From contig CAWJXK010000004.1 of assembly GCA_963846855.1 (NCBI GenBank), forward strand, positions 380,307 through 444,306: a stretch of 64,000 nucleotides of DNA, written 5' to 3'. The stretch is from an uncultured beta proteobacterium. GTDB lineage: Bacteria; Pseudomonadota; Gammaproteobacteria; Burkholderiales; Casimicrobiaceae. Of this stretch, positions 1 through 64,000 are shown piece after piece; position 1 is the first letter of the stretch, and every line of letters starts with the position of its first letter. The position numbers and the translations under genes were made by a program. Under the pieces are notes generated by a model. That model saw nothing but the letters and a program-made list of their open reading frames with translations. It ran no database searches and was not told where the DNA came from.

Positions 1-234
1 CTCTACCTCGCCTTCCAGAAGCTCCTGCCCGTCGTCGACGATCACTGTGCGCGCAATGACTACGCCGGCGCGCTGCTGGCGCTCGCCAGCGCGAAGCCGG
101 TGGTCGACCGCTTCTTCGACGACGTGATGGTGATGGCGGACGATCCCGCGATTCGCGCCAACCGGCTGGCGCTGCTGCGCGGCGTCGCCCAGACGATGAA
201 CCGCGTCGCCGACATCTCGAAATTGGCGTCGTGA
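1..234 (+). CDS. glyS: glycine--tRNA ligase beta subunit, C-terminal fragment (5' end lies outside the window)
   Basis: Frame 1 is open from base 1 to TGA 232-234. The tail ...[40 protein letters not shown] resembles the conserved GlyS C-terminus. It is followed by gmhB-plsC, as in many Betaproteobacteria. Confidence 0.8.
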
Positions 235-235
235 G

Positions 236-440
236 TCCGGGAGCAGGGGAAACGCGCGAGCGGCGAGCAGAGGCCCCGTGCCGGGGCCTGGCACGGGGAT
301 GCGAGCCAACGTGAGTCGCGTTTCTCGGCCGATGCAGCGACCGCAGCGCCACGGTAATGGGGCCGAGGCCGAGCCGAGCTCGGCGAGGGGATGCGACCAA
401 GACGAATCGACGCGTGAGGCCGACACGCAGGCCTTCGACT
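236..440 (+). repeat. dispersed ~205-bp intergenic repeat, copy 1
   Basis: Colinear with 43562-43765 by eye. Shared blocks: GCAGGGG(A/G)AACGCGCGAGCGGCGAGCAG(A/G)GGCCCC, a hairpin, GGGGATGCGAGC, a second hairpin, GGGGATGCG, then a GGCCGACA..CGC..CCTTC.AC tail. Confidence 0.75.
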
Positions 441-516
441 GCCTGCGCGGCAGGAGGAGGCCGAGGCATCACCGAAATTCCACCGCTATTGCGATTCCTA
501 AACGCTAGAATCCCCC

Positions 517-1098
517 ATGGTCCAATTCGCCGCCGAAGGCGTCGCCCCGACCCGCGCAGGCAAGCTGATCGTGCTCGACCGCGACGGCGTCATCAACGTC
601 GACAGCGCGCAGTTCATCAAGTCGCCCGACGAATGGCGGCCGATTCCCGGGAGCCTCGAGGCGATCTCGCGGCTCAACCACGCCGGGTTTCGCGTCGTCG
701 TTGCGACGAACCAGTCAGGGATCGGCCGGGGGCTCTTCGACATGGCGACGCTCAATGCCATCCACGAGAAGATGCACAGGGCGCTGGGACTCGCCGGAGG
801 CCGCGTGGACGCGTTGTTCTATTGCCCGCACGCCGCCGACGCGATGTGCGAATGCCGCAAACCCAAGACCGGGATGCTGGCGGAGATCGGCCAGCGCTTC
901 GGCATCGAGATGGCCGGCGTCCCCTGCATCGGCGACTCGCTGCGCGACCTCCTCGCGGCGGAAGCCGTCGGCGCCCAGCCGATGCTGGTGCTGACCGGCA
1001 AGGGCGAGAAGACGCTGCGCGACGGCAGCTTTCCCAAGAACACCGTGATCTTTCCGGACCTGGCCTTCGCCGCGTCGGCGCTCCTCGCGAGCGACTGA
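517..1098 (+). CDS. gmhB: D-glycero-beta-D-manno-heptose-1,7-bisphosphate 7-phosphatase (HAD superfamily)
   Basis: 193 aa with the HAD motif LDRDGVIN and CECRKPKTGML, which are typical of GmhB. Sits in the conserved glyS-gmhB-plsC context. Confidence 0.85.
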   Translation: MVQFAAEGVAPTRAGKLIVLDRDGVINVDSAQFIKSPDEWRPIPGSLEAISRLNHAGFRVVVATNQSGIGRGLFDMATLNAIHEKMHRALGLAGGRVDALFYCPHAADAMCECRKPKTGMLAEIGQRFGIEMAGVPCIGDSLRDLLAAEAVGAQPMLVLTGKGEKTLRDGSFPKNTVIFPDLAFAASALLASD

Positions 1099-1119
1099 CT
1101 CCGGCACCCACGCCCTCCG

Positions 1120-1845
1120 ATGTCGGCGCTGCGCTCGCTGCTGTTCCTGCTGTTCCAGACGCTGGTCACGCCGCTCTACGCGGCAGTGATGATCGTTCTG
1201 TTCTGGATTCCGCGGATCCCGATGTACCGCATCGCAGCGCACTGGTGCTGGACCAACCTGCAGGGCGCGCGCTGGATCTGCGGGATCCGCTGGCGGGCGA
1301 TCGGCCGCGAGAACATTCCGGACGGCGCGGCGAGGGCGCCGCACATCGTGCTGTCGAAGCACAGCTCGACCTGGGAGACGCTGGCGCTGACAATGTACTT
1401 TCCGCCGCTCGCCTACGTCGCCAAGAAGGAGCTCCTGTCGATCCCGTTCTTCGGGTGGGGATTCGCGCTGGCGTCTCCCATCACGATTGACCGCAAGTCC
1501 GGGCGCACCGCGATGCAGCAGATCGCCGCGCAGGGCCGCCTCCGTTTCGCGCAGGGATTCTGGATCGCCGTGTATCCGGAAGGCACGCGAATCAAGGCGG
1601 GCACGCGGGCGAAGTACAAGTCCGGCGGCGCGCGCCTCGCGATCGACCTCAACGTGCCGATCATTCCCGTCGCCCACAACGCGGGTTGGATCTGGCCGAA
1701 GGGCGTCCTCGGCAAGCGGCCCGGCATGGTCACGATCTCGTTCGGCAAGCCGATTTCGTCCGGGGGCAAGACCGCGCAGGCGCTCATCACCGAGGTCGAG
1801 ACCTGGATCGAGAACGAGGTGGACCGCCTCGGCGTTCCGGCATGA
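1120..1845 (+). CDS. plsC: 1-acyl-sn-glycerol-3-phosphate acyltransferase
   Basis: 241 aa with an N-terminal hydrophobic segment, an HSSTWE (HX4D/E-type) box and a YPEGTR box. Confidence 0.85.
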   Translation: MSALRSLLFLLFQTLVTPLYAAVMIVLFWIPRIPMYRIAAHWCWTNLQGARWICGIRWRAIGRENIPDGAARAPHIVLSKHSSTWETLALTMYFPPLAYVAKKELLSIPFFGWGFALASPITIDRKSGRTAMQQIAAQGRLRFAQGFWIAVYPEGTRIKAGTRAKYKSGGARLAIDLNVPIIPVAHNAGWIWPKGVLGKRPGMVTISFGKPISSGGKTAQALITEVETWIENEVDRLGVPA

Positions 1846-2612
1846 AGGCTTCGGAGATGCGCTCAGCCGTCCTCCGCGCCATCGGCTGGATCGACGACAA
1901 CCACGACACGGGCGGCCACCGGATCGCGCTCGGCGCGGATACCGTCGACTATCGCATCGTGCGGGCCCGCAGGCGATCGATCGGCATCCGCATCGGCGTG
2001 ACCGGCGTGACCGTCAGGGCGCCGCACGGCGCCTCGCTGCGGGCCATTGAAGCGGCACTGCGCGAGCATGGCGATTGGGTGCGGAACAAGCTCCCGCTCT
2101 GGCAATCGCGCCGCCGCGACATCGTGCCGGCGCGCTGGATTTCGGGAGCACCGATCGCCTACCGCGGGCAAACGCTCTCGCTCGACCTTGCATCCGCTCG
2201 CCGCAGGAAGATCCTGGTGGATCGCGCCACATTCTCGATCGGCCATCCGACGCCGCATGACGAGCCTTCCGTCGCCACCTACGCGAAGGCGTGGCTGCGC
2301 CGCGACGCGCTGCGCATCCTGGCGCCCGAGGTCGCCGATCTGGCGCGGCGCATCGGCGTGCGGGCGCCTCCGCTTCGCCTCTCGAGCGCGCGCCGCCGCT
2401 GGGGGAGCTGCAACGTCAGGGGCGAGATTCGCTTGAGCGCGCGGCTCATCCACGTGCCACCGGAACTGGCGCGCTACGTCGTTGCGCACGAGGTCGCGCA
2501 TCTCGTCCACTTCGATCACTCGCCCCGGTTCTGGGCGCTGGTCGCGACCGTGCACGAGCGGCATCGCGAGGCGCGGCGCGAGCTCGCGCAGTGGGCTGGG
2601 GCGCTAGCTTAG
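1842..2612 (+). CDS. YgjP-like M48-family metal-dependent hydrolase (DUF45)
   Basis: HExxH motif (AHEVAHLVH) preceded by WGSC...IRLSARLIH, typical of YgjP/DUF45. I placed the start at ATG 1842, which overlaps the plsC stop (ATGA). The longer ORF from 1686 overlaps plsC and looks spurious. Confidence 0.75.
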   Translation: MKASEMRSAVLRAIGWIDDNHDTGGHRIALGADTVDYRIVRARRRSIGIRIGVTGVTVRAPHGASLRAIEAALREHGDWVRNKLPLWQSRRRDIVPARWISGAPIAYRGQTLSLDLASARRRKILVDRATFSIGHPTPHDEPSVATYAKAWLRRDALRILAPEVADLARRIGVRAPPLRLSSARRRWGSCNVRGEIRLSARLIHVPPELARYVVAHEVAHLVHFDHSPRFWALVATVHERHREARRELAQWAGALA

Positions 2613-2622
2613 TAAGCGGGGA

Positions 2623-2967
2623 TTACGGCGCGACGAGCGGCGGAAACGTCACCGCGAGGCCGGCCTGCAGCTTCAGCTGCGCGGCCAGCGCGCCGCCGAG
2701 CTCCGCGCCGGTGCGAGTGTCGCGCCAGGCGCCATCGCGCGCCGCGAAGTGCGACCCGCCGGCGCGCGCCGCGAGCCAGATCTCGCGATTCGGCGTATGC
2801 CGGTTCACGATCAGCTTGCTCGCGTCCTCGCATTCGATCTCCAGAATGCCGTCGACGAGACTCCAGTCGAGGTCGGAGTCGGAGTCGGCGAGCGCGCGGT
2901 CGAGCGCCTCGCCGATCGCGGCCAGCGCCCGGTCCGCGGCAGCGATGAATTCAGTGTCGGTGAGCAT
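2623..2967 (-). CDS. cyaY: iron donor protein CyaY (frataxin homologue)
   Basis: 114 aa: MLTDTEFIAAADRALAAIGEAL...ILEIECEDASKLIVNRHTPNREIWLAARAGGSHF. Divergent from lptM-lysA. The 631-aa ORF that contains it is an antisense shadow of lysA. Confidence 0.85.
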   Translation of the reverse strand: MLTDTEFIAAADRALAAIGEALDRALADSDSDLDWSLVDGILEIECEDASKLIVNRHTPNREIWLAARAGGSHFAARDGAWRDTRTGAELGGALAAQLKLQAGLAVTFPPLVAP

Positions 2968-3064
2968 GGGAGTCCCGGAATTCCTGCGGACGCACCGGGT
3001 GGCGCGTTCCGCGCGCGCCGCGCCCGTGTGGTCTCGCTGCGCATTACTTGCTAGGATCCGATCG

Positions 3065-3256
3065 ATGTTACGTGATTTTCCCGTCCTTGGCCGTGCCATC
3101 GCCGCGACGCTCGCGCTGGCGCTGGCGGTGTCGGCATGCGGGATCAAGGGCCCGCTCAAGCTGCCGCCTCCCGCCGCGCCGAGCGCGCCCGCTGCCGGGG
3201 CCGAATCCCCGGCGCCCCCCGCTAGCGACGAAAGCAAGCCGGGCAAGAAGCCTTGA
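3065..3256 (+). CDS. lptM: small lipoprotein LptM (YifL family)
   Basis: 63 aa with a signal peptide and lipobox LAVSAC followed by GIKGPL, then a Pro/Ala-rich tail. Lies immediately upstream of lysA. Confidence 0.7.
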   Translation: MLRDFPVLGRAIAATLALALAVSACGIKGPLKLPPPAAPSAPAAGAESPAPPASDESKPGKKP

Positions 3257-4506
3257 GCCCGTTTCACTACGTGCGCGGCGAGCTTCACGCCGAGGACGTT
3301 CCGCTCTCGGAGATTGCGGCGCGCTTCGGCACGCCCTGCTACGTCTACTCGCGGCGCGCGATCGAGGCCGCCTACCAGGCGCTCGACCGGGCGCTCGACG
3401 GCCTGCCGCACCTCATCTGTTATGCAGTGAAGGCGAACTCGAACCTCGCGGTGCTCGACCTGCTCGCACGCCAGGGCGCCGGGTTCGACATCGTGTCGGG
3501 CGGGGAGCTCGCGCGCGTCCTCGCGGCCGGCGGCAAGCCGCAAAGCATCGTGTTCTCCGGCGTCGGCAAGACCGAGGCGGAGATGGAGGCGGCGCTCGAC
3601 GTCGGCATCCTGTGCTTCAACGTCGAATCCGCCGCCGAGCTCGCCGCGCTCGACACCGTCGCCCGGAGGATGGGACGCGTCGCGCCGGTCTCGCTGCGGG
3701 TCAATCCGGACGTCGATCCGAAGACCCATCCGTATATCGCGACCGGACTCAAGGAGAGCAAGTTCGGCGTCGCCATCGCCGATGCGCCGGCGCTCTACCG
3801 GCATGCCCACGGGCTGCCGAACCTCGCGGTGCGCGGCGTCGATTGCCACATCGGATCGCAGATCACCGACCTCACGGTGTGCATGGAGGCGGCGGAGAAG
3901 ATGTTCGCGCTGGTCGATCGGATCGAGGCCGATGGACAGGCGCTCGAGCACGTCGATCTGGGCGGAGGACTCGGGATCCGCTACCGCGACGAGGCGACGA
4001 TTCCGTTCGATGACTATGCGCGGGTGGTGCGCGCCGCGCGCGGCGCCCGCCGCCACCGCCTGTTGTTCGAGCCGGGGCGCGTCCTTGTCGCCGATGCCGG
4101 TTTGCTGTTGACGCGCGTGTGCTACCTCAAGCCGGGCGGCGCCCGTGACTTCGCGATCGTCGACGCGGCGATGAACGACCTCATCCGTCCGGCGCTGTAC
4201 GAAGCCTGGCACCCGGTCGACGCGGTGCGGCCGCGCGCCGACGCGCCGCGCCGGTGGCAGCTCGTCGGCCCTGTGTGCGAGAGCGCCGATTTTCTGGCCC
4301 ACGACCGCGAGCTCGCGCTGGCTGCCGGCGACCTTCTTGCCATCGGCGGCGCAGGCGCCTACGGGTTCGTGATGAGCTCGAATTACAACTCGCGTCCGCG
4401 TGCCTGCGAGGTCCTGGTCGACGGAAGATCGCTGCATCTCGCCCGCCGCCGCGAGACGATCGCGGAGTTGTTCGCACAGGAAAATCCGCTTCCCGGCGCG
4501 GCGTGA
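3253..4506 (+). CDS. lysA: diaminopimelate decarboxylase
   Basis: 417 aa with the YAVKANSN PLP-lysine box, the GPVCESADFL box and FGTPCYVYS near the N-terminus. The TTG start overlaps the lptM stop (TTGA). Confidence 0.92.
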   Translation: MSPFHYVRGELHAEDVPLSEIAARFGTPCYVYSRRAIEAAYQALDRALDGLPHLICYAVKANSNLAVLDLLARQGAGFDIVSGGELARVLAAGGKPQSIVFSGVGKTEAEMEAALDVGILCFNVESAAELAALDTVARRMGRVAPVSLRVNPDVDPKTHPYIATGLKESKFGVAIADAPALYRHAHGLPNLAVRGVDCHIGSQITDLTVCMEAAEKMFALVDRIEADGQALEHVDLGGGLGIRYRDEATIPFDDYARVVRAARGARRHRLLFEPGRVLVADAGLLLTRVCYLKPGGARDFAIVDAAMNDLIRPALYEAWHPVDAVRPRADAPRRWQLVGPVCESADFLAHDRELALAAGDLLAIGGAGAYGFVMSSNYNSRPRACEVLVDGRSLHLARRRETIAELFAQENPLPGAA

Positions 4507-4643
4507 TGCGCCGCGCAAAACTCAATCGCGATGTCCGTTGCACGGGTCCGCGCAATCGCGAATCGACGATGCAATTGCCGTTTTCGGCGGTGTGCGAAAT
4601 CGCAACACTCGCAAATGCAAGGCCCGGAATCGGCACGCAAATC

Positions 4644-4671
4644 TTGCATTCCGAGAAAATGTGGCTAGAAT
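4644..4671 (+). promoter_or_regulatory. candidate sigma70 promoter for the H1-like gene
   Basis: TTGCAT (4644-4649), a 16-nt spacer, then TAGAAT (4666-4671), in an AT-richer 300-bp intergenic region. Pattern match only. Confidence 0.3.
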
Positions 4672-4803
4672 TCAGGCAGCAGACCGCAATGGGTTTGTCA
4701 ATAGGCGTTCGCAGTTTCAGGTGCCGACCGGCGGATCCAAAGCAGCCTGCGACGAAGTAGAAGCACCATAACAGTCACAGCAACTCAGACAGGAGAAGAC
4801 GCA

Positions 4804-5187
4804 ATGGCTGACATTATGTCGATGATGCCCGCGGCCTCGGCCCCGGCGCCCAAGAAGGCGGCGAAGAGGAAGGCCAAACGCAAGGCGGCCAAGAAGGCGC
4901 CGAAGAAGAAGGCTGCGAAGAAGAAGGCTGCGCCGAAGAAGGCTGCAAAGCGCAAGACCGCCAAGCGCAAGCCCGCCAAGAAGGCGAAGAAGGCTGCAAA
5001 GCGCAAGCCCGCCAAGAAGGCGAAGAAGGCTGCAAAGCGCAAGCCCGCCAAGAAGGCGAAGAAGGCTGCAAAGCGCAAGCCCGCCAAGAAGGCGAAGAAG
5101 GCTGCGAAGCGCAAGCCGGCAAAGCGCGCCAAGAAGAGGGCTGCGCCGAAAAAGCGCAAGGCCGCCAAGCGCGCGAAGAAAAAATAA
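4804..5187 (+). CDS. histone H1-like Lys/Ala/Pro-rich nucleoid protein
   Basis: 127 aa, almost entirely K/A/P/R (AKKAAKRKPAKK repeats), like the H1-like proteins common in Burkholderiales and Bordetella. A good SD (caggagaag) lies upstream. Confidence 0.75.
   Translation: MADIMSMMPAASAPAPKKAAKRKAKRKAAKKAPKKKAAKKKAAPKKAAKRKTAKRKPAKKAKKAAKRKPAKKAKKAAKRKPAKKAKKAAKRKPAKKAKKAAKRKPAKRAKKRAAPKKRKAAKRAKKK
4963..5106 (+). repeat. 4 x 36-bp near-perfect in-frame tandem repeat inside the H1-like gene
   Basis: The unit aagcgcaagcccgccaagaaggcgaagaaggctgca is repeated at 4963, 4999, 5035 and 5071. The last copy ends in g, and a partial fifth copy follows. Confidence 0.9.
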
Positions 5188-5230
5188 GCCTTCCGGGGCT
5201 AAAAGTCCGCCCCAGATGTGTGGCGGACAC

Positions 5231-5270
5231 AAAACAGGCGACGCTTCATGCGTCGCCTGTTTTCTTTTGG
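5231..5270. terminator. bidirectional rho-independent terminator between the convergent H1-like gene and mltD
   Basis: Stem acaggcgacgc / gcgtcgcctgt around loop ttca. An A-run lies on the left and tttcttttg on the right. Confidence 0.75.
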
Positions 5271-5292
5271 GAGCCGCCCGGCGACCCTCTCT

Positions 5293-6843
5293 CTAGCCTC
5301 CGTGCGCAGGCGCGCTGATCGCCGTGCGCGGTGGCGCCGGCTTCAGCTTTCGTGCCGCGGCAGGGCTCGCCACGGCAGGCTTGGCGGCGGGCTTCGGCTT
5401 CGCATGCGATGCGACGACTCGCTTGCCTGCCGCACGCTTGGATTTGGCGACGTTGGGCGCGAGGTCGCTCGTGATCCGCAGCGACTGCCCCGCCTTCAGG
5501 CCATCCTGCGCGAGCCCGTTCCACCCCTTGATGTCGCGCGCGGACACGCCGTAACGGTCCGCGATCCGCGCGATCGTGTCGCCCCGCTTCACCCGGTAAT
5601 AGAAGGTGCGGCCCTGAGGCACGGTCGTGAATACCGCGCGAGTCAGCGCGTCGGAGTCGGCTTCCGTCGGATGCTCGGCCGGCACGAGCATCATATGCCC
5701 CGCGGTCACCTTGGCGCGCCGGCCGATCCCATTCACCGCCCGCAGCGACTCGACCGGCATGCCGAACTTCGCCGCGACCTGCGGCAGCGTCTCGCCGGCG
5801 CGCAACCGGTAGGCGCGCCAGGACACGAGCGGCTGGTCGGAGAGGTCGAGCTTGGCGGCGAAGAGCTCCGCCTTGTCGATCGGGAGTAGGATCGTGTATT
5901 CGTCGGCCCCGGCGATCACCGGCCGGTTGTGATGCGGATTGAGGTACCTGAACTCGTCGACCGACATTTCCGCGAGCTCCGCCGCCTTCTTGACGTCCAT
6001 CTCCCTCGACGTCTTCACGACCGCGAAATACGGCGCGTCCGGGATGTCGCCGAGATCGACGCCGAACCGGTCAGGGTCGCTCACGATGTTCTTCACCGCC
6101 TGGAGCTTGGGCAGATAATTGCGGGTCTCGTCGGGCATCGCGAGGCTCGCGTAGTCCGTCGGCCGGCCCGCCTTCTGGTTCTTCGCGATCGCCCGCGCGA
6201 CGTTGCCCTCGCCCCAGTTGTAGGCGGCGAGCGCCAGCTGCCAGTCGTCGAACTGGTCGTGGAGCTTCTGCAGATAGTTGAGCGCCCCATCGGTCGCCGC
6301 GACGACGTCGCGCCGCGAATCCATCCAGAACGTCTGCTTCATCCCGTAGAGGCTTCCCGTCGACGGCATGAATTGCCAGATGCCCGAGGCACGGCTCACG
6401 GAGACGGCCTGCGGATTGAACGCGCTCTCGACCATCGGCAGCAGCGCGATCTCGAGAGGCATGTCGCGCTTCTCGACCTGGACGACGATGTAGTAGAGGT
6501 AGCGCCGGCTGCGGTCGATCATTCGCGCGACATAGTCGGGCCGCGCCGCGTACCACTCCTCCCACTTGGCGACGTTGGGGCTTTCGACGGCGGGGATGTC
6601 GAAGCCCTTGCGGATCCGCATCCACAGATCCTCGGCGGGCGGCGGCAACGCCTCGAGCGTGGCGCTCGCGGCGGCCGGAATCGGATCGGTCGGTGCGGGC
6701 GACGCATCAACGGAAGGCGTTGGCGGAGCGGGAGGTGCGGGGACTGTGACCGGCGCGAGGGGCGGTGACGGGTCCGGTGCCGGCGTCGCGCAGGCGGCGA
6801 CAAGCGTCACCAGCGCGAGGCATGCAAGGTGGGGAAGGCGCAA
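5293..6843 (-). CDS. mltD: membrane-bound lytic murein transglycosylase D-like lipoprotein (SLT domain plus LysM repeats)
   Basis: SLT motifs ESAFNPQAVSVSRASGIWQFMP and AYNWGEGN. C-terminal LysM repeats (YRLRAGETLPQVAAKFG..., YYRVKRGDTIARIADRYG...). I placed the start at TTG 6843, which gives MRLPHLACLALVTLVAAC (a lipobox). The ATG at 6963 would add 40 non-signal residues. Start is uncertain. Confidence 0.85.
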   Translation of the reverse strand: MRLPHLACLALVTLVAACATPAPDPSPPLAPVTVPAPPAPPTPSVDASPAPTDPIPAAASATLEALPPPAEDLWMRIRKGFDIPAVESPNVAKWEEWYAARPDYVARMIDRSRRYLYYIVVQVEKRDMPLEIALLPMVESAFNPQAVSVSRASGIWQFMPSTGSLYGMKQTFWMDSRRDVVAATDGALNYLQKLHDQFDDWQLALAAYNWGEGNVARAIAKNQKAGRPTDYASLAMPDETRNYLPKLQAVKNIVSDPDRFGVDLGDIPDAPYFAVVKTSREMDVKKAAELAEMSVDEFRYLNPHHNRPVIAGADEYTILLPIDKAELFAAKLDLSDQPLVSWRAYRLRAGETLPQVAAKFGMPVESLRAVNGIGRRAKVTAGHMMLVPAEHPTEADSDALTRAVFTTVPQGRTFYYRVKRGDTIARIADRYGVSARDIKGWNGLAQDGLKAGQSLRITSDLAPNVAKSKRAAGKRVVASHAKPKPAAKPAVASPAAARKLKPAPPRTAISAPAHGG

Positions 6844-6880
6844 TTCGATCGATCGTCGGGTGGCAAAAATTGTGGCGATC

Positions 6881-7195
6881 TTAGGCGCGGGCAGGGGCAG
6901 CGTCAACCCGCGCGATCCGGCCGCTTGCCTCCGGTGCGCGCGTGCATCCGGGAATGCGCTCATGCGCGGGGCCGAAGACCGGAACCTTCGACCGGACGAG
7001 CAACTCGGTCACTCCGCCGGCGTGGTCCGGATGATGGTGCGTGGTGACGATCGCGCGGAGCGTCGGGCCCTCACGGTCGAGAAAATCGACGACCGGCCTT
7101 GCGTCGCCGCGGTCGACCACGACGGCATCATCGCCTTCGCGGAAGGGCCAGATGTAGTTGTCGGAGAACGCAGGGATGGGGATAATCGCCGTCAT
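6881..7195 (-). pseudogene. gloB: hydroxyacylglutathione hydrolase (GloB) N-terminal remnant
   Basis: 104 aa: MTAIIPIPAFSDNYIW...VTTHHHPDHAGGV...VFGPAHERIPG, then unrelated sequence and a stop 38 bp before mltD. Full-length GloB is ~250-260 aa, so the later metal-binding motifs are missing. Confidence 0.65.
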
Positions 7196-7941
7196 GAACG
7201 CATCTTCCGAGGCGCCGGCCGAGGTGTCAACGACGCTCGCGCAATGGTTCGAGACGCCGCTTGGATGCTATTACCTCGCGCGCGAGCAGGCGTGGTTCGA
7301 CCGGACCGTTGCCGACATCTTCGGTTTCAACGCCATTCAGATCGGCTTGCCGGCCTGCCCCCTCCTCGCGCAGAGCCGGATTCCGTCGCGCTGGACCGTC
7401 GATTACGACGCGCCGGCGGATCTGCTCGCGGACCCGCACTGGCTGCCGTTCCCGGAAAACGCGCTCGATCTCATCGTGCTGCCGCACGCGCTCGAATTCA
7501 GCCGCGAGCCGCATCAGCTGCTGCGTGAGGCGTGGCGCACGATTCGCCCGGAAGGGCAACTGATCATCGCCGGCTTCAACCCGTTCTCGCTGCTCGGGGC
7601 GAAGCGCTATTTCGGCCGCGGCCAGAATCCTCCGTGGACCGGCAACTTCATCGCGCTGTACCGGCTCAAGGACTGGCTGAAGCTGCTGGGCTTCGAGGTC
7701 ACCGGCGGCGCGCTCGATTGCTACGTGCCGCCGTTCGAAAGCGAGCAATGGCTCGCGCGATTCCGGCTTCTTCGAGTCGGCGGGTGACCGCTGGTGGCCG
7801 ATCGCGGGCGGCGTCTACTTCCTCCGCGCGACGAAGAAAGTCGTCGGCCTGAGGGTGATCACGCCGGCGTGGGAGCGGCGCAAGAACGGCCTCGCGCCCG
7901 CGCCGCGGCAGGTCCGCGAATGCATCGAGCGTGTCGAATGA
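7194..7941 (+). CDS. class I SAM-dependent methyltransferase (conserved partner of rnhA), reading frame broken near 7754-7760
   Basis: The N-terminal part (frame of ORF 7158..7787) ends in ...SEQWLARFRLLRVGG*. The conserved C-terminus DSGFFESAGDRWWPIAGGVYFLRATKKVVGLRVITPAWERR... continues one base later and runs to TGA 7939-7941. The ATG at 7194 overlaps the divergent gloB start (TCATGA). Confidence 0.7.
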
Positions 7942-8158
7942 GTGAGGCGCGCGAGGCCGCAGGCCGAGCGAAGGCCCGAAGGGCGCGTCGCCGAGCGATT
8001 GAGCGCGGCCGACACTCGCGGCAACAAATCGCCTCGCCCGCGCGGAGGCCGCAATGAGTGAGGCGCGCGAGGCCGCAGGCCGAGCGAAGGCCCGAAGGGC
8101 GCGTCGCCGAGCGATTGAGCGCGGCCGACACTCACGGCAACAAATCGCCTCGCCCGCG
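7937..8158. repeat. 115-bp direct tandem duplication (about 1.9 copies)
   Basis: 7937-8051 is repeated at 8052-8158 with one mismatch (ctcgcgg versus ctcacgg). It fills the methyltransferase-rnhA spacer and contains the GGCCGACA(C)(T)CGC tail motif also seen at 415-438 and 43741-43764. Confidence 0.9.
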
Positions 8159-8169
8159 AGAGTCCCGCG

Positions 8170-8613
8170 GTGAGCGCCGCCGTCGAGATCTACACGGATG
8201 GCGCGTGCAAGGGCAATCCAGGACCGGGCGGGTGGGGTGCGTTGCTGATCCATGGCCACCACCGGAAGGAGCTGTTCGGCGGCGAGCCCGCGACCACCAA
8301 CAACCGGATGGAGCTGACTGCGGTGATCCGGGCGCTGGAAAGCCTGTCGCGCCGCTGCGAGGTCAACGTTCACACCGACTCGCAATACGTGAAACACGGC
8401 ATCGAGTCGTGGATCCACAAGTGGAAGCGCAACGGCTGGAAGACGAGCGAGAAGAAGCCGGTCAAGAACGCCGAGCTGTGGCGCGAACTCGACGCGCTGG
8501 CCGCCCGGCACGAGATCCATTGGCACTGGGTCAAGGGTCACGCCGAGAACCCCGGCAACATCCGCGCCGACGAGCTCGCCAACCGAGGCGTCCCGGCGGC
8601 GTCCGGCGCCTAG
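8170..8613 (+). CDS. rnhA: ribonuclease HI
   Basis: 147 aa with [18 protein letters not shown] and [22 protein letters not shown] start. Confidence 0.92.
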
Positions 8614-8837
8614 AACCTATCGCAAAATCGGCTGCGCGACCCGATTGCTTTGTAGCTCCGGCCGCCGCTTCGCGGCTTAACGTTCGCTGCGCTCACGTTA
8701 GCCTGCACTGAAGCTTCGCTTTCGTGTCCCCGCTCGCCCCTCGCTGTACGTCTGTGTACTCTCGGGGCTCGCTGCGGGCCCTCATTTGGCAACTGAGGCA
8801 CTCGGGACGCTCGCGTGATTTTGAAATAGGTTCTAGG
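8609..8837. repeat. 229-bp MITE-like element bounded by 21-bp imperfect terminal inverted repeats
   Basis: The left end cctagaacctatcgcaaaatc (8609-8629) matches the reverse complement of the right end gattttgaaataggttctagg (8817-8837) at 19/21 positions. The interior is non-coding, lower in GC, contains a hairpin, and carries one copy of the 17-bp motif ctcatttggcaactgag (8781-8797). No transposase is present. Confidence 0.6.
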
Positions 8838-8845
8838 AAGCCTCC

Positions 8846-9187
8846 CTAATCCGCGTTACCGGCCCGCTCGAGGCGCCGCGCGAACACGCTCATCTCCTTC
8901 TCCGCCTGCCGATCGCCCTTTGCCCGCGCGACGTCGATGCCCTGCCGGTAGGCTGCCAGCGCTTCGGCGTCGCGGCCAGCGGCGGCGAGCGCCTTTCCGT
9001 AGAGCTTCCACGCCGCCGTGTAAGCGGGATCGTGCGCGACGGCACGCGCCAGATGCAGGCACGCGCTTGCGGAGTCCCCCGCCTTCAGGAATTCGTTGCC
9101 GAGCGAAAAGCGCAGCAGCGCGCCGTCCCGGCCCGCCGCGAGCATCTTCTCGAAGCTCGCGAGCGCGGCGGAGCGCGGGTCGGCCAT
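8846..9187 (-). CDS. small tetratricopeptide-repeat protein
   Basis: 113 aa with TPR-like helices (ACLHLARAVAHDPAYTAAWKLYGKALAAAGRDAEALAAYRQGI). Confidence 0.6.
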   Translation of the reverse strand: MADPRSAALASFEKMLAAGRDGALLRFSLGNEFLKAGDSASACLHLARAVAHDPAYTAAWKLYGKALAAAGRDAEALAAYRQGIDVARAKGDRQAEKEMSVFARRLERAGNAD

Positions 9188-9188
9188 C

Positions 9189-9764
9189 CTACTTGTTCAC
9201 CGTCTGGCCGGTCGCGCAATCGATCCGGTGCATCGGATAGATGACCTTGCGGTCAGAGCCGTCGACCTTGCCGGACACTTCCGCGTAGAGCCATCCCTCG
9301 GATCCGCGCCGGTAGACGATCCGCTGCGGAAAATCCGCCGACGTGCGCTCGAACGTGAAGAGGTCGTACTCGACGTCGCCCGCCTTTTCCGTCGAACGCC
9401 CACTCAGGCGAAAGGTGTCCTCCTTGCCGTCGGACGGGAGGAGGACGTAGTAGACGCCGTCGGCACGCGGCTCGAAGCGCAGATATTCGTAGCCAACCGT
9501 TTTGTCCGCCATCGTGGTCTGGCTGACGCCGACCATCAGCTCGCCACGCAGCGGCATCCACTGCTCGCGGAACTCGCGCTTGTTGACGAGCCCTTTCCAG
9601 CACCCTTCGACCCAGGCGAGGTCGGTCAAGGACACCGGTGCAGCGGCAGCGGGCTTGGCGGGCGGCGGCTCCGGGGGCTGCGCGGCCACCGCGGCGGCGA
9701 CGAGCGCCGCGATCGTGAATGCGGCGATACGCCGGCCGGACAAAAAGAATTGCGGTGCGGTCAT
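9189..9764 (-). CDS. secreted protein of unknown function
   Basis: 191 aa with an N-terminal signal-like segment (IAAFTIAALVAAAVAAQP) and no motif I can name. Tightly packed with its neighbours (1-bp gap downstream, 4-bp overlap upstream). Confidence 0.55.
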   Translation of the reverse strand: MTAPQFFLSGRRIAAFTIAALVAAAVAAQPPEPPPAKPAAAAPVSLTDLAWVEGCWKGLVNKREFREQWMPLRGELMVGVSQTTMADKTVGYEYLRFEPRADGVYYVLLPSDGKEDTFRLSGRSTEKAGDVEYDLFTFERTSADFPQRIVYRRGSEGWLYAEVSGKVDGSDRKVIYPMHRIDCATGQTVNK

Positions 9765-10807
9765 TGGGTCCTTCCTGTCTCGATTTCGAGGATCATTGCG
9801 TTTGCGCGAGCGGAAGGTTCACGAGCAGGTTCTGCGGCTTCAGCTTGAGCCTCGCCTCGCTGTCGGTCGCCATCGCGAGGTACACCGGCCGACCGGAAAT
9901 GTTCGCGCGCGCCGCCGCCGGGCTCGTCGAAGCGCAACTCGAACAGGCAAAGCAGCCGGCCGAGCCGCTCGTCGTCGACGTCGACGCCGTTGTAGAGATC
10001 GTTGAGAAGCGCACTCGCCTCGGCGTCGAGGCCGACGTGCCACACCCATTGCCGGTCCTCGATTTCGGAGAGCGGCCGGATCGTCACCGCCACCCCGAGG
10101 AAGTGCGCGATCCACTTCTCGAGCACGCGGCAAAGCGCCGTCAGCGCCGGCTGGCCGCGATTGAGGCTGACCGCCAGGTCATAGCGCTCGTCCCGGTCCC
10201 AGTAGGACGCCGCGTTGGTCGCGTCAAGCACGTCGAGATCGACCGTTCGCGCCGGCGTTTGGTTCCGCTGCAGGAGCTCGCCGAGGCTGCCGAATCCGCC
10301 GGTGGTCGCGAAGAGCTCGACCGTCACCTCGTCGGCCGCCATCACGGCGCCGTCGTCGCGCAGCGCGACCTTCTGCGGGCGAAAGAGCATCTCGGCAACG
10401 CGCGCATGGATGGGATCGGCGTCGCTGCCGAGAACGTGACGCAGCAGGATCTGCGTCAGCTGGTGGACGAGCAGCGGCGGCACGTCGACGCCATCGCGGA
10501 ACAGCGCGATGTAAGCCGCCTCGATCGACGCGAAACCCGCCAGGCGCTGCCGGAAGCGCAGCCAGATCGCGTAGTTCTCGCGCGCGTCGGCGTCGGCGAT
10601 CGGCGCGAGCTCGCTGTTGGCGACTGTCGCGCGCGGCGCGGCGATCAGCTTTTCGTGGAGCGCAAGCTCGGCGGCGCAGGACTCCGGGATCGGCGCGAGC
10701 TCGGGACGCAGCAGCAGCGCGCGCAGGAATTCGTCGGTCAGGGTGAGCCGCCCGTCGGACCCGACGGTCAGCAGCCGATAGCCGCACGAGGGCCAGAAAT
10801 CAGGCAT
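9761..10807 (-). CDS. conserved hypothetical protein
   Basis: 348 aa with coding-like composition and no recognisable catalytic motif. A 4-bp overlap with the downstream gene implies an operon. Confidence 0.55.
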   Translation of the reverse strand: MPDFWPSCGYRLLTVGSDGRLTLTDEFLRALLLRPELAPIPESCAAELALHEKLIAAPRATVANSELAPIADADARENYAIWLRFRQRLAGFASIEAAYIALFRDGVDVPPLLVHQLTQILLRHVLGSDADPIHARVAEMLFRPQKVALRDDGAVMAADEVTVELFATTGGFGSLGELLQRNQTPARTVDLDVLDATNAASYWDRDERYDLAVSLNRGQPALTALCRVLEKWIAHFLGVAVTIRPLSEIEDRQWVWHVGLDAEASALLNDLYNGVDVDDERLGRLLCLFELRFDEPGGGAREHFRSAGVPRDGDRQRGEAQAEAAEPAREPSARANAMILEIETGRTQ

Positions 10808-10881
10808 CGATCACCACGCAATGGGAAAACGCGCCGACGTGGGCTTCGCGGGCCCGCGACCGGCGCAGGATGCCCGTCTCG

Positions 10882-11442
10882 TCAGCCGCCGAGCATCGCC
10901 TTCTTGAGATCCCCCTGAACCGGATCGTCGCCGAGCCATGCGTTCAGCAGCGCCTTGTTGAACGCCTCGCCGGGGATGGTGCCCTTCGCGGCTCCGTTGA
11001 CCAGCACCACGGTCGCGCCGTCGACGAAGTCGAATGCGAGCACGTTGCCTTCCTTGAGCTGCCCAGCCGACTTCAGGATCGACGCGAGCTGATCCGTCTG
11101 CGCCTTCACGGCCGCGACGTCCGCGGGAGGGTTGCCCTGCTTCACGCCGTCGGCGAGCGCTTCGGTCATCTGTTCCGCGCTGACGTCGCGCAGCATGTTG
11201 AGCTGGACGCGGCGCGGCGCCTTCGCGAAGACGGCCGCGGCGGTGGTCGCCTTCGCCGGAACCCAGAGACTGCCCACGTAGACCTTGAACATCATCTTGG
11301 TGCGGATGCCCGCGCCGTTCAGCACGAGCTCCTGCCCGCCGACGGCGGCCTTGTCGGCGAGCTTGACGCCGCCCATGTCGAGCGCGAGTGCGGGTGCCGC
11401 GAAGAGAAGTGCCGCCATCAGAAAAACAAGTTTGCGAAACAT
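10882..11442 (-). CDS. chalcone isomerase-like (fatty-acid-binding fold) periplasmic protein
   Basis: 186 aa with a signal peptide, then VKLADKAAVGGQELVLNGAGIRTKMMFKVYVGSLW, typical of bacterial CHI-like proteins. Confidence 0.65.
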   Translation of the reverse strand: MFRKLVFLMAALLFAAPALALDMGGVKLADKAAVGGQELVLNGAGIRTKMMFKVYVGSLWVPAKATTAAAVFAKAPRRVQLNMLRDVSAEQMTEALADGVKQGNPPADVAAVKAQTDQLASILKSAGQLKEGNVLAFDFVDGATVVLVNGAAKGTIPGEAFNKALLNAWLGDDPVQGDLKKAMLGG

Positions 11443-11707
11443 GATTCGTTCCTCCAGTATTCAAATTCATGACTTCGATGCCACAAGCGGCGATGCTGCG
11501 TGTCGCCCGACGGACGTCGGCCGGATAGCTGCGAAACGGCCGAAGCCGAGGCGCCGCGGAGCATCCGCGTTCGGGTCCGGACAGGCGAAGCAGATCGGTG
11601 CTCGAGGCACGGCGCATCCCGCAGCGGAGGGGCCGGATCCGTACTCCGAATGTACATGAGGATCGAATGCGAGGAGCAACGAAGCATGCGGCCCGATATC
11701 GCGAAGC

Positions 11708-12911
11708 CTAGACGGCCTCGAAAAGACCCGGCGGCGCCCATGCCGGTGCCTACACACATGGAGACCATCCCGTACTTCTGCTTGCGCCGCCGCATGCCAT
11801 GCACGATCGTCGCCGTGCGGATCGCGCCGGTCGCGCCGAGCGGATGGCCGAGGGCGATTGCGCCGCCCAGCGGATTCACCTTTGCCGGATCGAGATGGAG
11901 CTCGCGCATCACGGCGATGCTCTGCGCGGCGAACGCCTCGTTCAACTCGATCCAGCCGATGTCGTCCTGGCTGACACCGGTACTGCGCAGGAGCTTCGGG
12001 ATGGCCGCGATCGGCCCGACACCCATCACTTCGGGCGCGACGCCGCCCACCGCGTAGCCGACGAAGCGCGCCAGCGGCACGAGGCCGTGTTGCTTCAGCA
12101 CCTTTTCGCTCACGAGGATCGTGGCGCCCGCGCCGTCGGACATTTGAGAGCTGTTGCCGGCCGTCACCGAGCCCCGGGCCGCGAACACGGGGCGCAGCTT
12201 CGCCAGGCCCTCCGCCGAGGTGTCCGCGCGCGGTCCCTCGTCGCGCTCGAACTTGCGGTTCCGGGTGGCGACCTTGCCGGTCGCGAGATCCGGCACGTTG
12301 TCGGCGACGACGTACGGCGAGATCTCCGCCGTGAAATCACCGGCGGCCTGCGCGGCGAGCGCCTTCCTGTGCGAGTCGAGCGCGAAGGCGTCCTGATCCT
12401 CACGCGACACCTTCCAGCGTTCGGCGACCTTCTCCGCCGTGAGGCCCATTCCGTAGGCGATGCCGAGATTCTCGTCCCGCGCGAATACGTCGAGGTTCAT
12501 CGCGAGCCGTCCCAGCATCGGGATCATGCTCATGCTCTCGGTTCCCGCGGCGATCATCACGTCGGCCTCGCCGGTGCGGATCCGGTCGGCAGCGATCGAC
12601 ACCGCGTTGAGCCCCGACGAGCAGAAGCGGTTGATCGTCATGCCCGCCACCGAATTCGGCAGTCCCGCCAGCAGGAGGCCGATCCGCGCGACGTTCATCC
12701 CCTGCTCGTATTCCGGCATCGCGCAGCCGACGATCACGTCGTCGATACTGGCCGGGTCGATCTGCGGGGCCTGCTGCAGCACGCTCTTCAGCACATGCGC
12801 GAGCATCGAATCGGGGCGCGTCGACTTCAACGCGCCGCGCGGCGCCTTGCCCACAGGCGTGCGCGTCGTGGCGACGATGTAGGCATCCTGGATCTGTCTT
12901 GCCATCTCCAA
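11708..12911 (-). CDS. acetyl-CoA C-acyltransferase (3-ketoacyl-CoA thiolase), C-terminal frame broken near 11727-11729
   Basis: Thiolase motifs INRFCSSGL and ...GMVSMCVGTGMGAAG. As written, the ORF runs on ~100 aa into the next gene. Skipping one G of the GGG run gives ...GAAGLFEAV* with the stop at 11708-11710 and a normal ~400-aa length. Confidence 0.85.
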
Positions 12912-12937
12912 CTCCCGGGTATCAGTTCATCGTCACG

Positions 12938-15334
12938 CTAATTGCGTAGCGGTTTGCCGGTTTTCAAGGTGTGCGCGATGCGCTCCTGTGTCTTCGGGTT
13001 GCGCATCAGCGCCATGAATTCGCGGCGCTCGAGATCGAGCAGCCACTTCTCGTCGACGAGGCTTCCCGCGTCGACCTCGCCGCCGCACAGGACGCGGGCG
13101 ACGCGCAGGCCGATCTCGAAATCGTACGGTGAGATGAAGCCGCCGTCCCGCATGTTGACCAGCATGAGCTCCAGCGTCGCGATGCCCGTGCGCCCGGCGA
13201 CCGGGATCTTGCGCGCGGGTAGCGGTGGCCGGTAACCGGATTCCGCGAGCGCGCGCGCCTGAGCCTTGGCGACGTACAGGAGCTCGTGAGCGTTGAACAC
13301 GACGACGTCGGCAGGACGAAGATAGCCCATGTCCTTCGCCTCGACCGCGCTCCTCGATACCTTCGCCGTCGCGACCGACTGGAAATAGGTCCGGATGAAC
13401 GGGAACTGGTCCATCTGGCCGCCCACCGCGCCGCGTGCGGATTCGATGGCCGCGCGCAGCGCGAGCTCCTTGCATCCGCCCCCGCCGGGCAACAGGCCGA
13501 CGCCGACCTCCACCAGGCCGATATAGGACTCCAGCGCGGCGACCGTGCGGTCGCAGTGCAGGATGAATTCGCACGAACCGCCAAGCGCCATGCCGCGTAC
13601 CGCGGCAACGGTCGGGATCAGCGAGTTGCGAAGACGCAGCGACGTCTGCTGGAACTTCGCGACCACGGCCTCGATGCCGTCCCATTGTCCCGCGGCGGCG
13701 GCGGGCGCGATGGTCGCGAGATTGGCGCCGAGCGAGAACGGCTCGCGCATCTGCCACAGCACGAGCCCGGCGCATTCACGCTCGGCGCGCTCGATCGCGG
13801 CGTTGAGCCCGTCCAGCACGTCCTCGCCGATCGTATTGCCCTTGCTCTTGAACGAGACGATGCCGATGTCGTCGCCGAGATGCCACATGCGCACCGCGCT
13901 CGTCTCCATGATCGTGGTGCCCGACGGCAATTTCTCGCCGAGGACTGGATCGGGAAAATATTGCCGGCGATACACGGGCAGCGACGAGCGCGGCCGGAAT
14001 GCATTGGCGGCGGCGCTGTAGGCGCCCGCGGGCGTGTGCACGCCCTCCGCCGCAGGTCCGCTGGTCACCCACGCGGGCAATGCAACGCTCGCGAGCGTGC
14101 GGCCATTGAGGATGTCGTCGGCGAGATAGCCGGCGATCTCCTTCCAGCCCGCCGCCTGCCAGATCTCGAACGGCCCCATCGACCAGCCGAATCCCCAGCG
14201 CAGCGCGAGATCGACGTCGCGCGCGTTGTCCGCAATCTCGGCAAGATGCACGGCGCAATAGTGGAAGAGATCGCGGAAGATCGCCCACAGGAATTGCGCC
14301 TGCGGATGGCTCGACGCGCGGAGCTTCGCGAACTTCGCGCCAGGATTCTTCTCGGCGAGGATTTCCGCGACTGCGGGATCGACGCTGCCCACGGCCTTGC
14401 GGTACTCGCCCGCCGCGGGGTCCAGCACCTCGATGTCCTTGCCGACCTTGCGGAAGAATCCGGCCTTTGTCTTCTGGCCGAGCGCGCCCTTGGCGACGAG
14501 CGCCGCCAGCACCGAGGGCGTCCGGTAGACGGTATGCCAGGGATCGTCGGGCAGCGTGTCCTGCATCGTCTTCACGACGTGCGCCATCGTGTCGAGCCCG
14601 ACCACGTCGCAGGTGCGATAGGTCGCGCTCTTGGCGCGTCCGATCGCGGGGCCGGTCAGCGCGTCGACCACGTCGAAGGACAGCTTGTAGGTCTCCGTGT
14701 GCGCCATCGTCGCCAACACCGAGAAGATGCCGACCCGGTTGGCGACGAAGTTCGGCGTGTCCTTCGCGCGCACGACGCCCTTGCCGAGCGTGGTGACGAC
14801 GAAGGTCTCGAGCGCGTCGAGCAGCGCGGGATCCGTGTATTTCTGCGCGATCAGCTCGACGAGATGCATGTAGCGCGGCGGGTTGAAGAAGTGGATGCCG
14901 CAGAAGCGAGGCCGCACCGTTGCGGGCAGCGCTTCCGCCAGCGCGTTGATCGAGAGTCCCGAGGTGTTCGACGCCACGATCGCGTGCGACGCGAGATGCG
15001 GCGCGACCTTTGCATAGAGGTCTCGCTTCCAATCCATCCGCTCGGCGATCGCCTCGATGACGAGATCGCAGCCGGCGAGCGCCGCCAGATCGCGGTCGTA
15101 GTTCGCCGCATCGATGTAGGTGAGACGATCCGCAGTCGCCAGCGGCGAGGGCTCGAGCTTCGCGAGCCCGGCGAGCGCCCTGTTTACGATGCCGTTGGGA
15201 TCGCCTTCCTTCGCGGCGAGATCGAACAGGACGACGGGAACGCTGGCGTTGGCGAGGTGCGCCGCGATCTGCGCGCCCATGACGCCAGCGCCGAGGACCG
15301 CGACTTTGCGAACCAGGAATGGTGTGGCAGGCAT
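12938..15334 (-). CDS. bifunctional 3-hydroxyacyl-CoA dehydrogenase (N-terminal) / enoyl-CoA hydratase (C-terminal), FadN-type
   Basis: 798 aa with an N-terminal Rossmann fold (KVAVLGAGVMGAQIA) and a C-terminal crotonase-like region (ALGGSCEFILHCD). Confidence 0.88.
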   Translation of the reverse strand: MPATPFLVRKVAVLGAGVMGAQIAAHLANASVPVVLFDLAAKEGDPNGIVNRALAGLAKLEPSPLATADRLTYIDAANYDRDLAALAGCDLVIEAIAERMDWKRDLYAKVAPHLASHAIVASNTSGLSINALAEALPATVRPRFCGIHFFNPPRYMHLVELIAQKYTDPALLDALETFVVTTLGKGVVRAKDTPNFVANRVGIFSVLATMAHTETYKLSFDVVDALTGPAIGRAKSATYRTCDVVGLDTMAHVVKTMQDTLPDDPWHTVYRTPSVLAALVAKGALGQKTKAGFFRKVGKDIEVLDPAAGEYRKAVGSVDPAVAEILAEKNPGAKFAKLRASSHPQAQFLWAIFRDLFHYCAVHLAEIADNARDVDLALRWGFGWSMGPFEIWQAAGWKEIAGYLADDILNGRTLASVALPAWVTSGPAAEGVHTPAGAYSAAANAFRPRSSLPVYRRQYFPDPVLGEKLPSGTTIMETSAVRMWHLGDDIGIVSFKSKGNTIGEDVLDGLNAAIERAERECAGLVLWQMREPFSLGANLATIAPAAAAGQWDGIEAVVAKFQQTSLRLRNSLIPTVAAVRGMALGGSCEFILHCDRTVAALESYIGLVEVGVGLLPGGGGCKELALRAAIESARGAVGGQMDQFPFIRTYFQSVATAKVSRSAVEAKDMGYLRPADVVVFNAHELLYVAKAQARALAESGYRPPLPARKIPVAGRTGIATLELMLVNMRDGGFISPYDFEIGLRVARVLCGGEVDAGSLVDEKWLLDLERREFMALMRNPKTQERIAHTLKTGKPLRN

Positions 15335-15382
15335 TATTGGAGAATGTATCGTGCCGTCCGCGCAATGCGTGCGGACGCGGTG

Positions 15383-15419
15383 AAGAAAAAGGCGCGGCCG
15401 GATCGATCCAGCCGCGCCC
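15383..15419 (-). terminator. rho-independent terminator after fadL
   Basis: On the minus strand: ggcgcggc-tggatcgatcc-ggccgcgcc followed by tttttc. Confidence 0.6.
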
Positions 15420-15446
15420 GTCTTGGTACGTCAGGCTATAGCGCGG

Positions 15447-16862
15447 TCAGAACGAGTACGTCACCTGTCCCGAAACGACGATCACGCTGTTGTTGTAGGT
15501 GCCGTTGATGAGGCCGTACGACGGCGTGCTGCCGGCGTTGTCGTTGATCGAGGCGTCCTTCACCCAGATGTACGCGAGACCCATGTCGAACCTGAGATCG
15601 GGGTCCTTCATCCGGTACTGCGCGCCGGCGGTGAGCCAGGTGCGGTCATTGTCGGGGAGCCGCGGATTGCGAAACGCGTCCTGCACCGGCGACTGGTCAT
15701 AGGCAACACCGCCGCGGAATAGCCAGCTGTCGCCATAGTGGTAGGTGGCTCCCAGCGAGTAGCGCCATGCGTCCTGGAAGTTCTCTGGCGTGTTCCCCAC
15801 GACGGCGCCGGTGTTCGAGACGAATGTGAGATTCTGGATCTTGCTCCATTGCGTCCACTGCACGTCCGCCATGACGTCCCAGCGGTCCGCCACGTGGCCG
15901 AACCAGGAGAAATTGGCGATTCCAGGCAGCTCGATTTCCGCCTTGACGCCGCCGCTTGGGAGCTGCGCATTCACCGCCGTCGAAAGCAGGGCATAGACGG
16001 GCGCGATCGGCGACGGCAGTGTTGGCGCAGGCGGCGGCGTGACGCTCACGTTGCCGCTGATGTTGTTGTACTTGATGCCCGAGCGCCAGGCGAGCCCGAA
16101 CCGGTTGTTCTTGTCGAGGTCGACGAGGATGCCCGCATTCCAGCCCCACGCGCTGTCATCGCCGTTGATGTTGGCGTCGGCGTCGAGTCCCATCGTCGAC
16201 GCGAGGAACGGCTGCGCGACCGACGGCGGAATCTTCCCGCCCGCGATGGCCTGGCCCAGCGCCTGGGCAAGGGCCCCCGAATAGTTCACGTTGCTCGTCA
16301 GCGTCGCCTTGATCTGCTGATAGTTGGCACCCGCGCCGATCGCGACATTGTCGGTCACCTGCCACGACACGGCCGGATTGATGTTCATCGTCTTGATGTC
16401 GGACTTCAGCGCCTGGTAACGGCCGATCCAGCCGTTGTCGTATTCGTCGACGAGCCCGAACGGCGCGTTGACCCCGAGGCCGAACGTCCATTCCTTGTTG
16501 ATCGGCACCACCAGGTAGAGATTCGGCACGACATTGAGGCTTCCCGCATTGCCGCCGTCTCCGCCCAGCGGCTGCTGCGCCGCCGGCAGCGACGCTCCAT
16601 TGCTGAACTTGAACGACGGCTGGATGAGGTTAATGGCACCGACGACCTGATTGGTCTTGATCTTCGAGATGCCGGCAACGTTGCTCCAGAGGGTGGCGGC
16701 ATCCTCGGCGGACGCGGCGCCGCCGGCGTACGCGTTGCCGAGCCCGCTGCCCGAATTTTCCTGCAGCGCAAACCCTGCCGCGGAAACCTGTCCCGCGCCG
16801 AGCGCGAGCGCAACCATGCCGACTGCGGCGGCGATCCTGGAACGGCTGAATGGGGTGGTCAT
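15447..16862 (-). CDS. fadL: long-chain fatty acid outer-membrane transporter (OmpP1/FadL/TodX family)
   Basis: Signal peptide, then AGFALQENSGSGLGNAYAGGAA, and a C-terminal ...VTYSF beta-barrel terminus. I placed the start at ATG 16862; the longer ORF from 17006 adds a non-signal leader. Confidence 0.88.
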   Translation of the reverse strand: MTTPFSRSRIAAAVGMVALALGAGQVSAAGFALQENSGSGLGNAYAGGAASAEDAATLWSNVAGISKIKTNQVVGAINLIQPSFKFSNGASLPAAQQPLGGDGGNAGSLNVVPNLYLVVPINKEWTFGLGVNAPFGLVDEYDNGWIGRYQALKSDIKTMNINPAVSWQVTDNVAIGAGANYQQIKATLTSNVNYSGALAQALGQAIAGGKIPPSVAQPFLASTMGLDADANINGDDSAWGWNAGILVDLDKNNRFGLAWRSGIKYNNISGNVSVTPPPAPTLPSPIAPVYALLSTAVNAQLPSGGVKAEIELPGIANFSWFGHVADRWDVMADVQWTQWSKIQNLTFVSNTGAVVGNTPENFQDAWRYSLGATYHYGDSWLFRGGVAYDQSPVQDAFRNPRLPDNDRTWLTAGAQYRMKDPDLRFDMGLAYIWVKDASINDNAGSTPSYGLINGTYNNSVIVVSGQVTYSF

Positions 16863-17098
16863 GACAGAACTCTCCTTTTTGTTGGCTGGCGCTTGCGGCG
16901 CCTTGCCGCACGGGGCCGGGAATCGTTGCGCATGCATCGACGTGGCTTTTTTGCGATGCCGGTATGGATTCCGGCTCTTCGGTCGACTATCCGACCAAAT
17001 ATACACCCCGGAAAGGGGTCCCGCACCCGGATTTCCGGTCCATGACTTGTCTTTTTGACCGGGTGTTGCTTTTCGTCAAGCCAGCGCAGGAAATGCGG

Positions 17099-17494
17099 TC
17101 ATTCGGGAGGAACCGGGCGCGGCCGCCGGTCGGTTCCGACAGCGACATAGGTGAGGCTGGCCTCGGTCACCTTGATCGACACGAGATCGATCGGGTTGCG
17201 TCGCGCGTAAACCTCAACGTCGACCGTGATCGACGTCCGGCCGACACGGACGATTTCGGCGTAAAAGCTGACGACATCGCCGACCAGCACCGGCTGCTTG
17301 AACACGAAGGAGTTCACCGCGACCGTCGCGACGCGGCCGCGGGCGCGTTGCGCGGCCAGCACGCCGCCGGCGATGTCCACCTGCGACATCACCCAGCCGC
17401 CGAAGATGTCGCCGTTCTGATTGACGTCCGCGGGAAGCGGGACCACGCGCAGCGTGGGCTCGCGGTCCGGAAGGATCGCAGGGCCGGAGCTCAT
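17099..17494 (-). CDS. acyl-CoA thioesterase (YciA-like hotdog fold)
   Basis: 131 aa with PADVNQNGDIFGGWVMSQVDIAGG, typical of YciA-type thioesterases. It is embedded in a spurious 798-aa ORF. Confidence 0.8.
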   Translation of the reverse strand: MSSGPAILPDREPTLRVVPLPADVNQNGDIFGGWVMSQVDIAGGVLAAQRARGRVATVAVNSFVFKQPVLVGDVVSFYAEIVRVGRTSITVDVEVYARRNPIDLVSIKVTEASLTYVAVGTDRRPRPVPPE

Positions 17495-17523
17495 GTTCGA
17501 TTCATGCTGCAGCGGCCGACGCG

Positions 17524-19200
17524 TCAGGCCGCCTTCCTTCGCATCTCGTCGCGCAGCTCGCGCCGCAGGATCTTGCCGACGTTGGTCTTGGGCAGTTCGG
17601 TGCGGAACTCGACGTCGCGCGGGCACTTGTAGCCGGTCAGATGCTCGCGGCAATGCCTGAGGATTTCCTCGGCGGTCACCGCGGCGTCCTTCTTCACGAC
17701 GAAGAGCTTCACCGCCTCGCCCGACTTCGGGTCGGGGACGCCCACGGCCGCGCATTCGAGCACGCCCGGATGCATCGCGACCACGCCCTCGATCTCGTTC
17801 GGGTACACGTTGAAGCCCGAGACGAGGATCATGTCCTTCTTGCGGTCGACGATCCGCACGAATCCGCGCTCGTCCATCACGCCGATGTCGCCGGTCGTGA
17901 AGAAACCGTCCGCCGTCATGACCTTCGCCGTCTCCTCGGGATGCTGCCAGTACCCTGCCATCACCTGCGGACCACGGATGCAGATCTCGCCCGGTTGCCC
18001 CAGGGCGACGTCGTTCCCGGCGTCGTCGCGCAGCGTGACCTCGGTCGACGATATCGGCAAGCCGATGGCGCCGTTGTACTTCTGAAGGTCGAGCGGATTG
18101 ATCGTCGCCGCGGGCGACGTCTCGGTGAGCCCGTACGCCTCGATCAGCGGATGCCCGGTGACGGCGCGCCACTTCTCCGCGACGGCCTCCTGCACCGCCA
18201 TGCCACCGCCCAGGGTGATGCGCAACCCGGAGAAATCCAGCTTCGCGAAGTCCGCATTGTTGACGAGCGCGTTGAACAGCGTATTGACGCCGGTGAACGC
18301 AGTGAACTTGTACTTGCCCATCTCCTTGACGAAGCCGGGAATGTCGCGTGGATTCGGAATCAGGACCGCCTCGCCGCCCACGGTCATGAACACGAGGCAG
18401 TTCGCCGTCAGCGAGAAGATGTGGTAGAGCGGCAGCGGCGTGATGACGATCTCGCGCTGGTTCGGATCCAGAAACGGCTTCAGCCACGCGCGCGCCTGCA
18501 GCAGGTTGGCGACGATGTTCCGGTGCAGCAGCATCGCGCCCTTGGCAACGCCGGTTGTGCCGCCCGTGTATTGGAGGAACGCGATGTCGTCGTGCGTGAG
18601 CGGCATGTGCACGAGCTTCGCCGCGTCGCCGGCCGACAGGACGTCCTTCATGCGCAGCGCGCCCGGGAGGTCCCAGGCCGGAACCATCTTCTTGACGTGG
18701 CGGATGACGAAGTCGACCAGCAATCCCTTGAGGCCCAGCATTTCGCCGATGCTGGTGACGATCACCTTGCGCACGCGCGTCTTCGCGATCACGTCGGCCA
18801 GCGTGTGCGCGAAATTCTCGACGACGACGATGATCTCGGCGCCGCTGTCGGTCAGCTGATGCTCGAGCTCGCGCGCGGTGTAGAGCGGGTTGACGTTGAC
18901 CACCGTGCACCCGGCGCGCAGCGTGCCGAAGACCGCGACCGGGTATTGCAGGATGTTCGGCATCATGAGGGCCACGCGCGCGCCCTTGGCGAGCCCCTGG
19001 CCCTGCAGCCACGCGCCGAACCGGGCCGACAGCTGATCGAGCTCGGCGAACGTGATCGACTTGCCCATGCACGTAAACGCGGGGCGGTCCGCGTACTTCG
19101 CGCAGCTCTCCTCGAACACCGCGCAAACCGACGCATACGTGTTGACGTCGATTTCGGCGGGAACGCCCGCCGGATAGCTCGACAGCCAGATCTTCTCCAC
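17524..19200 (-). CDS. fadD: long-chain-fatty-acid--CoA ligase
   Basis: 558 aa with AMP-binding motifs [14 protein letters not shown] and GYGLTETSP. Confidence 0.92.
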
Positions 19201-19444
19201 GATTCCCCTCCTCCTGCGGTGCGGCCCGGGTGCGCTGGAATGTCGGTGCGCATTCCTTTATGGCGCGTCGGTCGCGGACACCGCGACGCAGGCGCCAACG
19301 GACCATCCGCCGTCTGCTGCGACGTGTCCTATCGTACCACCGGGGAGTGAGAAACCGCGGTGCGCGCGCCTCTCGCCGCACGATGCGGATGCACGCGTCG
19401 GGCGGCCGAGCGCGGCTGCGACGGGGATTTTCGGGATGGGATGC

Positions 19445-19665
19445 CTCAAGTGCCAAATGAGGCGGGGCGAAGCTAATCGCCGGCCCCCTTAGCAAGTCTC
19501 GCGCTCAGTTACCAAATGAGCAGACCGCCCGAAAAACCCCGTCCCTTCGCGCATTTGCCAACTGAGGCCAAATGCGGCGCCTGCTTTGCCGCGCTCCTAG
19601 GATTCGTAGTGTGGGCTACGACCTTCGTCGCGCGTCAGTTGCCAAATGAGGCAGTCATCCGCATT
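19445..19665. repeat. array of 17-bp near-palindromic motifs (consensus CTCAGTTGCCAAATGAG) in the fadD upstream region
   Basis: Copies at 19445-19461, 19504-19520 and 19634-19650 are in the forward orientation. 19551-19567 is in the reverse orientation, and there is a half-site at 19661. An identical reverse copy lies at 8781-8797. Confidence 0.7.
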
Positions 19666-19686
19666 TGGCTCTGCAGCAAGACTTGT

Positions 19687-21636
19687 TTAGAGGCTCCCTG
19701 CGACGACCGCTCGCGCCTCGACCTGCGCGCTGTCCGCGTAGTGCAGCGGGCCACCGCGGAACGGCGCGAATCCCGTGCCGAATATCGCGCCCGCATCGAC
19801 GAGATCGGCGTCGGCGACGATGTGCTCGGCCAGCGCCGCCTTCGCTTCGGCGACGTAGGGGCCGACCAGCCGTTCGGCGAGGCCGGCCGGCACCGCCGCC
19901 GCGGGCTGCTTCTGCGCCCTGCCGCCGTCCCATGTGTAGAATCCGCGCCCGGTCTTCTTGCCGAGATTTCCGGCGGCAACGAGCTCCATCAGCCGTGCCG
20001 GAGGCGCGACGTCGGTGCCCAGCAGCTTTCCGACGGCGACGCAGATGTCGAGGCCGACCGTATCGGCGAGCTCGATCGGGCCCATCGGCATCCCGAACGC
20101 GAGCGCGGCCTCGTCGACGACCTCCGGCGCGATGCCCTCGTCGACGCAGCGCATCGCAGCCATCAGATACGGCGCCAGCACGCGATTGACGAGGAACCCG
20201 GGCGCGCTCCTTACCGGCAGCGGCAGCTTGTCGATCTGCCGCGCGAACGCGGCGGCTTCCGGCACGAGATCAGCGCGCGTGTTCCTCCCGACGACGATCT
20301 CGACCAGCATCATCTGCGGCACCGGGTTGAAGAAGTGAAGCCCGACGAGCCGCGAGGGATCGGCCATCGCCGTCGCGATCTCCTCGAGCGGAATGCTCGA
20401 CGTGTTGGTCGCGAGGATCGCCGACGGCTTTGCCTTCGCCTCCAGCGCGGCGAACAGGCTGCGCTTGGCGTCGAGGTTCTCGAAGATCGCCTCGACGATG
20501 ACGTCGGCACGCGCGATTCCGGCGCCCGCGACGTCGGGCACGAGCCGATCGGTCGCGTCGCGAACGCGGCGCGGATCCTTCAGCCGCTGCGCGAACAGCT
20601 TCCCGGCCCGGCCCATCGCGGGGGCGAGTCGCTCGGCGTTCTGGTCCTGCAGCGTCACCGTGAGCCCGCGCAGCGCGCACCACGCGGCGATGTCGCCGCC
20701 CATCGTTCCCGCCCCGACGACGTGCACGTGCTTCGCGGCGAAATCGCCTTCCTTTCCGAGTGCCTTGAGTCGCTCCTGCAGGCGAAAGACGCGGATGAGA
20801 TTGGCGGCGGTCGGGGTCTTCAGCAGCGACGGGACCGACGACGGGTCCGATGCCAGCGCGTCCAGCGCGTTGCCGTCGTGCTTCACCCAGAGGTCGAGGA
20901 TCGCGTACGGCGCCGGGTAGTGCTCGCGGCGCGCCCGCCGCGCGACCTGCTTCCTCGCCTGAGCCGCGATGAATCGGCGCGCGAGCGGCGTCAGCGTCAG
21001 CGCCAGCGGGAAGGGCAGCGTGCGCGGCGGCGGCAGCGCGGTGAGCATGCCACGCGCGGTGTTCTCCATGATGCGCGGCGGCACGCATTCGTCGGCGATG
21101 CCGAGCGCTTTTGCGCGGCGCGCGTCGATCGTCTTGCCGGTCAGCATGAGGTCGAGCGCCGCCGGCGCGCCGGCGAGCCTGGGCAGCCGCTTCATCCCGC
21201 CCCAGGCAGGGACGATGCCCAGCATCACCTCGGGCAGACCGAGCCGCGTTCCCGGCTCGTCGACGACGACGCGATACCGGCACGCGAGCGCGAGCTCCAG
21301 GCCGCCGCCGAGACAGAATCCGCGCACCAGCGCGAGCGTCGGGTACGCAACCGCCGCGAGCCGCTCGAACGTGTCCCAGCCGCGCCGCACGAGCGCGATC
21401 GCGTCGGCTTCGCTCTTCACCGTGCCGAACTCCTCGATGTCGGCGCCGGCGATGAAGCCGTTCGCCTTGCCGGACACGATGACGAGCCCCTTGGGCGGAG
21501 CGCGGTCGAGCTCGTCCAGCGCCTCGTTGAACTCCGCCATCACGGCGGCCGACAGCGTGTTGGTCGTCGCGCCCTGCTTGTCGAAGACGAGGCGCGCGAG
21601 GCCGTCGGCCTCGCGTTTCAGGGTCCAGTGCTGCAT
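19687..21636 (-). CDS. bifunctional enoyl-CoA hydratase (N-terminal) / 3-hydroxyacyl-CoA dehydrogenase (C-terminal), FadB/FadJ-type
   Basis: 649 aa. MQHWTLKREADGLARLVFD...FIAGADIEEF is crotonase-like, and VHVVGAGTMGGDIA is a Rossmann fold. I placed the start at ATG 21636. Confidence 0.88.
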   Translation of the reverse strand: MQHWTLKREADGLARLVFDKQGATTNTLSAAVMAEFNEALDELDRAPPKGLVIVSGKANGFIAGADIEEFGTVKSEADAIALVRRGWDTFERLAAVAYPTLALVRGFCLGGGLELALACRYRVVVDEPGTRLGLPEVMLGIVPAWGGMKRLPRLAGAPAALDLMLTGKTIDARRAKALGIADECVPPRIMENTARGMLTALPPPRTLPFPLALTLTPLARRFIAAQARKQVARRARREHYPAPYAILDLWVKHDGNALDALASDPSSVPSLLKTPTAANLIRVFRLQERLKALGKEGDFAAKHVHVVGAGTMGGDIAAWCALRGLTVTLQDQNAERLAPAMGRAGKLFAQRLKDPRRVRDATDRLVPDVAGAGIARADVIVEAIFENLDAKRSLFAALEAKAKPSAILATNTSSIPLEEIATAMADPSRLVGLHFFNPVPQMMLVEIVVGRNTRADLVPEAAAFARQIDKLPLPVRSAPGFLVNRVLAPYLMAAMRCVDEGIAPEVVDEAALAFGMPMGPIELADTVGLDICVAVGKLLGTDVAPPARLMELVAAGNLGKKTGRGFYTWDGGRAQKQPAAAVPAGLAERLVGPYVAEAKAALAEHIVADADLVDAGAIFGTGFAPFRGGPLHYADSAQVEARAVVAGSL

Positions 21637-21680
21637 CGTGATTCCGTTGTCGTTGTGACGGCGTGTTCCTGCTGCGGAAC

Positions 21681-22964
21681 CTACATCCGCTCGACCAGCA
21701 TCGCGCCGCCGAGTCCGCCGCCGATGCAGATCGCGGCGATGCCGCGCCGGCCGTTGGTGCGCGCCAGCACGTTGAGCACGTGCAGCACGATGCGCGCGCC
21801 CGAGGCGCCCACCGGATGCCCGAGCGCAATCGCGCCGCCGTCGACGTTGAGCTTCGTTTCGTCGAGCTTGCCGAGCGCGTCGGGAAGCCCCAGCTCGTGC
21901 TTGCAGTAGTCGGCGCTTTCCCATGCGCGCTCGCAGCCGATCACCTGCGCCGCGAAGGCCTCGTTGATCTCCCACGCATCGAGGTCGTTCAACGCGAGTC
22001 CGTGCCGCTTGAGGATCGGCGTCGCCGCATGCACCGGGCCGAGACCCATCTGCGCCGGATCGAGGCCCGCCCATTCGGAATCGACGATGCGGCCCTTCGG
22101 AACGAGTCCGTGCTTTTCCACCGCCCGCTCGGACGCGATCACGAGCCACGCGGCGCCGTCGGTCACCTGCGAGCTGTTGCCCGCCGTGACGTTGCCGTAC
22201 TTGCGGTCGAAGAAAGGTTTGAGCTTCGCGAGGTTCTCCGGCGTCGAATCCTCGCGGACGCCGTCATCCGCGGGGTAGAGCTTGCCGGCCTTGTCGAATA
22301 GCGGCACGACCTCGCCGTCGAAGTGGCCCGCCTTCTGCGCCGCCAGCACGCGCTGGTGGCTGCGCGCCGAGAATTCGTCCATCTCGCGCCGCGTGATGCC
22401 GAACCGGTAGGCGAGGTTTTCGGCCGTCTGTCCCATCAGCAATCCGACGATCGGATCGGTGAGGCCCTTCATGAGGCCGATCACGGGCGCCAGGTACGAC
22501 AGCCTGAGCTTTCCGACCAGCGCCGCCTTCTGTCCCAGCGTCTTCGCGGCGTACCAGCTCGACAACCACAGCACCATCGCGTCGGAGAACAGCAGCGGCG
22601 CCCGCGATAGCGCATCGGTCCCGCCGGCGAGCACGAGATTCGAGCGGCCGCTGCGGATGTTCGCGATCGCCGAATCGAGCGACTGCATGCCTGACGCGCA
22701 GTTGCGCATCACGGTCCAGCCGGGAACCTTGTTGCCGCATCCCATGCGCAGAGCGACCACCCGGCCGATGTTCACTTCGTCCGGCGAGGGTGCCGCGCAG
22801 CCCAGGATCACTTCGTCGAGGGCCGACGGCTCGAATTTCTGCCGCAACAGGAGTGCGCTGCCCGCGGCCGTCGCGAGGTCCGACGCCGAGAACGGTCCCG
22901 GCCGGTTACGCGCCTTGAGGAACGGCGTGCGCGCGCCATCGACGATGTAGATCGGTTCGTTCAC
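21681..22964 (-). CDS. acetyl-CoA C-acyltransferase (thiolase, FadA/FadI-like)
   Basis: 427 aa with VMRNCASGMQS and ...IAAICIGGGLGGAMLVERM. GTG start at 22964, preceded by GGAGG. Confidence 0.88.
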   Translation of the reverse strand: MNEPIYIVDGARTPFLKARNRPGPFSASDLATAAGSALLLRQKFEPSALDEVILGCAAPSPDEVNIGRVVALRMGCGNKVPGWTVMRNCASGMQSLDSAIANIRSGRSNLVLAGGTDALSRAPLLFSDAMVLWLSSWYAAKTLGQKAALVGKLRLSYLAPVIGLMKGLTDPIVGLLMGQTAENLAYRFGITRREMDEFSARSHQRVLAAQKAGHFDGEVVPLFDKAGKLYPADDGVREDSTPENLAKLKPFFDRKYGNVTAGNSSQVTDGAAWLVIASERAVEKHGLVPKGRIVDSEWAGLDPAQMGLGPVHAATPILKRHGLALNDLDAWEINEAFAAQVIGCERAWESADYCKHELGLPDALGKLDETKLNVDGGAIALGHPVGASGARIVLHVLNVLARTNGRRGIAAICIGGGLGGAMLVERM

Positions 22965-23062
22965 TGAGTAACCTCCAGCAGGCTTGCCGCTGCGCGGCTC
23001 CGCCCTGCTCGCACAGGCGTTCCGGGCGGCCCGGCGGCGCTCATCGCATCGACCTTCCGCCG

Positions 23063-25597
23063 CTACGCGGCCGCCTTGTGCGTCGTCGCCGCCTGCGCGA
23101 CGGCATTGATCGGCGGCGCCGCGCCGAGCGGATCGGAGAGCCGCATTTCCGACGCGCCCAGATCCTGCGCGAAATCGTCGACGCGGATCACCCGCGCTGT
23201 GAGTTCGCGCGCTTCCAGCGCCGCGGCGCACTCGTCGGCGGTGATGACCCCGGCGCTCTGCGCACGCGCCGCGAGCAGCTCGGCGCCGCCGCCCGCCGGC
23301 AGCTTGCCGTCGAGCCGGCCTTCCTTCACCGCGGCGCGGATCTTCGCGTCGACCGGCTCGGCCGCGAGTGTGGCCGCGAGCGCGCGCTCGATCAGCGACA
23401 CGGGGTCGTCGCCCGCAGCGGGAAGGTACATGCCCGCGGTCAGGCGATCGCGCGTCGCCGACGGTTCCAGCAGCAGCTTCGCGACGTCGTGGCCGAGCTT
23501 GTCCGAGGGAATCACGTACGGGCGGCCGAGCGGGAATACGACGCGGCGCATTATCACCGCGATGAGCCGATTGGGAAAATTGGAGATGACGCCCTCGAAC
23601 GCGGCCTGAGCCTTGAACATGGCATCCCACATCGCCCAGTGCATCAGCGGCGCGTCGGCCTCCTGCCGGCCTTCCCCCTCGTAGCGCTTCAACGTCGCGG
23701 AGCAGAGGTACATGAGCGAGAGCACGTCGCCCAGGCGCGCGGACAGCTTCTCCTTGCGCTTCAGTGCGCCGCCTAGCGAGCCCATCGACACGTCGGCGAG
23801 GAATGCGAGCGCCGCCGAGAACCGCGTGAGCTGCTGGTAATAGCGGCGCGTCTCGGGCGCGACATCCGCGGGAACGCCGACGAAGTGCGACCCGGTGAGG
23901 CCGGTCACGAGTGTGCGCGCCATGTTCGCGAGCGCGAAGCGGAGGTGGCCGAAGAGCGCGGCGTCGAACGCCGCGGAGGCCTTCGTCTTGTCGGTCTCGC
24001 GCGTCGCCTCGATCTCTTTCAGCACATAGGGATGGCAGCGGATCGCGCCCTGGCCGAACACGATCAGGCTCCGCGTCAGGATGTTGGCGCCCTCGACGGT
24101 GATCGCGACCGGTACCTGCATGTAGGCGGCGCCGATGAAATTCGACGGGCCCATGCAGATGCCCTTGCCGCCGACCACGTCCATCGCGTCGTTGACGACC
24201 TGGCGGCCGCGCTCGGTGAGGTGCAGCTTCGCGATGCCGGAAATGACCGCGGGCTTCTCGCCGGCGTCGATCGCCGACGCGGTCAGCGTGCGCGCGGCAT
24301 CCATCATGTACAGGTTGCCGCCCATTCGCGTGAGCGCTTCCTCGATGCCCTCAAACCGGCCGATCGGCGTCTTGAACTGCGTGCGGACGCGCGCATACCC
24401 GCCGGTCGCGCGCACGGCGAGCTTCGCCATTCCCGTCGCCGACGAAGGCAGCGAGATGCCGCGGCCCGCGGCGAGACACTCCATCAGCATCCGCCAGCCG
24501 CGGCCCAGCATCGGCTGTCCTCCGATCACCCAGTCCATCGGGATGAAGACGTCCTTGCCCCACGTCGGTCCGTTCTGGAATACCGCGTTCAACGGCATGT
24601 GCCGGCGCCCGATCTCGACACCCGGGTGCGAGGTCGGAACCAGCGCGCACGTGATGCCGATGTCCTCCTTGTCGCCGACCAGATGCTCGGGGTCGTGCGC
24701 GCGGAACGCGAGGCCCAGCAGCGTCGCGACCGGACCCAGCGTGATGTAGCGCTTCTCCCACGTCACGCGCATGCCGAGCACGCGCTTGCCCTCGTGCTCG
24801 CCCCAGCAGACGATTCCGAAATCGGGAATCGACGCGGCGTCCGATCCCGCATTGGGATTGGTCAGCGCGAAGCACGGGATCTCGACGCCCTTTGCGAGGC
24901 GCGGCAGGTAGTGGCGCTTCTGCGCGTCGGTGCCGTAATGCGCGATGAGCTCGCCCGGCCCGAGCGAGTTCGGCACCATCACCGTGACCGAGATCGTGCC
25001 GGAATGCGTCGACAGCTTGGTCATCACCTGTGAATGCGCGTAGGCGGAAAAGCCCAGCCCGCCATACTCCTTCGCGATGCTCATCCCCCAGAAGCCCCTG
25101 TCCTTGATGAACTGCCAGACCTCGGGCGGAAGATCCCGATGGACGTTGGTCGTCGCCCAGTCGCTGACCATCGCGCAGAGCTCCTGCGCGTCGTGGTCGA
25201 GGAAGCGCTGCTCGTCGGGCGTGAGCGCGGGATGCGGCACCTCGAGGAGCTTTTGCCAGTTCGGCTTGCCGGAGAAAAGTTCGCCGTCCCACCAGACGGT
25301 GCCGGCCTCGATCGCCTCGCGCTCGGTCTGCGACATCGGCGGCAGCACCTTGCGGAACGCGGCGAGGATGGCGTCGCTGATGAGCGCGCGGCGCAGCGCC
25401 GGGATGTTGAGCGGGATGGCGAGCAGCACGAAGATCGCCGCGAACGCGAGAGTCAGCCACGGCGGCAGCGCGTGCGCCACCCATGCGACGGCGAGCGCGG
25501 CCGCGATCGCAACGCTCCAGACAAGCCCGCCCACGTTGACGTAGGAGAGCGCGAGCGCGCCGAGCAGAACGGCGAGGATCCAGACGAGAGTGAGCAT
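23063..25597 (-). CDS. fadE: acyl-CoA dehydrogenase, E. coli FadE type
   Basis: 844 aa with N-terminal TM helices. VMVPNSLGPGELIAHYGTDAQKRHYLPRLAKGVEIPCFALTNPNAGSDA closely resembles the E. coli FadE core. Confidence 0.9.
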   Translation of the reverse strand: MLTLVWILAVLLGALALSYVNVGGLVWSVAIAAALAVAWVAHALPPWLTLAFAAIFVLLAIPLNIPALRRALISDAILAAFRKVLPPMSQTEREAIEAGTVWWDGELFSGKPNWQKLLEVPHPALTPDEQRFLDHDAQELCAMVSDWATTNVHRDLPPEVWQFIKDRGFWGMSIAKEYGGLGFSAYAHSQVMTKLSTHSGTISVTVMVPNSLGPGELIAHYGTDAQKRHYLPRLAKGVEIPCFALTNPNAGSDAASIPDFGIVCWGEHEGKRVLGMRVTWEKRYITLGPVATLLGLAFRAHDPEHLVGDKEDIGITCALVPTSHPGVEIGRRHMPLNAVFQNGPTWGKDVFIPMDWVIGGQPMLGRGWRMLMECLAAGRGISLPSSATGMAKLAVRATGGYARVRTQFKTPIGRFEGIEEALTRMGGNLYMMDAARTLTASAIDAGEKPAVISGIAKLHLTERGRQVVNDAMDVVGGKGICMGPSNFIGAAYMQVPVAITVEGANILTRSLIVFGQGAIRCHPYVLKEIEATRETDKTKASAAFDAALFGHLRFALANMARTLVTGLTGSHFVGVPADVAPETRRYYQQLTRFSAALAFLADVSMGSLGGALKRKEKLSARLGDVLSLMYLCSATLKRYEGEGRQEADAPLMHWAMWDAMFKAQAAFEGVISNFPNRLIAVIMRRVVFPLGRPYVIPSDKLGHDVAKLLLEPSATRDRLTAGMYLPAAGDDPVSLIERALAATLAAEPVDAKIRAAVKEGRLDGKLPAGGGAELLAARAQSAGVITADECAAALEARELTARVIRVDDFAQDLGASEMRLSDPLGAAPPINAVAQAATTHKAAA

Positions 25598-25640
25598 CGA
25601 GAGCTCCTAGGAAGGATGTCGGGTGTGGCGAATCGCGCGC

Positions 25641-26378
25641 TCAGCGCGATTGCGAAAGCTCGCCGTCGAGGACGTTGCCCGCGGGCGACGACTCGGGCAC
25701 GGGCGATTGCAGCCCCGCGAGAAGGAACGGCGCGAGCCGGCGCAGCAGCATTTCGTCGTTGCCGGTTTCCGCCGGCGTCAATTCCGCGATCAGCTTCAGC
25801 GCGTCGGTGCCCGCCAGCGTGTACGACAGCGCGCCCATGATGAAATGCAGCCGCCAGGAGAGCTCCTTCTTCGGCATCTCCGGCAGCGCGCGCCCGAACG
25901 CCGCCTTGAACCGCTTGATCATGATCGCGTACTGTTCGGAGAGGAACGTGCGGATGAAAGGGGCGGGATCAGCGTAGGCGCGTCCGAGCAGCCGCAGGAA
26001 ATTCTTGCCGCCGCGCTCCGGGTCGCGCGCGAGCCGCAGTGCGGGAATGAACATCGCGGACAGGATGCGCTCGCAGGCGACGGCGCGCGGCGCCGCCTCG
26101 CTCTCGAGCGCCGTCAGGAGGTCGAGCCGCTCCTGGTTCATCGGATCGAGCCGTCGCGTCAGCACTGTCTCGAACAGCTCTTCCTTGCTGCCGAAGTGAT
26201 AGTTCACCGCCGCGAGATTGACCCCGGCGGCGGCCGTGATCGAGCGCAGGCTGGTCGCCTCGAAGCCATGCTCCATGAACAGCGCTTCCGCCGTGTCGAG
26301 GAGCCGGTCCTTCGTCGCGGCCGGTGCGCGCGCGTCGCGCATCGGAATGACCTTGCCGACCATCCGTTCCCCTTCCAT
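25641..26378 (-). CDS. TetR-family transcriptional repressor, PsrA-like (fatty-acid responsive)
   Basis: TetR HTH (FEATSLRSITAAAGVNLAAVNYHFGSKEELF). First gene of the fadE-thiolase-fadB/J operon. A PsrA-type operator lies upstream. Confidence 0.8.
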   Translation of the reverse strand: MEGERMVGKVIPMRDARAPAATKDRLLDTAEALFMEHGFEATSLRSITAAAGVNLAAVNYHFGSKEELFETVLTRRLDPMNQERLDLLTALESEAAPRAVACERILSAMFIPALRLARDPERGGKNFLRLLGRAYADPAPFIRTFLSEQYAIMIKRFKAAFGRALPEMPKKELSWRLHFIMGALSYTLAGTDALKLIAELTPAETGNDEMLLRRLAPFLLAGLQSPVPESSPAGNVLDGELSQSR

Positions 26379-26481
26379 GAGGCACCTCGTTTCCGCGGTA
26401 CGTCCGGAAGGTTGCGCAGGGGTTCCCGTTCCCGCGGCGCCTCTGCAGGCACTGTCGCTCCGGAGTCGCAGGCGAATTCAC

Positions 26482-26527
26482 TTAAACGTTCGTTTGAATC
26501 CTATGTTCGTTCGAGATGGCCTGTCAA
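26482..26527 (-). promoter_or_regulatory. candidate TetR-operon promoter with overlapping operator
   Basis: Read on the minus strand: TTGACA (26522-26527), an 18-nt spacer, TAGGAT (26498-26503), then immediately the palindrome TTCAAACGAACGTTTAA (26482-26498). This has the form AAAC-N4-GTTT, matching the published PsrA consensus (G/C)AAAC-N2-4-GTTT(G/C). A GTTCGTT direct repeat lies at 26489 and 26505. Confidence 0.5.
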
Positions 26528-26623
26528 TATTGCGCTGCAGCATTGCCTTGACTCCGAATCGGAGGCATGGTGCCAAGCCGCGAAGCGCGATCGGCTGCCC
26601 ATCGCAATCCGCGAATTAGGCGA

Positions 26624-28324
26624 ATGAGGGAAATCCGCGCCGTGCGTGACGAAAAGGCGATCAGCGGCACGCTACCGCTCGAATGCTTCTACCGCCGGGA
26701 GCGCGACCGCGCCAGCGAGATCTTCCTGACGCAGCCCGAGCCGGGCGGCTCCGTCCGGGATCTCACGTGGTCCGAGGCCGGGGATCAGGTTCGCCGCATC
26801 GCCGCCTGGCTGCGTGCGCAGGGCTGGCCCGATGACAGCAAGGTCGCCATTCTCGGCAAGAACAGCGCGCACTGGTTGCTCGCGGACCTCGCCATCACGA
26901 TGTCGGGGTACGTCTCGGTGCCGGTCTATCCGACGTTCAATGCCGAAGCGGTGCGCTACGTTCTGGAGCACAGCGAAGCCCGCGCGTGTTTCGTCGGCAA
27001 GCTCGACACGATTGCGACCGACGCAATCCCACCGGGCATTCTGCCGATCGCATTGCCGCTCGCGCCCACGATGAAGGCATTGCAATGGGAAACGCTGATC
27101 GCCGAGAACGAGCCACTTCCGGGCGCGCCGGTGCCGGACCGCGACGCCCTGTGGACCGTCATCTACACGTCCGGCACCTCGGGCACGCCGAAGGGCGTGA
27201 TGCTGACGCACGGCGCGCTGGCGTGGGCGGTGAGTAGCATCGTGGAGCGGCTCAAGGCGAGAAGCGACGACCGCGTGCTGTCGTATCTCCCACTCGCCCA
27301 CATCATGGAGCGCGTATTCTGCGAACAGACGTCGATCGTCGCCGGCAACCGGATCTACTTCGCGGAGTCGCTCGACACCTTCGTGCGCGACCTCCAGCGC
27401 GCGCGTCCGACGCTGTTCATGTCGGTCCCGCGGCTTTGGATGAAGTTCCAGCAGGGCGTCCACGCGCGCCTACCGCCGCAAAAGCTCGACCGGCTGCTCC
27501 GCATTCCAGTCGTCGGCTGGCTCGTCCGGCGCCGGATTCTCAAGGGTCTTGGACTCGATCAATGCCACCTCGCGGGCAGCGGCGCCGCTCCGCTGCCGCC
27601 CGAGGTGCTGCGCTGGTATCGCAGCCTAGGCCTAGAACTGGTCGAGGGCTATGCGATGACCGAAAACTGTGGCGTCTCGCACAGCGTGCTGGCAGGCACG
27701 AGCCACCCGGGCACGGTCGGCGTTCCCTATGCGGGCCTCGACGTCCGGATCGACGCTGCTTCCGGCGAAATCCAGATGCGGTCGCCGGCGTTAATGACGG
27801 GCTACTACCGGGACCCCGCGCAAACGGCAGCGGCCTTCGCGGCCGATGGATGGCTGCGCACCGGCGACAAGGGGCGGATCGACGAGGATGGGTGCCTTCG
27901 CATCACCGGACGCGTCAAGGACATCTTCAAGACCAGCAAGGGAAAGTATGTCGCGCCCGCCCCGATTGAAAATCTGCTCGCGCGCCATCCGGACGTCGAG
28001 GCGTGCATCGTCTCCGGCGCAAACCGTGCGCAACCTCTCGCGCTCGCGATGCTGTCCGCCGACGCGATCGCGCGCGCGGCCTCGCCGGAAGGCCGGGCGG
28101 CGCTGACGGAGTCGTTCACGGCCCATCTTCGTTACCTCAACGACGCGGTGGAGGCGCACGAAAGGCTTGCGTGCATCGTGCTCGTCAGCACGCCGTGGAC
28201 CCCCGAGAACGGATTCGTCACGCCGACGCTCAAGATCAAGCGGGCACGCATCGAGGACGCGTACGGGGGCCGCTACACGGAATGGATCGATCGGCGCGAC
28301 CCGGTCGTGTGGGCCGGCGACTAG
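26624..28324 (+). CDS. AMP-dependent acyl-CoA synthetase (long-chain type)
   Basis: YTSGTSGTPKGVML and GYAMTENCG motifs. I placed the start at ATG 26624; the ORF opens at 26567. Confidence 0.85.
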   Translation: MREIRAVRDEKAISGTLPLECFYRRERDRASEIFLTQPEPGGSVRDLTWSEAGDQVRRIAAWLRAQGWPDDSKVAILGKNSAHWLLADLAITMSGYVSVPVYPTFNAEAVRYVLEHSEARACFVGKLDTIATDAIPPGILPIALPLAPTMKALQWETLIAENEPLPGAPVPDRDALWTVIYTSGTSGTPKGVMLTHGALAWAVSSIVERLKARSDDRVLSYLPLAHIMERVFCEQTSIVAGNRIYFAESLDTFVRDLQRARPTLFMSVPRLWMKFQQGVHARLPPQKLDRLLRIPVVGWLVRRRILKGLGLDQCHLAGSGAAPLPPEVLRWYRSLGLELVEGYAMTENCGVSHSVLAGTSHPGTVGVPYAGLDVRIDAASGEIQMRSPALMTGYYRDPAQTAAAFAADGWLRTGDKGRIDEDGCLRITGRVKDIFKTSKGKYVAPAPIENLLARHPDVEACIVSGANRAQPLALAMLSADAIARAASPEGRAALTESFTAHLRYLNDAVEAHERLACIVLVSTPWTPENGFVTPTLKIKRARIEDAYGGRYTEWIDRRDPVVWAGD

Positions 28325-28331
28325 GGGCTGT

Positions 28332-30017
28332 TCAGTCCTGCGGCAGCGCGGCATACGCCGCGTCGATCCGCGCCTTCATCGCCTGGATGAGCGCCGGTCG
28401 CTTCAGCTTGAGCGTGGGCGTCAGCAGCCCGTTCTCGACGCTCCACGCCTCGCGCGTCGCGATGACATTGCGCACGCGGATCCAGCGCGCAAACGCCTTC
28501 AGCTGATCGTTCGCGCGGCGTACGAGCGCCCTTTCGTCGTCCTCGTGCGTGACGGCGAGAAGCACCGGATACGGCCTCCCTTCGCCGATCACCATCACCT
28601 GCTCGAATACGGGATCGCGCAGGATCGCGAGCTCGACGTCCTGCGGCGAGAGCTTCTCGCCGTTCGACATCACGAGGATGTCCTTGGCCCGGCCGCGTAT
28701 GTAGATCTTCCCGCCGCGCAGCTCCGCGAGATCGCCGGTGTGAAGCCATCCGTCGGCATCGAGCGTCGCGTGCGTCGCTTCGTCGTTGCGCCAATACCCT
28801 CGCATCACGCTGGTGCCGCGGGCGAGAAGCTCGCCGCGGGTGTCGATCCTCACCTCGACGCCGGGCAAGGGCGCGCCGACCGATTCGGGATCGTTGTCGT
28901 CGTCGCGATTGACGGCGATGACCGGAGACGCCTCGGTGAGCCCGTAGCCCTGCAGCATCGTGAGGCCGAGACCGATGAACGTGCGCGCGAGCGCGGGATC
29001 GAGCGCCGCGCCGCCGACGACGGCAAGGCGCAGACGGCCGCCGAACTTCGCGAGCACAGGTGCGGCGACTAGCGCGCGCAATCCGACGCCGACCACCTGC
29101 TCCAGCGGCGACGCGCGCCGCTGTGCGATCCGCAGGCCGGTCGCGACACAGCGCTCGAACAGAAATCTCCTGACCGGCGATCCCGACAAATCGCGCTCGA
29201 TTCGCGCGCGAATGCGCTCGAAGATGCGCGGCACCGCGAATATCGCCGTCGGCGCCTGCACGACGAAATCCTCGGCAAGCCGGGCGATTCCGCGCGAGAA
29301 CGCGACCGTCGCGCCCAGCGACAGCGGCAGGTAGTAGCCGCCGGTCCGCTCGAACATGTGCGACAGCGGCAGGATCGACAGGAACACGTCGGTCGGGCGC
29401 GCCATCCGGGTCGCCGCGCACGCGTCGACGTTGGCGATGATGTTGCCGTGCGACAGCATCACGCCCTTGGGGCGGCCCGCCGTGCCCGAGGTATAGCAGA
29501 TCGTGGCCAGCGCGTCCGCGGGAAGCGGTTGCACTTCCACCTCGCCGCCTTCGGCCGGAAGGTACTGTTCCACCGAGTGCGTCGTCTCATCCGCCGCGCG
29601 CGACGCGTCGGCGCGCAGGATCACGATGCGCGGCGCGGGCGTCGCCGGGGAGAGCGCCTTGCGCACGCCGTAGGCGAGGCGCAGGTTCTCGACGATGACG
29701 ATTCGCGCCTCCGCGTTTTCGACGCACCACGCGATGCTCTCGACGTTGTCTTCGACGTAGAGCGGAACGACGACGAGCCCCATGCCCAGCGCAGCTAAGT
29801 CTGCCGCCACCCAGGCCGTGCCGTTGCGCGCACACAGGGCCACGCGCTCGCCGGCGGCGAGGCCGTCGCGCCGGAATGCCGCCTGCCAGCGCGCGATGTC
29901 GCGTGCGAGCGCGAAGGCAGTGATGTCGCGCCACACGCCGCCGGTTGCTTCGCGGTAGAGAACGGTGCCGGGCCGCGCGAGGTGGCGCGTGAAGAGTTCG
30001 GCGATGTTGGCGGCCAT
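28332..30017 (-). CDS. AMP-dependent acyl-CoA synthetase (long-chain type)
   Basis: YTSGTAGRPKGVML and GYGLTEASP motifs. I placed the start at ATG 30017 (MAANIAELF...); the longer ORF from 30182 adds an Arg-rich leader. Confidence 0.85.
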   Translation of the reverse strand: MAANIAELFTRHLARPGTVLYREATGGVWRDITAFALARDIARWQAAFRRDGLAAGERVALCARNGTAWVAADLAALGMGLVVVPLYVEDNVESIAWCVENAEARIVIVENLRLAYGVRKALSPATPAPRIVILRADASRAADETTHSVEQYLPAEGGEVEVQPLPADALATICYTSGTAGRPKGVMLSHGNIIANVDACAATRMARPTDVFLSILPLSHMFERTGGYYLPLSLGATVAFSRGIARLAEDFVVQAPTAIFAVPRIFERIRARIERDLSGSPVRRFLFERCVATGLRIAQRRASPLEQVVGVGLRALVAAPVLAKFGGRLRLAVVGGAALDPALARTFIGLGLTMLQGYGLTEASPVIAVNRDDDNDPESVGAPLPGVEVRIDTRGELLARGTSVMRGYWRNDEATHATLDADGWLHTGDLAELRGGKIYIRGRAKDILVMSNGEKLSPQDVELAILRDPVFEQVMVIGEGRPYPVLLAVTHEDDERALVRRANDQLKAFARWIRVRNVIATREAWSVENGLLTPTLKLKRPALIQAMKARIDAAYAALPQD

Positions 30018-30130
30018 GCAATTCCCCAGGCGCTTCGCCGGCGGCCGAACGGCAGCGTTTCGCGCCGCGGGCACGGACCGCCAGCGCGTCGCGGCTTGGC
30101 TATACTTCAGGCTCCCACAGGAGGTCCCGG

Positions 30131-30424
30131 ATGGCAACCCTCGCGATCGCCAAGAGCCACGCCCTCTCGCACAAGGCCGCAAAGGATGCGGCGGAACGAA
30201 TCGCCGAGGACCTGAACGAGCGATTCGACCTCGAATATTGCTGGAGCGGCGACGTGATCGAGTTCGAGCGGCCCGGTCTCACCGGCCGGCTGCACGTCGG
30301 AAAGCGGGAGGTGCGGCTCGACTGCGAGCTCGGATTCCTGCTCTCGATGCTGAAGCCGAAGATCGAGGACGTCGTGCACCGCGATTTCGACAAGTTCTTC
30401 GGCAAGGCGAAAGCGAAGAAATAG
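30131..30424 (+). CDS. putative polyhydroxyalkanoic-acid system protein (small, PHA_gran_rgn-like)
   Basis: 97 aa. The pattern ...GRLHVGKREVRLDCELGFLLSMLKPKIEDVV...FF matches the small PHA-system protein family as I remember it. Confidence 0.6.
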   Translation: MATLAIAKSHALSHKAAKDAAERIAEDLNERFDLEYCWSGDVIEFERPGLTGRLHVGKREVRLDCELGFLLSMLKPKIEDVVHRDFDKFFGKAKAKK

Positions 30425-30439
30425 GCGCGCGGCGCGCGC

Positions 30440-31198
30440 TCAATCCGCCGGCGCCGCCTGCGGCGGCGCGGCGGCGCGCAGCGTTTCGATCGGATCCGAA
30501 AACGGCGCGGTCTCGCCCGCGAATATCGATTCCACCAGCGCGCTCTCGCGCGCCGCGATCGTCGCGAGAAACTCGTCGGCGCCGCGCATCCTGCGAAACG
30601 CGCCGACGCCGCGCTCGAGAAAATGCTGGAGCGCCTCGAGCCCGGCCAGCCTTGCCGGCTGGCGCATCATCTTGAGCGCGCCGTGAATGAGCGGCTTGTC
30701 GACGTAATGGTCGAGCGCCGTCCCGATCTCGCCGATGAGCGCGATCTGCCGCTCGCGCTCGGGCCTTCGCCCCATCTTCCGGAATGCACGGCAATATTCC
30801 GCGACGGTGAAGCGGCCGTCGGGCCGCGCCAGGCGGGCGAGCAGCATGCGATCGAGCTCCTGCGACAGCGCGTTGAGCGCGACCGCCTTCGCGACGGTCC
30901 CGATCACGCCAGCCGGCAGCATCCGCGACATCACCGGCATCACACGCGCGAGATCGGCGTCCCGCTTTGCGAAATCGCCGCCGCCATAGAGGTCGGTCTC
31001 GAAAAATTCGATCGCGCGAAGGTACCGGGGCTGCGCCGCCAGGTCCGCGTAGGTGGCGTGCAGCCTGCGCGCCTGCCAGTTCGCGACGCGCTCGAGCGCG
31101 CCCGCGAGGATGGGATTCGCGAGGCGGTCGGCGTGCAGGCGCGCGACGTGCGCGAGCCCCGCCACGAGGGTCTGCTCTACCGCCGTCGATGGCGACAT
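30440..31198 (-). CDS. conserved hypothetical protein (possibly the family NCBI names FFLEELY-motif protein)
   Basis: 252 aa containing IEFFETDLYGGGDF. The family assignment is from memory only. Confidence 0.5.
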   Translation of the reverse strand: MSPSTAVEQTLVAGLAHVARLHADRLANPILAGALERVANWQARRLHATYADLAAQPRYLRAIEFFETDLYGGGDFAKRDADLARVMPVMSRMLPAGVIGTVAKAVALNALSQELDRMLLARLARPDGRFTVAEYCRAFRKMGRRPERERQIALIGEIGTALDHYVDKPLIHGALKMMRQPARLAGLEALQHFLERGVGAFRRMRGADEFLATIAARESALVESIFAGETAPFSDPIETLRAAAPPQAAPAD

Positions 31199-31403
31199 CG
31201 TGGATATCGAAATGGGCGAAGTCGGTCGTGCCGGTTATTGTCGCGGGACTCACGCGTCCCCTTCATCGGCTTCGTCGGGTAGTCTAGCCGAGTTGCACGC
31301 TCTGCGATGGCCGCGGCCGGGGATTAGATTGAATAGTCTAATCGCCGCCACTAGATTCGATACAGTCCGGGACCGCAGCCTGGCGGACTCCGAACGCCCC
31401 CCG

Positions 31404-31934
31404 ATGCCCACGCGCCGCACCTTTCTCGTTGCCGGAATCGCCGGCGGCGCCACTCTTGCCGCAACCTGGTATCTGCGCGGCGGTCGCGATCGCCGATCGG
31501 CTCCGGCAGCGACGGCCGCGCTCGCGCGCCTCGACCCGGAGGCGCCTGCGATCATCGCGGCGATCGCGCCGGTGATGCTCGAGGGCGCATTGCCTGCGGA
31601 TGCCCCGGGCCATGCTGCCGCGGTCGATGCGACCGTCGCCAACGTCGCGCGAGCGGTCGCCGGCCTGCCGCCGGCCGCGCAGAAGGAGCTCGCCCAGCTG
31701 TTCGCGCTGCTCGCGTTCGCGCCCACGCGCATGGCGCTCGCGGGCATCGCGACGCCCTGGTCCGATGCGCGCCCCGAGGCGGTCGCCACGATGCTGTCGC
31801 GCTGGCGCGACAGCAGCTTCGTGCTGCTTCGCTCCGCTCACGCCGCGCTGCATCAGCTCATCTTCGCTGCATGGTACGGCGATCCGGCTGCGTGGGCCGC
31901 GATCGGATACCCCGGTCCGCCAGAGCTGCCGTGA
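31404..31934 (+). CDS. Tat-signal small subunit associated with a GMC oxidoreductase (gluconate 2-dehydrogenase subunit-3-like)
   Basis: MPTRRTFLVAGIAGGATLAA is a twin-arginine signal. 176 aa, directly followed by (and overlapping) the GMC gene. Confidence 0.7.
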   Translation: MPTRRTFLVAGIAGGATLAATWYLRGGRDRRSAPAATAALARLDPEAPAIIAAIAPVMLEGALPADAPGHAAAVDATVANVARAVAGLPPAAQKELAQLFALLAFAPTRMALAGIATPWSDARPEAVATMLSRWRDSSFVLLRSAHAALHQLIFAAWYGDPAAWAAIGYPGPPELP

Positions 31935-33559
31935 GCGCGCCGATGAACACCGCGGTGCGCGACCCCTATCGCTCCGAGGAAGCGCGCGCATGGCGCATCG
32001 TGGACGCCGCACTCCTGCCGGACGATGCGGAATTCCGCTGCGACGTCGCGATCGTCGGCACCGGGGCGGGCGGCGGAACCGCGGCCGCGATTCTCGCCGC
32101 GGCGGGGCACTCCGTCGTGCTGCTCGAGGAAGGCCCGCTCAAATCCTCCAGCGATTTCCGGATGCGCGAGGCCGATGCCTATCCGCAGCTTTACCAGGAG
32201 TCCGCCGGGCGCCGGACGAAGGACAAGGCGATCACCATCCTGCAGGGACGCTGCGTGGGCGGCGGCACGACGGTCAACTGGACGAGCTCGTTCCGCACGC
32301 CGGAGACGACGCTCGCGTGGTGGGCGACGCATCACGGGATCGAGGGGTTTTCGCCCGAAGCGCTCGCGCCCTCCTTCGCCGAGATGGAGGCACGGCTGTC
32401 CATCGGGCCATGGGAGTTGCCGCCGAATGCCAACAACGCGGCGCTGGCGCGTGGCGCCGCGCGCATCGGCATCGAGACCCGCGCGATCCGGCGCAACGTG
32501 AAGGCGTGCTGGAACCTCGGCTACTGCGGCGTCGGGTGCCCCGTCAACGCAAAGCGCTCGATGCTGGTGACGACCATCCCGGATGCGCTCGACCGCGGAG
32601 CGACTCTCGTCACGCGCGTGCGCGCGCTCGAATTTGCCCACAGTCGCGGGCAGGTGACCGCGCTGCGCTGCGCGGCGATGGACACCGAGGGCGTGCACAC
32701 GAGCGCGCGCCGGATTACCGTGCGCGCGAAGGCCTACGTCTCGTCCGCCGGCGCGATCGGATCTCCCGGACTGCTGCTGCGAAGCGGCGTGCCGGATCCG
32801 CATGGCCTCCTGGGCAAGCGCACGTTCCTGCACCCGACCATCGTGAGCGCTTCCCTGATGCCGGAGCCGGTGCACGCCTACGCGGGCGCGCCGCAGACCA
32901 TCTACTCCGACCATTTCCTCGGGACACAGCCGATCGACGGCGCGGCCGGATTCAAGCTCGAGGCGCCGCCGGTGCACCCGATCCTCGGCGCGATCACGCT
33001 GCCCAGTGCCGGACGGGCGCACGCGGAATGGATGCGCGCGTTCCCGAACCTGCAGGTCGTGATCGCGCTCCTGCGCGACGGCTTCAACCCGGAAAGCCCC
33101 GGCGGCGCGGTGGCGCTCGACGGCGACGGCGCGCCGGTGCTCGACTATCCGTTGACGCCGTTCCTGTGGGACGGCGTGCGCCGCGCGCTTCGCGCGATGG
33201 CCGAGATCCAGTTCGCCGCGGGCGCGACGACGGTGATGCCGATTCACGGCGTCGGCGAGAGCTACCGGAGCTGGGGCGAGGCGCGCGCCGCGATCGACGC
33301 GTTCGCGCTGGGACCTGTCGTCACGCCGGTGTTCAGCGCGCATGTGATGGGCGGCTGCCCGCTCGGCCCCGACCCGATGCGCGCCGTCGTCGACACGACG
33401 GGTCGGCATCACCAGCTCGCCAATCTCTACGTCCTCGACGGCTCGATCTTTCCGACGTCGATCGGCGCCAATCCGCAGCTGTCGATCTACGGCATCGTCG
33501 CACGGCTCGCGCATGCGCTCGCAGCCGGGCTCGCGCCAGGCGAGGGCGCGGCTCATTAG
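31931..33559 (+). CDS. GMC-family FAD-dependent oxidoreductase
   Basis: FAD fingerprint DVAIVGTGAGGGTAA and C-terminal ...DGSIFPTSIGANPQLSIYG. Starts either at GTG 31931 (GTGA overlap with the upstream gene) or at ATG 31943. Confidence 0.85.
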   Translation: MSAPMNTAVRDPYRSEEARAWRIVDAALLPDDAEFRCDVAIVGTGAGGGTAAAILAAAGHSVVLLEEGPLKSSSDFRMREADAYPQLYQESAGRRTKDKAITILQGRCVGGGTTVNWTSSFRTPETTLAWWATHHGIEGFSPEALAPSFAEMEARLSIGPWELPPNANNAALARGAARIGIETRAIRRNVKACWNLGYCGVGCPVNAKRSMLVTTIPDALDRGATLVTRVRALEFAHSRGQVTALRCAAMDTEGVHTSARRITVRAKAYVSSAGAIGSPGLLLRSGVPDPHGLLGKRTFLHPTIVSASLMPEPVHAYAGAPQTIYSDHFLGTQPIDGAAGFKLEAPPVHPILGAITLPSAGRAHAEWMRAFPNLQVVIALLRDGFNPESPGGAVALDGDGAPVLDYPLTPFLWDGVRRALRAMAEIQFAAGATTVMPIHGVGESYRSWGEARAAIDAFALGPVVTPVFSAHVMGGCPLGPDPMRAVVDTTGRHHQLANLYVLDGSIFPTSIGANPQLSIYGIVARLAHALAAGLAPGEGAAH

Positions 33560-33561
33560 TG

Positions 33562-33590
33562 TGATTGCTCTAAACAAACAGGCTAGATTG
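33562..33590 (+). promoter_or_regulatory. shared phasin promoter/operator box, copy 1
   Basis: TGATTGCTCTA, 10 nt, then CTAGATTG. The same arrangement occurs upstream of the second phasin gene (41324-41353, minus strand). TAGATT is a plausible -10 element. Confidence 0.5.
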
Positions 33591-33640
33591 AAAGTTGGCG
33601 CTTTGGCGCTGAAATGAAAATCCTTCGAAAGGGAACGACC

Positions 33641-34102
33641 ATGCTGAAACAATCCACGAATTTCTATCCGCGGCAGATCGGTGAGTCCGCGCTGGCCGCG
33701 TCCCGTCAAGTGTGGCTCGCCAGCCTGGGCGCCACCGCGGTCACCCGCGACTGGGTGCAAGGCGAAGCTGGACACGTGTTCAAGAAGCTGGTGAAGGAAG
33801 GCAACGTCGTCGAGGCGAACGCGGTTCGCGTCGTCAACGAGCGGCTCGGCCCCTCGATCGCGCGCGCCAACATGGCGTGGCGCCGGACCCGCCGGTCGGT
33901 CGAGACGACCGTCAAGCAGGCTGCGGCCGTCGTCGTCGACTACGCCGAGCGGGTGTTGCCGAAGGCGCTGCCGAAGGTCGAATTCGTGCGCGCCGGCAAG
34001 TCGGTCGCCATCAAGCCCGTGGCTCCGGCGAAGCGTCGTGCGAAGGCCGTTCGCGCGCGCAAGACCAAGACCGTCCGCAAGACGCGGCGCGCAGCGAAGT
34101 AA
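33641..34102 (+). CDS. PHA-granule-associated protein (phasin, PhaF/PhaI-type N-domain) with a basic tail
   Basis: SRQVWLASLGA... is the N-domain motif. The C-terminus AKRRAKAVRARKTKTVRKTRRAAK is histone-like. I prefer ATG 33641 (MLKQS..., SD aaggga) over 33614, by analogy with the paralogue. Confidence 0.7.
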   Translation: MLKQSTNFYPRQIGESALAASRQVWLASLGATAVTRDWVQGEAGHVFKKLVKEGNVVEANAVRVVNERLGPSIARANMAWRRTRRSVETTVKQAAAVVVDYAERVLPKALPKVEFVRAGKSVAIKPVAPAKRRAKAVRARKTKTVRKTRRAAK

Positions 34103-34312
34103 GCCGCAAGCGGCCGGTTCGCGGCCGCGCTTGGAGCCGGACGTTTCGCCTGGGGCGGAACGGCCGGCTTTCGCCCTTCCGGCAACCGCGGTCGCGCAAT
34201 CGGAGCCATGCTAGGATTGCGCCACTGATGCAGGACGGCGGCCGCGAACCGTCGAGCGATCGTGCGAGTCGCCGCCCCAGGGTTCGCTGCCTTCACCTTC
34301 CAGAGGGGGGAC

Positions 34313-35581
34313 ATGTCGGGACCGACGGCACGCGGGCGCGCAACGTCCGCTGACAGGCTTCCACGCACGCCATCGGGCATAGGCCTCGCGTTGGCGGGTG
34401 GCGGTCCCCTCGGCGGCATCTACGAAGTCGGCGCACTCGTCGCGCTGACCGACTCGCTCGATGGCATCGACTTCAACGAGCTCGACGCGTACGTCGGCGT
34501 GTCGTCCGGCGGCTTCGTCGCCGCCGCGCTGGCCAACGGCATCTCGCCGGCGCAGATGTACCGGCTTTTCATCGACGACGGCGTCGACGCCGCGCTGACG
34601 CCGCAGATTTTCCTGCGTCCGGCGCTGGGCGAATTCGCCCGCCGGGCGGCGTCGCTTCCGCGCCTCTTCGCCCGCGCCACGATGCAATACCTGCGCGACC
34701 CGTTCCAGCGCGGAGCGATGGAATCGTTCGCGACCCTGTCGCACGCGATCCCCACCGGCATGTTCGACAATGCGTCGGTCGGCGACTTCCTGCGCCGGCT
34801 CTTTTCCGCGCCGGGCCGCACCGACGATTTCCGCAGACTGAGACACAAGCTCTTCCTCGTCGCCACGAATCTCGATTCCGGCGCATCGGTGACCTTCGGC
34901 GCCGCCGGGCACGACCACGTCCCGATCTCGAAGGCGATCGAGGCCTCTGCCGCGCTGCCCGGGCTGTTTCCGCCGGTGGCGATCGGCGGCGAGCATTACG
35001 TCGACGGCGCGCTCAACAAGACGCTGCATGCGTCGGTCGCGCTCGATCAGGGTGTCTCGCTCCTGCTGTGCGTCAATCCGCTGGTGCCGTACGACTCGAG
35101 CCACGCCACCGGACGCGACCACGTGACGCCGCGCAAGCTGAACCAGGGCGGATTGCCACTGGTGCTGTCGCAGACGTTTCGCGCCATCATCCACTCGCGG
35201 ATGAAGGTCGGCATGGAGAAATACCGCAAGCAGTACCCGCACGCCGACGTCGTGCTGTTCGAACCCGACCGCGAGGATGCGGACATGTTCTTCGCCAGCA
35301 TCTTCAGCTACTCGCAGCGCAAGCGCCTGTGCGCGGCCGCGTACGAGAAGACGCGGCAGAACCTCACGGCGCGGATGGCGGCGCTCGAGCCGCTGCTCGC
35401 GCGCCACGGAATCGGCATCCGCCACGACCGGCTCGCCGATGCGTCGCGCAAGGTCACGGACGCGCTCAGCGATCCGCGCCCGCTGCACACGAATCGCGAC
35501 GACAACGACGTGCGCCAGACGGCGCGCGATCTCACGCACACCCTGGACCAGCTGCAGCGCTGGCTCGCCGGCGCCGCCTGA
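34313..35581 (+). CDS. patatin-like phospholipase/lipase
   Basis: Oxyanion GGGPLGG, nucleophile elbow GVSSG, and the catalytic Asp in YVDGAL. ATG 34313 is preceded by GAGGGG. Confidence 0.85.
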   Translation: MSGPTARGRATSADRLPRTPSGIGLALAGGGPLGGIYEVGALVALTDSLDGIDFNELDAYVGVSSGGFVAAALANGISPAQMYRLFIDDGVDAALTPQIFLRPALGEFARRAASLPRLFARATMQYLRDPFQRGAMESFATLSHAIPTGMFDNASVGDFLRRLFSAPGRTDDFRRLRHKLFLVATNLDSGASVTFGAAGHDHVPISKAIEASAALPGLFPPVAIGGEHYVDGALNKTLHASVALDQGVSLLLCVNPLVPYDSSHATGRDHVTPRKLNQGGLPLVLSQTFRAIIHSRMKVGMEKYRKQYPHADVVLFEPDREDADMFFASIFSYSQRKRLCAAAYEKTRQNLTARMAALEPLLARHGIGIRHDRLADASRKVTDALSDPRPLHTNRDDNDVRQTARDLTHTLDQLQRWLAGAA

Positions 35582-35662
35582 CACGAACGGTGCGCGGGTT
35601 CCGTTTGCGTTGGCGGCGGACGCGCCCTACACTGCCCGCGTCACTTCCCCGAAGCGTCCACC

Positions 35663-36310
35663 ATGGCGGAAAGGAAACGTCCCCGCCGCACCCGCGAACG
35701 CATCCTCGAAACGAGCCTCGCGCTGTTCAACCGGGCGGGCGCGCCGAACGTCACGACGGCGGACATCGCCGACGAGATGAGCATCAGCCCGGGCAATCTC
35801 TACTACCATTTCGGCAACAAGGAGGAGATCGTCGGCGAGCTCTACGCCGCGCACGAGGCGCGCGTATTGCCGCTCTTCGCCGACCCGGGCGGCAGGGCGA
35901 TCGGCGTCGAGGATGTGTGGCTGTGGCTGCACGTCCTGTTCGAGGAGATCGCGCGGCACCGCTTCCTCTACCGCGATCTCGACCTCATCGCGGCGCGCGA
36001 TCCGAGGCTCGGCGCGCGCTTCGGCAAGCTCGTCCGGCAGGGCAGCGCCACCGTGATAGAGTTGTGCCGCGCGATGGTCGCAGCGGGCACGATGCATGCG
36101 AGCGAGCGCGAGATCGCGGCGCTCGCGCAAAACATCCTGCTCGTCGCCACCTACTGGCACTCGTTCGAGCGGGTGCGCCGTGCCGCGCGTGACGACGCCA
36201 GCCCGCCCGACGCCGGACGCGCGGCGTATCAAGTGCTGACCCTGCTCGCGCCGTACCTTGTTGGCGACGCCCGAACGCTAATCGAGCGACTGGGAGAGGA
36301 CTACCTTTGA
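35663..36310 (+). CDS. TetR/AcrR-family transcriptional regulator
   Basis: HTH segment NVTTADIADEMSISPGNLYYHFGNKEEIV. Confidence 0.85.
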   Translation: MAERKRPRRTRERILETSLALFNRAGAPNVTTADIADEMSISPGNLYYHFGNKEEIVGELYAAHEARVLPLFADPGGRAIGVEDVWLWLHVLFEEIARHRFLYRDLDLIAARDPRLGARFGKLVRQGSATVIELCRAMVAAGTMHASEREIAALAQNILLVATYWHSFERVRRAARDDASPPDAGRAAYQVLTLLAPYLVGDARTLIERLGEDYL

Positions 36311-36323
36311 GGAGAGGGGCGCC

Positions 36324-37100
36324 ATGGCGAAGAAATGGGCGAAGTTCCCGCATCCGGACAAGCGCTTCGCATACGACGCCGCCGGCCTGAAAAAGCATTG
36401 GCCGCGCCTGCATCGTGGCGACGGCGAGCCGTTCCCGAAAGACGCCGCGGTGCAGGAAGCCTGGCGCCATTTCCATTCCGGTGACTTCGCCGCGGCGGTC
36501 GAGGCAGGCGAGAGCGCCGGCGGGGCGGGCTTCAATGCCGCGGTCAAGGCGCAGGTCGTCTACGCGACCTACCTCGAGAAATCCGACAAGGCGAAGCTCG
36601 CGCTGCTCGAGGAAGCCGCAGGCTGGGCCGAGGCGCGCTGCGGTGCGGCGCCCAAGGACGCGAACGCGCACTACCTGCATGCCTTCGCGCTCGGCCGCTA
36701 CAGCCAGGGCATCTCGGTCGCGAAGGCGCTGGCGCAGGGCCTCGGCGGTCACGTCAAGGAGGCGCTGCTCTCAGCCATCAAGCTCGACCCGAAGCACGCT
36801 GACGCGCATATCGCCTACGGCGCCTACCAGGCTGAAGTGATCGATAAGGTCGGCGGCATCGTCGCAGGCATGACCTATGGCGCGAAGAAGGACTCCGCGG
36901 TCGAGCATTTCGAGAAGGCGATCAGGCTCAATCCCGATTCCGCGATCGCGCGCATCGAGTACGCCAACGGGCTCATCATCCTGTTCGGCAAGAGCAGAAT
37001 CGGCGAGGCCGAGAAGCTCTACCGGGAGGCGGCCGCCACGACTCCGGCGGACGCGATGGAGCGGCTCGACGTCGCGCGGGCGCAAGCCGAGCTCGACTGA
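36324..37100 (+). CDS. conserved hypothetical helical-repeat protein
   Basis: 258 aa with TPR-like helical pairs (KLDPKHADAHIAYGAYQ, IRLNPDSAIARIEYANGL). Lies 13 bp after the TetR gene. Confidence 0.55.
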   Translation: MAKKWAKFPHPDKRFAYDAAGLKKHWPRLHRGDGEPFPKDAAVQEAWRHFHSGDFAAAVEAGESAGGAGFNAAVKAQVVYATYLEKSDKAKLALLEEAAGWAEARCGAAPKDANAHYLHAFALGRYSQGISVAKALAQGLGGHVKEALLSAIKLDPKHADAHIAYGAYQAEVIDKVGGIVAGMTYGAKKDSAVEHFEKAIRLNPDSAIARIEYANGLIILFGKSRIGEAEKLYREAAATTPADAMERLDVARAQAELD

Positions 37101-37512
37101 TCGCGGGCCGTCGTCTCTGATACGGCGCCGCGCGAGCGGGATGGCGGCCAGAAATGAGCGCGCCTCTTCCCATTTCCGCTTCAATGCGGTAGGAATACAG
37201 CTTACAGCGGCAGGCGCGCAGGGGGGGCCGGGTGCTGCATTGCGTGATGTCGGCGCCGCCTGACAAGGCATTGTGGATCGCCCCTACTTTGTTGCGTTGC
37301 CTGCGGAAGTAGGTTTGTCGTGTGGCATGCAATCATGGTGCGCGGCTGCTATGTGCGACATCGAACGGACCATGGCTGGCTGTGTCTTCTATTCTCGTGC
37401 CCGGATCCTGCCGCGCCGATCTGCTGGAGGAACGACGAATCAGGCAGTCATGATCTGAACTTTCCGGGTTGTTCGTTTTGGACGAACCCCGGCTGGGGAA
37501 AGGCGAAAGACC

Positions 37513-38766
37513 TTGAACGCCCGTACGCGACGCCGTTTCAAATTGTTTGTCCTGCTATGCCTCGGCGCAGGCCCGGCCGCGGCCCAGCTGAACGTGACGC
37601 TCACCTCAATGAGCTTCACGCCAGCGTTAATCGCCATGGGCGAAACCTCGACGCTGTCGATCACCTTCGGGAATGACACCGGCGCCACGATCAGCAACGT
37701 GACGTTCACCGATGCCCTCCCGGCGGCAGTGACTTCCAATGCCTTCGGGTCTTCGACGTTCAGCCCAGGGTGCGTGTTTCAGAGCAACGTCGCGCTCGAC
37801 AGCATCACCGTCTACGGAAGCGTATCGGTCGCCGCACACAGTACATGCACGATAGAGACTCTCGTCAGCGCGAGCGCCTCGGGCCTGTATAGGAACGGCG
37901 CGGCGAATATCACCCGCTGGAACGGAAATGCCCTCTCGCTTCCGGACTCGATGCTGATCGTCACCGGTGGGGCGAATTACCAGGGCCTGTGGTGGGTACC
38001 GAACGGCGCAGAATCCGGGTGGGGCCTCAATTTCGCGCATCACGGCGACCAGATCTACGCCACGTGGTACACCTACGATACGAGCGGCAAGGCGTGGTGG
38101 CTGTCGATGCTCGCGGGGCGCACAACGCCGACCGGCAACACCTACGCGGGGAAAATCTACATCGATGTCGGGCCATCCTTCAACAACTATACCGGGACGG
38201 CGTTGGCAATCCAGGTTGGCGACGGAACGCTGACGTTCTCGGATGCCGACAACGGCAGCTTCTCCTACGACGTCAACGGGGTCGTCCAGACGAAGCCGAT
38301 CACGCGGTTCGACTTAGGCACGGGCCCGCAGCCAGTGTGCGTCTACAGCGCCGCCGGGCCGAACTTCACCCTGGCAACGAATTATCAGGACCTCTGGTGG
38401 GTGCCGAATGGTGCGGAGTCCGGCTGGGGGCTCAACCTCGCGCACCAGGGAAACAGCATCTACGCCACCTGGTACACATACGGCGTCGACGACCAGCCGC
38501 TATGGCTATCGGCGCTGGTCCAGTTCCAGGGCGGTAACGTCTACAGCGGGAAGGTCTACCAGAACTCGGGACCACGCTTCGACGTCTATGACAAGACCAA
38601 GGTGGCGGTGAATTCCGTGGGCAACGCGACGCTGTCGTTTTCCGACGGGAACCATGCGACCTTTGGATATAACGTGATGGTCGCGCCGTTTCCCGGGCCG
38701 ATCATCCAGTCCAAGCCGATCACGCGCTTCCCATTCAGCGGCGGCGGCGCGACCATCTGCCAGTAG
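37513..38766 (+). CDS. secreted protein with an Ig-like N-domain plus two tandem ~125-aa WWVPNGAESGWG domains
   Basis: TTG start and signal peptide LFVLLCLGAGPAAAQ. The internal duplication NYQGLWWVPNGAESGWGLNFAHHGDQIYATWYTYD... (from nt 37975) is repeated as NYQDLWWVPNGAESGWGLNLAHQGNSIYATWYTYG... (from nt 38380). Confidence 0.7.
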   Translation: MNARTRRRFKLFVLLCLGAGPAAAQLNVTLTSMSFTPALIAMGETSTLSITFGNDTGATISNVTFTDALPAAVTSNAFGSSTFSPGCVFQSNVALDSITVYGSVSVAAHSTCTIETLVSASASGLYRNGAANITRWNGNALSLPDSMLIVTGGANYQGLWWVPNGAESGWGLNFAHHGDQIYATWYTYDTSGKAWWLSMLAGRTTPTGNTYAGKIYIDVGPSFNNYTGTALAIQVGDGTLTFSDADNGSFSYDVNGVVQTKPITRFDLGTGPQPVCVYSAAGPNFTLATNYQDLWWVPNGAESGWGLNLAHQGNSIYATWYTYGVDDQPLWLSALVQFQGGNVYSGKVYQNSGPRFDVYDKTKVAVNSVGNATLSFSDGNHATFGYNVMVAPFPGPIIQSKPITRFPFSGGGATICQ

Positions 38767-38791
38767 CCCGACCACTGGCGACGCGGCGACG

Positions 38792-40258
38792 CTACGCGGC
38801 GCGTGCGTGGCGCTCGACGACAGCGGCCGCAAGCGCGGGATCGAGATCGCCGTCCGGCCACGGGCAAAGCAGCGTCGTCAGCACGAGCTTCTCGAACTCG
38901 GGCAGGAAGCGCGCGATGATGCGTTCGGGATCCGGACAGAATCCGCGGTCGGTGATGAGCCCGAACTGGACGTGCCCGTCGTACGACAGGATCGACACGC
39001 CCATCCCGATGTCGCCTGACTGCGGCACCCAGAACATGAAGCGCTCGATGCGCGCGCCGGCGAGGTAGAGCGGCGTCTGCGGGCCGGGCACGTTGGTCAT
39101 CACGGCGCTCGCGTTGCGCGCCAGTACGGTGATGAGCTGCTCCTGCAGGAGCTTGGGGCCCGCTCCGGAGGCGGCGAGCAGGCCGAGAGTGAGCACGGGC
39201 TGGAAGCTGCCCTTGAGCGCGCGCATGTTCGCCCGCACCGCGTAGAGGCGCTCCACAGGATTCTCGATGCCGATCGGCAGCTCGAGGAACACGACGCCGA
39301 ACTGGTTGCCAAGCTTGTAGGCTTTCTCGAGCGGCCGCAGGTTGACGGGCACGAGCGCCCGCATCATCACGCCGTCCGTCGCGTCGCCCTTTCCGACGAG
39401 GTATTCGCGCAGCGCGCCGGCGACGCACGAGAGCAGCACGTCGTTGACCGACGCCCCAAGCGCGCGTCCGACCGCCTTTACCTCATCGAGCGGAATCGGC
39501 TCGGCCCAGGCGACCCGCTTGGCGACGCCCGGCGCGCCCTTGAAGCGCGTCGGCGAATCCTGGCCCATCATGGCGAGCTTGGCGATTTCCGCGGTGAGCG
39601 CGCCCCCCTGCTCCGCGAGCGCCAGCGCCTTGATCGGATCCACCCATATTTCGGTGCCCTTCTCGACCAGCGTCTTGCCAATGCCGAGCGCCATCTGCAG
39701 CGCGTTGGCGAGCGGCGCGGTGAGGGCGCCGAGCGAATCGGTCGACGCGTCCGCGCGCTTGCGCTGCGGCGGCGGCGCCGGCAGCGCCGGCGGGCCGCCC
39801 GGCGCCGAGTCCGTCATCGACAGCATCACCTGAACCAGCGCGATGCCGTCGGCGTAACAATGATGGATGCGGATGACGAGCGCGCTGCCGCCGTCGTAGT
39901 TGTCGACGAGATGCCATTGCCAGCGCGGATGCGCGGGATCGAGCTCGGTGGCAGCGAGCCGGCTCACCAGCGCCTCCAGCTCGCGCTTTCCCGCGCGCCC
40001 CGGCAGGGAGACGCGGACCAGATGGTAATCGAGATCGAGCTTCTCGCCGCCTTCCCAGCTCGCGATCCCGAGCGAATCGACCGGCCGTTGGCGGAAGCGC
40101 GGAAAGCGCAGGAAACGCTTCAGGACGACGGTGCGCAGGCGCGCCATCCGGATCGGAGTGCCAAACGTCAGCACGCCGCAGATCATCATCAGATTGGTTG
40201 GCCGGTCCATCCGCAGCCACGCGGTGTCGATCGCCGAAATCTTTTCGCGCTTTGCCAT
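38792..40258 (-). CDS. wax ester synthase / acyl-CoA:diacylglycerol acyltransferase (WS/DGAT)
   Basis: Catalytic HHxxxDG motif (HHCYADGIA), N-terminal SAIDTAWLRMD, 488 aa. I placed the start at ATG 40258. Confidence 0.88.
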   Translation of the reverse strand: MAKREKISAIDTAWLRMDRPTNLMMICGVLTFGTPIRMARLRTVVLKRFLRFPRFRQRPVDSLGIASWEGGEKLDLDYHLVRVSLPGRAGKRELEALVSRLAATELDPAHPRWQWHLVDNYDGGSALVIRIHHCYADGIALVQVMLSMTDSAPGGPPALPAPPPQRKRADASTDSLGALTAPLANALQMALGIGKTLVEKGTEIWVDPIKALALAEQGGALTAEIAKLAMMGQDSPTRFKGAPGVAKRVAWAEPIPLDEVKAVGRALGASVNDVLLSCVAGALREYLVGKGDATDGVMMRALVPVNLRPLEKAYKLGNQFGVVFLELPIGIENPVERLYAVRANMRALKGSFQPVLTLGLLAASGAGPKLLQEQLITVLARNASAVMTNVPGPQTPLYLAGARIERFMFWVPQSGDIGMGVSILSYDGHVQFGLITDRGFCPDPERIIARFLPEFEKLVLTTLLCPWPDGDLDPALAAAVVERHARAA

Positions 40259-40403
40259 CGGGGCTCTCGAGCGAGGGTCTCCGCCCGGCGCCGGAATTCG
40301 CATCCGGGCGCCCGCGGGCGCGCGCCGATTGCGCGCGTTTTGTGCTTCGCGCTAAAGTAGCATAGAAGGCGGATGCCCGGAAAACGGACCAGGAGGACGA
40401 ACG

Positions 40404-40679
40404 ATGGCCGCGCCGAAGAAGGACGATCTCAAGGCGAAGTTCGAAGCCGCCGCCGCGGCCGCGAAGCAGACGAAAAAGAAGCCCGACAACACGACGCTGC
40501 TGAAGCTCTACTCGTATTACAAGCAGGCAGTCGAGGGGGACGTTACGGGCGAGCGCCCGGGCGGATTCGACTTCGTCGGCGGCGCCAAGCACGACGCCTG
40601 GGCAAAGCTCAAGGGAATGAGCCGCGACGACGCGATGCAGAACTACGTGAAGCAGGTGGAAAAGCTCAACCGCGATTGA
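40404..40679 (+). CDS. acyl-CoA-binding protein (ACBP)
   Basis: 91 aa with LLKLYSYYKQAVEGD and GGAKHDAWAKLKGMSRDDAMQNYV, the classic ACBP signature. Confidence 0.88.
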   Translation: MAAPKKDDLKAKFEAAAAAAKQTKKKPDNTTLLKLYSYYKQAVEGDVTGERPGGFDFVGGAKHDAWAKLKGMSRDDAMQNYVKQVEKLNRD

Positions 40680-40753
40680 AGCGGGAGTGGCGACCTCGCT
40701 GCCGAACGGCGGCGCTTCGCGCGAAGCGCCGCGTCCGTATCACTTGCTCGTGT

Positions 40754-41275
40754 TCACTTGCTCGTGCGGCCGCGCGGCGCTTTCCGCGCGCTCGCCGGTT
40801 TCGCGGCCGCCTTCGTGCGCGGCTTGCGGGCGCCGCCCATCGCCGTTGCGCCCGACTGCTTCAGAAGCGCATTCACCGCCGCCGACAGCTCGTCGACGCG
40901 GGTGGCGAGCTTCTGCACGTCGTTCTGGGTGTAAACGCCTAGCTTCGACAGCGCCCGCTCGACTCGATCCTCGAACACCTTTTCGAGCTTGTCCCACGTT
41001 CCGCCGGCCATCTTCTGCATCTCCTTCGCCTTGGTCCGTGCGGCATCCTGTGCCGCGGCAGCCGTCTCGGCCGCCGCCTGCCGCGTCTTCTGCTCGATCT
41101 TCGTCCCCTGCAGGACGAGATTGTCGAACATCTTCATGCCTTCACGCTGCGCCTTGACGAACGCCCCGAGGCCGGCAAGCCAAATCTGATGCGACGAATC
41201 GAGCACGGACTGAGACAGATCCCGCGCCCCGGGTGTCTCGCCGCGCCCCAGTTGCGCCTTGGCTTTCTTGAGCAT
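40754..41275 (-). CDS. PHA-granule-associated protein (phasin, PhaF/PhaI-type N-domain) with a basic tail
   Basis: MLKKAK...SSHQIWLAGLGAFVKAQREG... with the C-terminus GGARKPRTKAAAKPASARKAPRGRTSK. Start at ATG 41275, preceded by GAGGAG. Confidence 0.7.
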   Translation of the reverse strand: MLKKAKAQLGRGETPGARDLSQSVLDSSHQIWLAGLGAFVKAQREGMKMFDNLVLQGTKIEQKTRQAAAETAAAAQDAARTKAKEMQKMAGGTWDKLEKVFEDRVERALSKLGVYTQNDVQKLATRVDELSAAVNALLKQSGATAMGGARKPRTKAAAKPASARKAPRGRTSK

Positions 41276-41323
41276 CGTGCGTTCTCCTCGACTTTTTCGC
41301 GTGCGGCCCACAAGGCCAGATCG

Positions 41324-41353
41324 CAATTCTAGGCCGACCGCCTAGAGCAATCA
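41324..41353 (-). promoter_or_regulatory. shared phasin promoter/operator box, copy 2
   Basis: On the minus strand: TGATTGCTCTA (41353-41343), 10 nt, then CTAGAATTG (41332-41324). The start codon lies 48 nt downstream. Confidence 0.5.
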
Positions 41354-41563
41354 TACTAAACCCGGTGTTGGTGCCGCCGGGCAATGCGGCATCTAGCGAG
41401 GGCGCCGCGTCGATTCTGCGCCGTATAATCGGCGTAACAATGCTCCGGCCCGAACGGCTCCGGCGAACGCCGTCCGCCGAAGCGCGCCGCAGCGCCCGCT
41501 GGAGCACCGCGCATCACCGTGCCACGACGGCAGCGCGCGATCATCATCTCAGGAGGGTTGGTC

Positions 41564-43552
41564 ATGGCGTACTTCGTCACCGGCGCGACCGGATTCATCG
41601 GCCGCTTCCTCGTCGCGAACCTGCTGAAGCGCGGCGATCCCATTTACGTGCTGGTTCGCAAGCGCTCGGCGAAGAAGCTCACGGAGCTGCGCGAGAATTA
41701 CTGGGGCGCCACCGAGGCGCAGGTGATCCCGGTGTTCGGCGACCTCGGCAAGGACAAGCTCGGCGTCGACGCCGGCGACCTGCGCAGGCTGCGCGGCAAG
41801 GTGAAGCATTTCTTCCATGTGGCCGCGGTCTACGACCTCACGGCGAGCGCCGAGGAACAGCAGCTCGCGAATGTCGAGGGCACGCGCAATGCCGTGCATT
41901 TCGCCGAGGCGATCGACGCCGGCTGCTTCCATCATGTGAGCTCGATCGCCGCGGCGGGACTCTACGACGGCGTCTTCCGCGAGGACATGTTCGAGGAGGC
42001 GGAGGACCTCGACCATCCGTACTTCAAGACCAAGCACGATTCCGAGCGTGTGGTGCGCAAGGAATGCAAGCGACCCTATCGCATCTACCGGCCCGGATTC
42101 GTCGTCGGACACTCGAAGACGGGATACATCGACAAGATCGACGGGCCCTACTATTTCTTCAAGTTCATCCAGAAGATGCGCAAGGCGCTGCCGCCGTGGA
42201 TGCCGATGATCGGCGTCGAGGGCGGCCGCATCAACATCGTGCCGGTCGACTTCGTCGCCGACGCGCTCGACTATCTCGCGCACAAGCGCGGGCTCGACCG
42301 CAGGTGCTTCCACCTGACCGACCCCGCGCCGCACCGCATCGGCGAAGTGCTGAACATCATCGCCCGGGCCGCCCATGCGCCGCAGATGACGCTGCGCGTC
42401 AACGCGCGGATGTTCGGGTTCATTCCGGCGCCGATCCTCTACGGGATCGGATCGCTCGCGCCTGTGAAGCGGATGATCCGCGCCGTCCTCACTGACGTTG
42501 GCGTTCCCAAGGACGTGTTCCAGTTCATCAACTGGCCGACGCGCTACGACAACCGCGAAACGACCAAGGCGCTCAAGGGATCGGGCATCGCGGTGCCGCA
42601 TCTCGAGACGTACGCACCCAGATTGTGGGACTACTGGGAGCGCAACCTCGACCCGGACCTCTTCATCGACCGCACGCTCGCCGGGCGGGTCAAGGACAAG
42701 GTGGTGGTCGTCACCGGATCATCGTCGGGCATCGGCAAGGCGACGGCACTGAAGCTCGCCGAGGCCGGCGCAAAGGTAATCCTCGTCGCGCGTGGCGAGG
42801 AGAAGCTCGTCGAGACGAAGCAGGAGATCGAGAAGGCCGGCGGCCGTGCCTACATCTATACCGCGGACGTTTCCGACCTCGCCTCCTGCGACGCGCTGGT
42901 CGCGCGCGTGCTGAAGGACCATGGCGTCTGCGACTACCTCGTCAACAACGCGGGTCGCTCGATCCGCCGCGGCGTGATCAATTCGTTCGACCGGTTCCAC
43001 GACTTCGAGCGGACGATGCAGCTCAATTATTTTGGTTCGCTGCGCCTCATCTTCGGCTTCCTGCCGAAGATGATCGAGCAGAAGCGCGGGCAGATCATCA
43101 ACATCTCGTCGATTGGCGTACTGTCGAACGCGCCCCGCTTCTCGGCCTACGTCGCGTCGAAATCAGCGCTCGATTCGTTCTCGGCCTGCGCAGCGTCGGA
43201 ATTCCTCGACAAGGGGATCAGCTTCACGACGATCAACATGCCGCTGGTGCGCACGCCGATGATCGCGCCGACCAAGATGTACGAGAACGTGCCGACGCTC
43301 TCACCCGAGCAGGCCGCGGATCTCGTCGTGGAGGCGATCGTCTACAAACCGGTGCGGATCGCGACGCGACTCGGCATTTTCGGCGCCGTTTGCCACGCGG
43401 CCGCGCCGAAGCTCACGCAGATCCTGCTCAACACGGCATTCAACATGTTCCCGGACTCGGCGGCCGCGCAGGGGAAGAAGCCCGGCGAGCCGCAGCCGCT
43501 GACGGCCGAGCAGATGGCGTTCGCCCAGCTCACCCAGGGGATTCACTGGTAG
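41564..43552 (+). CDS. two-domain fatty acyl-CoA reductase (NAD-binding reductase domain plus Acr1-like SDR domain)
   Basis: 662 aa. The N-terminal Rossmann fold is VTGATGFIGRFL and the second is VVTGSSSGIGKATA. Size and architecture resemble the Marinobacter Maqu_2507 / Rhodococcus FcrA alcohol-forming reductases. ATG 41564 is preceded by AGGAGGG. Confidence 0.75.
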   Translation: MAYFVTGATGFIGRFLVANLLKRGDPIYVLVRKRSAKKLTELRENYWGATEAQVIPVFGDLGKDKLGVDAGDLRRLRGKVKHFFHVAAVYDLTASAEEQQLANVEGTRNAVHFAEAIDAGCFHHVSSIAAAGLYDGVFREDMFEEAEDLDHPYFKTKHDSERVVRKECKRPYRIYRPGFVVGHSKTGYIDKIDGPYYFFKFIQKMRKALPPWMPMIGVEGGRINIVPVDFVADALDYLAHKRGLDRRCFHLTDPAPHRIGEVLNIIARAAHAPQMTLRVNARMFGFIPAPILYGIGSLAPVKRMIRAVLTDVGVPKDVFQFINWPTRYDNRETTKALKGSGIAVPHLETYAPRLWDYWERNLDPDLFIDRTLAGRVKDKVVVVTGSSSGIGKATALKLAEAGAKVILVARGEEKLVETKQEIEKAGGRAYIYTADVSDLASCDALVARVLKDHGVCDYLVNNAGRSIRRGVINSFDRFHDFERTMQLNYFGSLRLIFGFLPKMIEQKRGQIINISSIGVLSNAPRFSAYVASKSALDSFSACAASEFLDKGISFTTINMPLVRTPMIAPTKMYENVPTLSPEQAADLVVEAIVYKPVRIATRLGIFGAVCHAAAPKLTQILLNTAFNMFPDSAAAQGKKPGEPQPLTAEQMAFAQLTQGIHW

Positions 43553-43561
43553 GACTTGCGG

Positions 43562-43765
43562 ACGGGGAAGCAGGGGGAACGCGCGAGCGGCGAGCAGGGG
43601 CCCCGCGCACATTTCGCGCGGGGATGCGAGCAATCGCGAGCCGCGTTCGGAGGCCGACCGCTGGCCACCCGCACGCCAAGCGCGTGATGGAGGCCGAACC
43701 GCGCGCGGAGCGCGCGGGGATGCGGCCCGGAGCAAGGCCAGGCGGCCGACAACGCGACCTTCACT
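43562..43765 (+). repeat. dispersed ~205-bp intergenic repeat, copy 2
   Basis: Colinear with 236-440. The hairpin stems differ, but complementarity is preserved. Confidence 0.75.
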
Positions 43766-43855
43766 CCACAACGACGGTCGCGGAAGGCCGCGCGGCTCCA
43801 AAAGGTGAGCCACCACCCTGTATGACGGGTCGCGGAAGGCTGCGGCGCGCCGCAA

Positions 43856-44794
43856 TCAGCGTCGCGGCGGCGATTTCGCAACCGCATCGGCCTGCACCTT
43901 CGCAAGCAGCTCGGCGGCGCACGCGAACACGCCCGCGTCGGCCAGCAGCGCGTTATGCGCGACGCCGACGAAGTCAACTTCTTCCGAGCCGTCCCAGCGC
44001 GCGCTGAGCTGCGGGATGACCATCGAGTCGTGCCAGCTCCAGAGCGCGACGCAGCGCACACCCGGCGGCGGCGCGTCACGGTTGAGGCGCTCGAGCCATT
44101 CGCCGCCAGGGCGCATTTCGCCGAGGCAGGTTCCCGGGAACATTCCCGCGAGAATGCTGCCGCGGTGCGGCGTCCCGATCGTCACCACTGCACGGATCCC
44201 GTCCGTTCCGTAACGGCGCAGGTATGCGCGCGCGACGAGACCTCCCATGCTGTGACAGAGCAGCGTGACGCCGGAGGCGCCGGTCGCGGTCCTGATGGCC
44301 GCGACCTTTTCCGCGACCTGCGCGGCGAATATTTCGATCGAGGCCAGCGGCGGCCCGTACGACAGCGTGTACAGCGGCCCGATGCCGCGCTCGCGCAGAC
44401 GTTGCATGAAAGGAAACCAGACGCCGGCGTTGCAGCCGATCCCGTGCAGCAGCAGCACCGGCGCCCCGGCAGGCGCAGGCGCGGGCTCGCGCATCAGCCA
44501 CCAGCGGAATCCCATCCGGATCGGCGATCCGGCGATGCAACGCACCTCGGTCAGGAAGCATCCTACGGCGCGCCACGACCCGATTCGCTTGTCCGGCGGC
44601 CGCGGCGAACGGTGAATCCATGCGATCGCGAACCAATAGGTGACCGCGACGAAGGGAACCGCGAAATACGCCGCGACCGCGCCGAGGATCACGAGCGGCC
44701 ACGGCGCACCCTGCGCGATCGCGTGCGCGCCCCACGCCGCATAGGCGGCAGCGCCAAGCAGATACAGCGCAGCCAGTGTGACGGCGGTGATCAA
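43856..44794 (-). CDS. membrane-anchored alpha/beta-hydrolase (lipase/esterase-like)
   Basis: Two N-terminal hydrophobic helices, HGIGCN, and the nucleophile elbow HSMGG. The TTG start lies 9 bp after the regulator's stop codon. Confidence 0.75.
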   Translation of the reverse strand: MITAVTLAALYLLGAAAYAAWGAHAIAQGAPWPLVILGAVAAYFAVPFVAVTYWFAIAWIHRSPRPPDKRIGSWRAVGCFLTEVRCIAGSPIRMGFRWWLMREPAPAPAGAPVLLLHGIGCNAGVWFPFMQRLRERGIGPLYTLSYGPPLASIEIFAAQVAEKVAAIRTATGASGVTLLCHSMGGLVARAYLRRYGTDGIRAVVTIGTPHRGSILAGMFPGTCLGEMRPGGEWLERLNRDAPPPGVRCVALWSWHDSMVIPQLSARWDGSEEVDFVGVAHNALLADAGVFACAAELLAKVQADAVAKSPPRR

Positions 44795-44803
44795 ATCAGC
44801 GCG

Positions 44804-45745
44804 TCATCGCCGGGCCACAGCCGCTTCCGCGGCCTGCGGAAAATGCGCGCGCCAGCTCTTGAGCGCGCCCAGCACCGCGGCGAGCTCGGGGATCAGCACG
44901 ACGCCCGGCAGCGTCTTGCGCACGCGGCGCGTCATCTCGCCGCCCGCCCACAGCGTCATGCCTTGCGGCAGCTGCCGGCGCAGCGTCGCGAGACCGTCGC
45001 TCGCCTGGCGCACCGGAAAGGCCGCCGAGAACGACAGCGCGAGGATGTGCACCTCATGCGCGAGCGCGGCGCGGCGAATGTCCTCGAGCGGCGTCTGGAC
45101 GCCGAGCGAGATGCATTGCGTGCCCTCGGGCACGAGCATCGCCTCGACCATCAGCAGGCCAAGCCCGTGGTGCTCGCCCGGAAACGTCGTCAGCAGCACG
45201 CGCGGCGTTCCTGTCTGGCGCGGAAAGGAATTGATCGCGGCACGGAGCACGGCCTGCATCTGCTCGGTGTAAAGATGCTCCTCGAACACCGGAAGCTCGC
45301 CGCGCATCCACGCGTCGCCGATCGCGCGGTTCAACGGCGCCAGCGACTCCTGGACGAACCGCTGCAGCCCCTGCTTCATGATGAGGTTCGCGAGCGAATT
45401 CTGCAGCGCGGTGACGTCATGCGCGCGCAGCATCGCCAGCACGTCCTTCTCGATGACGGGCGTGGACGTGTCGGCGCGCGCTGCGGTTCGCGCTTCGGCC
45501 AGCGTGTTGAGCGCCTCCTGCGTCGCGTGGATGATCTTGCCGGGGCGCAGGCCCACGTCCATCAGGCGCTTGATCGTGCGCAGCTTCTCGATCTCGGAAA
45601 CCGAGTACTGGCGCTCGCCGTTCTCGTCGCGGCCGGGCTTGGGAAAGCCGTAGCGACGCTCCCACATCCGCAAGACGTCCTTGGACAGGCCGGTCTCGCG
45701 CTCGACTGCGCTGATATTGAGAATGATGCTGTGGGAGGGGTCCAT
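44804..45745 (-). CDS. MerR-family regulator with a C-terminal cobalamin-binding domain (CarH/LitR-type photoreceptor candidate)
   Basis: MerR HTH (ISAVERETGLSKDVLRMWERRYGFPKP). It carries the W-x9-E-H motif (WMRGELPVFEEH) and the E-x-H-x-x-G motif (EHHGLG), followed by ...ALSFS... and WAGG. Confidence 0.75.
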   Translation of the reverse strand: MDPSHSIILNISAVERETGLSKDVLRMWERRYGFPKPGRDENGERQYSVSEIEKLRTIKRLMDVGLRPGKIIHATQEALNTLAEARTAARADTSTPVIEKDVLAMLRAHDVTALQNSLANLIMKQGLQRFVQESLAPLNRAIGDAWMRGELPVFEEHLYTEQMQAVLRAAINSFPRQTGTPRVLLTTFPGEHHGLGLLMVEAMLVPEGTQCISLGVQTPLEDIRRAALAHEVHILALSFSAAFPVRQASDGLATLRRQLPQGMTLWAGGEMTRRVRKTLPGVVLIPELAAVLGALKSWRAHFPQAAEAAVARR

Positions 45746-45816
45746 CGACGCGTTCTTTGTTCAGGGTTGGCGGGCGAAACCGGCCCTGAATCGGCAATTG
45801 TCGAACAAAATTTGCG

Positions 45817-45833
45817 TTATGTCCAAGACATAA
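45817..45833. promoter_or_regulatory. perfect 7-3-7 palindrome upstream of the CarH-like gene (candidate operator)
   Basis: TTATGTC-CAA-GACATAA, 72-88 bp upstream of the start codon, in an AT-richer stretch. Confidence 0.4.
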
Positions 45834-46130
45834 TTAGGTTTCTGCCGTACGCGGCGAAGGCGATCGACGACGGGCTTGGCAAGTGCCCGGAGCCTTCGCA
45901 AACCCCCGCGACTTTCACCGATCGCGTGCGCATTCGAATCCGGATCGCGCATCGGCGCGCGTTCATCGCGTCGACGTTCGCACACGTGCATTCGCAATCG
46001 CCGCCCGCGCGAATGTCGCACCGAAATCCCGGTGCATCGGCGCAGCACGGAATGATCTCGGAGCGAACTCACGCGCGACGCGCGACGGTTTCCAGATGCG
46101 GGGGCCAATGACACGGGGCCGCGTCTCACC

Positions 46131-46161
46131 TTTGACCAAGGCGTGGGCGATCGCCTATACT
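46131..46161 (+). promoter_or_regulatory. candidate tRNA promoter
   Basis: TTGACC (46131-46136), a 19-nt spacer, then TATACT (46156-46161), 10 nt before the tRNA 5' end. The spacer is one to two nt longer than optimal. Confidence 0.4.
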
Positions 46162-46171
46162 TGCGGCCCTT

Positions 46172-46248
46172 GGCGAATTAGCTCAGCTGGTTAGAGCAGA
46201 GGAATCATAATCCTTTGGTCCGGGGTTCGAGTCCCTGATTCGCCACCA
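46172..46248 (+). tRNA. tRNA with anticodon CAU (elongator Met, or Ile2 if lysidine-modified)
   Basis: A 77-nt cloverleaf folded by hand: acceptor GGCGAAU/AUUCGCC, D-arm GCUC..GAGC, anticodon stem GAGGA/UCCUU with loop AUCAUAA (CAT at 46206-46208), T-arm CGGGG-UUCGAGU-CCCUG, and an encoded CCA. Met versus Ile2 cannot be decided by eye. Confidence 0.9.
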
Positions 46249-46290
46249 AAAAAACAACGGCCTGCAGCGATGCAGGCCGTTTTGTCTTGC
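46248..46290. terminator. bidirectional rho-independent terminator (tRNA / DUF2950 gene)
   Basis: aaaaaaa-acggcctgca-gcga-tgcaggccgt-tttg. Confidence 0.75.
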
Positions 46291-46310
46291 GGCGGGGACA
46301 GGTCGCGCCG

Positions 46311-47210
46311 TTACTTCTGCGGCACTTTCGACCAGGTCGAATCAGGGTTGAATTCTTTCATCGCCATTGCGACCGAACTTCCGTTCGGGCCGAGATCCTT
46401 CTCGTAGACGGTGCCGTCCTTGCCGGCGATGAACGTCATCACGCCCGTGTCGCCCCATTTGACCGGCCATGCGACGAACGCGTAGCCACCGGTCATCGCG
46501 CCGTTGGCGACATAACTCAATGCGCCGCCGGGCGCGTCCTTGCCCTGCGCCGTCAGCACCCGGTAGCGATAGCCGTGATAGCCCTGGCCCGGCTTCACCG
46601 TCGCGACTTCGGAACCCAACGGGCTCTCGGGCTCGCCCGGCTTCGTCGGCCAGTAAAGGCCGTCCCTCTTTCCCTTGGTCGAGATGATGCGTGGCGCGTA
46701 GTCGTTCTTGCCATTCTTGTCGCGGTCGAACTTGCGGTAATCCTCTTCCGCGTCCCCGCATGCGAGCACGACCTGGATGGCGTTGAGCTCGTTGCGGCCG
46801 ATGCGCCGGATGCGCAGCTCCTCGGGCGTCGCCTGCGTGTCGAACGACCAGCCCGCCTCGGACTTGACGATCGGGATCGGCAGCGTCCAGCCGTTTGTGC
46901 CGACCTCGAGATACGCCTTAGCGTCGCCCGCCTGCACGATCTTGTGGGACTTCGCCCATGCCGCGAGGAAGTTGGTCACGCTGTTCGCGGTCCGGTGCGG
47001 AATGTATTTCGCGTAATCGGCGCCGACGATGGCCTTGAGCGCGTCGCCGTCGTTGGCGGCGAGGCTCTGGACAAATGCGTTTGCCGCGGCATCCGGCGTC
47101 GGATACGCCTTTTGCGCCTGCGCGGCGGGAGCGATCACCAGGGCACACGCGCCGAGCGCCAACGCGAGGCCGCGCGTGGCGCGATTCAGGAGAGAGGATT
47201 GCGTTTTCAT
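46311..47210 (-). CDS. DUF2950-family secreted protein
   Basis: Signal peptide plus QKAYPTPDAAANAFVQSL...GWTLPIPIVK...GYAFVAWPVKWGDTGVMTF, as in DUF2950 proteins. I placed the start at ATG 47210. Confidence 0.75.
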   Translation of the reverse strand: MKTQSSLLNRATRGLALALGACALVIAPAAQAQKAYPTPDAAANAFVQSLAANDGDALKAIVGADYAKYIPHRTANSVTNFLAAWAKSHKIVQAGDAKAYLEVGTNGWTLPIPIVKSEAGWSFDTQATPEELRIRRIGRNELNAIQVVLACGDAEEDYRKFDRDKNGKNDYAPRIISTKGKRDGLYWPTKPGEPESPLGSEVATVKPGQGYHGYRYRVLTAQGKDAPGGALSYVANGAMTGGYAFVAWPVKWGDTGVMTFIAGKDGTVYEKDLGPNGSSVAMAMKEFNPDSTWSKVPQK

Positions 47211-47226
47211 TTTTCCGGTCTCCCTG

Positions 47227-48597
47227 TCAACGCCGCCCGCCGCCGCCACGGCCACCGCCACCACGGCCACCGCCGCCGCCCGACGGACGCGACGCACCGC
47301 CGCCCGACGGACGCGACGCACCGCCGCCCGAGGGACGCGACGCACCGCCGCCCGAGGGACGCTGCGCCTGCTGCATCGACCTCTGACTCGAGTTGCCACG
47401 GCTGATTTCGGTGCCCGCGCGGCGATCGGTAACGCCGCTCATGGCGTCATTGCGCGAAGGCGCTCCGCCTCGGTCGAAGCTCTGGGCCTGACCGCGACCC
47501 ACGTCGCGGTTCATGTTCTGCGCGCCGCCTCGGTCGAGGCTCCTCGCCTGCTGGTTGAGATTCCCGCGGTTGGCGTCGCTCAACGCGGCGCGATCCGTGC
47601 TGACGCCGCGGTTCTGCAGCGACTGCTGCGCGCGCTGGCGGTCGGCGTCCTTGCCGCGGTACTGGTCGCGATTGACCTGCTGCGAGCGGTTCTGCAGATT
47701 CTGCCGGGTCTGCTCGCCGCCGCGGTACGGCGTGTTCCTGCGATTCTCGACGTTGTGATTCCACTTCGCGTTGTTGATGTTGCCGCGGTTGATCTGGTTG
47801 TTGCGGTTGATGTTGTTGTAGCGGTTGACGTTGATGTTGACGTCGTGGTTCCACCAGTTGCACCCGCCCCACATCGCGTTGCGCACGCCGATGCCCACGC
47901 CCCACGCGATGCCCGTGATCACCGCCGCCGAGAACCAATAGCCCGGTGGATAAGGGATGTAATACGGCGGGTAGGCGGGGTACGGCCACGGCCCGTAGAC
48001 GTAGGTCGGGTTGTACGACGGAACGTAGATCACCTCGGGGCTCTTCTGCTCGATGACGATCACCTGCGGAGGCGGCGGTGGCGAGGCCGCCTCGACGACG
48101 ACGTCCGGCGGCGGCACGGTCTCGGTCGTGACGATAACCTCGTTGTTCGACTTGAGGTTGCCCGCCCTCTGCGCGGCCGCGCGCAGTCGCTGCACGGAAT
48201 CCATCACGGCGTCGGGCTGTGCGAGGAACGCGTCGCCCAGGTCCTTCACCCAATCGGGCTTCTCACCCATCATGATGATGACCTGCGGAAAGGCGACGAG
48301 CGACTGCACGCTCGGGTCCCAGGGCTGGTCCTGGACCTTCTCCACGGCCTCGTCGCCCTTGTCGTCCGCGTGGGCGCGTGACCATTTGGCGGCTTCGGCC
48401 ACGTCGGCCGGGTAGGTCGACGCCATCAGCACCTGCGACAGCAGCGCGTCCGGATACAGCGCGATCTGCGCGGTCATCTGGTCGAGCTGCTCCCTGGAGA
48501 ACGGCTTGTCGCCGGCCTGGGCGGCGGCGATCGCCGGAGCGGCGAGCGCCAGTGCCAGAAGCGGCCAGCGCAGCCAACGGCAGACAGAGGTCGTCAC
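47227..48597 (-). CDS. DUF3300-family secreted protein with a Gly/Arg/Asn-rich C-terminal tail
   Basis: FSREQLDQMTAQIALYPDALLSQVLMASTYP...VAFPQVI is the DUF3300 core. GTG start at 48597, preceded by AGGAG. The tail contains RPSGGGAS x3 and GGGGRGGGGRGGGGRR. Confidence 0.75.
   Translation of the reverse strand: MTTSVCRWLRWPLLALALAAPAIAAAQAGDKPFSREQLDQMTAQIALYPDALLSQVLMASTYPADVAEAAKWSRAHADDKGDEAVEKVQDQPWDPSVQSLVAFPQVIIMMGEKPDWVKDLGDAFLAQPDAVMDSVQRLRAAAQRAGNLKSNNEVIVTTETVPPPDVVVEAASPPPPPQVIVIEQKSPEVIYVPSYNPTYVYGPWPYPAYPPYYIPYPPGYWFSAAVITGIAWGVGIGVRNAMWGGCNWWNHDVNINVNRYNNINRNNQINRGNINNAKWNHNVENRRNTPYRGGEQTRQNLQNRSQQVNRDQYRGKDADRQRAQQSLQNRGVSTDRAALSDANRGNLNQQARSLDRGGAQNMNRDVGRGQAQSFDRGGAPSRNDAMSGVTDRRAGTEISRGNSSQRSMQQAQRPSGGGASRPSGGGASRPSGGGASRPSGGGGGRGGGGRGGGGRR
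47273..47368. repeat. 4 x 24-bp in-frame tandem repeat at the 3' end of the DUF3300 gene
   Basis: Units ccgccgcccga(c/g)ggacgcgacgca begin at 47273, 47297, 47321 and 47345; the last is degenerate. Confidence 0.85.
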
Positions 48598-48746
48598 GGG
48601 AACTCCTGAGGAGCTTGGTTGCGCGTCGCTTCCGCGCAAAGGACTCTTGATCGGGGTGCGTCGCGGATTCTAGCGAACCCACGCACACGCGTCCATGCGC
48701 TGCCAGGGTTCGCTCGATCCTGCACGTCCTCTGGCAGAATGCGGCG

Positions 48747-49364
48747 ATGCCCGCTCCGGGATTCGCCGCCGACCTCGAAGGACATCGCGCCTACCTGCTG
48801 CGGGTCGCCCGACTGCAGTTGCGCGACGACGCTCAGGCCGAGGATGTCGTGCAGGAAACCCTCGTCGCCGCGCTGTCGGGCGCCGGATTCTCCGGCAAGT
48901 CGAGCCTCAAGACCTGGCTCACGGGCATCCTCAAGCACAAGATCGTCGATGCGATCCGACGCAAGCAGCGCGAGCCGCAGGCCGCGAGCACGTTCGGCGA
49001 CCTCGACGACGAGCTCGACATCGAGGACTTCGACGCGATGTTCGACCGCACGGGCCACTGGAGCCCGAAGCCGGCCGCCTGGGGCGATCCGGAGGACGCG
49101 CTCGATCGCCGCCAGTTCATCGAGATCGTCGACTTCTGCCTGGAAAAGCTGCCTCCCAACACGGCCCGGGTATTCATGATGCGGGAGGTGCTGGAGCTCG
49201 AGACCGCCGAGATCTGTAAGGAATTGGCGATCACCCCGAATAACCTCTGGGTGATCCTGTACCGGGCCAGGATGGCGCTCCGGCTGTGCCTCGAGCAGAA
49301 CTGGTTCGCCGCCGACGCGCCGCGCCGCGGCGCGGCCGGACCGGGGACTCCGGCTGCCCGTTGA
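48747..49364 (+). CDS. ECF-subfamily RNA polymerase sigma-70 factor
   Basis: Region 2 (AEDVVQETLVAAL...WLTGILKHKIVD) and region 4 (ARVFMMREVLELETAEICKELAITPNNLWVILYRAR). Confidence 0.88.
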   Translation: MPAPGFAADLEGHRAYLLRVARLQLRDDAQAEDVVQETLVAALSGAGFSGKSSLKTWLTGILKHKIVDAIRRKQREPQAASTFGDLDDELDIEDFDAMFDRTGHWSPKPAAWGDPEDALDRRQFIEIVDFCLEKLPPNTARVFMMREVLELETAEICKELAITPNNLWVILYRARMALRLCLEQNWFAADAPRRGAAGPGTPAAR

Positions 49365-49369
49365 CCGTC

Positions 49370-49552
49370 ATGTTCGGAAGCTCATTCTCCTGCCGGGAAA
49401 TCTCACGCCTCGTCTCGCGGCTGCAGGACGCGCCGCCCAGCTCGTGGGAGCGCGTGAAGCTGCGCCTGCATCTCACCTTCTGCGACGCCTGCACGCGATT
49501 CGACGCGCAGATGCGCGTGCTGCGCGAGGCGATGCGCCGCTACCGCAGCTGA
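49370..49552 (+). CDS. zf-HC2 anti-sigma factor (60 aa, no transmembrane segment)
   Basis: H-x3-C-x2-C motif (HLTFCDAC). Lies 5 bp after the sigma gene. Confidence 0.7.
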   Translation: MFGSSFSCREISRLVSRLQDAPPSSWERVKLRLHLTFCDACTRFDAQMRVLREAMRRYRS

Positions 49553-49581
49553 CGCCGCCGGCGCGCGTATCATGGCGCCTC

Positions 49582-49788
49582 ATGGTCTCACTCATGGTCA
49601 ACGGCGAAGCACGAACTCTGGCCTCGGAGTCCGCGAGCGTGGCCGCGCTGGTGCGCGAGCTCGGGTTCGAGGGCAAGCGCGTGGCGGTCGAGCGAAACGG
49701 CGAAATCATTCCGAAGAGCCTGTACGACGTAACGGCGCTCGCCGACGGCGACACGCTCGAGATCGTCCGCGCGGTGGGCGGCGGCTGA
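49582..49788 (+). CDS. thiS: sulfur carrier protein ThiS
   Basis: ~66-68 aa ending in ...GDTLEIVRAVGGG. An alternative start is at 49594. Confidence 0.85.
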   Translation: MVSLMVNGEARTLASESASVAALVRELGFEGKRVAVERNGEIIPKSLYDVTALADGDTLEIVRAVGGG

Positions 49789-49810
49789 CCCGGCGCGGTA
49801 AAATCCTGCC

Positions 49811-50626
49811 ATGAACGCTCCGCACCAAAGGGCCGACACTGCTTTTGCCGATCCGCTGCTGATCGCCGGCCGGGCCTACCGCTCGCGCCTTCTGGTCGGC
49901 ACCGGCAAGTACCGGGATTTCGGCGAGACGCGCGCCGCAATCGTCGCCTCGGGCGCCGAGATCGTGACCGTGGCGATTCGCCGCACCAACATCGGTCAGG
50001 ACCCGCATGCGCCGTCGCTCACCGACGCGCTGCCGCCCTCGGAATTCACCTATCTGCCCAACACGGCCGGCTGCTACACCGCCGACGACGCCGTGCGCAC
50101 CCTGCGGCTCGCGCGCGAGCTCCTCGACGGTCACACGCTGGTCAAGCTCGAGGTGCTGGGCGACCCGAACACGCTGTTCCCGAACGTGCGCGAAACGATC
50201 AAGGCCGCGGAAACGCTGGTCGGTGAAGGCTTCGAGGTGATGGTGTACACGTCGGATGATCCGATCATCGCGCGCGAGCTCGAGGCGATCGGCGTCGTCG
50301 CAATCATGCCGCTCGCATCATTGATCGGCTCCGGGATGGGCATCCTCAATCCATGGAACCTCAAGCTCATCATCGCCGACGCCAAGGTGCCGGTGCTGGT
50401 GGACGCGGGGGTCGGCACGGCCTCGGATGCCGCGATCGCGATGGAGCTCGGCTGCTCGGGCGTGCTGATGAACACGGCGATCGCGCTCGCCACCGACCCC
50501 GTGCGCATGGCGCGCGCGATGCGGCTCGCCGTCGAAGCGGGACGCGAGGCCTTCCTCGCGGGACGGATGCCGCGCAAGCTCTACGCCGCAAGCCCCAGCT
50601 CGCCCGACGCGGGCCGCATCGGCTGA
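49811..50626 (+). CDS. thiG: thiazole synthase
   Basis: 271 aa with [14 protein letters not shown] and [16 protein letters not shown]. Confidence 0.92.
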
Positions 50627-50632
50627 TCCGCG

Positions 50633-51307
50633 GTGCGGCGTCCGAGCCCGGCCCGCAACACCGCGCGCGCCGCGCTCGCCGGCGCGCTCATCGCAAGTGC
50701 GTTCGCGACGGCGCTGCCGCTCACCCTCGACGAAATCGCCGGCCTGTGCGGCAGCGGCGCGGGGCCGGAGAACTGCGGGCGCAGGATCGAAGCCGTGCAG
50801 TTGAAGCGCCTGCCCGATCTCGCGAAACGCGACGGCGCGACCCTCGTCATCTCGCTCTATCCGGCGGGGACGATGACCTTCGCCGACGCCGACGTGCGCG
50901 GCGGCCTGCGCACCTACAGCCTCTACGATTACATCAGCGAGATCAACGCCGTCGTGCTCTATGTGACCGAAGGCACCGAATCGTCGTTCGTGCTGCTGCA
51001 GCGTATCGGCGGCCGCCGGACCGACCTGCCCTCGGATCCCGTCCTGTCGCCGGACCGGCAGAACCTCATCACCGCCGACTTCTGCGCGGAGCGCTGCACG
51101 AACGAGATCGTGCTCTGGCGGGTGACGAAAGATGGCGTCCACAAGACGCACGCCTGGCGCCCGCGCGAGCAGTGGATCGACGCGGCGGCGACGTGGAAGG
51201 ACGCGGGCACCCTCGCGATCGAGTACACGCCGGCGGGTGCGCAGAAGGCAAGCGTGATGAATGTCAGGATTTCCGACGCCGACTGGGTCCGTTTCCCGCC
51301 TCGATGA
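50633..51307 (+). CDS. secreted hypothetical protein
   Basis: 224 aa with a signal-like N-terminus ([15 protein letters not shown]) and several Cys. Wedged between thiG and trmB, overlapping trmB in ATGA. Confidence 0.5.
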
Positions 51308-52062
51308 CGGCTTCCATGATGCCTCGACGTCCGGCAGGCGACGCCGCGTCACTCCCGGGCGCATCGGGCGATGTGACGCCGATCGCGCATCGTCGCCCCG
51401 TCAGGAGCTTTGTGTTGCGGCAGGGACGCATGTCGCCGGCGCAGCAGCGCGCGCTCGACACGCTGCTGCCCCGCTTCGGCTTGCCGTGGCAGGAATCGCC
51501 GCCCGACTTCGACCGCGAGTTCGGCCGCCGCGCGCCGCGCGTCCTCGAAATCGGCTTCGGCATGGGCGAGACGACCGCGGCGATCGCGCAGGCACATCCG
51601 GAGCTGGACTTCCTCGGTGTCGAAGTGCACGGTCCCGGCGTTGGCGCGCTGCTGCAGCGATTGGGCGTCCTCGGCCTCTCCAACGTTCGCGTCATCCGGC
51701 ACGACGCGGTCGAAGTGGTCGCGGCGATGATCCCCGAGAATGCGCTCGCCGGAATCCACGTGTTCTTTCCCGATCCCTGGCCGAAGAAACGCCACCACAA
51801 GCGGCGCCTCCTCAACGCGGCGTTCGTCAGCGAGCTCGCGCTGCGGCTCTCGCCGGGCGGCTATCTGCACGTGGCGACCGACTGGGAGGACTACGCGCAG
51901 GAAATTATGGCGACCCTCGAGGCCGACCCGCTACTGGCCAACACTGCGAGCGGATTCTGCGCGCGACCGGCGCATCGGCCGCAGACCAAGTTCGAGGCGC
52001 GCGGTCTAGCGCTCGGGCATGGCGTGTGGGACCTCGTGTTCCGCAGAAGCGCCGCCGGCTGA
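51304..52062 (+). CDS. trmB: tRNA (guanine46-N7)-methyltransferase
   Basis: EIGFGMGE and [15 protein letters not shown] motifs. It is embedded in a longer spurious ORF. Confidence 0.9.
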
Positions 52063-52123
52063 CGCTGAACAGACCGGCCCGGCGCAACCCTTCGCGCGGC
52101 GTGCAGTGCGCGCGCGGCGGACG

Positions 52124-53329
52124 TTACTTGGTCGGCACCGCGACGGGATCGGCGGCGACGGGTGCGCGCCCGGACATCGGGGCATTCGCGGCGCCCGATA
52201 ATGCATCCCTCACCGCCTCGAGATAGCGATAGCCGTAGCGTGCGTCGGGCTCGAGGTAGGTGCCTTCGGCCCATTCGTTCCATGCGTTGAGGAAGATCAT
52301 GTGCTCGGGCGCGGGCCGCTGCGCGGTGACTTCGACCAGCTGCCTCAACCAGTATGCGAATCGCTCGGGCGACGCGCCCTTGAAGATCCGCGCGCGCTTC
52401 TGGTACCGCGCGGTGTTGTCCCAGTCGACGAACGCGCCAGGGAACGCCGGAATTCCGCCCTCCCGCTCAACCTTCAGCATCTGCTTCCAGACCATGTCGT
52501 AGTCGTAGAACGTGAGGCCGGAGAGAAAACGGTAGCGCAGCGCGCGCATCAGATCCTGCAGCTTCTCGGGAAGCCTTCGCAGCGGCGCCACCATCTTGCT
52601 CGTCTCCAACACGGCGCCTTCGAAATCCGGCGAATAGATCGCTTCAAAAGGCTGGAACTGGACTGTCGCGTCGAAGTGCCGCAGCACTTCGGGCACCGGG
52701 AATTCGTACTGCTTCATCGACACGAGGTAGAGGCCGGGAAGCCCGCGCTGGTGCGCGCGCTCACGCCAGAGGTCGAACATCCGGTCGATCTCGTGAATGC
52801 GGTGGGCGCGATAGACGAGGAACACGGGCTTGCCGTCAACCTTGATGGCGCGATCGTCGCTCCACGCGCGGAACAGATAGTCGAAGTGGCGCTCCCAGAG
52901 CGCCGGATCGGGCCGGTGCGTCTGCTCCTGCAGGATGTGGTGATCACGCCCGTCCCATCGACGCGACCAAGTCTCGTTCGCCCAGGCGAGGCAGAACGGG
53001 AAGTCGAGCTCCTTCGATTCGAGCACGATGTTGGTCGGCGTCTCGAGCAGCTGCTTGCCGTCGAACCAGTAGTGGTAATGGCAGAAGCCCGCGACACCGT
53101 ACTTCCGCGCGATGCCGATCTGCCATTCGATCGTCCGCTTGTCGGACTGGTCGTAGTAGTTGTCGCCGAGCGGGACGCGCGGCTGGTAATGCCCGCGAAA
53201 GTGGGGTGTCGCCCGGCGCACGTTCACCCAGTCAGTGAAGCCATTGCCCCACCATTCGTCGTTCTCGGGAATGGGATGAAGCTGTGGGAAATAGAACGCG
53301 ATCAGCTTGACGAGTTTTTCTTGATTCAT
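52124..53329 (-). CDS. WbsX-family / GH99-like-domain glycan-processing protein
   Basis: 401 aa. LIAFYFPQLHPIPENDEWWGNGFTDWVNV...FCHYHYWF...LAWANETWSRRWDG is characteristic of the WbsX family. Confidence 0.75.
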   Translation of the reverse strand: MNQEKLVKLIAFYFPQLHPIPENDEWWGNGFTDWVNVRRATPHFRGHYQPRVPLGDNYYDQSDKRTIEWQIGIARKYGVAGFCHYHYWFDGKQLLETPTNIVLESKELDFPFCLAWANETWSRRWDGRDHHILQEQTHRPDPALWERHFDYLFRAWSDDRAIKVDGKPVFLVYRAHRIHEIDRMFDLWRERAHQRGLPGLYLVSMKQYEFPVPEVLRHFDATVQFQPFEAIYSPDFEGAVLETSKMVAPLRRLPEKLQDLMRALRYRFLSGLTFYDYDMVWKQMLKVEREGGIPAFPGAFVDWDNTARYQKRARIFKGASPERFAYWLRQLVEVTAQRPAPEHMIFLNAWNEWAEGTYLEPDARYGYRYLEAVRDALSGAANAPMSGRAPVAADPVAVPTK

Positions 53330-53381
53330 CGACGGCCTTGCGGGAACGGGCGCGCATTCGAGACGCTCGCCAGGGAGACTG

Positions 53382-54248
53382 CTATGCGGGCCGCACGATC
53401 CGAATCAGTCGCCGCAGGATCCGCTGCAGCTTGTGGATGGCGCGGCGCCACAGCGGAACGGGCGGCACCGGCGCAAAGGCGCCGTGCACGGGCAGCGGCA
53501 CGTGCATGTCCTCGAAGCGCTTCGACACCTTCGCGCCCTTGTCGGCGAAATACGCGGCGAATTCCGGAGTACGCGCCATCTCGACCAGCTCCATGACCGC
53601 GGGCGGCGCGTCGCGACCGACGACGAGCACGCCAAGTCCCCAGCAATGCGTGAACTCGAGATGCGGGTAATGCGACTTCACGCCGTCGAAGAACTTGCGG
53701 ACGCCGAAGCGCAGCGCCGCCTCGCCGGTGTTCGAGACCGTGACGTTGGTGTCGTGGAACAGCACCACCGCGCGGTCGGAGAGCTTGGGGAACCAGGTGT
53801 GGAAGTCGTTGCTGACAGCCTCGAACGTGTGCGTGCCGTCGATGTGCAGGAGGTCGACCGACTGGTCGTCGAACAGCGCCACCGCCTCGTTGAAATCCTT
53901 GCGCACAAGCGTGGCGATGCCGGGGTAGGTCGCGGCCATGTATCCGGAAATTTCCTGGAACAGGTCCTCGTCGAACTTCCCCATGTGGATGTCGCCCTGC
54001 CACAGGTCGATGCCATAGCACTTCGCGTCGATGCCGCAGGCCTCGACCGCCTGGCAGAACGCGGCGAACGACGAGCCGCTGTACGTGCCGAGCTCGACGA
54101 TGATCCGCGGGCGCAGCCGGCCGATCAGCTCGTAGGCGAACGGGATGTGCCCGATCCACCAGGGCGATTTCAGCATCCGCGGCGAGAGTTGCCCGGCCCA
54201 TGTGAACCGCTCGGCGCTGGTCACCACGGCTGTTTCCGCAAGAGTCAT
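53382..54248 (-). CDS. class I SAM-dependent methyltransferase (Methyltransf_24/CmcI-like)
   Basis: IIVELGTYSGSSFAAF and LLHIDGTHTFEAV motifs. Confidence 0.7.
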   Translation of the reverse strand: MTLAETAVVTSAERFTWAGQLSPRMLKSPWWIGHIPFAYELIGRLRPRIIVELGTYSGSSFAAFCQAVEACGIDAKCYGIDLWQGDIHMGKFDEDLFQEISGYMAATYPGIATLVRKDFNEAVALFDDQSVDLLHIDGTHTFEAVSNDFHTWFPKLSDRAVVLFHDTNVTVSNTGEAALRFGVRKFFDGVKSHYPHLEFTHCWGLGVLVVGRDAPPAVMELVEMARTPEFAAYFADKGAKVSKRFEDMHVPLPVHGAFAPVPPVPLWRRAIHKLQRILRRLIRIVRPA

Positions 54249-54284
54249 GCGACGGGTTCCGGCAAAACTGTGATTATCGCCGCT

Positions 54285-55413
54285 TCACCGCCCTGGCTCA
54301 AGCGACGACTGGGACGGACGAATGGGCTTTCCGGCCGCGTTGATCCGCGCGGCGATCCTGCGCCCGGTGGCGATACCGGGCAATTCCACGCACCGGTAGG
54401 TGATTTCGGCGGACCCCAACAAGGCGAACAGCGTGCCGACCACGCAGACGGGGTAGAGCCATCCTCCATCGGGGACTCCCCAAGTTAGCCAGAATCTGAT
54501 AGCCGCGCCGAAGCACCGCCAGCACCACGGGATGCAGCAGGTAGATGCTGAAGCTGCGGTCGGCGAGCCATTGTGCAAGACCGGCGCGCATGAGCCTGCC
54601 GGGATACAGCGCCTGCCACAGGCACAGCACCGCGAAAGGCAGCGTCCAAGCGGCGAAATAGAGACCGCTCGCGCGCGAGTGGAGTTCCAGCGGATCGACA
54701 ATGGCGAGCGCCAGCAGCAGCACGAACGTCGCGGCGAAGGCCCGGTTTGCCCACGGACGGCGCGGGCTCCGGTCGAGGGCGATGAAAACGCGGTAGGCAA
54801 AGAGCCCCGCCGCAAAGGCCGGAAGGTTGCCGACCAGCGAGTAATACGCAAAATTGTCGGGCAGCGCCGGGGCCCCGGCGGTGAACCGCCACAACATGAC
54901 GCTCGATGCCGTTGCCGCCACGAACAAGAGTGCGAACGCGATCCGGCCGCGCAACAGGAACAGGAGTCCCGGCAGCAGCAGGTAGAAGATCATTTCCACC
55001 CCCACCGACCAGCCGGCGAACACCACGCCCTGCTCCAGCCCCGGAAAGAGATTGAACGTGAACGTCACATTGGCGAGGAGCGCCTCCCAGCCGGGAAAAC
55101 CCACGCGCCACACTACGTAGCCCAGCATCACGTAATAGAGCGGCGCGATCCGGAAGAACCGCTTCACCAGATAGGCGGGATAGCGCGCCGGCGCGTAGCG
55201 GCTCGAGTGATAGAGCGAAAATGCGCTGATGACGAAGAAGAGCTGGACGCTGAGGTAGAAATGGCCGGCGAGGGCCGCGAACCACGAGTCGCGCGGCACG
55301 CCCTGCATCGCCTCCAGGTGGAACAGCACGACCGCCATCGCAGCGACGGCACGCAGCCCGTGCAGGCCGTCGAGCTTTCGTTCTGACTGGATCAGCGGTA
55401 TGGCGGTCGACAC
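54285..55413 (-). CDS. acyltransferase family 3 (OafA-like) membrane protein, frame broken near 54478-54481
   Basis: GTG start at 55413 preceded by GAGGAG. LDGLHGLRAVAAMAVVLFH is followed by about 10 hydrophobic segments. The conserved end ...GVPDGGWLYPVCVVGTLFALLGSAEITYRCVELPG is read one base later (ORF 54285..54851), which implies one extra C in the CCCC run. Confidence 0.7.
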
Positions 55414-55523
55414 TCGGCACTCCTCACGCGGGTGCTCGGTCGTCGCTGCGCGCACGCACCGCCCTGTTGTCGGCGAACGATGGCCCACCCGCGGCGAAGA
55501 CCGGCGCGCGCGGCGCGCGAGCG

Positions 55524-57952
55524 TCACGCCTTCGCGCTGTCGCCCGGGCCATCGGCCGGCGCGGACCTGTCCGAGCGCGTCGACCTCGTCACGAAACGCG
55601 ATGACGAGCTCCGCCGCGCGGCGCGCGCGCCACGGGTGCGTCATCACGTTGAGCGCGCCGAGGTCGTGCACGAACGCTTCGTAGATCGCGCGCAGGCGGC
55701 CGAGGTCGCCATTCGCCCGCTCGAACGCCGCACGGGTGTGCTCATAGGCGGCGACGCTTTGCGCATAGGCATTCTTCGTGTCCTCGTACGCCTTGACGCT
55801 CTCGCCGTAGGCCCCCGTCAGCTCCGCGTAGGCGGCGGTAAGCTGCCGGTACGGCTCGGTCAGCCCGGTCTGCGCTCCAATGCCCACACGGAATCGCGCG
55901 ACCGGCCGCGCGGTGAGTGGAACGAGCGCGCGGTAGTCGTTCACCATCTCGGCGGTCGTCCGCCCGGGCGGCCGCGCCGCGAGATTGCGCGCAACCGCTT
56001 GCAAGAGCTCCGGCCGGTCGTGCAGCGTGCGCACGAGCGTCACCAGCGCGTCCTTGTCGGTTTCGAACCGGAAGCCGTTCTCGCCGTGCGCGACTCGATC
56101 CCTGAAACTGCCGAGATCCGTCACGAGCGGCGGCACGCCGAGTCCGGTCAGCTCGCTCAGCGTATAGCTGAACGATTCGGGCACGATCGACGCAAGCAGG
56201 CCGGCGTGCGGCGCAAGCTCGCGCAGGATGCCGGGGAGCGCCTCCTGCTCGTAGCGTTCGATACATGTCCAGCCGCACTCCCGCGCCAGCGCGACGCCGT
56301 GCTCGCCGCCGCCGACCAGCGTGATTTCGGCGAGGCCGGCAAGCTCCGGCGCGGCGGCACGCAGCAGGTCCGCGCCTTTGCGCACCGACATCCGGCCGAG
56401 CACGACGATGCGCAGCGGCTCCGCGGCCGTGCGCGGCGCAATCGGAAGCCGTGGCGCGACCGGGTCCATGCCGTGCGGGATCACGTGCATCGGCACGCCG
56501 GAAAGGCGCGGCGCGAGTAGGCGCAGCGTGGCGCCGACCGACGGCGACGGGACGACCATCTCGATGCCGCGCTCCAGCAGCAGCGTCACGAAGCGCTCGC
56601 GCATCGCGTCCCATTCCTCGCTCGACTGGTCGTGAAAGAGATCGTTGAGCGGATTCGACGTTGCGCAGCGGCGCAGGTCCTCGAGGGTGCAGCGCACGCA
56701 CGGCGTGCCGAAACGCGGATTGATCGCCTGGCAGACGGGATAGAAATCGTGGCACGACGACGAGCGTCTTCCGGGGCTGCGTCAGCGCGTCGAGCGCGTG
56801 ACCGATCAACGACGAGACGATGATCGCCTCGACGTCGAATTCAGTGAGGATCTGCGCGAGGATGCGCCGGTACTCGAGGCTCGAGGCAGCGGTCGACCGG
56901 ATCGGCCGCGCGATGTCCCAGGTGCGCACGGGAACACGCGAGGCGGGATCGGAATAGAGCACGATCCGCTGGCCGCCGGTGTCGCCGATCCGGTAGGTCG
57001 CGAGGATCATGTTGATCCGTGTGGGGTCGGCCCGGCCGAAATCCCGCACCCAATGCTCGAGGCCGCCGCCCCAGAAATGCATGATGTGGAGTTGCACGGG
57101 GCGGGCGTCGAGCCCCGGGGTCGACACCGGCGGCAGGCCGCGCTCGATCGCCTCGTTCACGGCGCGCCGTAGTCCGCCCAACGGGGTGTCACGCAGGAAC
57201 GCCGTTTGCTCGAAGTCGAAGCGGGTGGCGGGCGCGATCGCGTGGCCCGCGTAGCCGACGTAGAGATAGTCGACGATCACACTGGTGGCCCCGGTGGCGC
57301 GCCAGCGTGCCGCGAGCGCATCGAGCACCGGCTGCGGCTCCGCGCCCGCGGCCGTCACCAACGGCAATGCAGCATCGAGCGCCGCGCGGCGCAGATACGC
57401 ACAGATCGGATGAAGGCCCGGAACCTCGTAATAGCTGCGGTTGCCCATGCTGAACGCAGAGTGATCCACGTGCGCAGGGTCCGCCGCAGCATTGCCGCGG
57501 AATTTTTCGTCGACCAGTGCGTAAAGCGGGGACACGTCGCACATCGGGATCGCGGCGGCGATGCCCGTCTCGGCATGCGCCGCCTTAGCGAGTCGCGCGT
57601 CCCACGCAAACGGAAGGATCGCGCCCGGCGCGATCAGCACGACGTCGTGCCCGGCATGCGCGCCGGCGACATCGCGCAGCAGCGCAGCGAACCCGGTGTC
57701 GGGCGCCACGCTGATCGCGTTCCACCCGTGTCGACCGTCGAGTTGCGCGCCGATCCGCCGCAGTTCGAGCTCGTCGTCGGCATCGAAGCCGCGGGCGGCA
57801 AGACACACGTGGACGCGCATCAGCACCGTATTGTCGGCGAGGCTGCCGACGGTGGCCGCGAGTGAAGGCAGGTCGTCCGAATCGACCGCGATGAGCACCG
57901 CGAGCCCCGGCTGGGGCACGTCAGCGGCGACGTCGTAGGGTGCAATGGGCAT
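55524..57952 (-). CDS. large multidomain glycosyltransferase (GT2-like N-region, GT4 domain, C-terminal heptad coiled coil), frame broken near 56751-56752; 3' end uncertain
   Basis: ORF 55742..57952 is credible up to ...PRKTLVVV. Skipping one base gives VVVHDFYPVCQAINPRFGTPCVRCTLEDL..., which joins ORF 54298..56697 carrying the GT4 E-x7-E motif (ESFSYTLSE). In the printed frame there is no stop before the acyltransferase. A one-base skip near 55555-55565 would end the protein at TGA 55524-55526; this end point is inferred. Confidence 0.6.
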
Positions 57953-57994
57953 TCGTCACACGATCGGGCATTGCTGCGGTGAACGGGCCATGCC

Positions 57995-58852
57995 TCAGTC
58001 CGCCGCCGCAGGCAACCGCGCGGCAGCCGTCGCGCGGGTCGCGGCAAGGCGTGCGCGCACGTTCTCCCGAAGCGCCTTCGGCGGATCGCGCGTCACGAAA
58101 TCGCGCACCGCCGGCTGGAACTCCGGATAGCGCTCATCGACGATTCGCTGCGCCTCGGCGCGGCGTTCGACACCGGTGGCGCCGAACGACACCTCTCCGG
58201 CGTGATAGACGAACGTGTCGCCGCAAAGCCAGTGGCGGAAGCCGGCGCGGGACGCGCGCATGCAGAAATCCACCTCCTCGCCATAGCCCTTGCCGAACGC
58301 CGCCTCGTCGAAGAGGCCGGTCGTCGCGAGGCAGTGCCGCGAGATCCACATGCAGAATCCTACCGCAGTAGGGATCTCGATCGCCTGCCTGGCGTTCGTT
58401 GCGGCGAATAGCCGGTCGAGCTCGCGCATCGTCACGCCGTCCGGCAGGTCGTTGCGCGCCACGAACTCGGGAAAGCTGCAGATCGTCGCGTTGTTGGAAA
58501 ACGGCGTCACCGTGCCGGCCCGCGGGTCGCGCGCCCCGCAGGCCGCGATGCGGTCGAGCCAGCCGTCGGCCACCTCGGTATCGCTGTTGAGGAGCAGCAC
58601 GTCGCGCCCGTCGTGCAGCGACATGCCCGCGTTCACCGCGCGCACGAAACCGCGATTCGCAGGGTGGACGACGAGCGTGATCGCCCGGTCCCGGGCGAGT
58701 ACGCGCAGGAATTGCGCGATGTCGGCATCCGGCGTGGCGTCGTCGATGACGATCACTTCGCGCGGGATGGCGCACACCGCCGCGAGCACGCTGTCGAGGC
58801 AACGCCGGGTTTCGGCAAGGCCGCGGTAGACAGGGATGATGACGTCGATCAA
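57995..58852 (-). CDS. family 2 glycosyltransferase
   Basis: IIPVYRGLAETRRCLDSV, VIVIDDATPD, LLLNSDTEV. Confidence 0.88.
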   Translation of the reverse strand: MIDVIIPVYRGLAETRRCLDSVLAAVCAIPREVIVIDDATPDADIAQFLRVLARDRAITLVVHPANRGFVRAVNAGMSLHDGRDVLLLNSDTEVADGWLDRIAACGARDPRAGTVTPFSNNATICSFPEFVARNDLPDGVTMRELDRLFAATNARQAIEIPTAVGFCMWISRHCLATTGLFDEAAFGKGYGEEVDFCMRASRAGFRHWLCGDTFVYHAGEVSFGATGVERRAEAQRIVDERYPEFQPAVRDFVTRDPPKALRENVRARLAATRATAAARLPAAAD

Positions 58853-59083
58853 GGCGATGGACCCCTCGCGGGTGCGTCATTCTAGCGGAGTCGGGGCGCC
58901 AAGGCGGCGCCCGCCCGCGCGCGTAGAATCACGCCTTGCTTCGCCCGCATGCGCGGGCACCGACAGGGCCACGCCACGATGTCCCGCCGCTTCGATGCGT
59001 CTTACTCCCGCCGCGACCCGGCAGCATCCGCGCTGCATCGGCGCGCTCGCGCGCGACGCGTCACGACCCCTCCTCACGACCCG

Positions 59084-60121
59084 ATGAGCGACGCGCTTCC
59101 CTTCACCGGCGAGCGGTTCGTTCCGGGCGCACCCGGCGAGATCTGGTACGAGCACTGGCACCGCTATCATTTCGCGGCACCGCTCGTGCGCGACCGCGAC
59201 GTGCTGGATGTCGCCTGCGGCGAGGGTTATGGCAGCGCGCTGCTCGCGCGAAGCGCGCGCAAGGTCACCGGGGTCGACCTCGCGGCGGCGGCGGTCGAAC
59301 ACGCGCGCGAACGCTACGCCGGGCTCCGCAACCTCGACTTCCACGCGGCCGATTGCTCCGCACTGCCGTTTCCCGATGCATCCTTTGACGCCGTCGTCTC
59401 GTTCGAGACGATCGAGCACATCGCGGCGCAGGACGCGTTCCTCGACGAAGTGCGCCGCGTGCTGCGTCCCGGCGGTCTGCTCGTTCTTTCTTGCCCGAAC
59501 AAGACGGAGTACACCGACAAGCGCGAGGTCACCAACGAATTCCATGTGCGCGAGCTCTACCGCGACGAACTCGCCGCGCTGCTCGCGCCGCGCTTCGCGC
59601 ACCTGGCGTGGTACGGGCAGCGTCCCGGGTTCTTCTCGGTCGTGTGGCCGGAGCGGGGCGACGCCCGCGGCGAGATCTTCGAGGCAAGTGAAGCCTCCGC
59701 CGGGACGCGGATACCGGGGCACGCGCGCCCGCTCTACTTCATCGTCATTGCAAGCGCGACCGGCGAGGCGATGTCGGGCATCGCGCCGCGCCTGTCGGTG
59801 CTGGCCGATCGCGACGAGTGGGTCTACCGCAACTACGAGAGCGTCACGCGCGCCTATTTGGCGTTGCAGCGCGAGCGCGCCGCACGGCAGGCCGGCGATG
59901 CCGAGGTCGCAAATCGCCTCGCCGACGCGCTCGCCGAACGCGATGCGCTGCGCGCCGTGCTCGCGGCCAGCGGGGACGCGGAAGCCGAGCGAACGCGACT
60001 TGCGGCGGAGCTCGCGGAAAAGCAGGGCGAAATATCGCGGCGGGCAGGCTTTCGCTGGTGGCTGGCGCTACCGTTTCACCGCCTGCGGAACAAGCTCACC
60101 GGCAAGCCGCCGTGGACCTAG
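59084..60121 (+). CDS. class I SAM-dependent methyltransferase with a C-terminal coiled coil
   Basis: VLDVACGEGYGS and VVSFETIEH motifs. The C-terminal ~90 aa are Ala/Glu/Arg/Leu-rich and helical (ALQRERAARQAGDAEVANRLADALAERDALRAVLAAS...AELAEKQGEI). I placed the start at ATG 59084. Confidence 0.8.
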   Translation: MSDALPFTGERFVPGAPGEIWYEHWHRYHFAAPLVRDRDVLDVACGEGYGSALLARSARKVTGVDLAAAAVEHARERYAGLRNLDFHAADCSALPFPDASFDAVVSFETIEHIAAQDAFLDEVRRVLRPGGLLVLSCPNKTEYTDKREVTNEFHVRELYRDELAALLAPRFAHLAWYGQRPGFFSVVWPERGDARGEIFEASEASAGTRIPGHARPLYFIVIASATGEAMSGIAPRLSVLADRDEWVYRNYESVTRAYLALQRERAARQAGDAEVANRLADALAERDALRAVLAASGDAEAERTRLAAELAEKQGEISRRAGFRWWLALPFHRLRNKLTGKPPWT

Positions 60122-60140
60122 CGCGCCGCCTGAGATCGCC

Positions 60141-60998
60141 CTATTCGATCTCGAGAATGACGGGCTGGTGGTCGGAGGCCTGGGTCAAGCCGTCGACGCG
60201 AATCGACTTCAGGCGCGGCACGAGGTCCTGGCTCGCGAAATAGAAGTCGCAGTGGAGCTCTCCGCCGCCCGGCTCCATCTTCATGTAGACGCAGAACGTC
60301 GACGGATGCGCGACTCCGGGGTGCAACACCTCCCAGGCGTCCGCGAGCGGCGGCGTGCCGTCGGCGAAGGGCGCCATCAACCGCGCGTGCAGCGGATCCT
60401 CCGGCTCGAGGTTGAAGTCGCCCGTGAAAAGCGTGGGCGCGGGCCGCAGATACGTGTTGAACGGTCCTCCGGACGTGTCGGTGATCGATCCCAGCCGAGC
60501 ATGCGCGAGGCCGTCGGAATAGATCGCGCGAAGCGCGTCGATCTGCGCGGTGCGCTGCAGCTTCGAATACCACTCGAGATGCGTCGTGATCACGCGGAGT
60601 TCACCGAACGGGGCGACCACGCAGGCCTCGAGGGCGATGCGCGGCATACCCATGATGCCCGGCTCGATCGGGAACGGCAGCAGGTGGCGGAACACCTGCC
60701 GCACGGGCAGGCGCGAGAGGATCATGTTGCCGAACCGGCGCCGGCGCCCGTCGTCGCCGGGATGGTCGACCGCGATCGCCGGGAGCGCCGTGTAGCCGGG
60801 CATGAGCGCCGCGATCGCCTTGAACTGGTTCTCGCCGGCGCTGCCCGCAAGCCGGGGATCCGGAAAATTGTCGGCGATCTCCTGCAGGCAGAGCACGTCG
60901 GGGTCGGCAAGGCGCGTCGCCTCGGCGACGATGCGCGCGGGATCCACGCGGCCGTCGATCCCGCAGCACCACTGCGTATTCCAGGTCATCAGCCTCAT
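60141..60998 (-). CDS. endonuclease/exonuclease/phosphatase (EEP) family protein
   Basis: MRLMTWNTQWCCG..., VLCLQE, and C-terminal ...SDHQPVILEIE. The start overlaps the ugpE stop (ATGA). Confidence 0.8.
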   Translation of the reverse strand: MRLMTWNTQWCCGIDGRVDPARIVAEATRLADPDVLCLQEIADNFPDPRLAGSAGENQFKAIAALMPGYTALPAIAVDHPGDDGRRRRFGNMILSRLPVRQVFRHLLPFPIEPGIMGMPRIALEACVVAPFGELRVITTHLEWYSKLQRTAQIDALRAIYSDGLAHARLGSITDTSGGPFNTYLRPAPTLFTGDFNLEPEDPLHARLMAPFADGTPPLADAWEVLHPGVAHPSTFCVYMKMEPGGGELHCDFYFASQDLVPRLKSIRVDGLTQASDHQPVILEIE

Positions 60999-61819
60999 CG
61001 GATTCCTGCCCTCATGAAACTCTGCACGAATTGTCGCTGAAAAAGCAGGAACGCGACCAGAAGGGGCGCCGTGGAAAGCAGCGTCGCCGCGTTGATGATC
61101 GACCAGTCGATGCCCTGGTCCGTTGCCGAGAACACCTGCAGGCCCACGGTGAGCGGCCGGGCCTCGACCGAATTGGTGATGATGAGCGGCCAGAGGAAAT
61201 TGTTCCAGTGGAAGCTCACGCTGACAAGAGCATAGGCGAGATAGACGGGCCGCGCCAACGGCACGTAGACCCGCCACAGGACGCCGAGCGGGGAGCAGCC
61301 TTCGATGCGCGCCGCCTCGTCGAGCTCGCGCGGAACCGTCTTGAACGTCTGGCGCAGCAGGAAGATGCCGAACGCGCTCGCCATGTAGGGGAGCCCGATC
61401 GCGACGATCGTGTCCTTGAGGCCGAGCTCGGCCATCGTCCGGTAGTTCTCGACGATCAGCACGTCGGGCATCACCATCAGCTGGACCAGCACCAGCGCGA
61501 ACAGGACGCTGCGTCCCGGGAAATCGAAGCGCGCGAATGCGTAGCCCGCCAGCGTCACCAGCACGAGCTGGACCGCCAGCACCATCGTCACCAGCATCAG
61601 CGTGTTCAGGAAATAGCGCGCGAACGGCGCCGCCGCCCACGCGCGCGTGAAGTTATCGAGCGTCAGCGGCGCGGTGAGGAGGAACCGGGTCGAGAATTCG
61701 CTCGGGTGGAACGCCGTCCAGAACGCGTAGACGAGCGGCAGGATCCACAGGAGCCCGAGCAGCCATGCGCCCGTCGACTCGAGCGCGTGCGGCGCGCCGC
61801 GAAGGGCGATGCCGCTCAT
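60995..61819 (-). CDS. ugpE: sn-glycerol-3-phosphate-type ABC transporter permease
   Basis: 274 aa with the EAA loop LDEAARIEGCSPLGVLWRVYVPLA. Confidence 0.8.
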   Translation of the reverse strand: MSGIALRGAPHALESTGAWLLGLLWILPLVYAFWTAFHPSEFSTRFLLTAPLTLDNFTRAWAAAPFARYFLNTLMLVTMVLAVQLVLVTLAGYAFARFDFPGRSVLFALVLVQLMVMPDVLIVENYRTMAELGLKDTIVAIGLPYMASAFGIFLLRQTFKTVPRELDEAARIEGCSPLGVLWRVYVPLARPVYLAYALVSVSFHWNNFLWPLIITNSVEARPLTVGLQVFSATDQGIDWSIINAATLLSTAPLLVAFLLFQRQFVQSFMRAGIR

Positions 61820-62691
61820 TGGTAATGCACCTTGCGCTCGAGGAACCAGAATTGCGCGAGCGCGGCGAGCCCGAGGATCGCGAGCAGCACCATCGTCAGC
61901 GCGGCGGCGTAGCCCGTGTCCCAGAAGCGGAACCCGATCTCGTAGATGTAGTAGAGCAGGAGCGAGGTGGCGTTGTCTGGCCCGCCGCGCGTCATCACGA
62001 CGACGTGATCGACCATCCGGAACGCGTTGATCACCGCATTGACGAGGACGAACAGCGTCGTCGGCATCAGCAGTGGAAACGTGATCCGGCGGAAGAAATA
62101 CCAGCGCGACGCGCCTTCGATCGCTGCCGCCTCGGCGAGTCGCGGCGACATCGACTGCAGCGCCGCGAGGTAGAAAATCATGAAGAAGCCGGCTTCCTTC
62201 CAGATGGTGACGACCATCAGGCAGGGAAGCGCCGTGCTCTTGCTGCCGAGCCAGTTGTGCGTGGCCACGCCGAACGGCGCCAGCAGCTTCTCCAGCAGGC
62301 CGTATTCCGGCGTGTAGAAGAACAGCCAGATGTTGGCGACCGCGATCATCGGCAGCACGGTCGGCGTGAAATACGCGAGACGCAGGAAGCCGCGCCCCGC
62401 GATCCTGCCGTTGACCCAGACCGCCATCAGCAGCGCCAGCGCGATCGACACCGGGATCGTGCCGGTCGCATACCAGAGGTTGTTCGACAGCGCCTGCCAG
62501 AAGATCGGGTCGGTGCCGAGCTGCGCGTAATTGTCGGCGCCTACCCACGCCGCGGGGCGGGCACCGCGCGGCGTCGAAAGGAAACTGTGCCAGAGCGTCG
62601 CGCCCGCAGGGTAATGCGTGAACGCCGCGAGCAGCACGGTCGCGGGCAGCAGCAGCAGCCAGCCGTACAGCCATTGCGTCGTGCGCGTCAC
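61816..62691 (-). CDS. ugpA: sn-glycerol-3-phosphate-type ABC transporter permease
   Basis: 291 aa with the EAA loop LAEAAAIEGASRWYFFRRITFPLL. Overlaps ugpE by 4 bp. Confidence 0.8.
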   Translation of the reverse strand: MTRTTQWLYGWLLLLPATVLLAAFTHYPAGATLWHSFLSTPRGARPAAWVGADNYAQLGTDPIFWQALSNNLWYATGTIPVSIALALLMAVWVNGRIAGRGFLRLAYFTPTVLPMIAVANIWLFFYTPEYGLLEKLLAPFGVATHNWLGSKSTALPCLMVVTIWKEAGFFMIFYLAALQSMSPRLAEAAAIEGASRWYFFRRITFPLLMPTTLFVLVNAVINAFRMVDHVVVMTRGGPDNATSLLLYYIYEIGFRFWDTGYAAALTMVLLAILGLAALAQFWFLERKVHYQ

Positions 62692-62786
62692 ACGGACTCC
62701 CCGAACCTCTTTGCGCTACGTTTCAGTACGCGAGTTAACCGGCGCGCGCCCCGGTGCGCGCCGGTTGAACGACGCGATGCTATTGG

Positions 62787-64000
62787 CTATTTGTACGTCT
62801 TCAGCAGCCGTTCGGCCTCGCGCTGCGAATCCTTCATCGCCTGTTCGGGCGTCTTCGTCCCCGTCAGCGCGGCCTGCAGGCCGTCGTTCAGCGCTTTCGT
62901 CACTCGCTGGTTGTCGTGCGTCGAAAGCTCCGCCTTGGCGAACGGCAGCTGGTCGCGGGCGACGGCGGCCGCCGGGAATCCGGCGACATATTGCTTCATC
63001 ACGGGCGTTTCCCACGCGTCCGCGCGCACCGCGACGTAGCCGGTGTCGATCCCCCACTGCGCGGCGCGCTGCGGCGAGGTCATCCACTTGATGAACTTGA
63101 ACGCTGCCTCGCGCTGCGCCGGCGTCGACTTCTTGAAGAGATAGAAATTGCCGCCGCCGGTCGGGCTGCCGCGCTGCTTTCCGGCCGGAAGCATCGCGAC
63201 GCCGAAGTCGAACTTGGCGTTGGTTTTCACGTTGGTGAGATTGCCCGTCGTCGTCCACATCATCGCGACCTTCTTCTCGAAGAAATCCTTCGGCGTCGTC
63301 CCCCACTCGACGATGCCCTGCGGATGCACCTTGTACTTGTTCACGAGGTCGACCCAGTAGGTGAGCGCCTCGATCACTTCCGGCCGGTCGTAGTACGTCT
63401 GCGTGCCCGCGCTGTTCATCAGGTTGGTGCCGGCCTCGATCGCGAGCGCCTGGAAGAGCCAGTACGGAAAGCCGGACGACGGGATCTGGATGCCCCACTG
63501 CGTGACCTTGCCCGACGCGTCATGCTTGGTGAGCTTCTGCGCGTATTCGATCTGCTCCTTCCATGTCGCAGGCGGGCGGTTCGGGTCGAGGCCCGCTTCC
63601 TTGAACGCCTCCTTGTTGTAGTAGAGGACGATCGTCGAGCGCTGGAACGGAATGCCCCACGTCTTGCCGCCGGTCTGGCTGTTCTCCATGAACGCCGGGT
63701 AGAAGCTCGCGAGCCATGCGCGATCTTCCGGCGTCTTGATCACGTCGTCGAACGGCTGGATCGCATCCTCGTCGATCAGCGTGAACATGTCGGTCGAGAG
63801 CAGGATCGACGTTACCGGCGCGTCATTGCTCTTCACCGCCGTCAGCGCCTTGGTGATCGAGTCCTGATAGGTGCCGGTGTAGATCGCCTTCACCTTGATG
63901 CCCGGGTTCTCCTTTTCGAAATCGGCGGCGAGGCCGTCGATGACCTTGGTGATTGGCCCGCCGACGGCGATCGGGTAGTAGAACGAGACTTCGACCGGGG
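62787..64000 (-). CDS. ugpB: ABC transporter periplasmic solute-binding protein (UgpB-like), N-terminus outside the window
   Basis: The frame stays open to the window edge. The listed GTG at 63893 is internal (…GIKVKAIYTGTYQDS…). Family-1 solute-binding protein composition. Confidence 0.75.
   Translation of the reverse strand, partial: PVEVSFYYPIAVGGPITKVIDGLAADFEKENPGIKVKAIYTGTYQDSITKALTAVKSNDAPVTSILLSTDMFTLIDEDAIQPFDDVIKTPEDRAWLASFYPAFMENSQTGGKTWGIPFQRSTIVLYYNKEAFKEAGLDPNRPPATWKEQIEYAQKLTKHDASGKVTQWGIQIPSSGFPYWLFQALAIEAGTNLMNSAGTQTYYDRPEVIEALTYWVDLVNKYKVHPQGIVEWGTTPKDFFEKKVAMMWTTTGNLTNVKTNAKFDFGVAMLPAGKQRGSPTGGGNFYLFKKSTPAQREAAFKFIKWMTSPQRAAQWGIDTGYVAVRADAWETPVMKQYVAGFPAAAVARDQLPFAKAELSTHDNQRVTKALNDGLQAALTGTKTPEQAMKDSQREAERLLKTYK

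Follow-up and report, generated by a model that had tools for sequence, protein, structure and literature searches.

A conserved gene neighbourhood, probably for neutral-lipid storage, that includes a bacterial acyl-CoA-binding protein in Casimicrobiaceae

To our knowledge, no bacterial acyl-CoA-binding protein (ACBP) has an assigned role, and the locus described here raises the question of whether an ACBP gene found among genes of lipid synthesis belongs to a functional set and how far that set extends. From the sequence of the window (the whole 64-kb stretch of DNA that was analysed), the original prediction had proposed a self-contained five-gene block for wax ester bodies. All five open reading frames exist and all scored above the family thresholds in profile HMM searches:

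38792–40303, reverse strand: wax ester synthase/diacylglycerol acyltransferase (WS/DGAT; TIGR02946, PF03007, PF06974; motif IHHCYADG)
40404–40679, forward strand: ACBP, 91 aa (PF00887, 97.6 bits, cut-off 28.3)
40754–41275, reverse strand: phasin1, 173 aa, with a Lys/Arg/Ala/Pro tail (PF05597, 135 bits; TIGR01837, 100.5 bits, cut-off 94.7)
41564–43552, forward strand: two-domain fatty acyl-CoA reductase (FAR), 662 aa, with an N-terminal NAD_binding_4 domain (thioester-reductase type) and a C-terminal Acr1-like SDR domain
43856–44794, reverse strand: membrane-anchored lipase-like alpha/beta hydrolase, 312 aa (Abhydrolase, Palm_thioest, PGAP1, Lipase_2)

The domain assignments made at the outset (WS/DGAT, ACBP, basic-tailed phasin, two-domain reductase and membrane-anchored hydrolase) all hold, and the clustering of the five genes is far above chance. 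Since they lie on alternating strands, as separate transcription units, the module is not an operon.

The WS/DGAT scored 406 bits against TIGR02946 (cut-off 310), with matches to both PF03007 and PF06974, and a 100-bp spacer separates its gene from the divergent ACBP gene. The ACBP can be aligned with solved mammalian ACBPs over its entire length and retains the ligand residues Y36, Y39, K40, K62 and Y81, corresponding to bovine Y28, Y31, K32, K54 and Y73. In the FAR, the two domains (NAD_binding_4, 168 bits; adh_short, 183 bits) carry intact Rossmann motifs (GATGFIG and TGSSSGIG) and YxxxK motifs (YFKTK and YVASK); an Acinetobacter SDR shares 55.6% identity with the C-terminal domain, and two-domain proteins of Tsukamurella share 42% with the protein as a whole. 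By profile match (983 bits against the equivalog NF005539/PRK07201, cut-off 549) the FAR is assigned to the Maqu_2507/Rv3391-type family, whose characterized members Maqu_2507 and Mycobacterium tuberculosis FCR1/Rv3391 convert acyl-CoA to fatty alcohol (PMC3522743). The 662-aa reductase is not of the polyketide type, one of the outcomes that would have spoken against the original prediction.

The phasin1 reading frame spans 40754–41326 (reverse strand), contains HQIWLAGLGAF and ends in the tail KPRTKAAAKPASARKAPRGRTSK. Its most likely start, predicted from the sequence, is the ATG at 41275, which gives 173 aa, because a GGAGAA ribosome-binding site lies upstream and the gene call in a relative is 174 aa.

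The boundaries of the proposed block proved too narrow, as four further core genes lie upstream at 33.6–37.1 kb:

33641–34102, forward strand: phasin2, 153 aa, with an Arg/Lys-rich C-terminal tail (PF05597, 31 bits, cut-off 28.8)
34262–35581, forward strand: patatin-like lipase/phospholipase (PF01734, 94 bits; GGGxxG, GVSSG and DGA motifs intact)
35663–36310, forward strand: TetR-family regulator with a PF13972 C-terminal domain (119.6 bits) and a TetR_N match
36324–37100, forward strand: cytosolic TPR protein, 258 aa (TPR Pfam matches), 14 bp downstream of the TetR gene

The phasin2 reading frame opens at 33614, the 153 aa being counted from an ATG with a ribosome-binding site, and the protein is 32% identical to phasin1 across the N-terminal WLAGLGA region. 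The window also holds genes for FadB, FadL, three FadD-like proteins and FadE at 12.9–30.2 kb.

Lack of conservation in relatives had been named beforehand as one result that would refute the module; the neighbourhood is conserved, and this test does not refute it. In 79 further species-level genomes of Casimicrobiaceae (ACBP 76–97% identical), counted among loci that were long enough, we found WS/DGAT in 73 of 74, phasin1 in 71 of 72, FAR in 61 of 63, TetR in 68 of 69, TPR in 67 of 70, patatin in 63 of 67 and phasin2 in 64 of 66. The gene order held in ∼60–74 species-level genomes, even though identity has dropped to 37–55% for the hydrolase and phasin2. Beyond this family, 22 diverse ACBP loci with enough flanking sequence (GC 41–73%) had TetR in 16 cases, FAR and phasin in 13 each, TPR in 9, patatin in 7 and WS/DGAT (within 10 kb) in 5, each frequency being far over the chance expectation of 1.5%.

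The same families occur, in different orders, in Lysobacter, Thermomonas, Mizugakiibacter, Paucibacter and Candidatus Contendobacter, taxa that were identified by exact ACBP look-up. In a Xanthomonadales-type arrangement, patatin-phasin-FAR diverges from ACBP-TetR-(phasin-like)-TPR; a Contendobacter-type arrangement has TetR, patatin, phasin and WS/DGAT diverging from ACBP; and in locus L087 WS/DGAT is followed by TPR-TetR-ACBP, which diverges from FAR and a phasin gene. The TPR gene comes after ACBP-TetR in both L087 and L139, and some loci have phasin-ACBP pairs on the same strand. The conserved core consists of FAR, ACBP, PF13972-TetR, TPR, one or two phasin-like proteins and patatin. Close relatives of the ACBP occur in at least 423 species genomes; the ACBPs of other Burkholderiales, Ralstonia and Mycetohabitans, have unrelated neighbourhoods, next to tsaB/rimI and glyoxylate-shunt genes, and several two-domain FARs lack any module partner. 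The module-bearing organisms are mostly uncultured MAGs, and the hosts of the gene set include many soil and sludge bacteria.

As the best 80 loci all come from one family and the genes form separate transcription units on alternating strands, their adjacency might reflect inherited gene order without functional coupling. This is highly improbable, given that the same families are arranged in four or more ways that differ in order and orientation, that they recur across Burkholderiales, Xanthomonadales and Competibacteraceae at GC contents from 41% to 73%, and that the phasin genes have a promoter element in common (see below).

The grouping of WS/DGAT with FAR, ACBP and phasin, as originally predicted, is borne out in Casimicrobiaceae but often not outside it, where the closest partner of ACBP is FAR or TetR rather than the wax synthase. 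Because WS/DGAT is not within 10 kb in 17 of the 22 loci outside Casimicrobiaceae, a wax ester end product is less secure than fatty alcohol formation. A core in which FAR diverges from ACBP-TetR-TPR could instead serve acyl-CoA homeostasis or form fatty alcohol or aldehyde for uses other than storage (membrane or ether lipids, surface waxes, relief of acyl-CoA overload), with ACBP acting mainly as the partner of an acyl-CoA-sensing regulator and WS/DGAT being a secondary addition in some lineages. The low count of WS/DGAT relative to TetR and FAR fits this proposal, as does the usual placement of ACBP directly upstream of TetR and in the same orientation; in loci L089 and L090, moreover, a related FAR lies beside an FAD-linked oxidase and a UbiA prenyltransferase, a pairing that resembles ether-lipid synthesis. 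Nevertheless, we regard it as quite unlikely: most long loci have phasin-like coat proteins and patatin alongside the core, which fits storage and mobilization, WS/DGAT is adjacent in almost all Casimicrobiaceae loci, and in other genomes it could be encoded elsewhere.

The phasin genes are further linked by a 17-bp promoter/operator element:

31323–31339, forward strand: diverged third copy, TTAGATTGAATAGTCTA, upstream of the GMC oxidoreductase operon and followed by a TAGATT −10 box
31404–33559, forward strand: two-gene operon of a Tat-signal small subunit, 176 aa (31404–31934), and a GMC-family flavoprotein oxidoreductase (∼31943–33559)
33556–33572, forward strand: 17-bp element, TTAGTGTGATTGCTCTA, before phasin2, with a TAGATT −10 box 11 nt downstream
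41343–41359, reverse strand: second exact copy, TTAGTATGATTGCTCTA, before phasin1, followed by a TAGAAT −10 box

At up to three mismatches, the element has two matches in 64 kb (expected, 0), and the phasin1 copy overlaps the inverted repeat TCTAGGC-n5-GCCTAGA. The phasin2-side element is kept in place in nearly all related loci, and the element precedes phasin genes both in Casimicrobiaceae and in the other lineages. It was found at 21 of 27 phasin genes in loci with TetR versus one of six in loci without it (Fisher p = 0.0096), although these counts are small and phylogenetically non-independent. The PF13972-TetR is accordingly a candidate regulator of the module. Better-matching elements occupy the position of the third copy in ∼20 related loci, and in L017 the element precedes the genes of the Tat-signal subunit and the GMC protein, a pair that is found upstream of phasin2 in L001 and L017 as well. 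The GMC protein matches GMC_oxred_N and GMC_oxred_C, the small subunit matches TAT_signal weakly, and no specific NCBIfam model matched the operon, which is possibly co-regulated with the lipid module.

The basic tails vary in sequence but keep their charge, with a net value of +8 or more in 91% of phasin1 orthologues and 97% of phasin2 orthologues. PF05597 and TIGR01837 are families of PHA-granule proteins. The two phasins might thus be ordinary PHA-granule proteins, clustered with the other genes through joint regulation of carbon storage (PHA and lipid) or a shared supply of acyl-CoA/3-hydroxyacyl-CoA, with FAR, WS/DGAT and ACBP acting independently of them. The PF05597 and TIGR01837 scores of phasin1 suit this explanation, and Ca. 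Contendobacter, which bears the module, belongs to a group known to store PHA. The same gene has also been taken as PHA-related in metagenome scaffolds (PMC10351704). We consider the explanation unlikely, however, as neither the 64-kb window nor the gene calls for L001 and L087 include a PHA synthase, depolymerase or PhaR. Furthermore, the phasin genes stay beside FAR, ACBP and patatin across several independent rearrangements, whereas the PF05597 phasin genes of Pseudomonas sit within the pha cluster.

The enzyme for turnover had been sought in the membrane lipase. The lipase-like hydrolase is real: it has N-terminal hydrophobic segments at residues 1–20 and 30–60, and its best matches among solved proteins are, weakly (E 5e-9), triacylglycerol lipases of Burkholderia, Pseudomonas and Bacillus. 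Its motif, CHSMGG, is an A/C-x-S-x-G variant, as occurs in Bacillus LipA, and not a strict G-x-S-x-G. It is co-transcribed with the gene located 9 bp upstream on the same strand:

44804–45745, reverse strand: CarH-like MerR regulator with a B12-binding domain (MerR_1, B12-binding_2, B12-binding; NF052513 (CarH), 140 bits, below the cut-off of 400)

The hydrolase was present in 47 of 59 and the CarH-like regulator in 44 of 56 Casimicrobiaceae loci, and neither was found in the other lineages sampled. Owing to this restriction and the co-transcription, patatin is the more general candidate for the mobilization of stored lipid.

The locus is probably the version, in Casimicrobiaceae, of a module that is conserved in proteobacteria, stores neutral lipid (fatty alcohol, wax ester or TAG) and is joined by WS/DGAT in some lineages. 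The larger gene set most likely serves to make fat droplets, to coat and regulate them and to break them down. Acyl-CoA would come from fatty acids via the adjacent FadL (uptake) and FadD (activation) or from de novo synthesis. ACBP would hold it and, if its effect is in the direction of synthesis, hand it to the FAR for reduction to fatty alcohol in two NADPH-dependent steps; it would also feed the WS/DGAT, which may esterify fatty alcohol or diacylglycerol to wax ester or TAG. The hydrophobic product would gather in cytoplasmic bodies with the two amphipathic phasin-like proteins as the putative coat, whose K/R/A/P tails may bind DNA, holding the bodies to the nucleoid. Patatin, along with the membrane-anchored hydrolase in Casimicrobiaceae, would free acyl chains for use by the beta-oxidation enzymes encoded nearby. 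The TetR regulator, which probably responds to acyl-CoA, would bind the 17-bp element, which overlaps the phasin promoters at their −35 region.

Part of this arrangement has been described before. In Burkholderiales metagenome scaffolds (OP731420, OP731421), ws/dgat adjoins an ACBP gene, together with genes for a 'polyhydroxyalkanoic acid system family protein'/phasin and for an SDR with ∼59% identity to MAQU_2507, and ACBP was suggested to aid neutral-lipid synthesis (PMC10351704; PLoS One, 2023). The adjacency is the same as in our locus, so the original view that the role of ACBP had gone without prior notice was only partly right; that description was confined to the arrangement on a few scaffolds and took the phasin as PHA-related. 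It did not extend to the phasin2-patatin-TetR-TPR block upstream, to conservation throughout the family and across orders, to the basic tails or to the common promoter element.

Marinobacter aquaeolei VT8 (FAR Maqu_2507 plus WS/DGAT) and M. tuberculosis FCR1/Rv3391 share the two-domain reductase family (NF005539), whose characterized members provide fatty alcohol for wax esters (PMC3522743), and the VT8 wax synthase is of the same WS/DGAT family. Those systems have no described partners of the ACBP, phasin, TetR or TPR type, and the activity of the FAR in the window is predicted.

In Pseudomonas, PhaF is a PF05597 phasin whose histone H1-like basic tail tethers granules to the nucleoid, and the TetR-family PhaD controls the phasin promoter. 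Our locus has the same domain, basic tails and a candidate TetR-family regulator, but the tails are short (∼35 aa) and without regular AAKP repeats. PHA synthases and a depolymerase are encoded beside phaF and phaI in the pha cluster, whereas the phasins of the window neighbour FAR, WS/DGAT, ACBP and patatin.

The proposed working scheme is similar to that of Rhodococcus jostii, where the amphipathic major droplet protein MLDS/TadA binds DNA through a basic C-terminal (PAKKA) tail and a dedicated regulator, MLDSR, binds a promoter/operator before the coat gene (PMC5504291). However, MLDS is apolipoprotein-like and unrelated to PF05597, its regulator is of the XRE type and not TetR, and the system, in an actinobacterial host, stores TAG without an ACBP.

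Eukaryotic cytosolic ACBPs (bovine, human, yeast Acb1), which buffer acyl-CoA and donate it to acyltransferases, are ∼48% identical to the window ACBP over the full length, with all ligand-contact residues kept. An ACBP-DGAT1 fusion is cited in PMC10351704 (its reference 62) as having better acyltransferase kinetics. The ACBP described here is, by contrast, bacterial and encoded inside a cluster of reductase, acyltransferase and regulator genes, a context that offers the first testable job for a bacterial ACBP.

All five reading frames of the original prediction, which had grouped them as a self-contained wax-ester unit, are present at their predicted boundaries and score above curated family thresholds; HMM searches matched the WS/DGAT, acyl-CoA-binding protein (ACBP), phasin, NAD_binding_4 and SDR domains assigned to them:

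38792–40303 (−), WS/DGAT; TIGR02946, 406 bits (cut-off 310)
40404–40679 (+), ACBP; PF00887, 97.6 bits (cut-off 28.3), profile positions 2–76 of 76
40754–41326 (−), phasin1 reading frame; PF05597, 135 bits; TIGR01837, 100.5 bits (cut-off 94.7)
41564–43552 (+), two-domain fatty acyl-CoA reductase (FAR); NAD_binding_4 PF07993, 168 bits; adh_short PF00106, 183 bits
43856–44794 (−), alpha/beta hydrolase with a CHSMGG motif

All the enzymes belong to known families, of which they are ordinary representatives. The WS/DGAT family protein, for which acyltransferase activity is predicted, matched both domains of the family (PF03007, 127 bits; PF06974, 139 bits) and its translation retains the active-site motif HHxxxDG as IHHCYADG. 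The ACBP is intact and predicted to bind long-chain acyl-CoA: solved mammalian ACBPs align with it end to end (E = 1.6e-21), and its Y36, Y39, K40, K62 and Y81 align with bovine Y28, Y31, K32, K54 and Y73, the ligand contacts as numbered in established ACBP structures. The ATG at 41275, downstream of a GGAGAA ribosome-binding site, is the most likely start of phasin1, which then has 173 aa. FAR covers all 657 of 657 positions of the equivalog model NF005539/PRK07201 (983 bits, cut-off 549), and its translation has intact motifs in the first (GATGFIG, YFKTK) and second (TGSSSGIG, NNAG, YVASK) domains. It is of the PRK07201/Maqu_2507/Rv3391 type, with a predicted NADPH-dependent conversion of acyl-CoA to fatty alcohol; this reduction has been demonstrated for members of the family, of which FCR1 is required for wax esters in M. 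tuberculosis (PMC3522743).

The description of the fifth protein as a membrane lipase holds as far as the CHSMGG motif and a hydrophobic N-terminus with two such segments are concerned, with candidate Asp (WHDS) and His (VAHN) residues for the triad. Its similarity to solved triacylglycerol lipases, the best relatives found, is weak and limited to residues 111–222 (E = 5e-9), and it matched none of the specific family models.

Strands alternate through the five genes: WS/DGAT and ACBP diverge from a 100-bp spacer, ACBP and phasin1 converge, phasin1 and FAR diverge across ∼290 bp, and FAR and the hydrolase converge. These genes are real, but as a unit they omit an upstream block running from a second phasin gene to a TPR gene, which the following features include:

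31404–33559 (+), GMC operon directly upstream of phasin2: 176-aa Tat-signal subunit and 538-aa GMC flavoprotein
33641–34102 (+), phasin2, PF05597-type, with a tail more basic than that of phasin1
34262–35581, patatin lipase
35663–36310, TetR with PF13972 C-terminal domain
36324–37100, TPR protein
37513–38766 (+), DUF7933 secreted protein, 417 aa, between the TPR and WS/DGAT genes
44804–45745 (−), CarH-like regulator with MerR HTH and B12-binding domains
46172–46245, tRNA gene at the right end of the block
46256–46281, bidirectional terminator at the right end of the block

A densely packed set of genes for fatty-acid uptake and beta-oxidation lies just upstream of the module (12938–30182: two FadB-like genes, FadL, three AMP-binding acyl-CoA synthetases, a FadE-type dehydrogenase and a TetR_C_30 regulator); besides these fatty-acid genes, the stretch from 12.9 to 33.5 kb holds the two-subunit GMC oxidoreductase. 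This enzyme could be a fatty-alcohol oxidiser, but the Tat signal of its small subunit argues for a periplasmic location. At the other end, the regulator at 44804–45745 scored 140 bits against NF052513, the equivalog model of the AdoB12-dependent light-sensing repressor CarH, below the cut-off of 400, and on its domains is best termed CarH-like only. It lies on the same strand as the hydrolase gene, which follows it after a 9-bp gap; the two are apparently co-transcribed, and in the closest relative (L001, 13143–16742) a fatty-acid desaturase gene is located just upstream, a grouping suggestive of lipid remodelling under the control of light or B12. An Rfam scan found the tRNA only. Just after the tRNA and terminator come overlapping DUF2950 and DUF3300 genes (46311–48639, −) with short tandem repeats at ∼47230–47400, coding for (GGGASRPS)n plus stretches of Gly/Arg at one end and, in the other frame, for (RRVPRAAV)n; AT skew in this region dips to −0.16 at 46–48 kb.

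A search of one genome per species with an ACBP alignment as query detected a close relative in at least 423 genomes, and the best 80 of these all came from Casimicrobiaceae or from MAGs labelled ‘uncultured beta proteobacterium’, the group to which the window organism belongs. The neighbourhood, on whose conservation in relatives the original prediction depended, is retained near-universally in Casimicrobiaceae loci. Among loci long enough to show each gene, we counted WS/DGAT in 73 of 74, phasin1 in 71 of 72, FAR in 61 of 63, TetR in 68 of 69, the TPR protein in 67 of 70, patatin in 63 of 67, phasin2 in 64 of 66, the hydrolase in 47 of 59 and the CarH-like gene in 44 of 56. Gene order and orientation are kept despite divergence of the hydrolase and phasin2 to 37–55% identity. 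Eight loci have a ∼4.5-kb insertion between ACBP and phasin1, which in the one read as an example (L012) encodes a Hanks-type Ser/Thr protein kinase (10905–12764, −). Such a kinase occurs within the module in two separate lineages, the other being represented by L087, a locus with a divergent FAR (4702–7914, +, between WS/DGAT and TPR). The DUF7933 gene appears to have entered the module recently: besides the closest relative (L001/L003), a single locus (L063) showed it, as a weak partial match in a different place.

Both phasins are amphipathic, basic-tailed, phasin-like proteins as judged from their sequences. Comparison of the phasin with solved structures revealed no resemblance to any; phasin2 scored 31 bits against PF05597 (cut-off 28.8) and only 25.5 against TIGR01837. 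The net charge of the last 40 residues is at least +8 in 91% of phasin1 and 97% of phasin2 orthologues, whereas the tail sequences themselves are not conserved, which points to selection on charge. PhaF has a histone-H1-like, DNA-binding tail with AAKP repeats; the K/R/A/P tail found here, by comparison, spans only ∼35 aa and lacks a regular repeat. Long AKP repeats are present in some distant homologues (L107, L119), at the N-terminus. Family membership would also fit phasins that serve PHA granules, with the cluster reflecting joint regulation of carbon storage. We regard this as unlikely: pha genes are absent near every version of the module, and neither PHA synthase (PhaC) nor PhaZ was found in the 64-kb window or in the gene calls for L001 and L087. 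The 2026 Casimicrobium paper mentions neither PHA nor lipid storage. In Acinetobacter baumannii (L174, a chromosome that PLSDB lists as a plasmid), a PF05597 phasin gene (7842–8348, +; 114 bits) is flanked by the isc operon (IscR, IscS) and hupB/ppiD, with neither pha nor wax-ester genes nearby; Acinetobacter is a classical wax-ester-storing genus.

Beyond the family, a profile of 13 diverse FARs again matched Casimicrobiaceae almost exclusively, with six usable divergent matches, of which five were looked up. One of these loci, L087, whose FAR is 66% identical, has the module (WS/DGAT, kinase, and TPR-TetR-ACBP divergent from FAR), and 2 kb from it encodes a PF05597 phasin with a basic tail; at the other four (FARs 55–61% identical) no module partner was present. 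With the L087 ACBP as seed, a metagenome scan yielded 80 loci with GC contents from 41% to 73%, of which the 22 with flanks of no less than 5 kb on the left of ACBP and 2.5 kb on its right were used for family frequencies. These were 16/22 for PF13972-type TetR, 13/22 each for FAR and PF05597 phasin, 9/22 for the TPR protein, 7/22 for patatin and 5/22 for WS/DGAT; 3/22 loci had none of the six families. Co-occurrence of ACBP with its partner families, as originally proposed, is above chance in these 22 diverse loci (binomial tails of 1e-5 to 1e-25 against a generous 1.5% chance per family), the loci being phylogenetically non-independent. The closest partners of ACBP are FAR and TetR, rather than WS/DGAT. 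In the commonest layout, borne out by Pfam searches on L139, patatin, phasin and FAR diverge from ACBP, TetR, another small protein of apolipoprotein-like type (encoded on the opposite strand) and TPR; elsewhere, WS/DGAT diverges from ACBP or a phasin gene immediately precedes ACBP in the same orientation. Exact look-ups of ACBP identified Mizugakiibacter/Xanthomonadaceae, Thermomonas, Lysobacter dokdonensis, Lysobacter auxotrophicus, Paucibacter sediminis, a Burkholderiales MAG and Ca. Contendobacter as hosts. The hydrolase and CarH-like gene were not found beyond the Casimicrobiaceae set among the loci compared. As negative controls, ACBP contexts from Ralstonia, Mycetohabitans and Variovorax in a plasmid collection lacked the module; in Ralstonia solanacearum and Mycetohabitans, ACBP is next to tsaB/rimI and near aceA/aceB, with no lipid-storage genes close by.

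Independent rearrangements across orders contradict the notion that the gene order is simply inherited and has no function, which we find hardly credible. The infrequency of an adjacent WS/DGAT outside Casimicrobiaceae favours another explanation, in which the core of FAR divergent from ACBP-TetR-TPR maintains acyl-CoA homeostasis or makes fatty alcohols for purposes other than storage, WS/DGAT being a secondary addition; we think this quite improbable and prefer a function in neutral-lipid storage.

Several related arrangements came to light in these comparisons. Two-domain FARs 59–61% identical, without ACBP or phasin, are encoded in L088 (9687–12049), L089 (2555–7584), L090 and L093; L089 and L090 also have an FAD-linked oxidase (alkyl-DHAP-synthase-like) and a UbiA prenyltransferase after the FAR/zinc-ribbon pair, which suggests an ether-lipid route. 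The 99–102-aa gene diverging from FAR in L088–L093 was considered as an ACBP and rejected, as it encodes a zinc-ribbon-like protein. An apparent ACBP-phasin fusion in L108 and L136 was likewise dismissed: the two are adjacent genes in separate reading frames. In Variovorax boronicumulans (L084, 5729–7198), a 489-aa protein annotated as acyl-CoA-binding, with a C-terminal ACBP domain, follows a MASE1-domain gene and a patatin-like phospholipase, a further ACBP-patatin link with a different architecture.

The two phasin genes of the window share a 17-bp promoter element, TTAGTRTGATTGCTCTA, with 2 matches in 64 kb compared with 0 expected, and a third copy, diverged in sequence, lies ahead of the GMC oxidoreductase operon:

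31323–31339 (+), third, diverged copy
33556–33572 (+), copy ahead of phasin2
41343–41359 (−), copy ahead of phasin1

Better-matching third copies occupy the same place in ∼20 relatives. The element (consensus yTAGTGTGATTGCTCTA) was seen across L004–L082 and L087–L167, preceding phasin genes in almost all Casimicrobiaceae loci and phasin-like genes in Xanthomonadales-type loci as well. It forms an imperfect dyad (TAGnGnnA/TnnCnCTA), overlaps the expected −35 position and is followed ∼10–12 nt downstream by a TAnAAT-type −10 box. A generic sigma-70 scan did not pick up the module promoters, because their −35 region is non-canonical and overlapped by the conserved element. In the diverse set, the element was found at 21 of 27 phasin genes with TetR in the locus vs 1 of 6 without it (Fisher p = 0.0096). 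TetR is the obvious candidate to bind it, and we infer TTAGTGTGATTGCTCTA as the candidate operator sequence.

Sequence and comparative analysis reveal enzymes of appropriate families and an ACBP, all of them intact, as well as lipases, a co-conserved regulator and two phasin-like proteins under a common promoter element, with fatty-acid uptake and beta-oxidation genes adjacent. On balance, we consider it fairly probable that these genes specify a neutral-lipid storage body; we are far surer that the genes are functionally linked than of which product is stored or what the phasins do. ACBP would hold long-chain acyl-CoA and hand it to FAR, yielding fatty alcohol, and to WS/DGAT, yielding wax ester or TAG. 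The resulting bodies would be coated by the phasin-like proteins, whose tails may tether them to DNA, and the store would be mobilised by patatin and, in Casimicrobiaceae, also by the membrane hydrolase, while TetR would tie expression of the coat genes to acyl-CoA status. A more specific combination is put forward tentatively, as a possibility short of probable: that the PF05597 ‘phasins’ of this module would coat wax-ester/TAG bodies and not be PHA proteins, that an acyl-CoA-responsive PF13972 TetR would switch the coat genes through the 17-bp operator, and that a dedicated ACBP would channel acyl-CoA to the reductase and wax synthase.

To our knowledge, bacterial ACBPs, recognised in genomes some twenty years ago, have no assigned function, and coat proteins of neutral-lipid bodies, known in actinobacteria, are hardly known at all in Gram-negative bacteria. 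The module is one conserved set in which an ACBP occurs with two candidate coat proteins, a reductase, lipases and a regulator whose operator is recognisable; its carriers include very abundant soil and activated-sludge bacteria and the cultured genera Lysobacter and Paucibacter. It may also provide engineering parts for production of wax esters and fatty alcohols: an ACBP to pair with FAR/WS, scaffolds for droplets and perhaps a switch that responds to acyl-CoA. A first plasmid transformation, with pBBR1MCS-2, reported for Casimicrobium huifangae (strain SJ-1), a cultured species cited here as a member of the family and not as a known module carrier (PMC13515534), together with the cultured module genera, makes every inferred step directly testable.

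The original prediction knew of no assigned role for bacterial ACBPs in such a system, which is right only in part. ACBP adjoining ws/dgat, along with a MAQU_2507-like SDR and a PHA-system/phasin gene, was reported in 2023 in Burkholderiales scaffolds from sub-Antarctic sediment; one gammaproteobacterial scaffold was similar, and ACBP was suggested to aid neutral-lipid synthesis (PMC10351704). The present analysis adds how far the module really extends (to a second phasin, patatin, TetR and a TPR protein), that nearly all Casimicrobiaceae loci conserve it, and that it recurs in rearranged form in Xanthomonadales, Competibacteraceae and other Burkholderiales, cultured species included. It further adds the retention of charge in the phasin tails, the promoter/operator element that the phasin genes have in common, with its association with TetR, and the ranking of FAR and TetR, ahead of WS/DGAT, as the nearest partners of ACBP. 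MLDS and PhaF are precedents for a coat protein with a DNA-binding tail: Rhodococcus MLDS coats droplets, binds DNA via its basic C-terminal tail and is expressed under a regulator acting at its promoter/operator (PMC5504291). Should the combined reading of coat, TetR and ACBP be true, it would provide the first physiological role for a bacterial ACBP and a Gram-negative lipid-droplet system analogous to MLDS/MLDSR of Rhodococcus.

Follow-up and report, generated by a model that had tools for sequence, protein, structure and literature searches.

To our knowledge, CarH/LitR photoreceptors have been characterised almost solely as switches of carotenoid genes. The protein of Thermus thermophilus, CarH (LitR; PDB 5C8D/5C8E/5C8F), is a class I AdoCbl photoreceptor-repressor, which controls carotenoid genes through an operator of three tandem 11-bp direct repeats. 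The operators of Thermus and Bacillus CarH consist of 3–4 tandem 11-bp repeats, nAnnTnnACAn, and are described as plastic and not strictly defining. In Thermus CarH, a His beside the cap Trp (His132) forms the bis-His adduct of the light state. The genes of CarH/LitR regulators are typically autoregulated. CarH-type proteins require AdoCbl for DNA binding (PMC8156234), and they are distinguished from the B12-independent CarA by the RxWERRY recognition helix, the Wx9EH motif, and a B12 motif with the His ligand (PMC8156234, PMC9304148).

Two other systems are relevant for the comparison. The class II LitR proteins (PplR1 of P. putida, PmlR2 of P. mendocina) are MerR/LitR repressors from proteobacteria that control a non-carotenoid light regulon, and their light-induced targets in Pseudomonas include phrB, ufaM, folE, and cryB (PMC9758184). 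The second is the RpoE-ChrR singlet-oxygen regulon of Rhodobacter sphaeroides, which includes the ufaD-ufaO (RSP1091-1087) furan fatty acid operon, where UfaO corresponds to DUF1365 (PMC7380195).

The locus described here comes from an uncultured soil betaproteobacterium and lies within a 64-kb window, i.e., the whole stretch of DNA that was analysed, and it was compared with 80 related genome loci (81 loci were counted in one operator-position tally). It is probably a self-contained CarH/LitR class I light switch, in which an AdoCbl-dependent repressor would control the operon encoding itself and a lipase, with the lipase acting in the photo-oxidative membrane-lipid response.

The regulator gene (44804..45745, minus strand) encodes a 313-aa protein built of a MerR winged helix-turn-helix, a four-helix bundle with the Wx9EH motif, and a Rossmann B12-binding domain. 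The Pfam matches are MerR_1 (residues 10-76, E 1.7e-14), B12-binding_2 (101-169), and B12-binding (182-273). The recognition helix reads R26-M-W-E-R-R-Y32 and its RxWERRY motif is invariant across 25 homologues. The cap motif WMRGELPVFEEH corresponds to W146-x9-E156-H157, and the lower-ligand motif EHHGLG to E191-x-H193-x2-G196, which opens the full B12 motif E191-x-H193-x2-G196-x41-S238-x-S240-x27-G268G269. Residues W146, E155/E156/H157, E191, H193, and G196 show no variation among 25 homologues, and the Wx9EH motif is kept in 136 of the 145 clade representatives. The one deviation from the B12 motif is Ser for Thr/Val at S-x-T/V, as is usual for the clade (112/129). The ORF, the Pfam domains, and the motif positions agree with the original prediction of a 313-aa MerR-family protein carrying an HTH and two C-terminal motifs.

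That prediction had also equated the two motifs with the adenosylcobalamin contacts of CarH and proposed an alignment as the check; run against T. thermophilus CarH, it gives a residue-for-residue match. The phmmer hit (5C8D/3WHP) has an E-value of ~6e-33 over query residues 7-256 at ~30% identity and places the motifs opposite AWHRGEIGVAEEH and GERHEIG, which are the upper-face cap and the site of the lower axial His. W146..E156-H157 pairs with W131..E141-H142 of the Thermus protein, and H193 with the lower axial His177. A Foldseek search with the AF2 model returned CarH chains as all of its best 12 matches (E ~1e-15); the use of the model was limited to fold assignment, because its confidence is only moderate (pLDDT 67.6). 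Two features of the Thermus protein are replaced. The residue after the cap Trp is Met in the phmmer alignment, and just 1 of 136 clade representatives has His at this position, while the Arg-Asp dimer salt bridge (Arg176-Asp201) reads as His/Gln-Gln in the alignments. Since all three published hallmarks of CarH are present, the regulator is a CarH homologue by sequence, i.e., a further member of the known CarH/LitR class I photoreceptor-repressors, predicted to bind B12 and to respond to light.

The predicted operator of this regulator is a perfect 17-bp palindrome, TTATGTC-N3-GACATAA, in which N3 is CAA (45817..45833). It lies 72-88 nt upstream of the regulator ATG, exactly where it had first been noticed, and it is the sole match in 64 kb, even with two mismatches allowed; 100 shuffles gave 0 matches. 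A PWM scan of the window likewise found the operator as the one match of at least 10 bits (22.2 bits). The family-wide core, TGTC-N3-GACA (45820..45830), is conserved 5′ of the regulator in the relatives. Their loci, 1.35 Mb in total, contain it 103 times, versus 12.6 expected, with nearly all occurrences at most 125 nt upstream of the regulator, and a core precedes the regulator in 69 of 81 loci. The site accompanies the regulator gene whatever adjoins it upstream, be it a glutathione peroxidase (GPx), an amine oxidase, a tRNA, or a permease gene.

The position of the palindrome relative to the promoter is equally conserved. The promoter scan predicts a sigma-70-type promoter, TGGACA-17-GACAAT, of which the −35 hexamer (45820..45825, minus strand) is formed by the operator's right half and the −10 hexamer (45797..45802, minus strand) is TACAAT or TACGAT in most relatives. 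A −10-like hexamer is located 16–18 nt past TGGACA in 52 of 65 relatives and in 0/65 in the control shifted by 8 nt. Such an overlap between one half-site and the −35 box of a conserved promoter gives the geometry of a repressor. The relatives have a second operator within the 5′ leader, at 63 bp downstream from the first; its core is exact in 23 of them and has one mismatch in 19 more, resulting in a two-site layout in 42/65. The window retains a decayed, promoter-proximal remnant of this second site, AACCCTGAACA (45758..45768, minus strand), with 4 of the 8 specified bases changed. The transcription unit of the regulator is bounded upstream by a bidirectional GC-rich hairpin with T-runs (46256..46281), which terminates the DUF2950 gene (minus strand), located upstream, and tRNA-Met (plus strand).

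The palindrome might instead be bound by another transcription factor, or be a mere −35 region with accidental symmetry, while the MerR-B12 protein acts elsewhere. With 8 bp between the TGT and ACA centres, the half-sites are more closely spaced than would suit a classical MerR dimer, the palindrome departs from the CarH direct-repeat consensus, and its role as an operator is predicted from sequence. This possibility is nonetheless improbable, given that the site stays with the regulator regardless of the upstream gene and that both half-sites are conserved, beyond the −35 half alone, with the second exact copy at a fixed distance. Moreover, the half-site ends in ACA as do the CarH repeats, the operators of LitR are TGTACA-based, and autoregulation would be expected of such a gene. 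The palindrome is thereby supported as a real, phylogenetically conserved predicted operator over the −35 box.

Two other arrangements of the site were considered and rejected. A CarH direct-repeat operator, nAnnTnnACAn, finds partial TnnACA matches in one half-site and no tandem 11-bp array. A −35 box shared with a divergent, leftward gpx promoter finds a −10-like hexamer 16–18 nt to the left in 3 of the 47 gpx-bearing loci.

The second gene of the operon (43856..44794, minus strand) encodes a 312-aa hydrolase with hydrophobic N-terminal segments (about residues 1-20 and 30-60), followed by a family-I-lipase-like alpha/beta-hydrolase domain. Its Pfam matches are Lipase_2, PGAP1, and Palm_thioest, and it resembles the Burkholderia cepacia lipase (E 5.5e-9) as well as Bacillus lipases. 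The triad of Ser182 (in HSMGG; C-H181-S182-M-G184), Asp256, and His280 is invariant in 20 homologues. Because the two hydrophobic segments take the place of a secretion signal, the hydrolase is probably membrane-anchored. Its TTG start lies 9 nt past the regulator stop codon and the homologues begin at the same position, in agreement with the earlier report of an HSMGG alpha/beta-hydrolase 9 bp after the regulator. In all 63 of the 63 informative relatives, the hydrolase gene comes after the regulator gene and shares its strand, which supports a tight, co-transcribed operon of the two genes. Beyond the hydrolase, the convergent intergenic region 43553-43855 contains a REP-like repeat; neither an intrinsic terminator nor a plasmid match was found in it.

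The operon adjoins a large lipid island with beta-oxidation genes, three acyl-CoA ligases, a FAR-SDR fusion, WS/DGAT, ACBP, two phasins, and a patatin. The original prediction had proposed that light and B12 may control lipid hydrolysis or lipid-body turnover. Read in terms of this island, they would gate the mobilisation of wax-ester or neutral-lipid bodies, with the lipase hydrolysing the wax esters or TAG of the adjacent FAR/WS-DGAT/phasin/ACBP/patatin cluster. This proposal gains from the lipase-like nature of the hydrolase and from the FAR cluster, which is found no more than 6 kb from the hydrolase in 49 of the 57 informative relatives. However, this adjacency carries little weight, because synteny in the clade equally covers the unrelated thiG and ECF sigma genes, and the remaining 8 of the 57 keep the regulator-hydrolase pair without an adjoining FAR cluster. 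The FAR gene is convergent to the hydrolase and is not co-transcribed with it. No operator precedes FAR, WS/DGAT, or phasin genes in the window (PWM, at least 10 bits) or in any of the 80 relatives; the nine exact cores that occur in or next to such genes in relatives are strays inside ORFs. Where the operon has variable partners, these are genes of photo-oxidative stress and not of lipid storage. Light control of wax-ester bodies is thus not supported, and we regard it as unlikely. The only predicted target near the regulator is its own two-gene operon with the lipase.

The original prediction had described the lipase as an unusual output for this photoreceptor class, given the lack of carotenoid or photolyase genes within 64 kb. 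The latter part holds: no carotenoid or photolyase family turned up when 48 candidate ORFs from across the window were scanned with Pfam, and tblastn of a relative's photolyase-related protein against the window gave no match. The accessory light-stress genes of the relatives (GPx, GCHY-1, ufaD/ufaO-like, and photolyase-related) are likewise all absent from the 64 kb. The gene neighbourhoods of the relatives soften the claim of an unusual output. In 5 of their loci, a DPRP FeS-type photolyase-related gene directly follows the regulator within the operon. GPx is divergent from the regulator in 51/80 loci, and an Amino_oxidase (ufaD-like)-DUF1365 (ufaO-like)-CMAS group in about 27/80, while GTP cyclohydrolase GCHY-1 is found in 16/80. 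An extra gene, in the operon or beside it in 27 relatives, has a weak, partial match to PF03405 and can be labelled as di-iron, desaturase-like, and no further; a PDB sequence search with it gave no significant match (acyl-ACP desaturases, E ~0.5). The same regulator beside classical light-response genes points to an ordinary regulon of photo-oxidative stress that includes the lipase and that, in the window, would be reduced to regulator and lipase. The most likely role of the lipase is photo-oxidative membrane-lipid turnover, with membrane glycerolipids as its conjectured substrate. A limited literature search found nothing relevant on a CarH/LitR-controlled lipase, hydrolase, or GPx.

These neighbours also bear on whether the regulator is a physiological light sensor at all. 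In a soil bacterium, it could act in the dark as a sensor of B12 (AdoCbl) availability, or as a general stress repressor. The AdoCbl-dependent DNA binding of CarH-type proteins (PMC8156234) would suit such a role, as would the missing equivalent of the light-state His132 and a window devoid of photolyase and pigment genes. However, the Wx9EH cap, which is specific for the photolabile 5′-deoxyadenosyl ligand, is kept in all 25 homologues and most clade representatives. The insertion of a photolyase-related gene into the operon of relatives, and its pairing with ufaD/ufaO, GPx, and GCHY-1, known as light- or singlet-oxygen-induced functions, also argue for light. The riboswitch search and Pfam found neither a cobalamin riboswitch nor a cob/btu gene in the 64-kb window, and no inspected locus links a B12-dependent enzyme or a B12 transport gene. 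A role in sensing B12 rather than light is accordingly given little credence.

The light switch would operate as follows, with its steps drawn by homology; the motif equivalence, the operator-promoter geometry, the operon, and the neighbours in relatives were shown in silico. In the dark, the AdoCbl-loaded regulator would oligomerise and bind the palindromic operator over the −35 box of its own promoter. The bound regulator would block RNA polymerase and keep the operon of regulator and membrane-anchored lipase off. Under UV, blue, or green light, photolysis of the Co-C bond would lead to disassembly of the oligomer, freeing the operator and allowing the transcription of both genes, until newly made regulator and AdoCbl restore the repression. 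The lipase would then act on membrane glycerolipids under photo-oxidative stress, e.g., through the excision or turnover of acyl chains that are oxidised or of the furan type.

A wider proposal is more tentative, and we consider it doubtful as a whole. The regulator may belong to a large unstudied proteobacterial clade of CarH type (hundreds of 50%-identity clusters) with a palindromic two-site operator and without the bis-His light-state ligand. The membrane-anchored lipase would be the sole invariant structural target of this clade in the Casimicrobiaceae-like lineage and would serve light-triggered membrane-lipid repair or signalling. Together with GPx and the ufaD/ufaO enzymes, it would excise from phospholipids the acyl chains that are photo-oxidised or of the furan type, a bacterial counterpart of the lipid-peroxide repair by PLA2 and GPx.

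The cis-regulon predicted here can be read from the sequence and comprises lipid-handling and peroxide-detoxifying enzymes in bacteria without linked pigment genes. With one operator, one promoter, and two genes, the locus offers a compact system for studying the effects of light on the membrane lipids of a non-pigmented soil bacterium. As a predicted AdoCbl switch that is naturally minimal and whose operator is a short palindrome, it could serve optogenetics. The lipase family is flagged as a candidate for the missing step in the turnover of furan or oxidised fatty acids.

Among the described systems, T. thermophilus CarH is the best match of the regulator in both sequence and fold. The two share the three-module architecture, with RxWERRY, Wx9EH, and the lower-ligand His all aligned, as well as an operator over a sigma-70-type −35 box and apparent autoregulation. 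The regulator differs in the Met after the cap Trp, in the His/Gln-Gln at the salt bridge, and in the Ser of the B12 motif. The operator is an 11–17-bp inverted repeat, with another copy at a distance of 63 bp in relatives, instead of three direct repeats, so the oligomeric state and the binding mode may differ from those of Thermus and Bacillus CarH. The predicted targets are the lipase and, in relatives, GPx, ufa-like, and photolyase-like genes in place of carotenoid genes.

The class II LitR regulon overlaps the genes found beside the regulator in relatives. The footprinted class II promoter (PMC9758184) and the promoters of the relatives both have one site over the −35 box and another in the 5′ leader, and the half-sites in both systems are of the TGT...ACA type, although arranged as TGTACA-N12-TGTACA in class II and as TGTC-N3-GACA here. 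Class II proteins have the four-helix bundle only, with no functional Rossmann B12 domain, and receive the light signal via a partner LOV protein, whereas the regulator here has the complete B12 domain with its motifs. The assignment to class II was rejected because the regulator retains the two B12 domains together with the His ligand and because a LOV gene was found neither in the window nor in the inspected neighbourhoods.

The hydrolase shares with the family I lipases (Burkholderia cepacia 1HQD/3LIP; Bacillus LipA 1I6W) the alpha/beta-hydrolase core, the (A/C)HSxG elbow, and the Ser-Asp-His triad. The similarity is weak (E ~5e-9 across ~110 residues), and the hydrolase has ~100 extra N-terminal residues, which contain the two hydrophobic segments. 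The singlet-oxygen regulon of R. sphaeroides is controlled by an ECF sigma/anti-sigma pair, no lipase is described in it, and its ufa genes are absent from the 64-kb window. The relatives carry ufaD-like, ufaO-like, and CMAS genes, and the theme common to their loci and the R. sphaeroides regulon is the modification of membrane phospholipid acyl chains against photo-oxidation.

The regulator gene (44804..45745, minus strand) encodes a 313-aa protein with the Pfam domains MerR_1 (residues 10-76), B12-binding_2 (101-169) and B12-binding (182-273). Its top solved-structure matches by sequence are those of T. thermophilus CarH/LitR (5C8D and 3WHP; E ~6e-33, query residues 7-256). When the two proteins are aligned, AWMRGELPVFEEH of the regulator stands opposite AWHRGEIGVAEEH of T. 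thermophilus CarH, where W131, E141 and H142 form the cap over the 5'-deoxyadenosyl group, and GEHHGLG stands opposite GERHEIG, H177 of CarH being the lower axial ligand. Regular expressions located R26xWERRY32, W146x9E156H157 and E191xH193x2G196-x41-S238xS240-x27-G268G269; RxWERRY, Wx9EH and the B12-motif set are the published criteria that separate CarH homologues from the B12-independent CarA (PMC8156234; PMC9304148). The AF2 model (pLDDT 67.6) consists of a wHTH, four helices and a five-stranded Rossmann fold, and all 12 of its 12 best Foldseek matches are full-length CarH chains (E ~1e-15). The CarH-type assignment of the original prediction is supported. Since class II LitRs are missing the Rossmann domain (PMC9758184), the regulator belongs to class I by architecture.

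The regulator differs from Thermus CarH in several positions. Met follows the Trp, where Thermus has the His of the bis-His light adduct; His(Gln)192/Gln217 stand in place of the Arg176/Asp201 salt bridge of the Thermus dimer; and Ser240 occupies the Thr/Val position of the CarH motif. A large clade typically shows such deviations. Exhaustive HMMER searching (E<=1e-30) gave 768 clusters at 50% identity, and all three motifs are kept in 120 of 145 full-length cluster representatives, with His after Trp in only one and S-x-S in 112 of 129. There are hundreds of close homologues (at least 72% identity), and those with names come from Casimicrobiaceae or MAGs of uncultured Betaproteobacteria. A scan of a genome collection confirmed 593 loci, of which the best 80 (64-98% identity) were compared, each with up to 10 kb of flank.

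The palindrome TTATGTC-N3-GACATAA (45817..45833), predicted as the operator, lies 72-88 nt upstream of the regulator ATG. A search of the window confirmed its sequence, perfect symmetry and position, and the other factual statements of the original prediction on the sequence were also correct. No other copy of the 17-bp palindrome occurs in the 64-kb window, even with two mismatches, and none of 100 shuffles matched. Its core, TGTC-N3-GACA (mostly TGTCyTGGACA), is present in 103 copies in 1.35 Mb of relatives' loci, where composition predicts 12.6. Almost all of them are within ~125 nt upstream of the regulator, and one or more exact copies occur there in 69 of 81 loci. The right half of the operator, TGGACA, matches the -35 consensus at five of six positions and is followed after 16-18 nt by a -10-like hexamer (TACAAT, TACGAT, TAGAAT or similar) in 52 of 65 loci (8-nt-shifted control, 0/65). 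An independent promoter scan of the window predicted this very site, TGGACA (45825) - 17 nt - GACAAT (to 45797). The palindrome is, on these comparisons, a conserved putative operator over the regulator's promoter.

A second core lies 63 bp downstream of the first, in the leader just before the start codon (exact in 23 loci, with one mismatch in 19 more), and a TGTCAA half-site often precedes it by 11 nt. The window has this proximal site in the decayed form AACCCTGAACA (45768-45758), and its distal site is extended to the perfect 17-mer. Two further elements were observed among the relatives. AGTATAGCA is conserved ~12 nt left of the distal operator in L056, L058, L067, L073 and L080, and cannot be assigned, at standard spacing, to the regulator's promoter or to a leftward one. 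Five loci with no exact core (L011, L039, L043, L052, L079) share TGATTCCTCTGCTCTAA at a variable distance, 136-254 nt upstream of the regulator.

A PWM built from the relatives' operator sites gave a single match of at least 10 bits in the 64-kb window, at the regulator's own promoter (22.2 bits), and the nine other exact cores in the flanks of relatives are inside or next to ORFs; the cis-regulon within reach is therefore the regulator's own operon. The hydrolase ORF (43856..44794, minus strand) starts with TTG, 9 nt past the regulator stop codon, and encodes 312 aa. In every one of the 63 relatives whose downstream sequence extends to at least 3.2 kb, the hydrolase follows the regulator on the same strand, which upholds the proposed operon.

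The hydrolase matches Abhydrolase_1/6, Palm_thioest, PGAP1 and Lipase_2 in Pfam; among solved structures it is closest to Burkholderia cepacia lipase (E 5.5e-9) and Bacillus LipA. All of 20 homologues keep Ser182 (in C-H-S-M-G), Asp256 and His280. Two strongly hydrophobic segments, residues 1-20 and 30-60, precede a positively charged stretch, an arrangement that suggests a membrane-anchored enzyme with its catalytic domain on the cytoplasmic face. The enzymes that constantly accompany it are those of membrane lipids and peroxides, so the leading, still tentative, candidate for its role is to turn over membrane-lipid acyl chains that are photo-damaged or of the furan type.

Control of lipid hydrolysis or lipid-body turnover by light and B12 had also been proposed. 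The adjoining lipid-metabolism island (11418-43552) is contiguous, and most of the 80 relatives share its gene order and orientation. It comprises genes for beta-oxidation (thiolase, two FadB-like, FadL, FadE-like with ACDH_C, and one of two TetR), three acyl-CoA ligases, a GMC oxidoreductase, two phasins, patatin, the second TetR, a TPR protein, DUF7933, WS/DGAT, ACBP and a 677-aa FAR with an SDR domain fused at its C-terminus. In 49 of 57 informative relatives, the FAR cluster comes after the hydrolase. FAR and the hydrolase are, however, convergent, the unrelated upstream genes thiG and ECF sigma are conserved in the same manner, the regulator-hydrolase pair occurs without the cluster in eight relatives, and no predicted operator was found ahead of any gene of the island. 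This adjacency is therefore read as lineage synteny and not as evidence of co-regulation, and the wax-ester reading is not supported. The convergent intergenic region between FAR and the hydrolase (43553-43855), in which no intrinsic terminator was found, contains a GC-rich REP-like element with a second copy at 239-398 (~73% over 160 nt); the element is amplified in tandem, with a spacing of ~119 bp, at the equivalent place in L003 (12986-13766).

Carotenoid and photolyase genes are absent from the 64-kb window, as originally stated. In relatives, the same locus carries canonical light-stress genes. Directly after the regulator, five loci encode a deoxyribodipyrimidine photolyase-related protein of 515-553 aa (PF04244, E 3e-71), a Pfam family of the CryB/PhrB FeS-BCP type. 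In 27 loci, regulator and hydrolase are separated by a gene for a di-iron protein with weak similarity to acyl-ACP desaturases (PF03405). A glutathione peroxidase gene is divergent upstream of the regulator in 51 of the 80 best-matching loci, and this operon continues with Amino_oxidase - DUF1365 - CMAS - Chalcone_3 in ~27 of 80, with GCHY-1 in 16. DUF1365 is UfaO. In Rhodobacter, the ufaD-ufaO operon is part of the singlet-oxygen regulon and is responsible for the formation of furan fatty acids on phospholipids (PMC7380195); in Pseudomonas, the light-induced LitR targets are phrB, ufaM, folE and cryB (PMC9758184). By gene content, the regulator family is embedded in a classical photo-oxidative-stress gene set, which independently supports a light-sensing role. 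The claim of an unusual output is thereby softened.

The order GSHPx - GCHY-1 - Amino_oxidase (ufaD-like) - DUF1365 (ufaO-like) - CMAS - Chalcone_3 is found in L004, L006, L008, L014-L016, L021, L024, L028, L033, L035, L038, L047, L048, L082, L084 and others, and is absent from the window, which has a lone Chalcone_3 gene at 10882-11442 beside DUF6352/DUF6265 genes. In the window and its nearest relatives (L001, L002, L081), all light-stress partners have been lost or relocated from the locus, and tRNA-Met stands upstream instead. The window tRNA-Met (CAT; 46172..46248, plus strand) is divergent from the regulator, at the place of the glutathione peroxidase gene of most relatives; it has a near-consensus sigma-70-type promoter (TTGACC-18-TATACT, 46132-46161), and a strong bidirectional hairpin after it (46256-46281) closes the upstream genes in the window scan. 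Beyond are DUF2950 and DUF3300 genes (46311-48639), whose ORF calls overlap by ~170 nt, with repeated SGGGASRP units at the DUF3300 C-terminus. L002 and L081 lack this pair at the same position, which suggests that it was inserted locally between the ECF sigma gene and the tRNA. Many relatives share the ECF sigma block (48747-50626) in synteny upstream of the regulator; in L081 (7506-9154), ECF sigma is followed by a 60-aa zf-HC2 anti-sigma-like ORF, thiS and thiG. LitS of Streptomyces is a sigma factor tied to the light response.

The motif equivalence, operator-promoter geometry, operon structure and gene associations observed in silico can be read as a switch, for which we infer B12 binding, a light response and the oligomer type. 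In the dark, an AdoCbl-loaded regulator oligomer would occupy the operator over the -35 box and keep the operon off. In the light, Co-C photolysis would release the repressor, and the regulator and lipase would be transcribed, together with the in-operon photolyase-like and di-iron genes of relatives; the divergent gpx/ufa-like operon may be co-regulated. New AdoCbl would reset the switch.

Judged from its sequence, this is a genuine, well-delimited CarH/LitR class I-type locus, and it provides a minimal system that can be tested, as well as a candidate for a new player in light-dependent membrane-lipid biology. It brings no new principle; it has a palindromic operator, non-canonical for CarH/LitR, and a constant target without prior study. 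The CarH operators of Thermus and Bacillus are tandem 11-bp direct repeats, from which the predicted operator differs, whereas the footprinted sites of the class II LitR of P. mendocina (TGTACA-N12-TGTACA) have the same layout as the two sites of the relatives, the first overlying the -35 box and the second in the leader.
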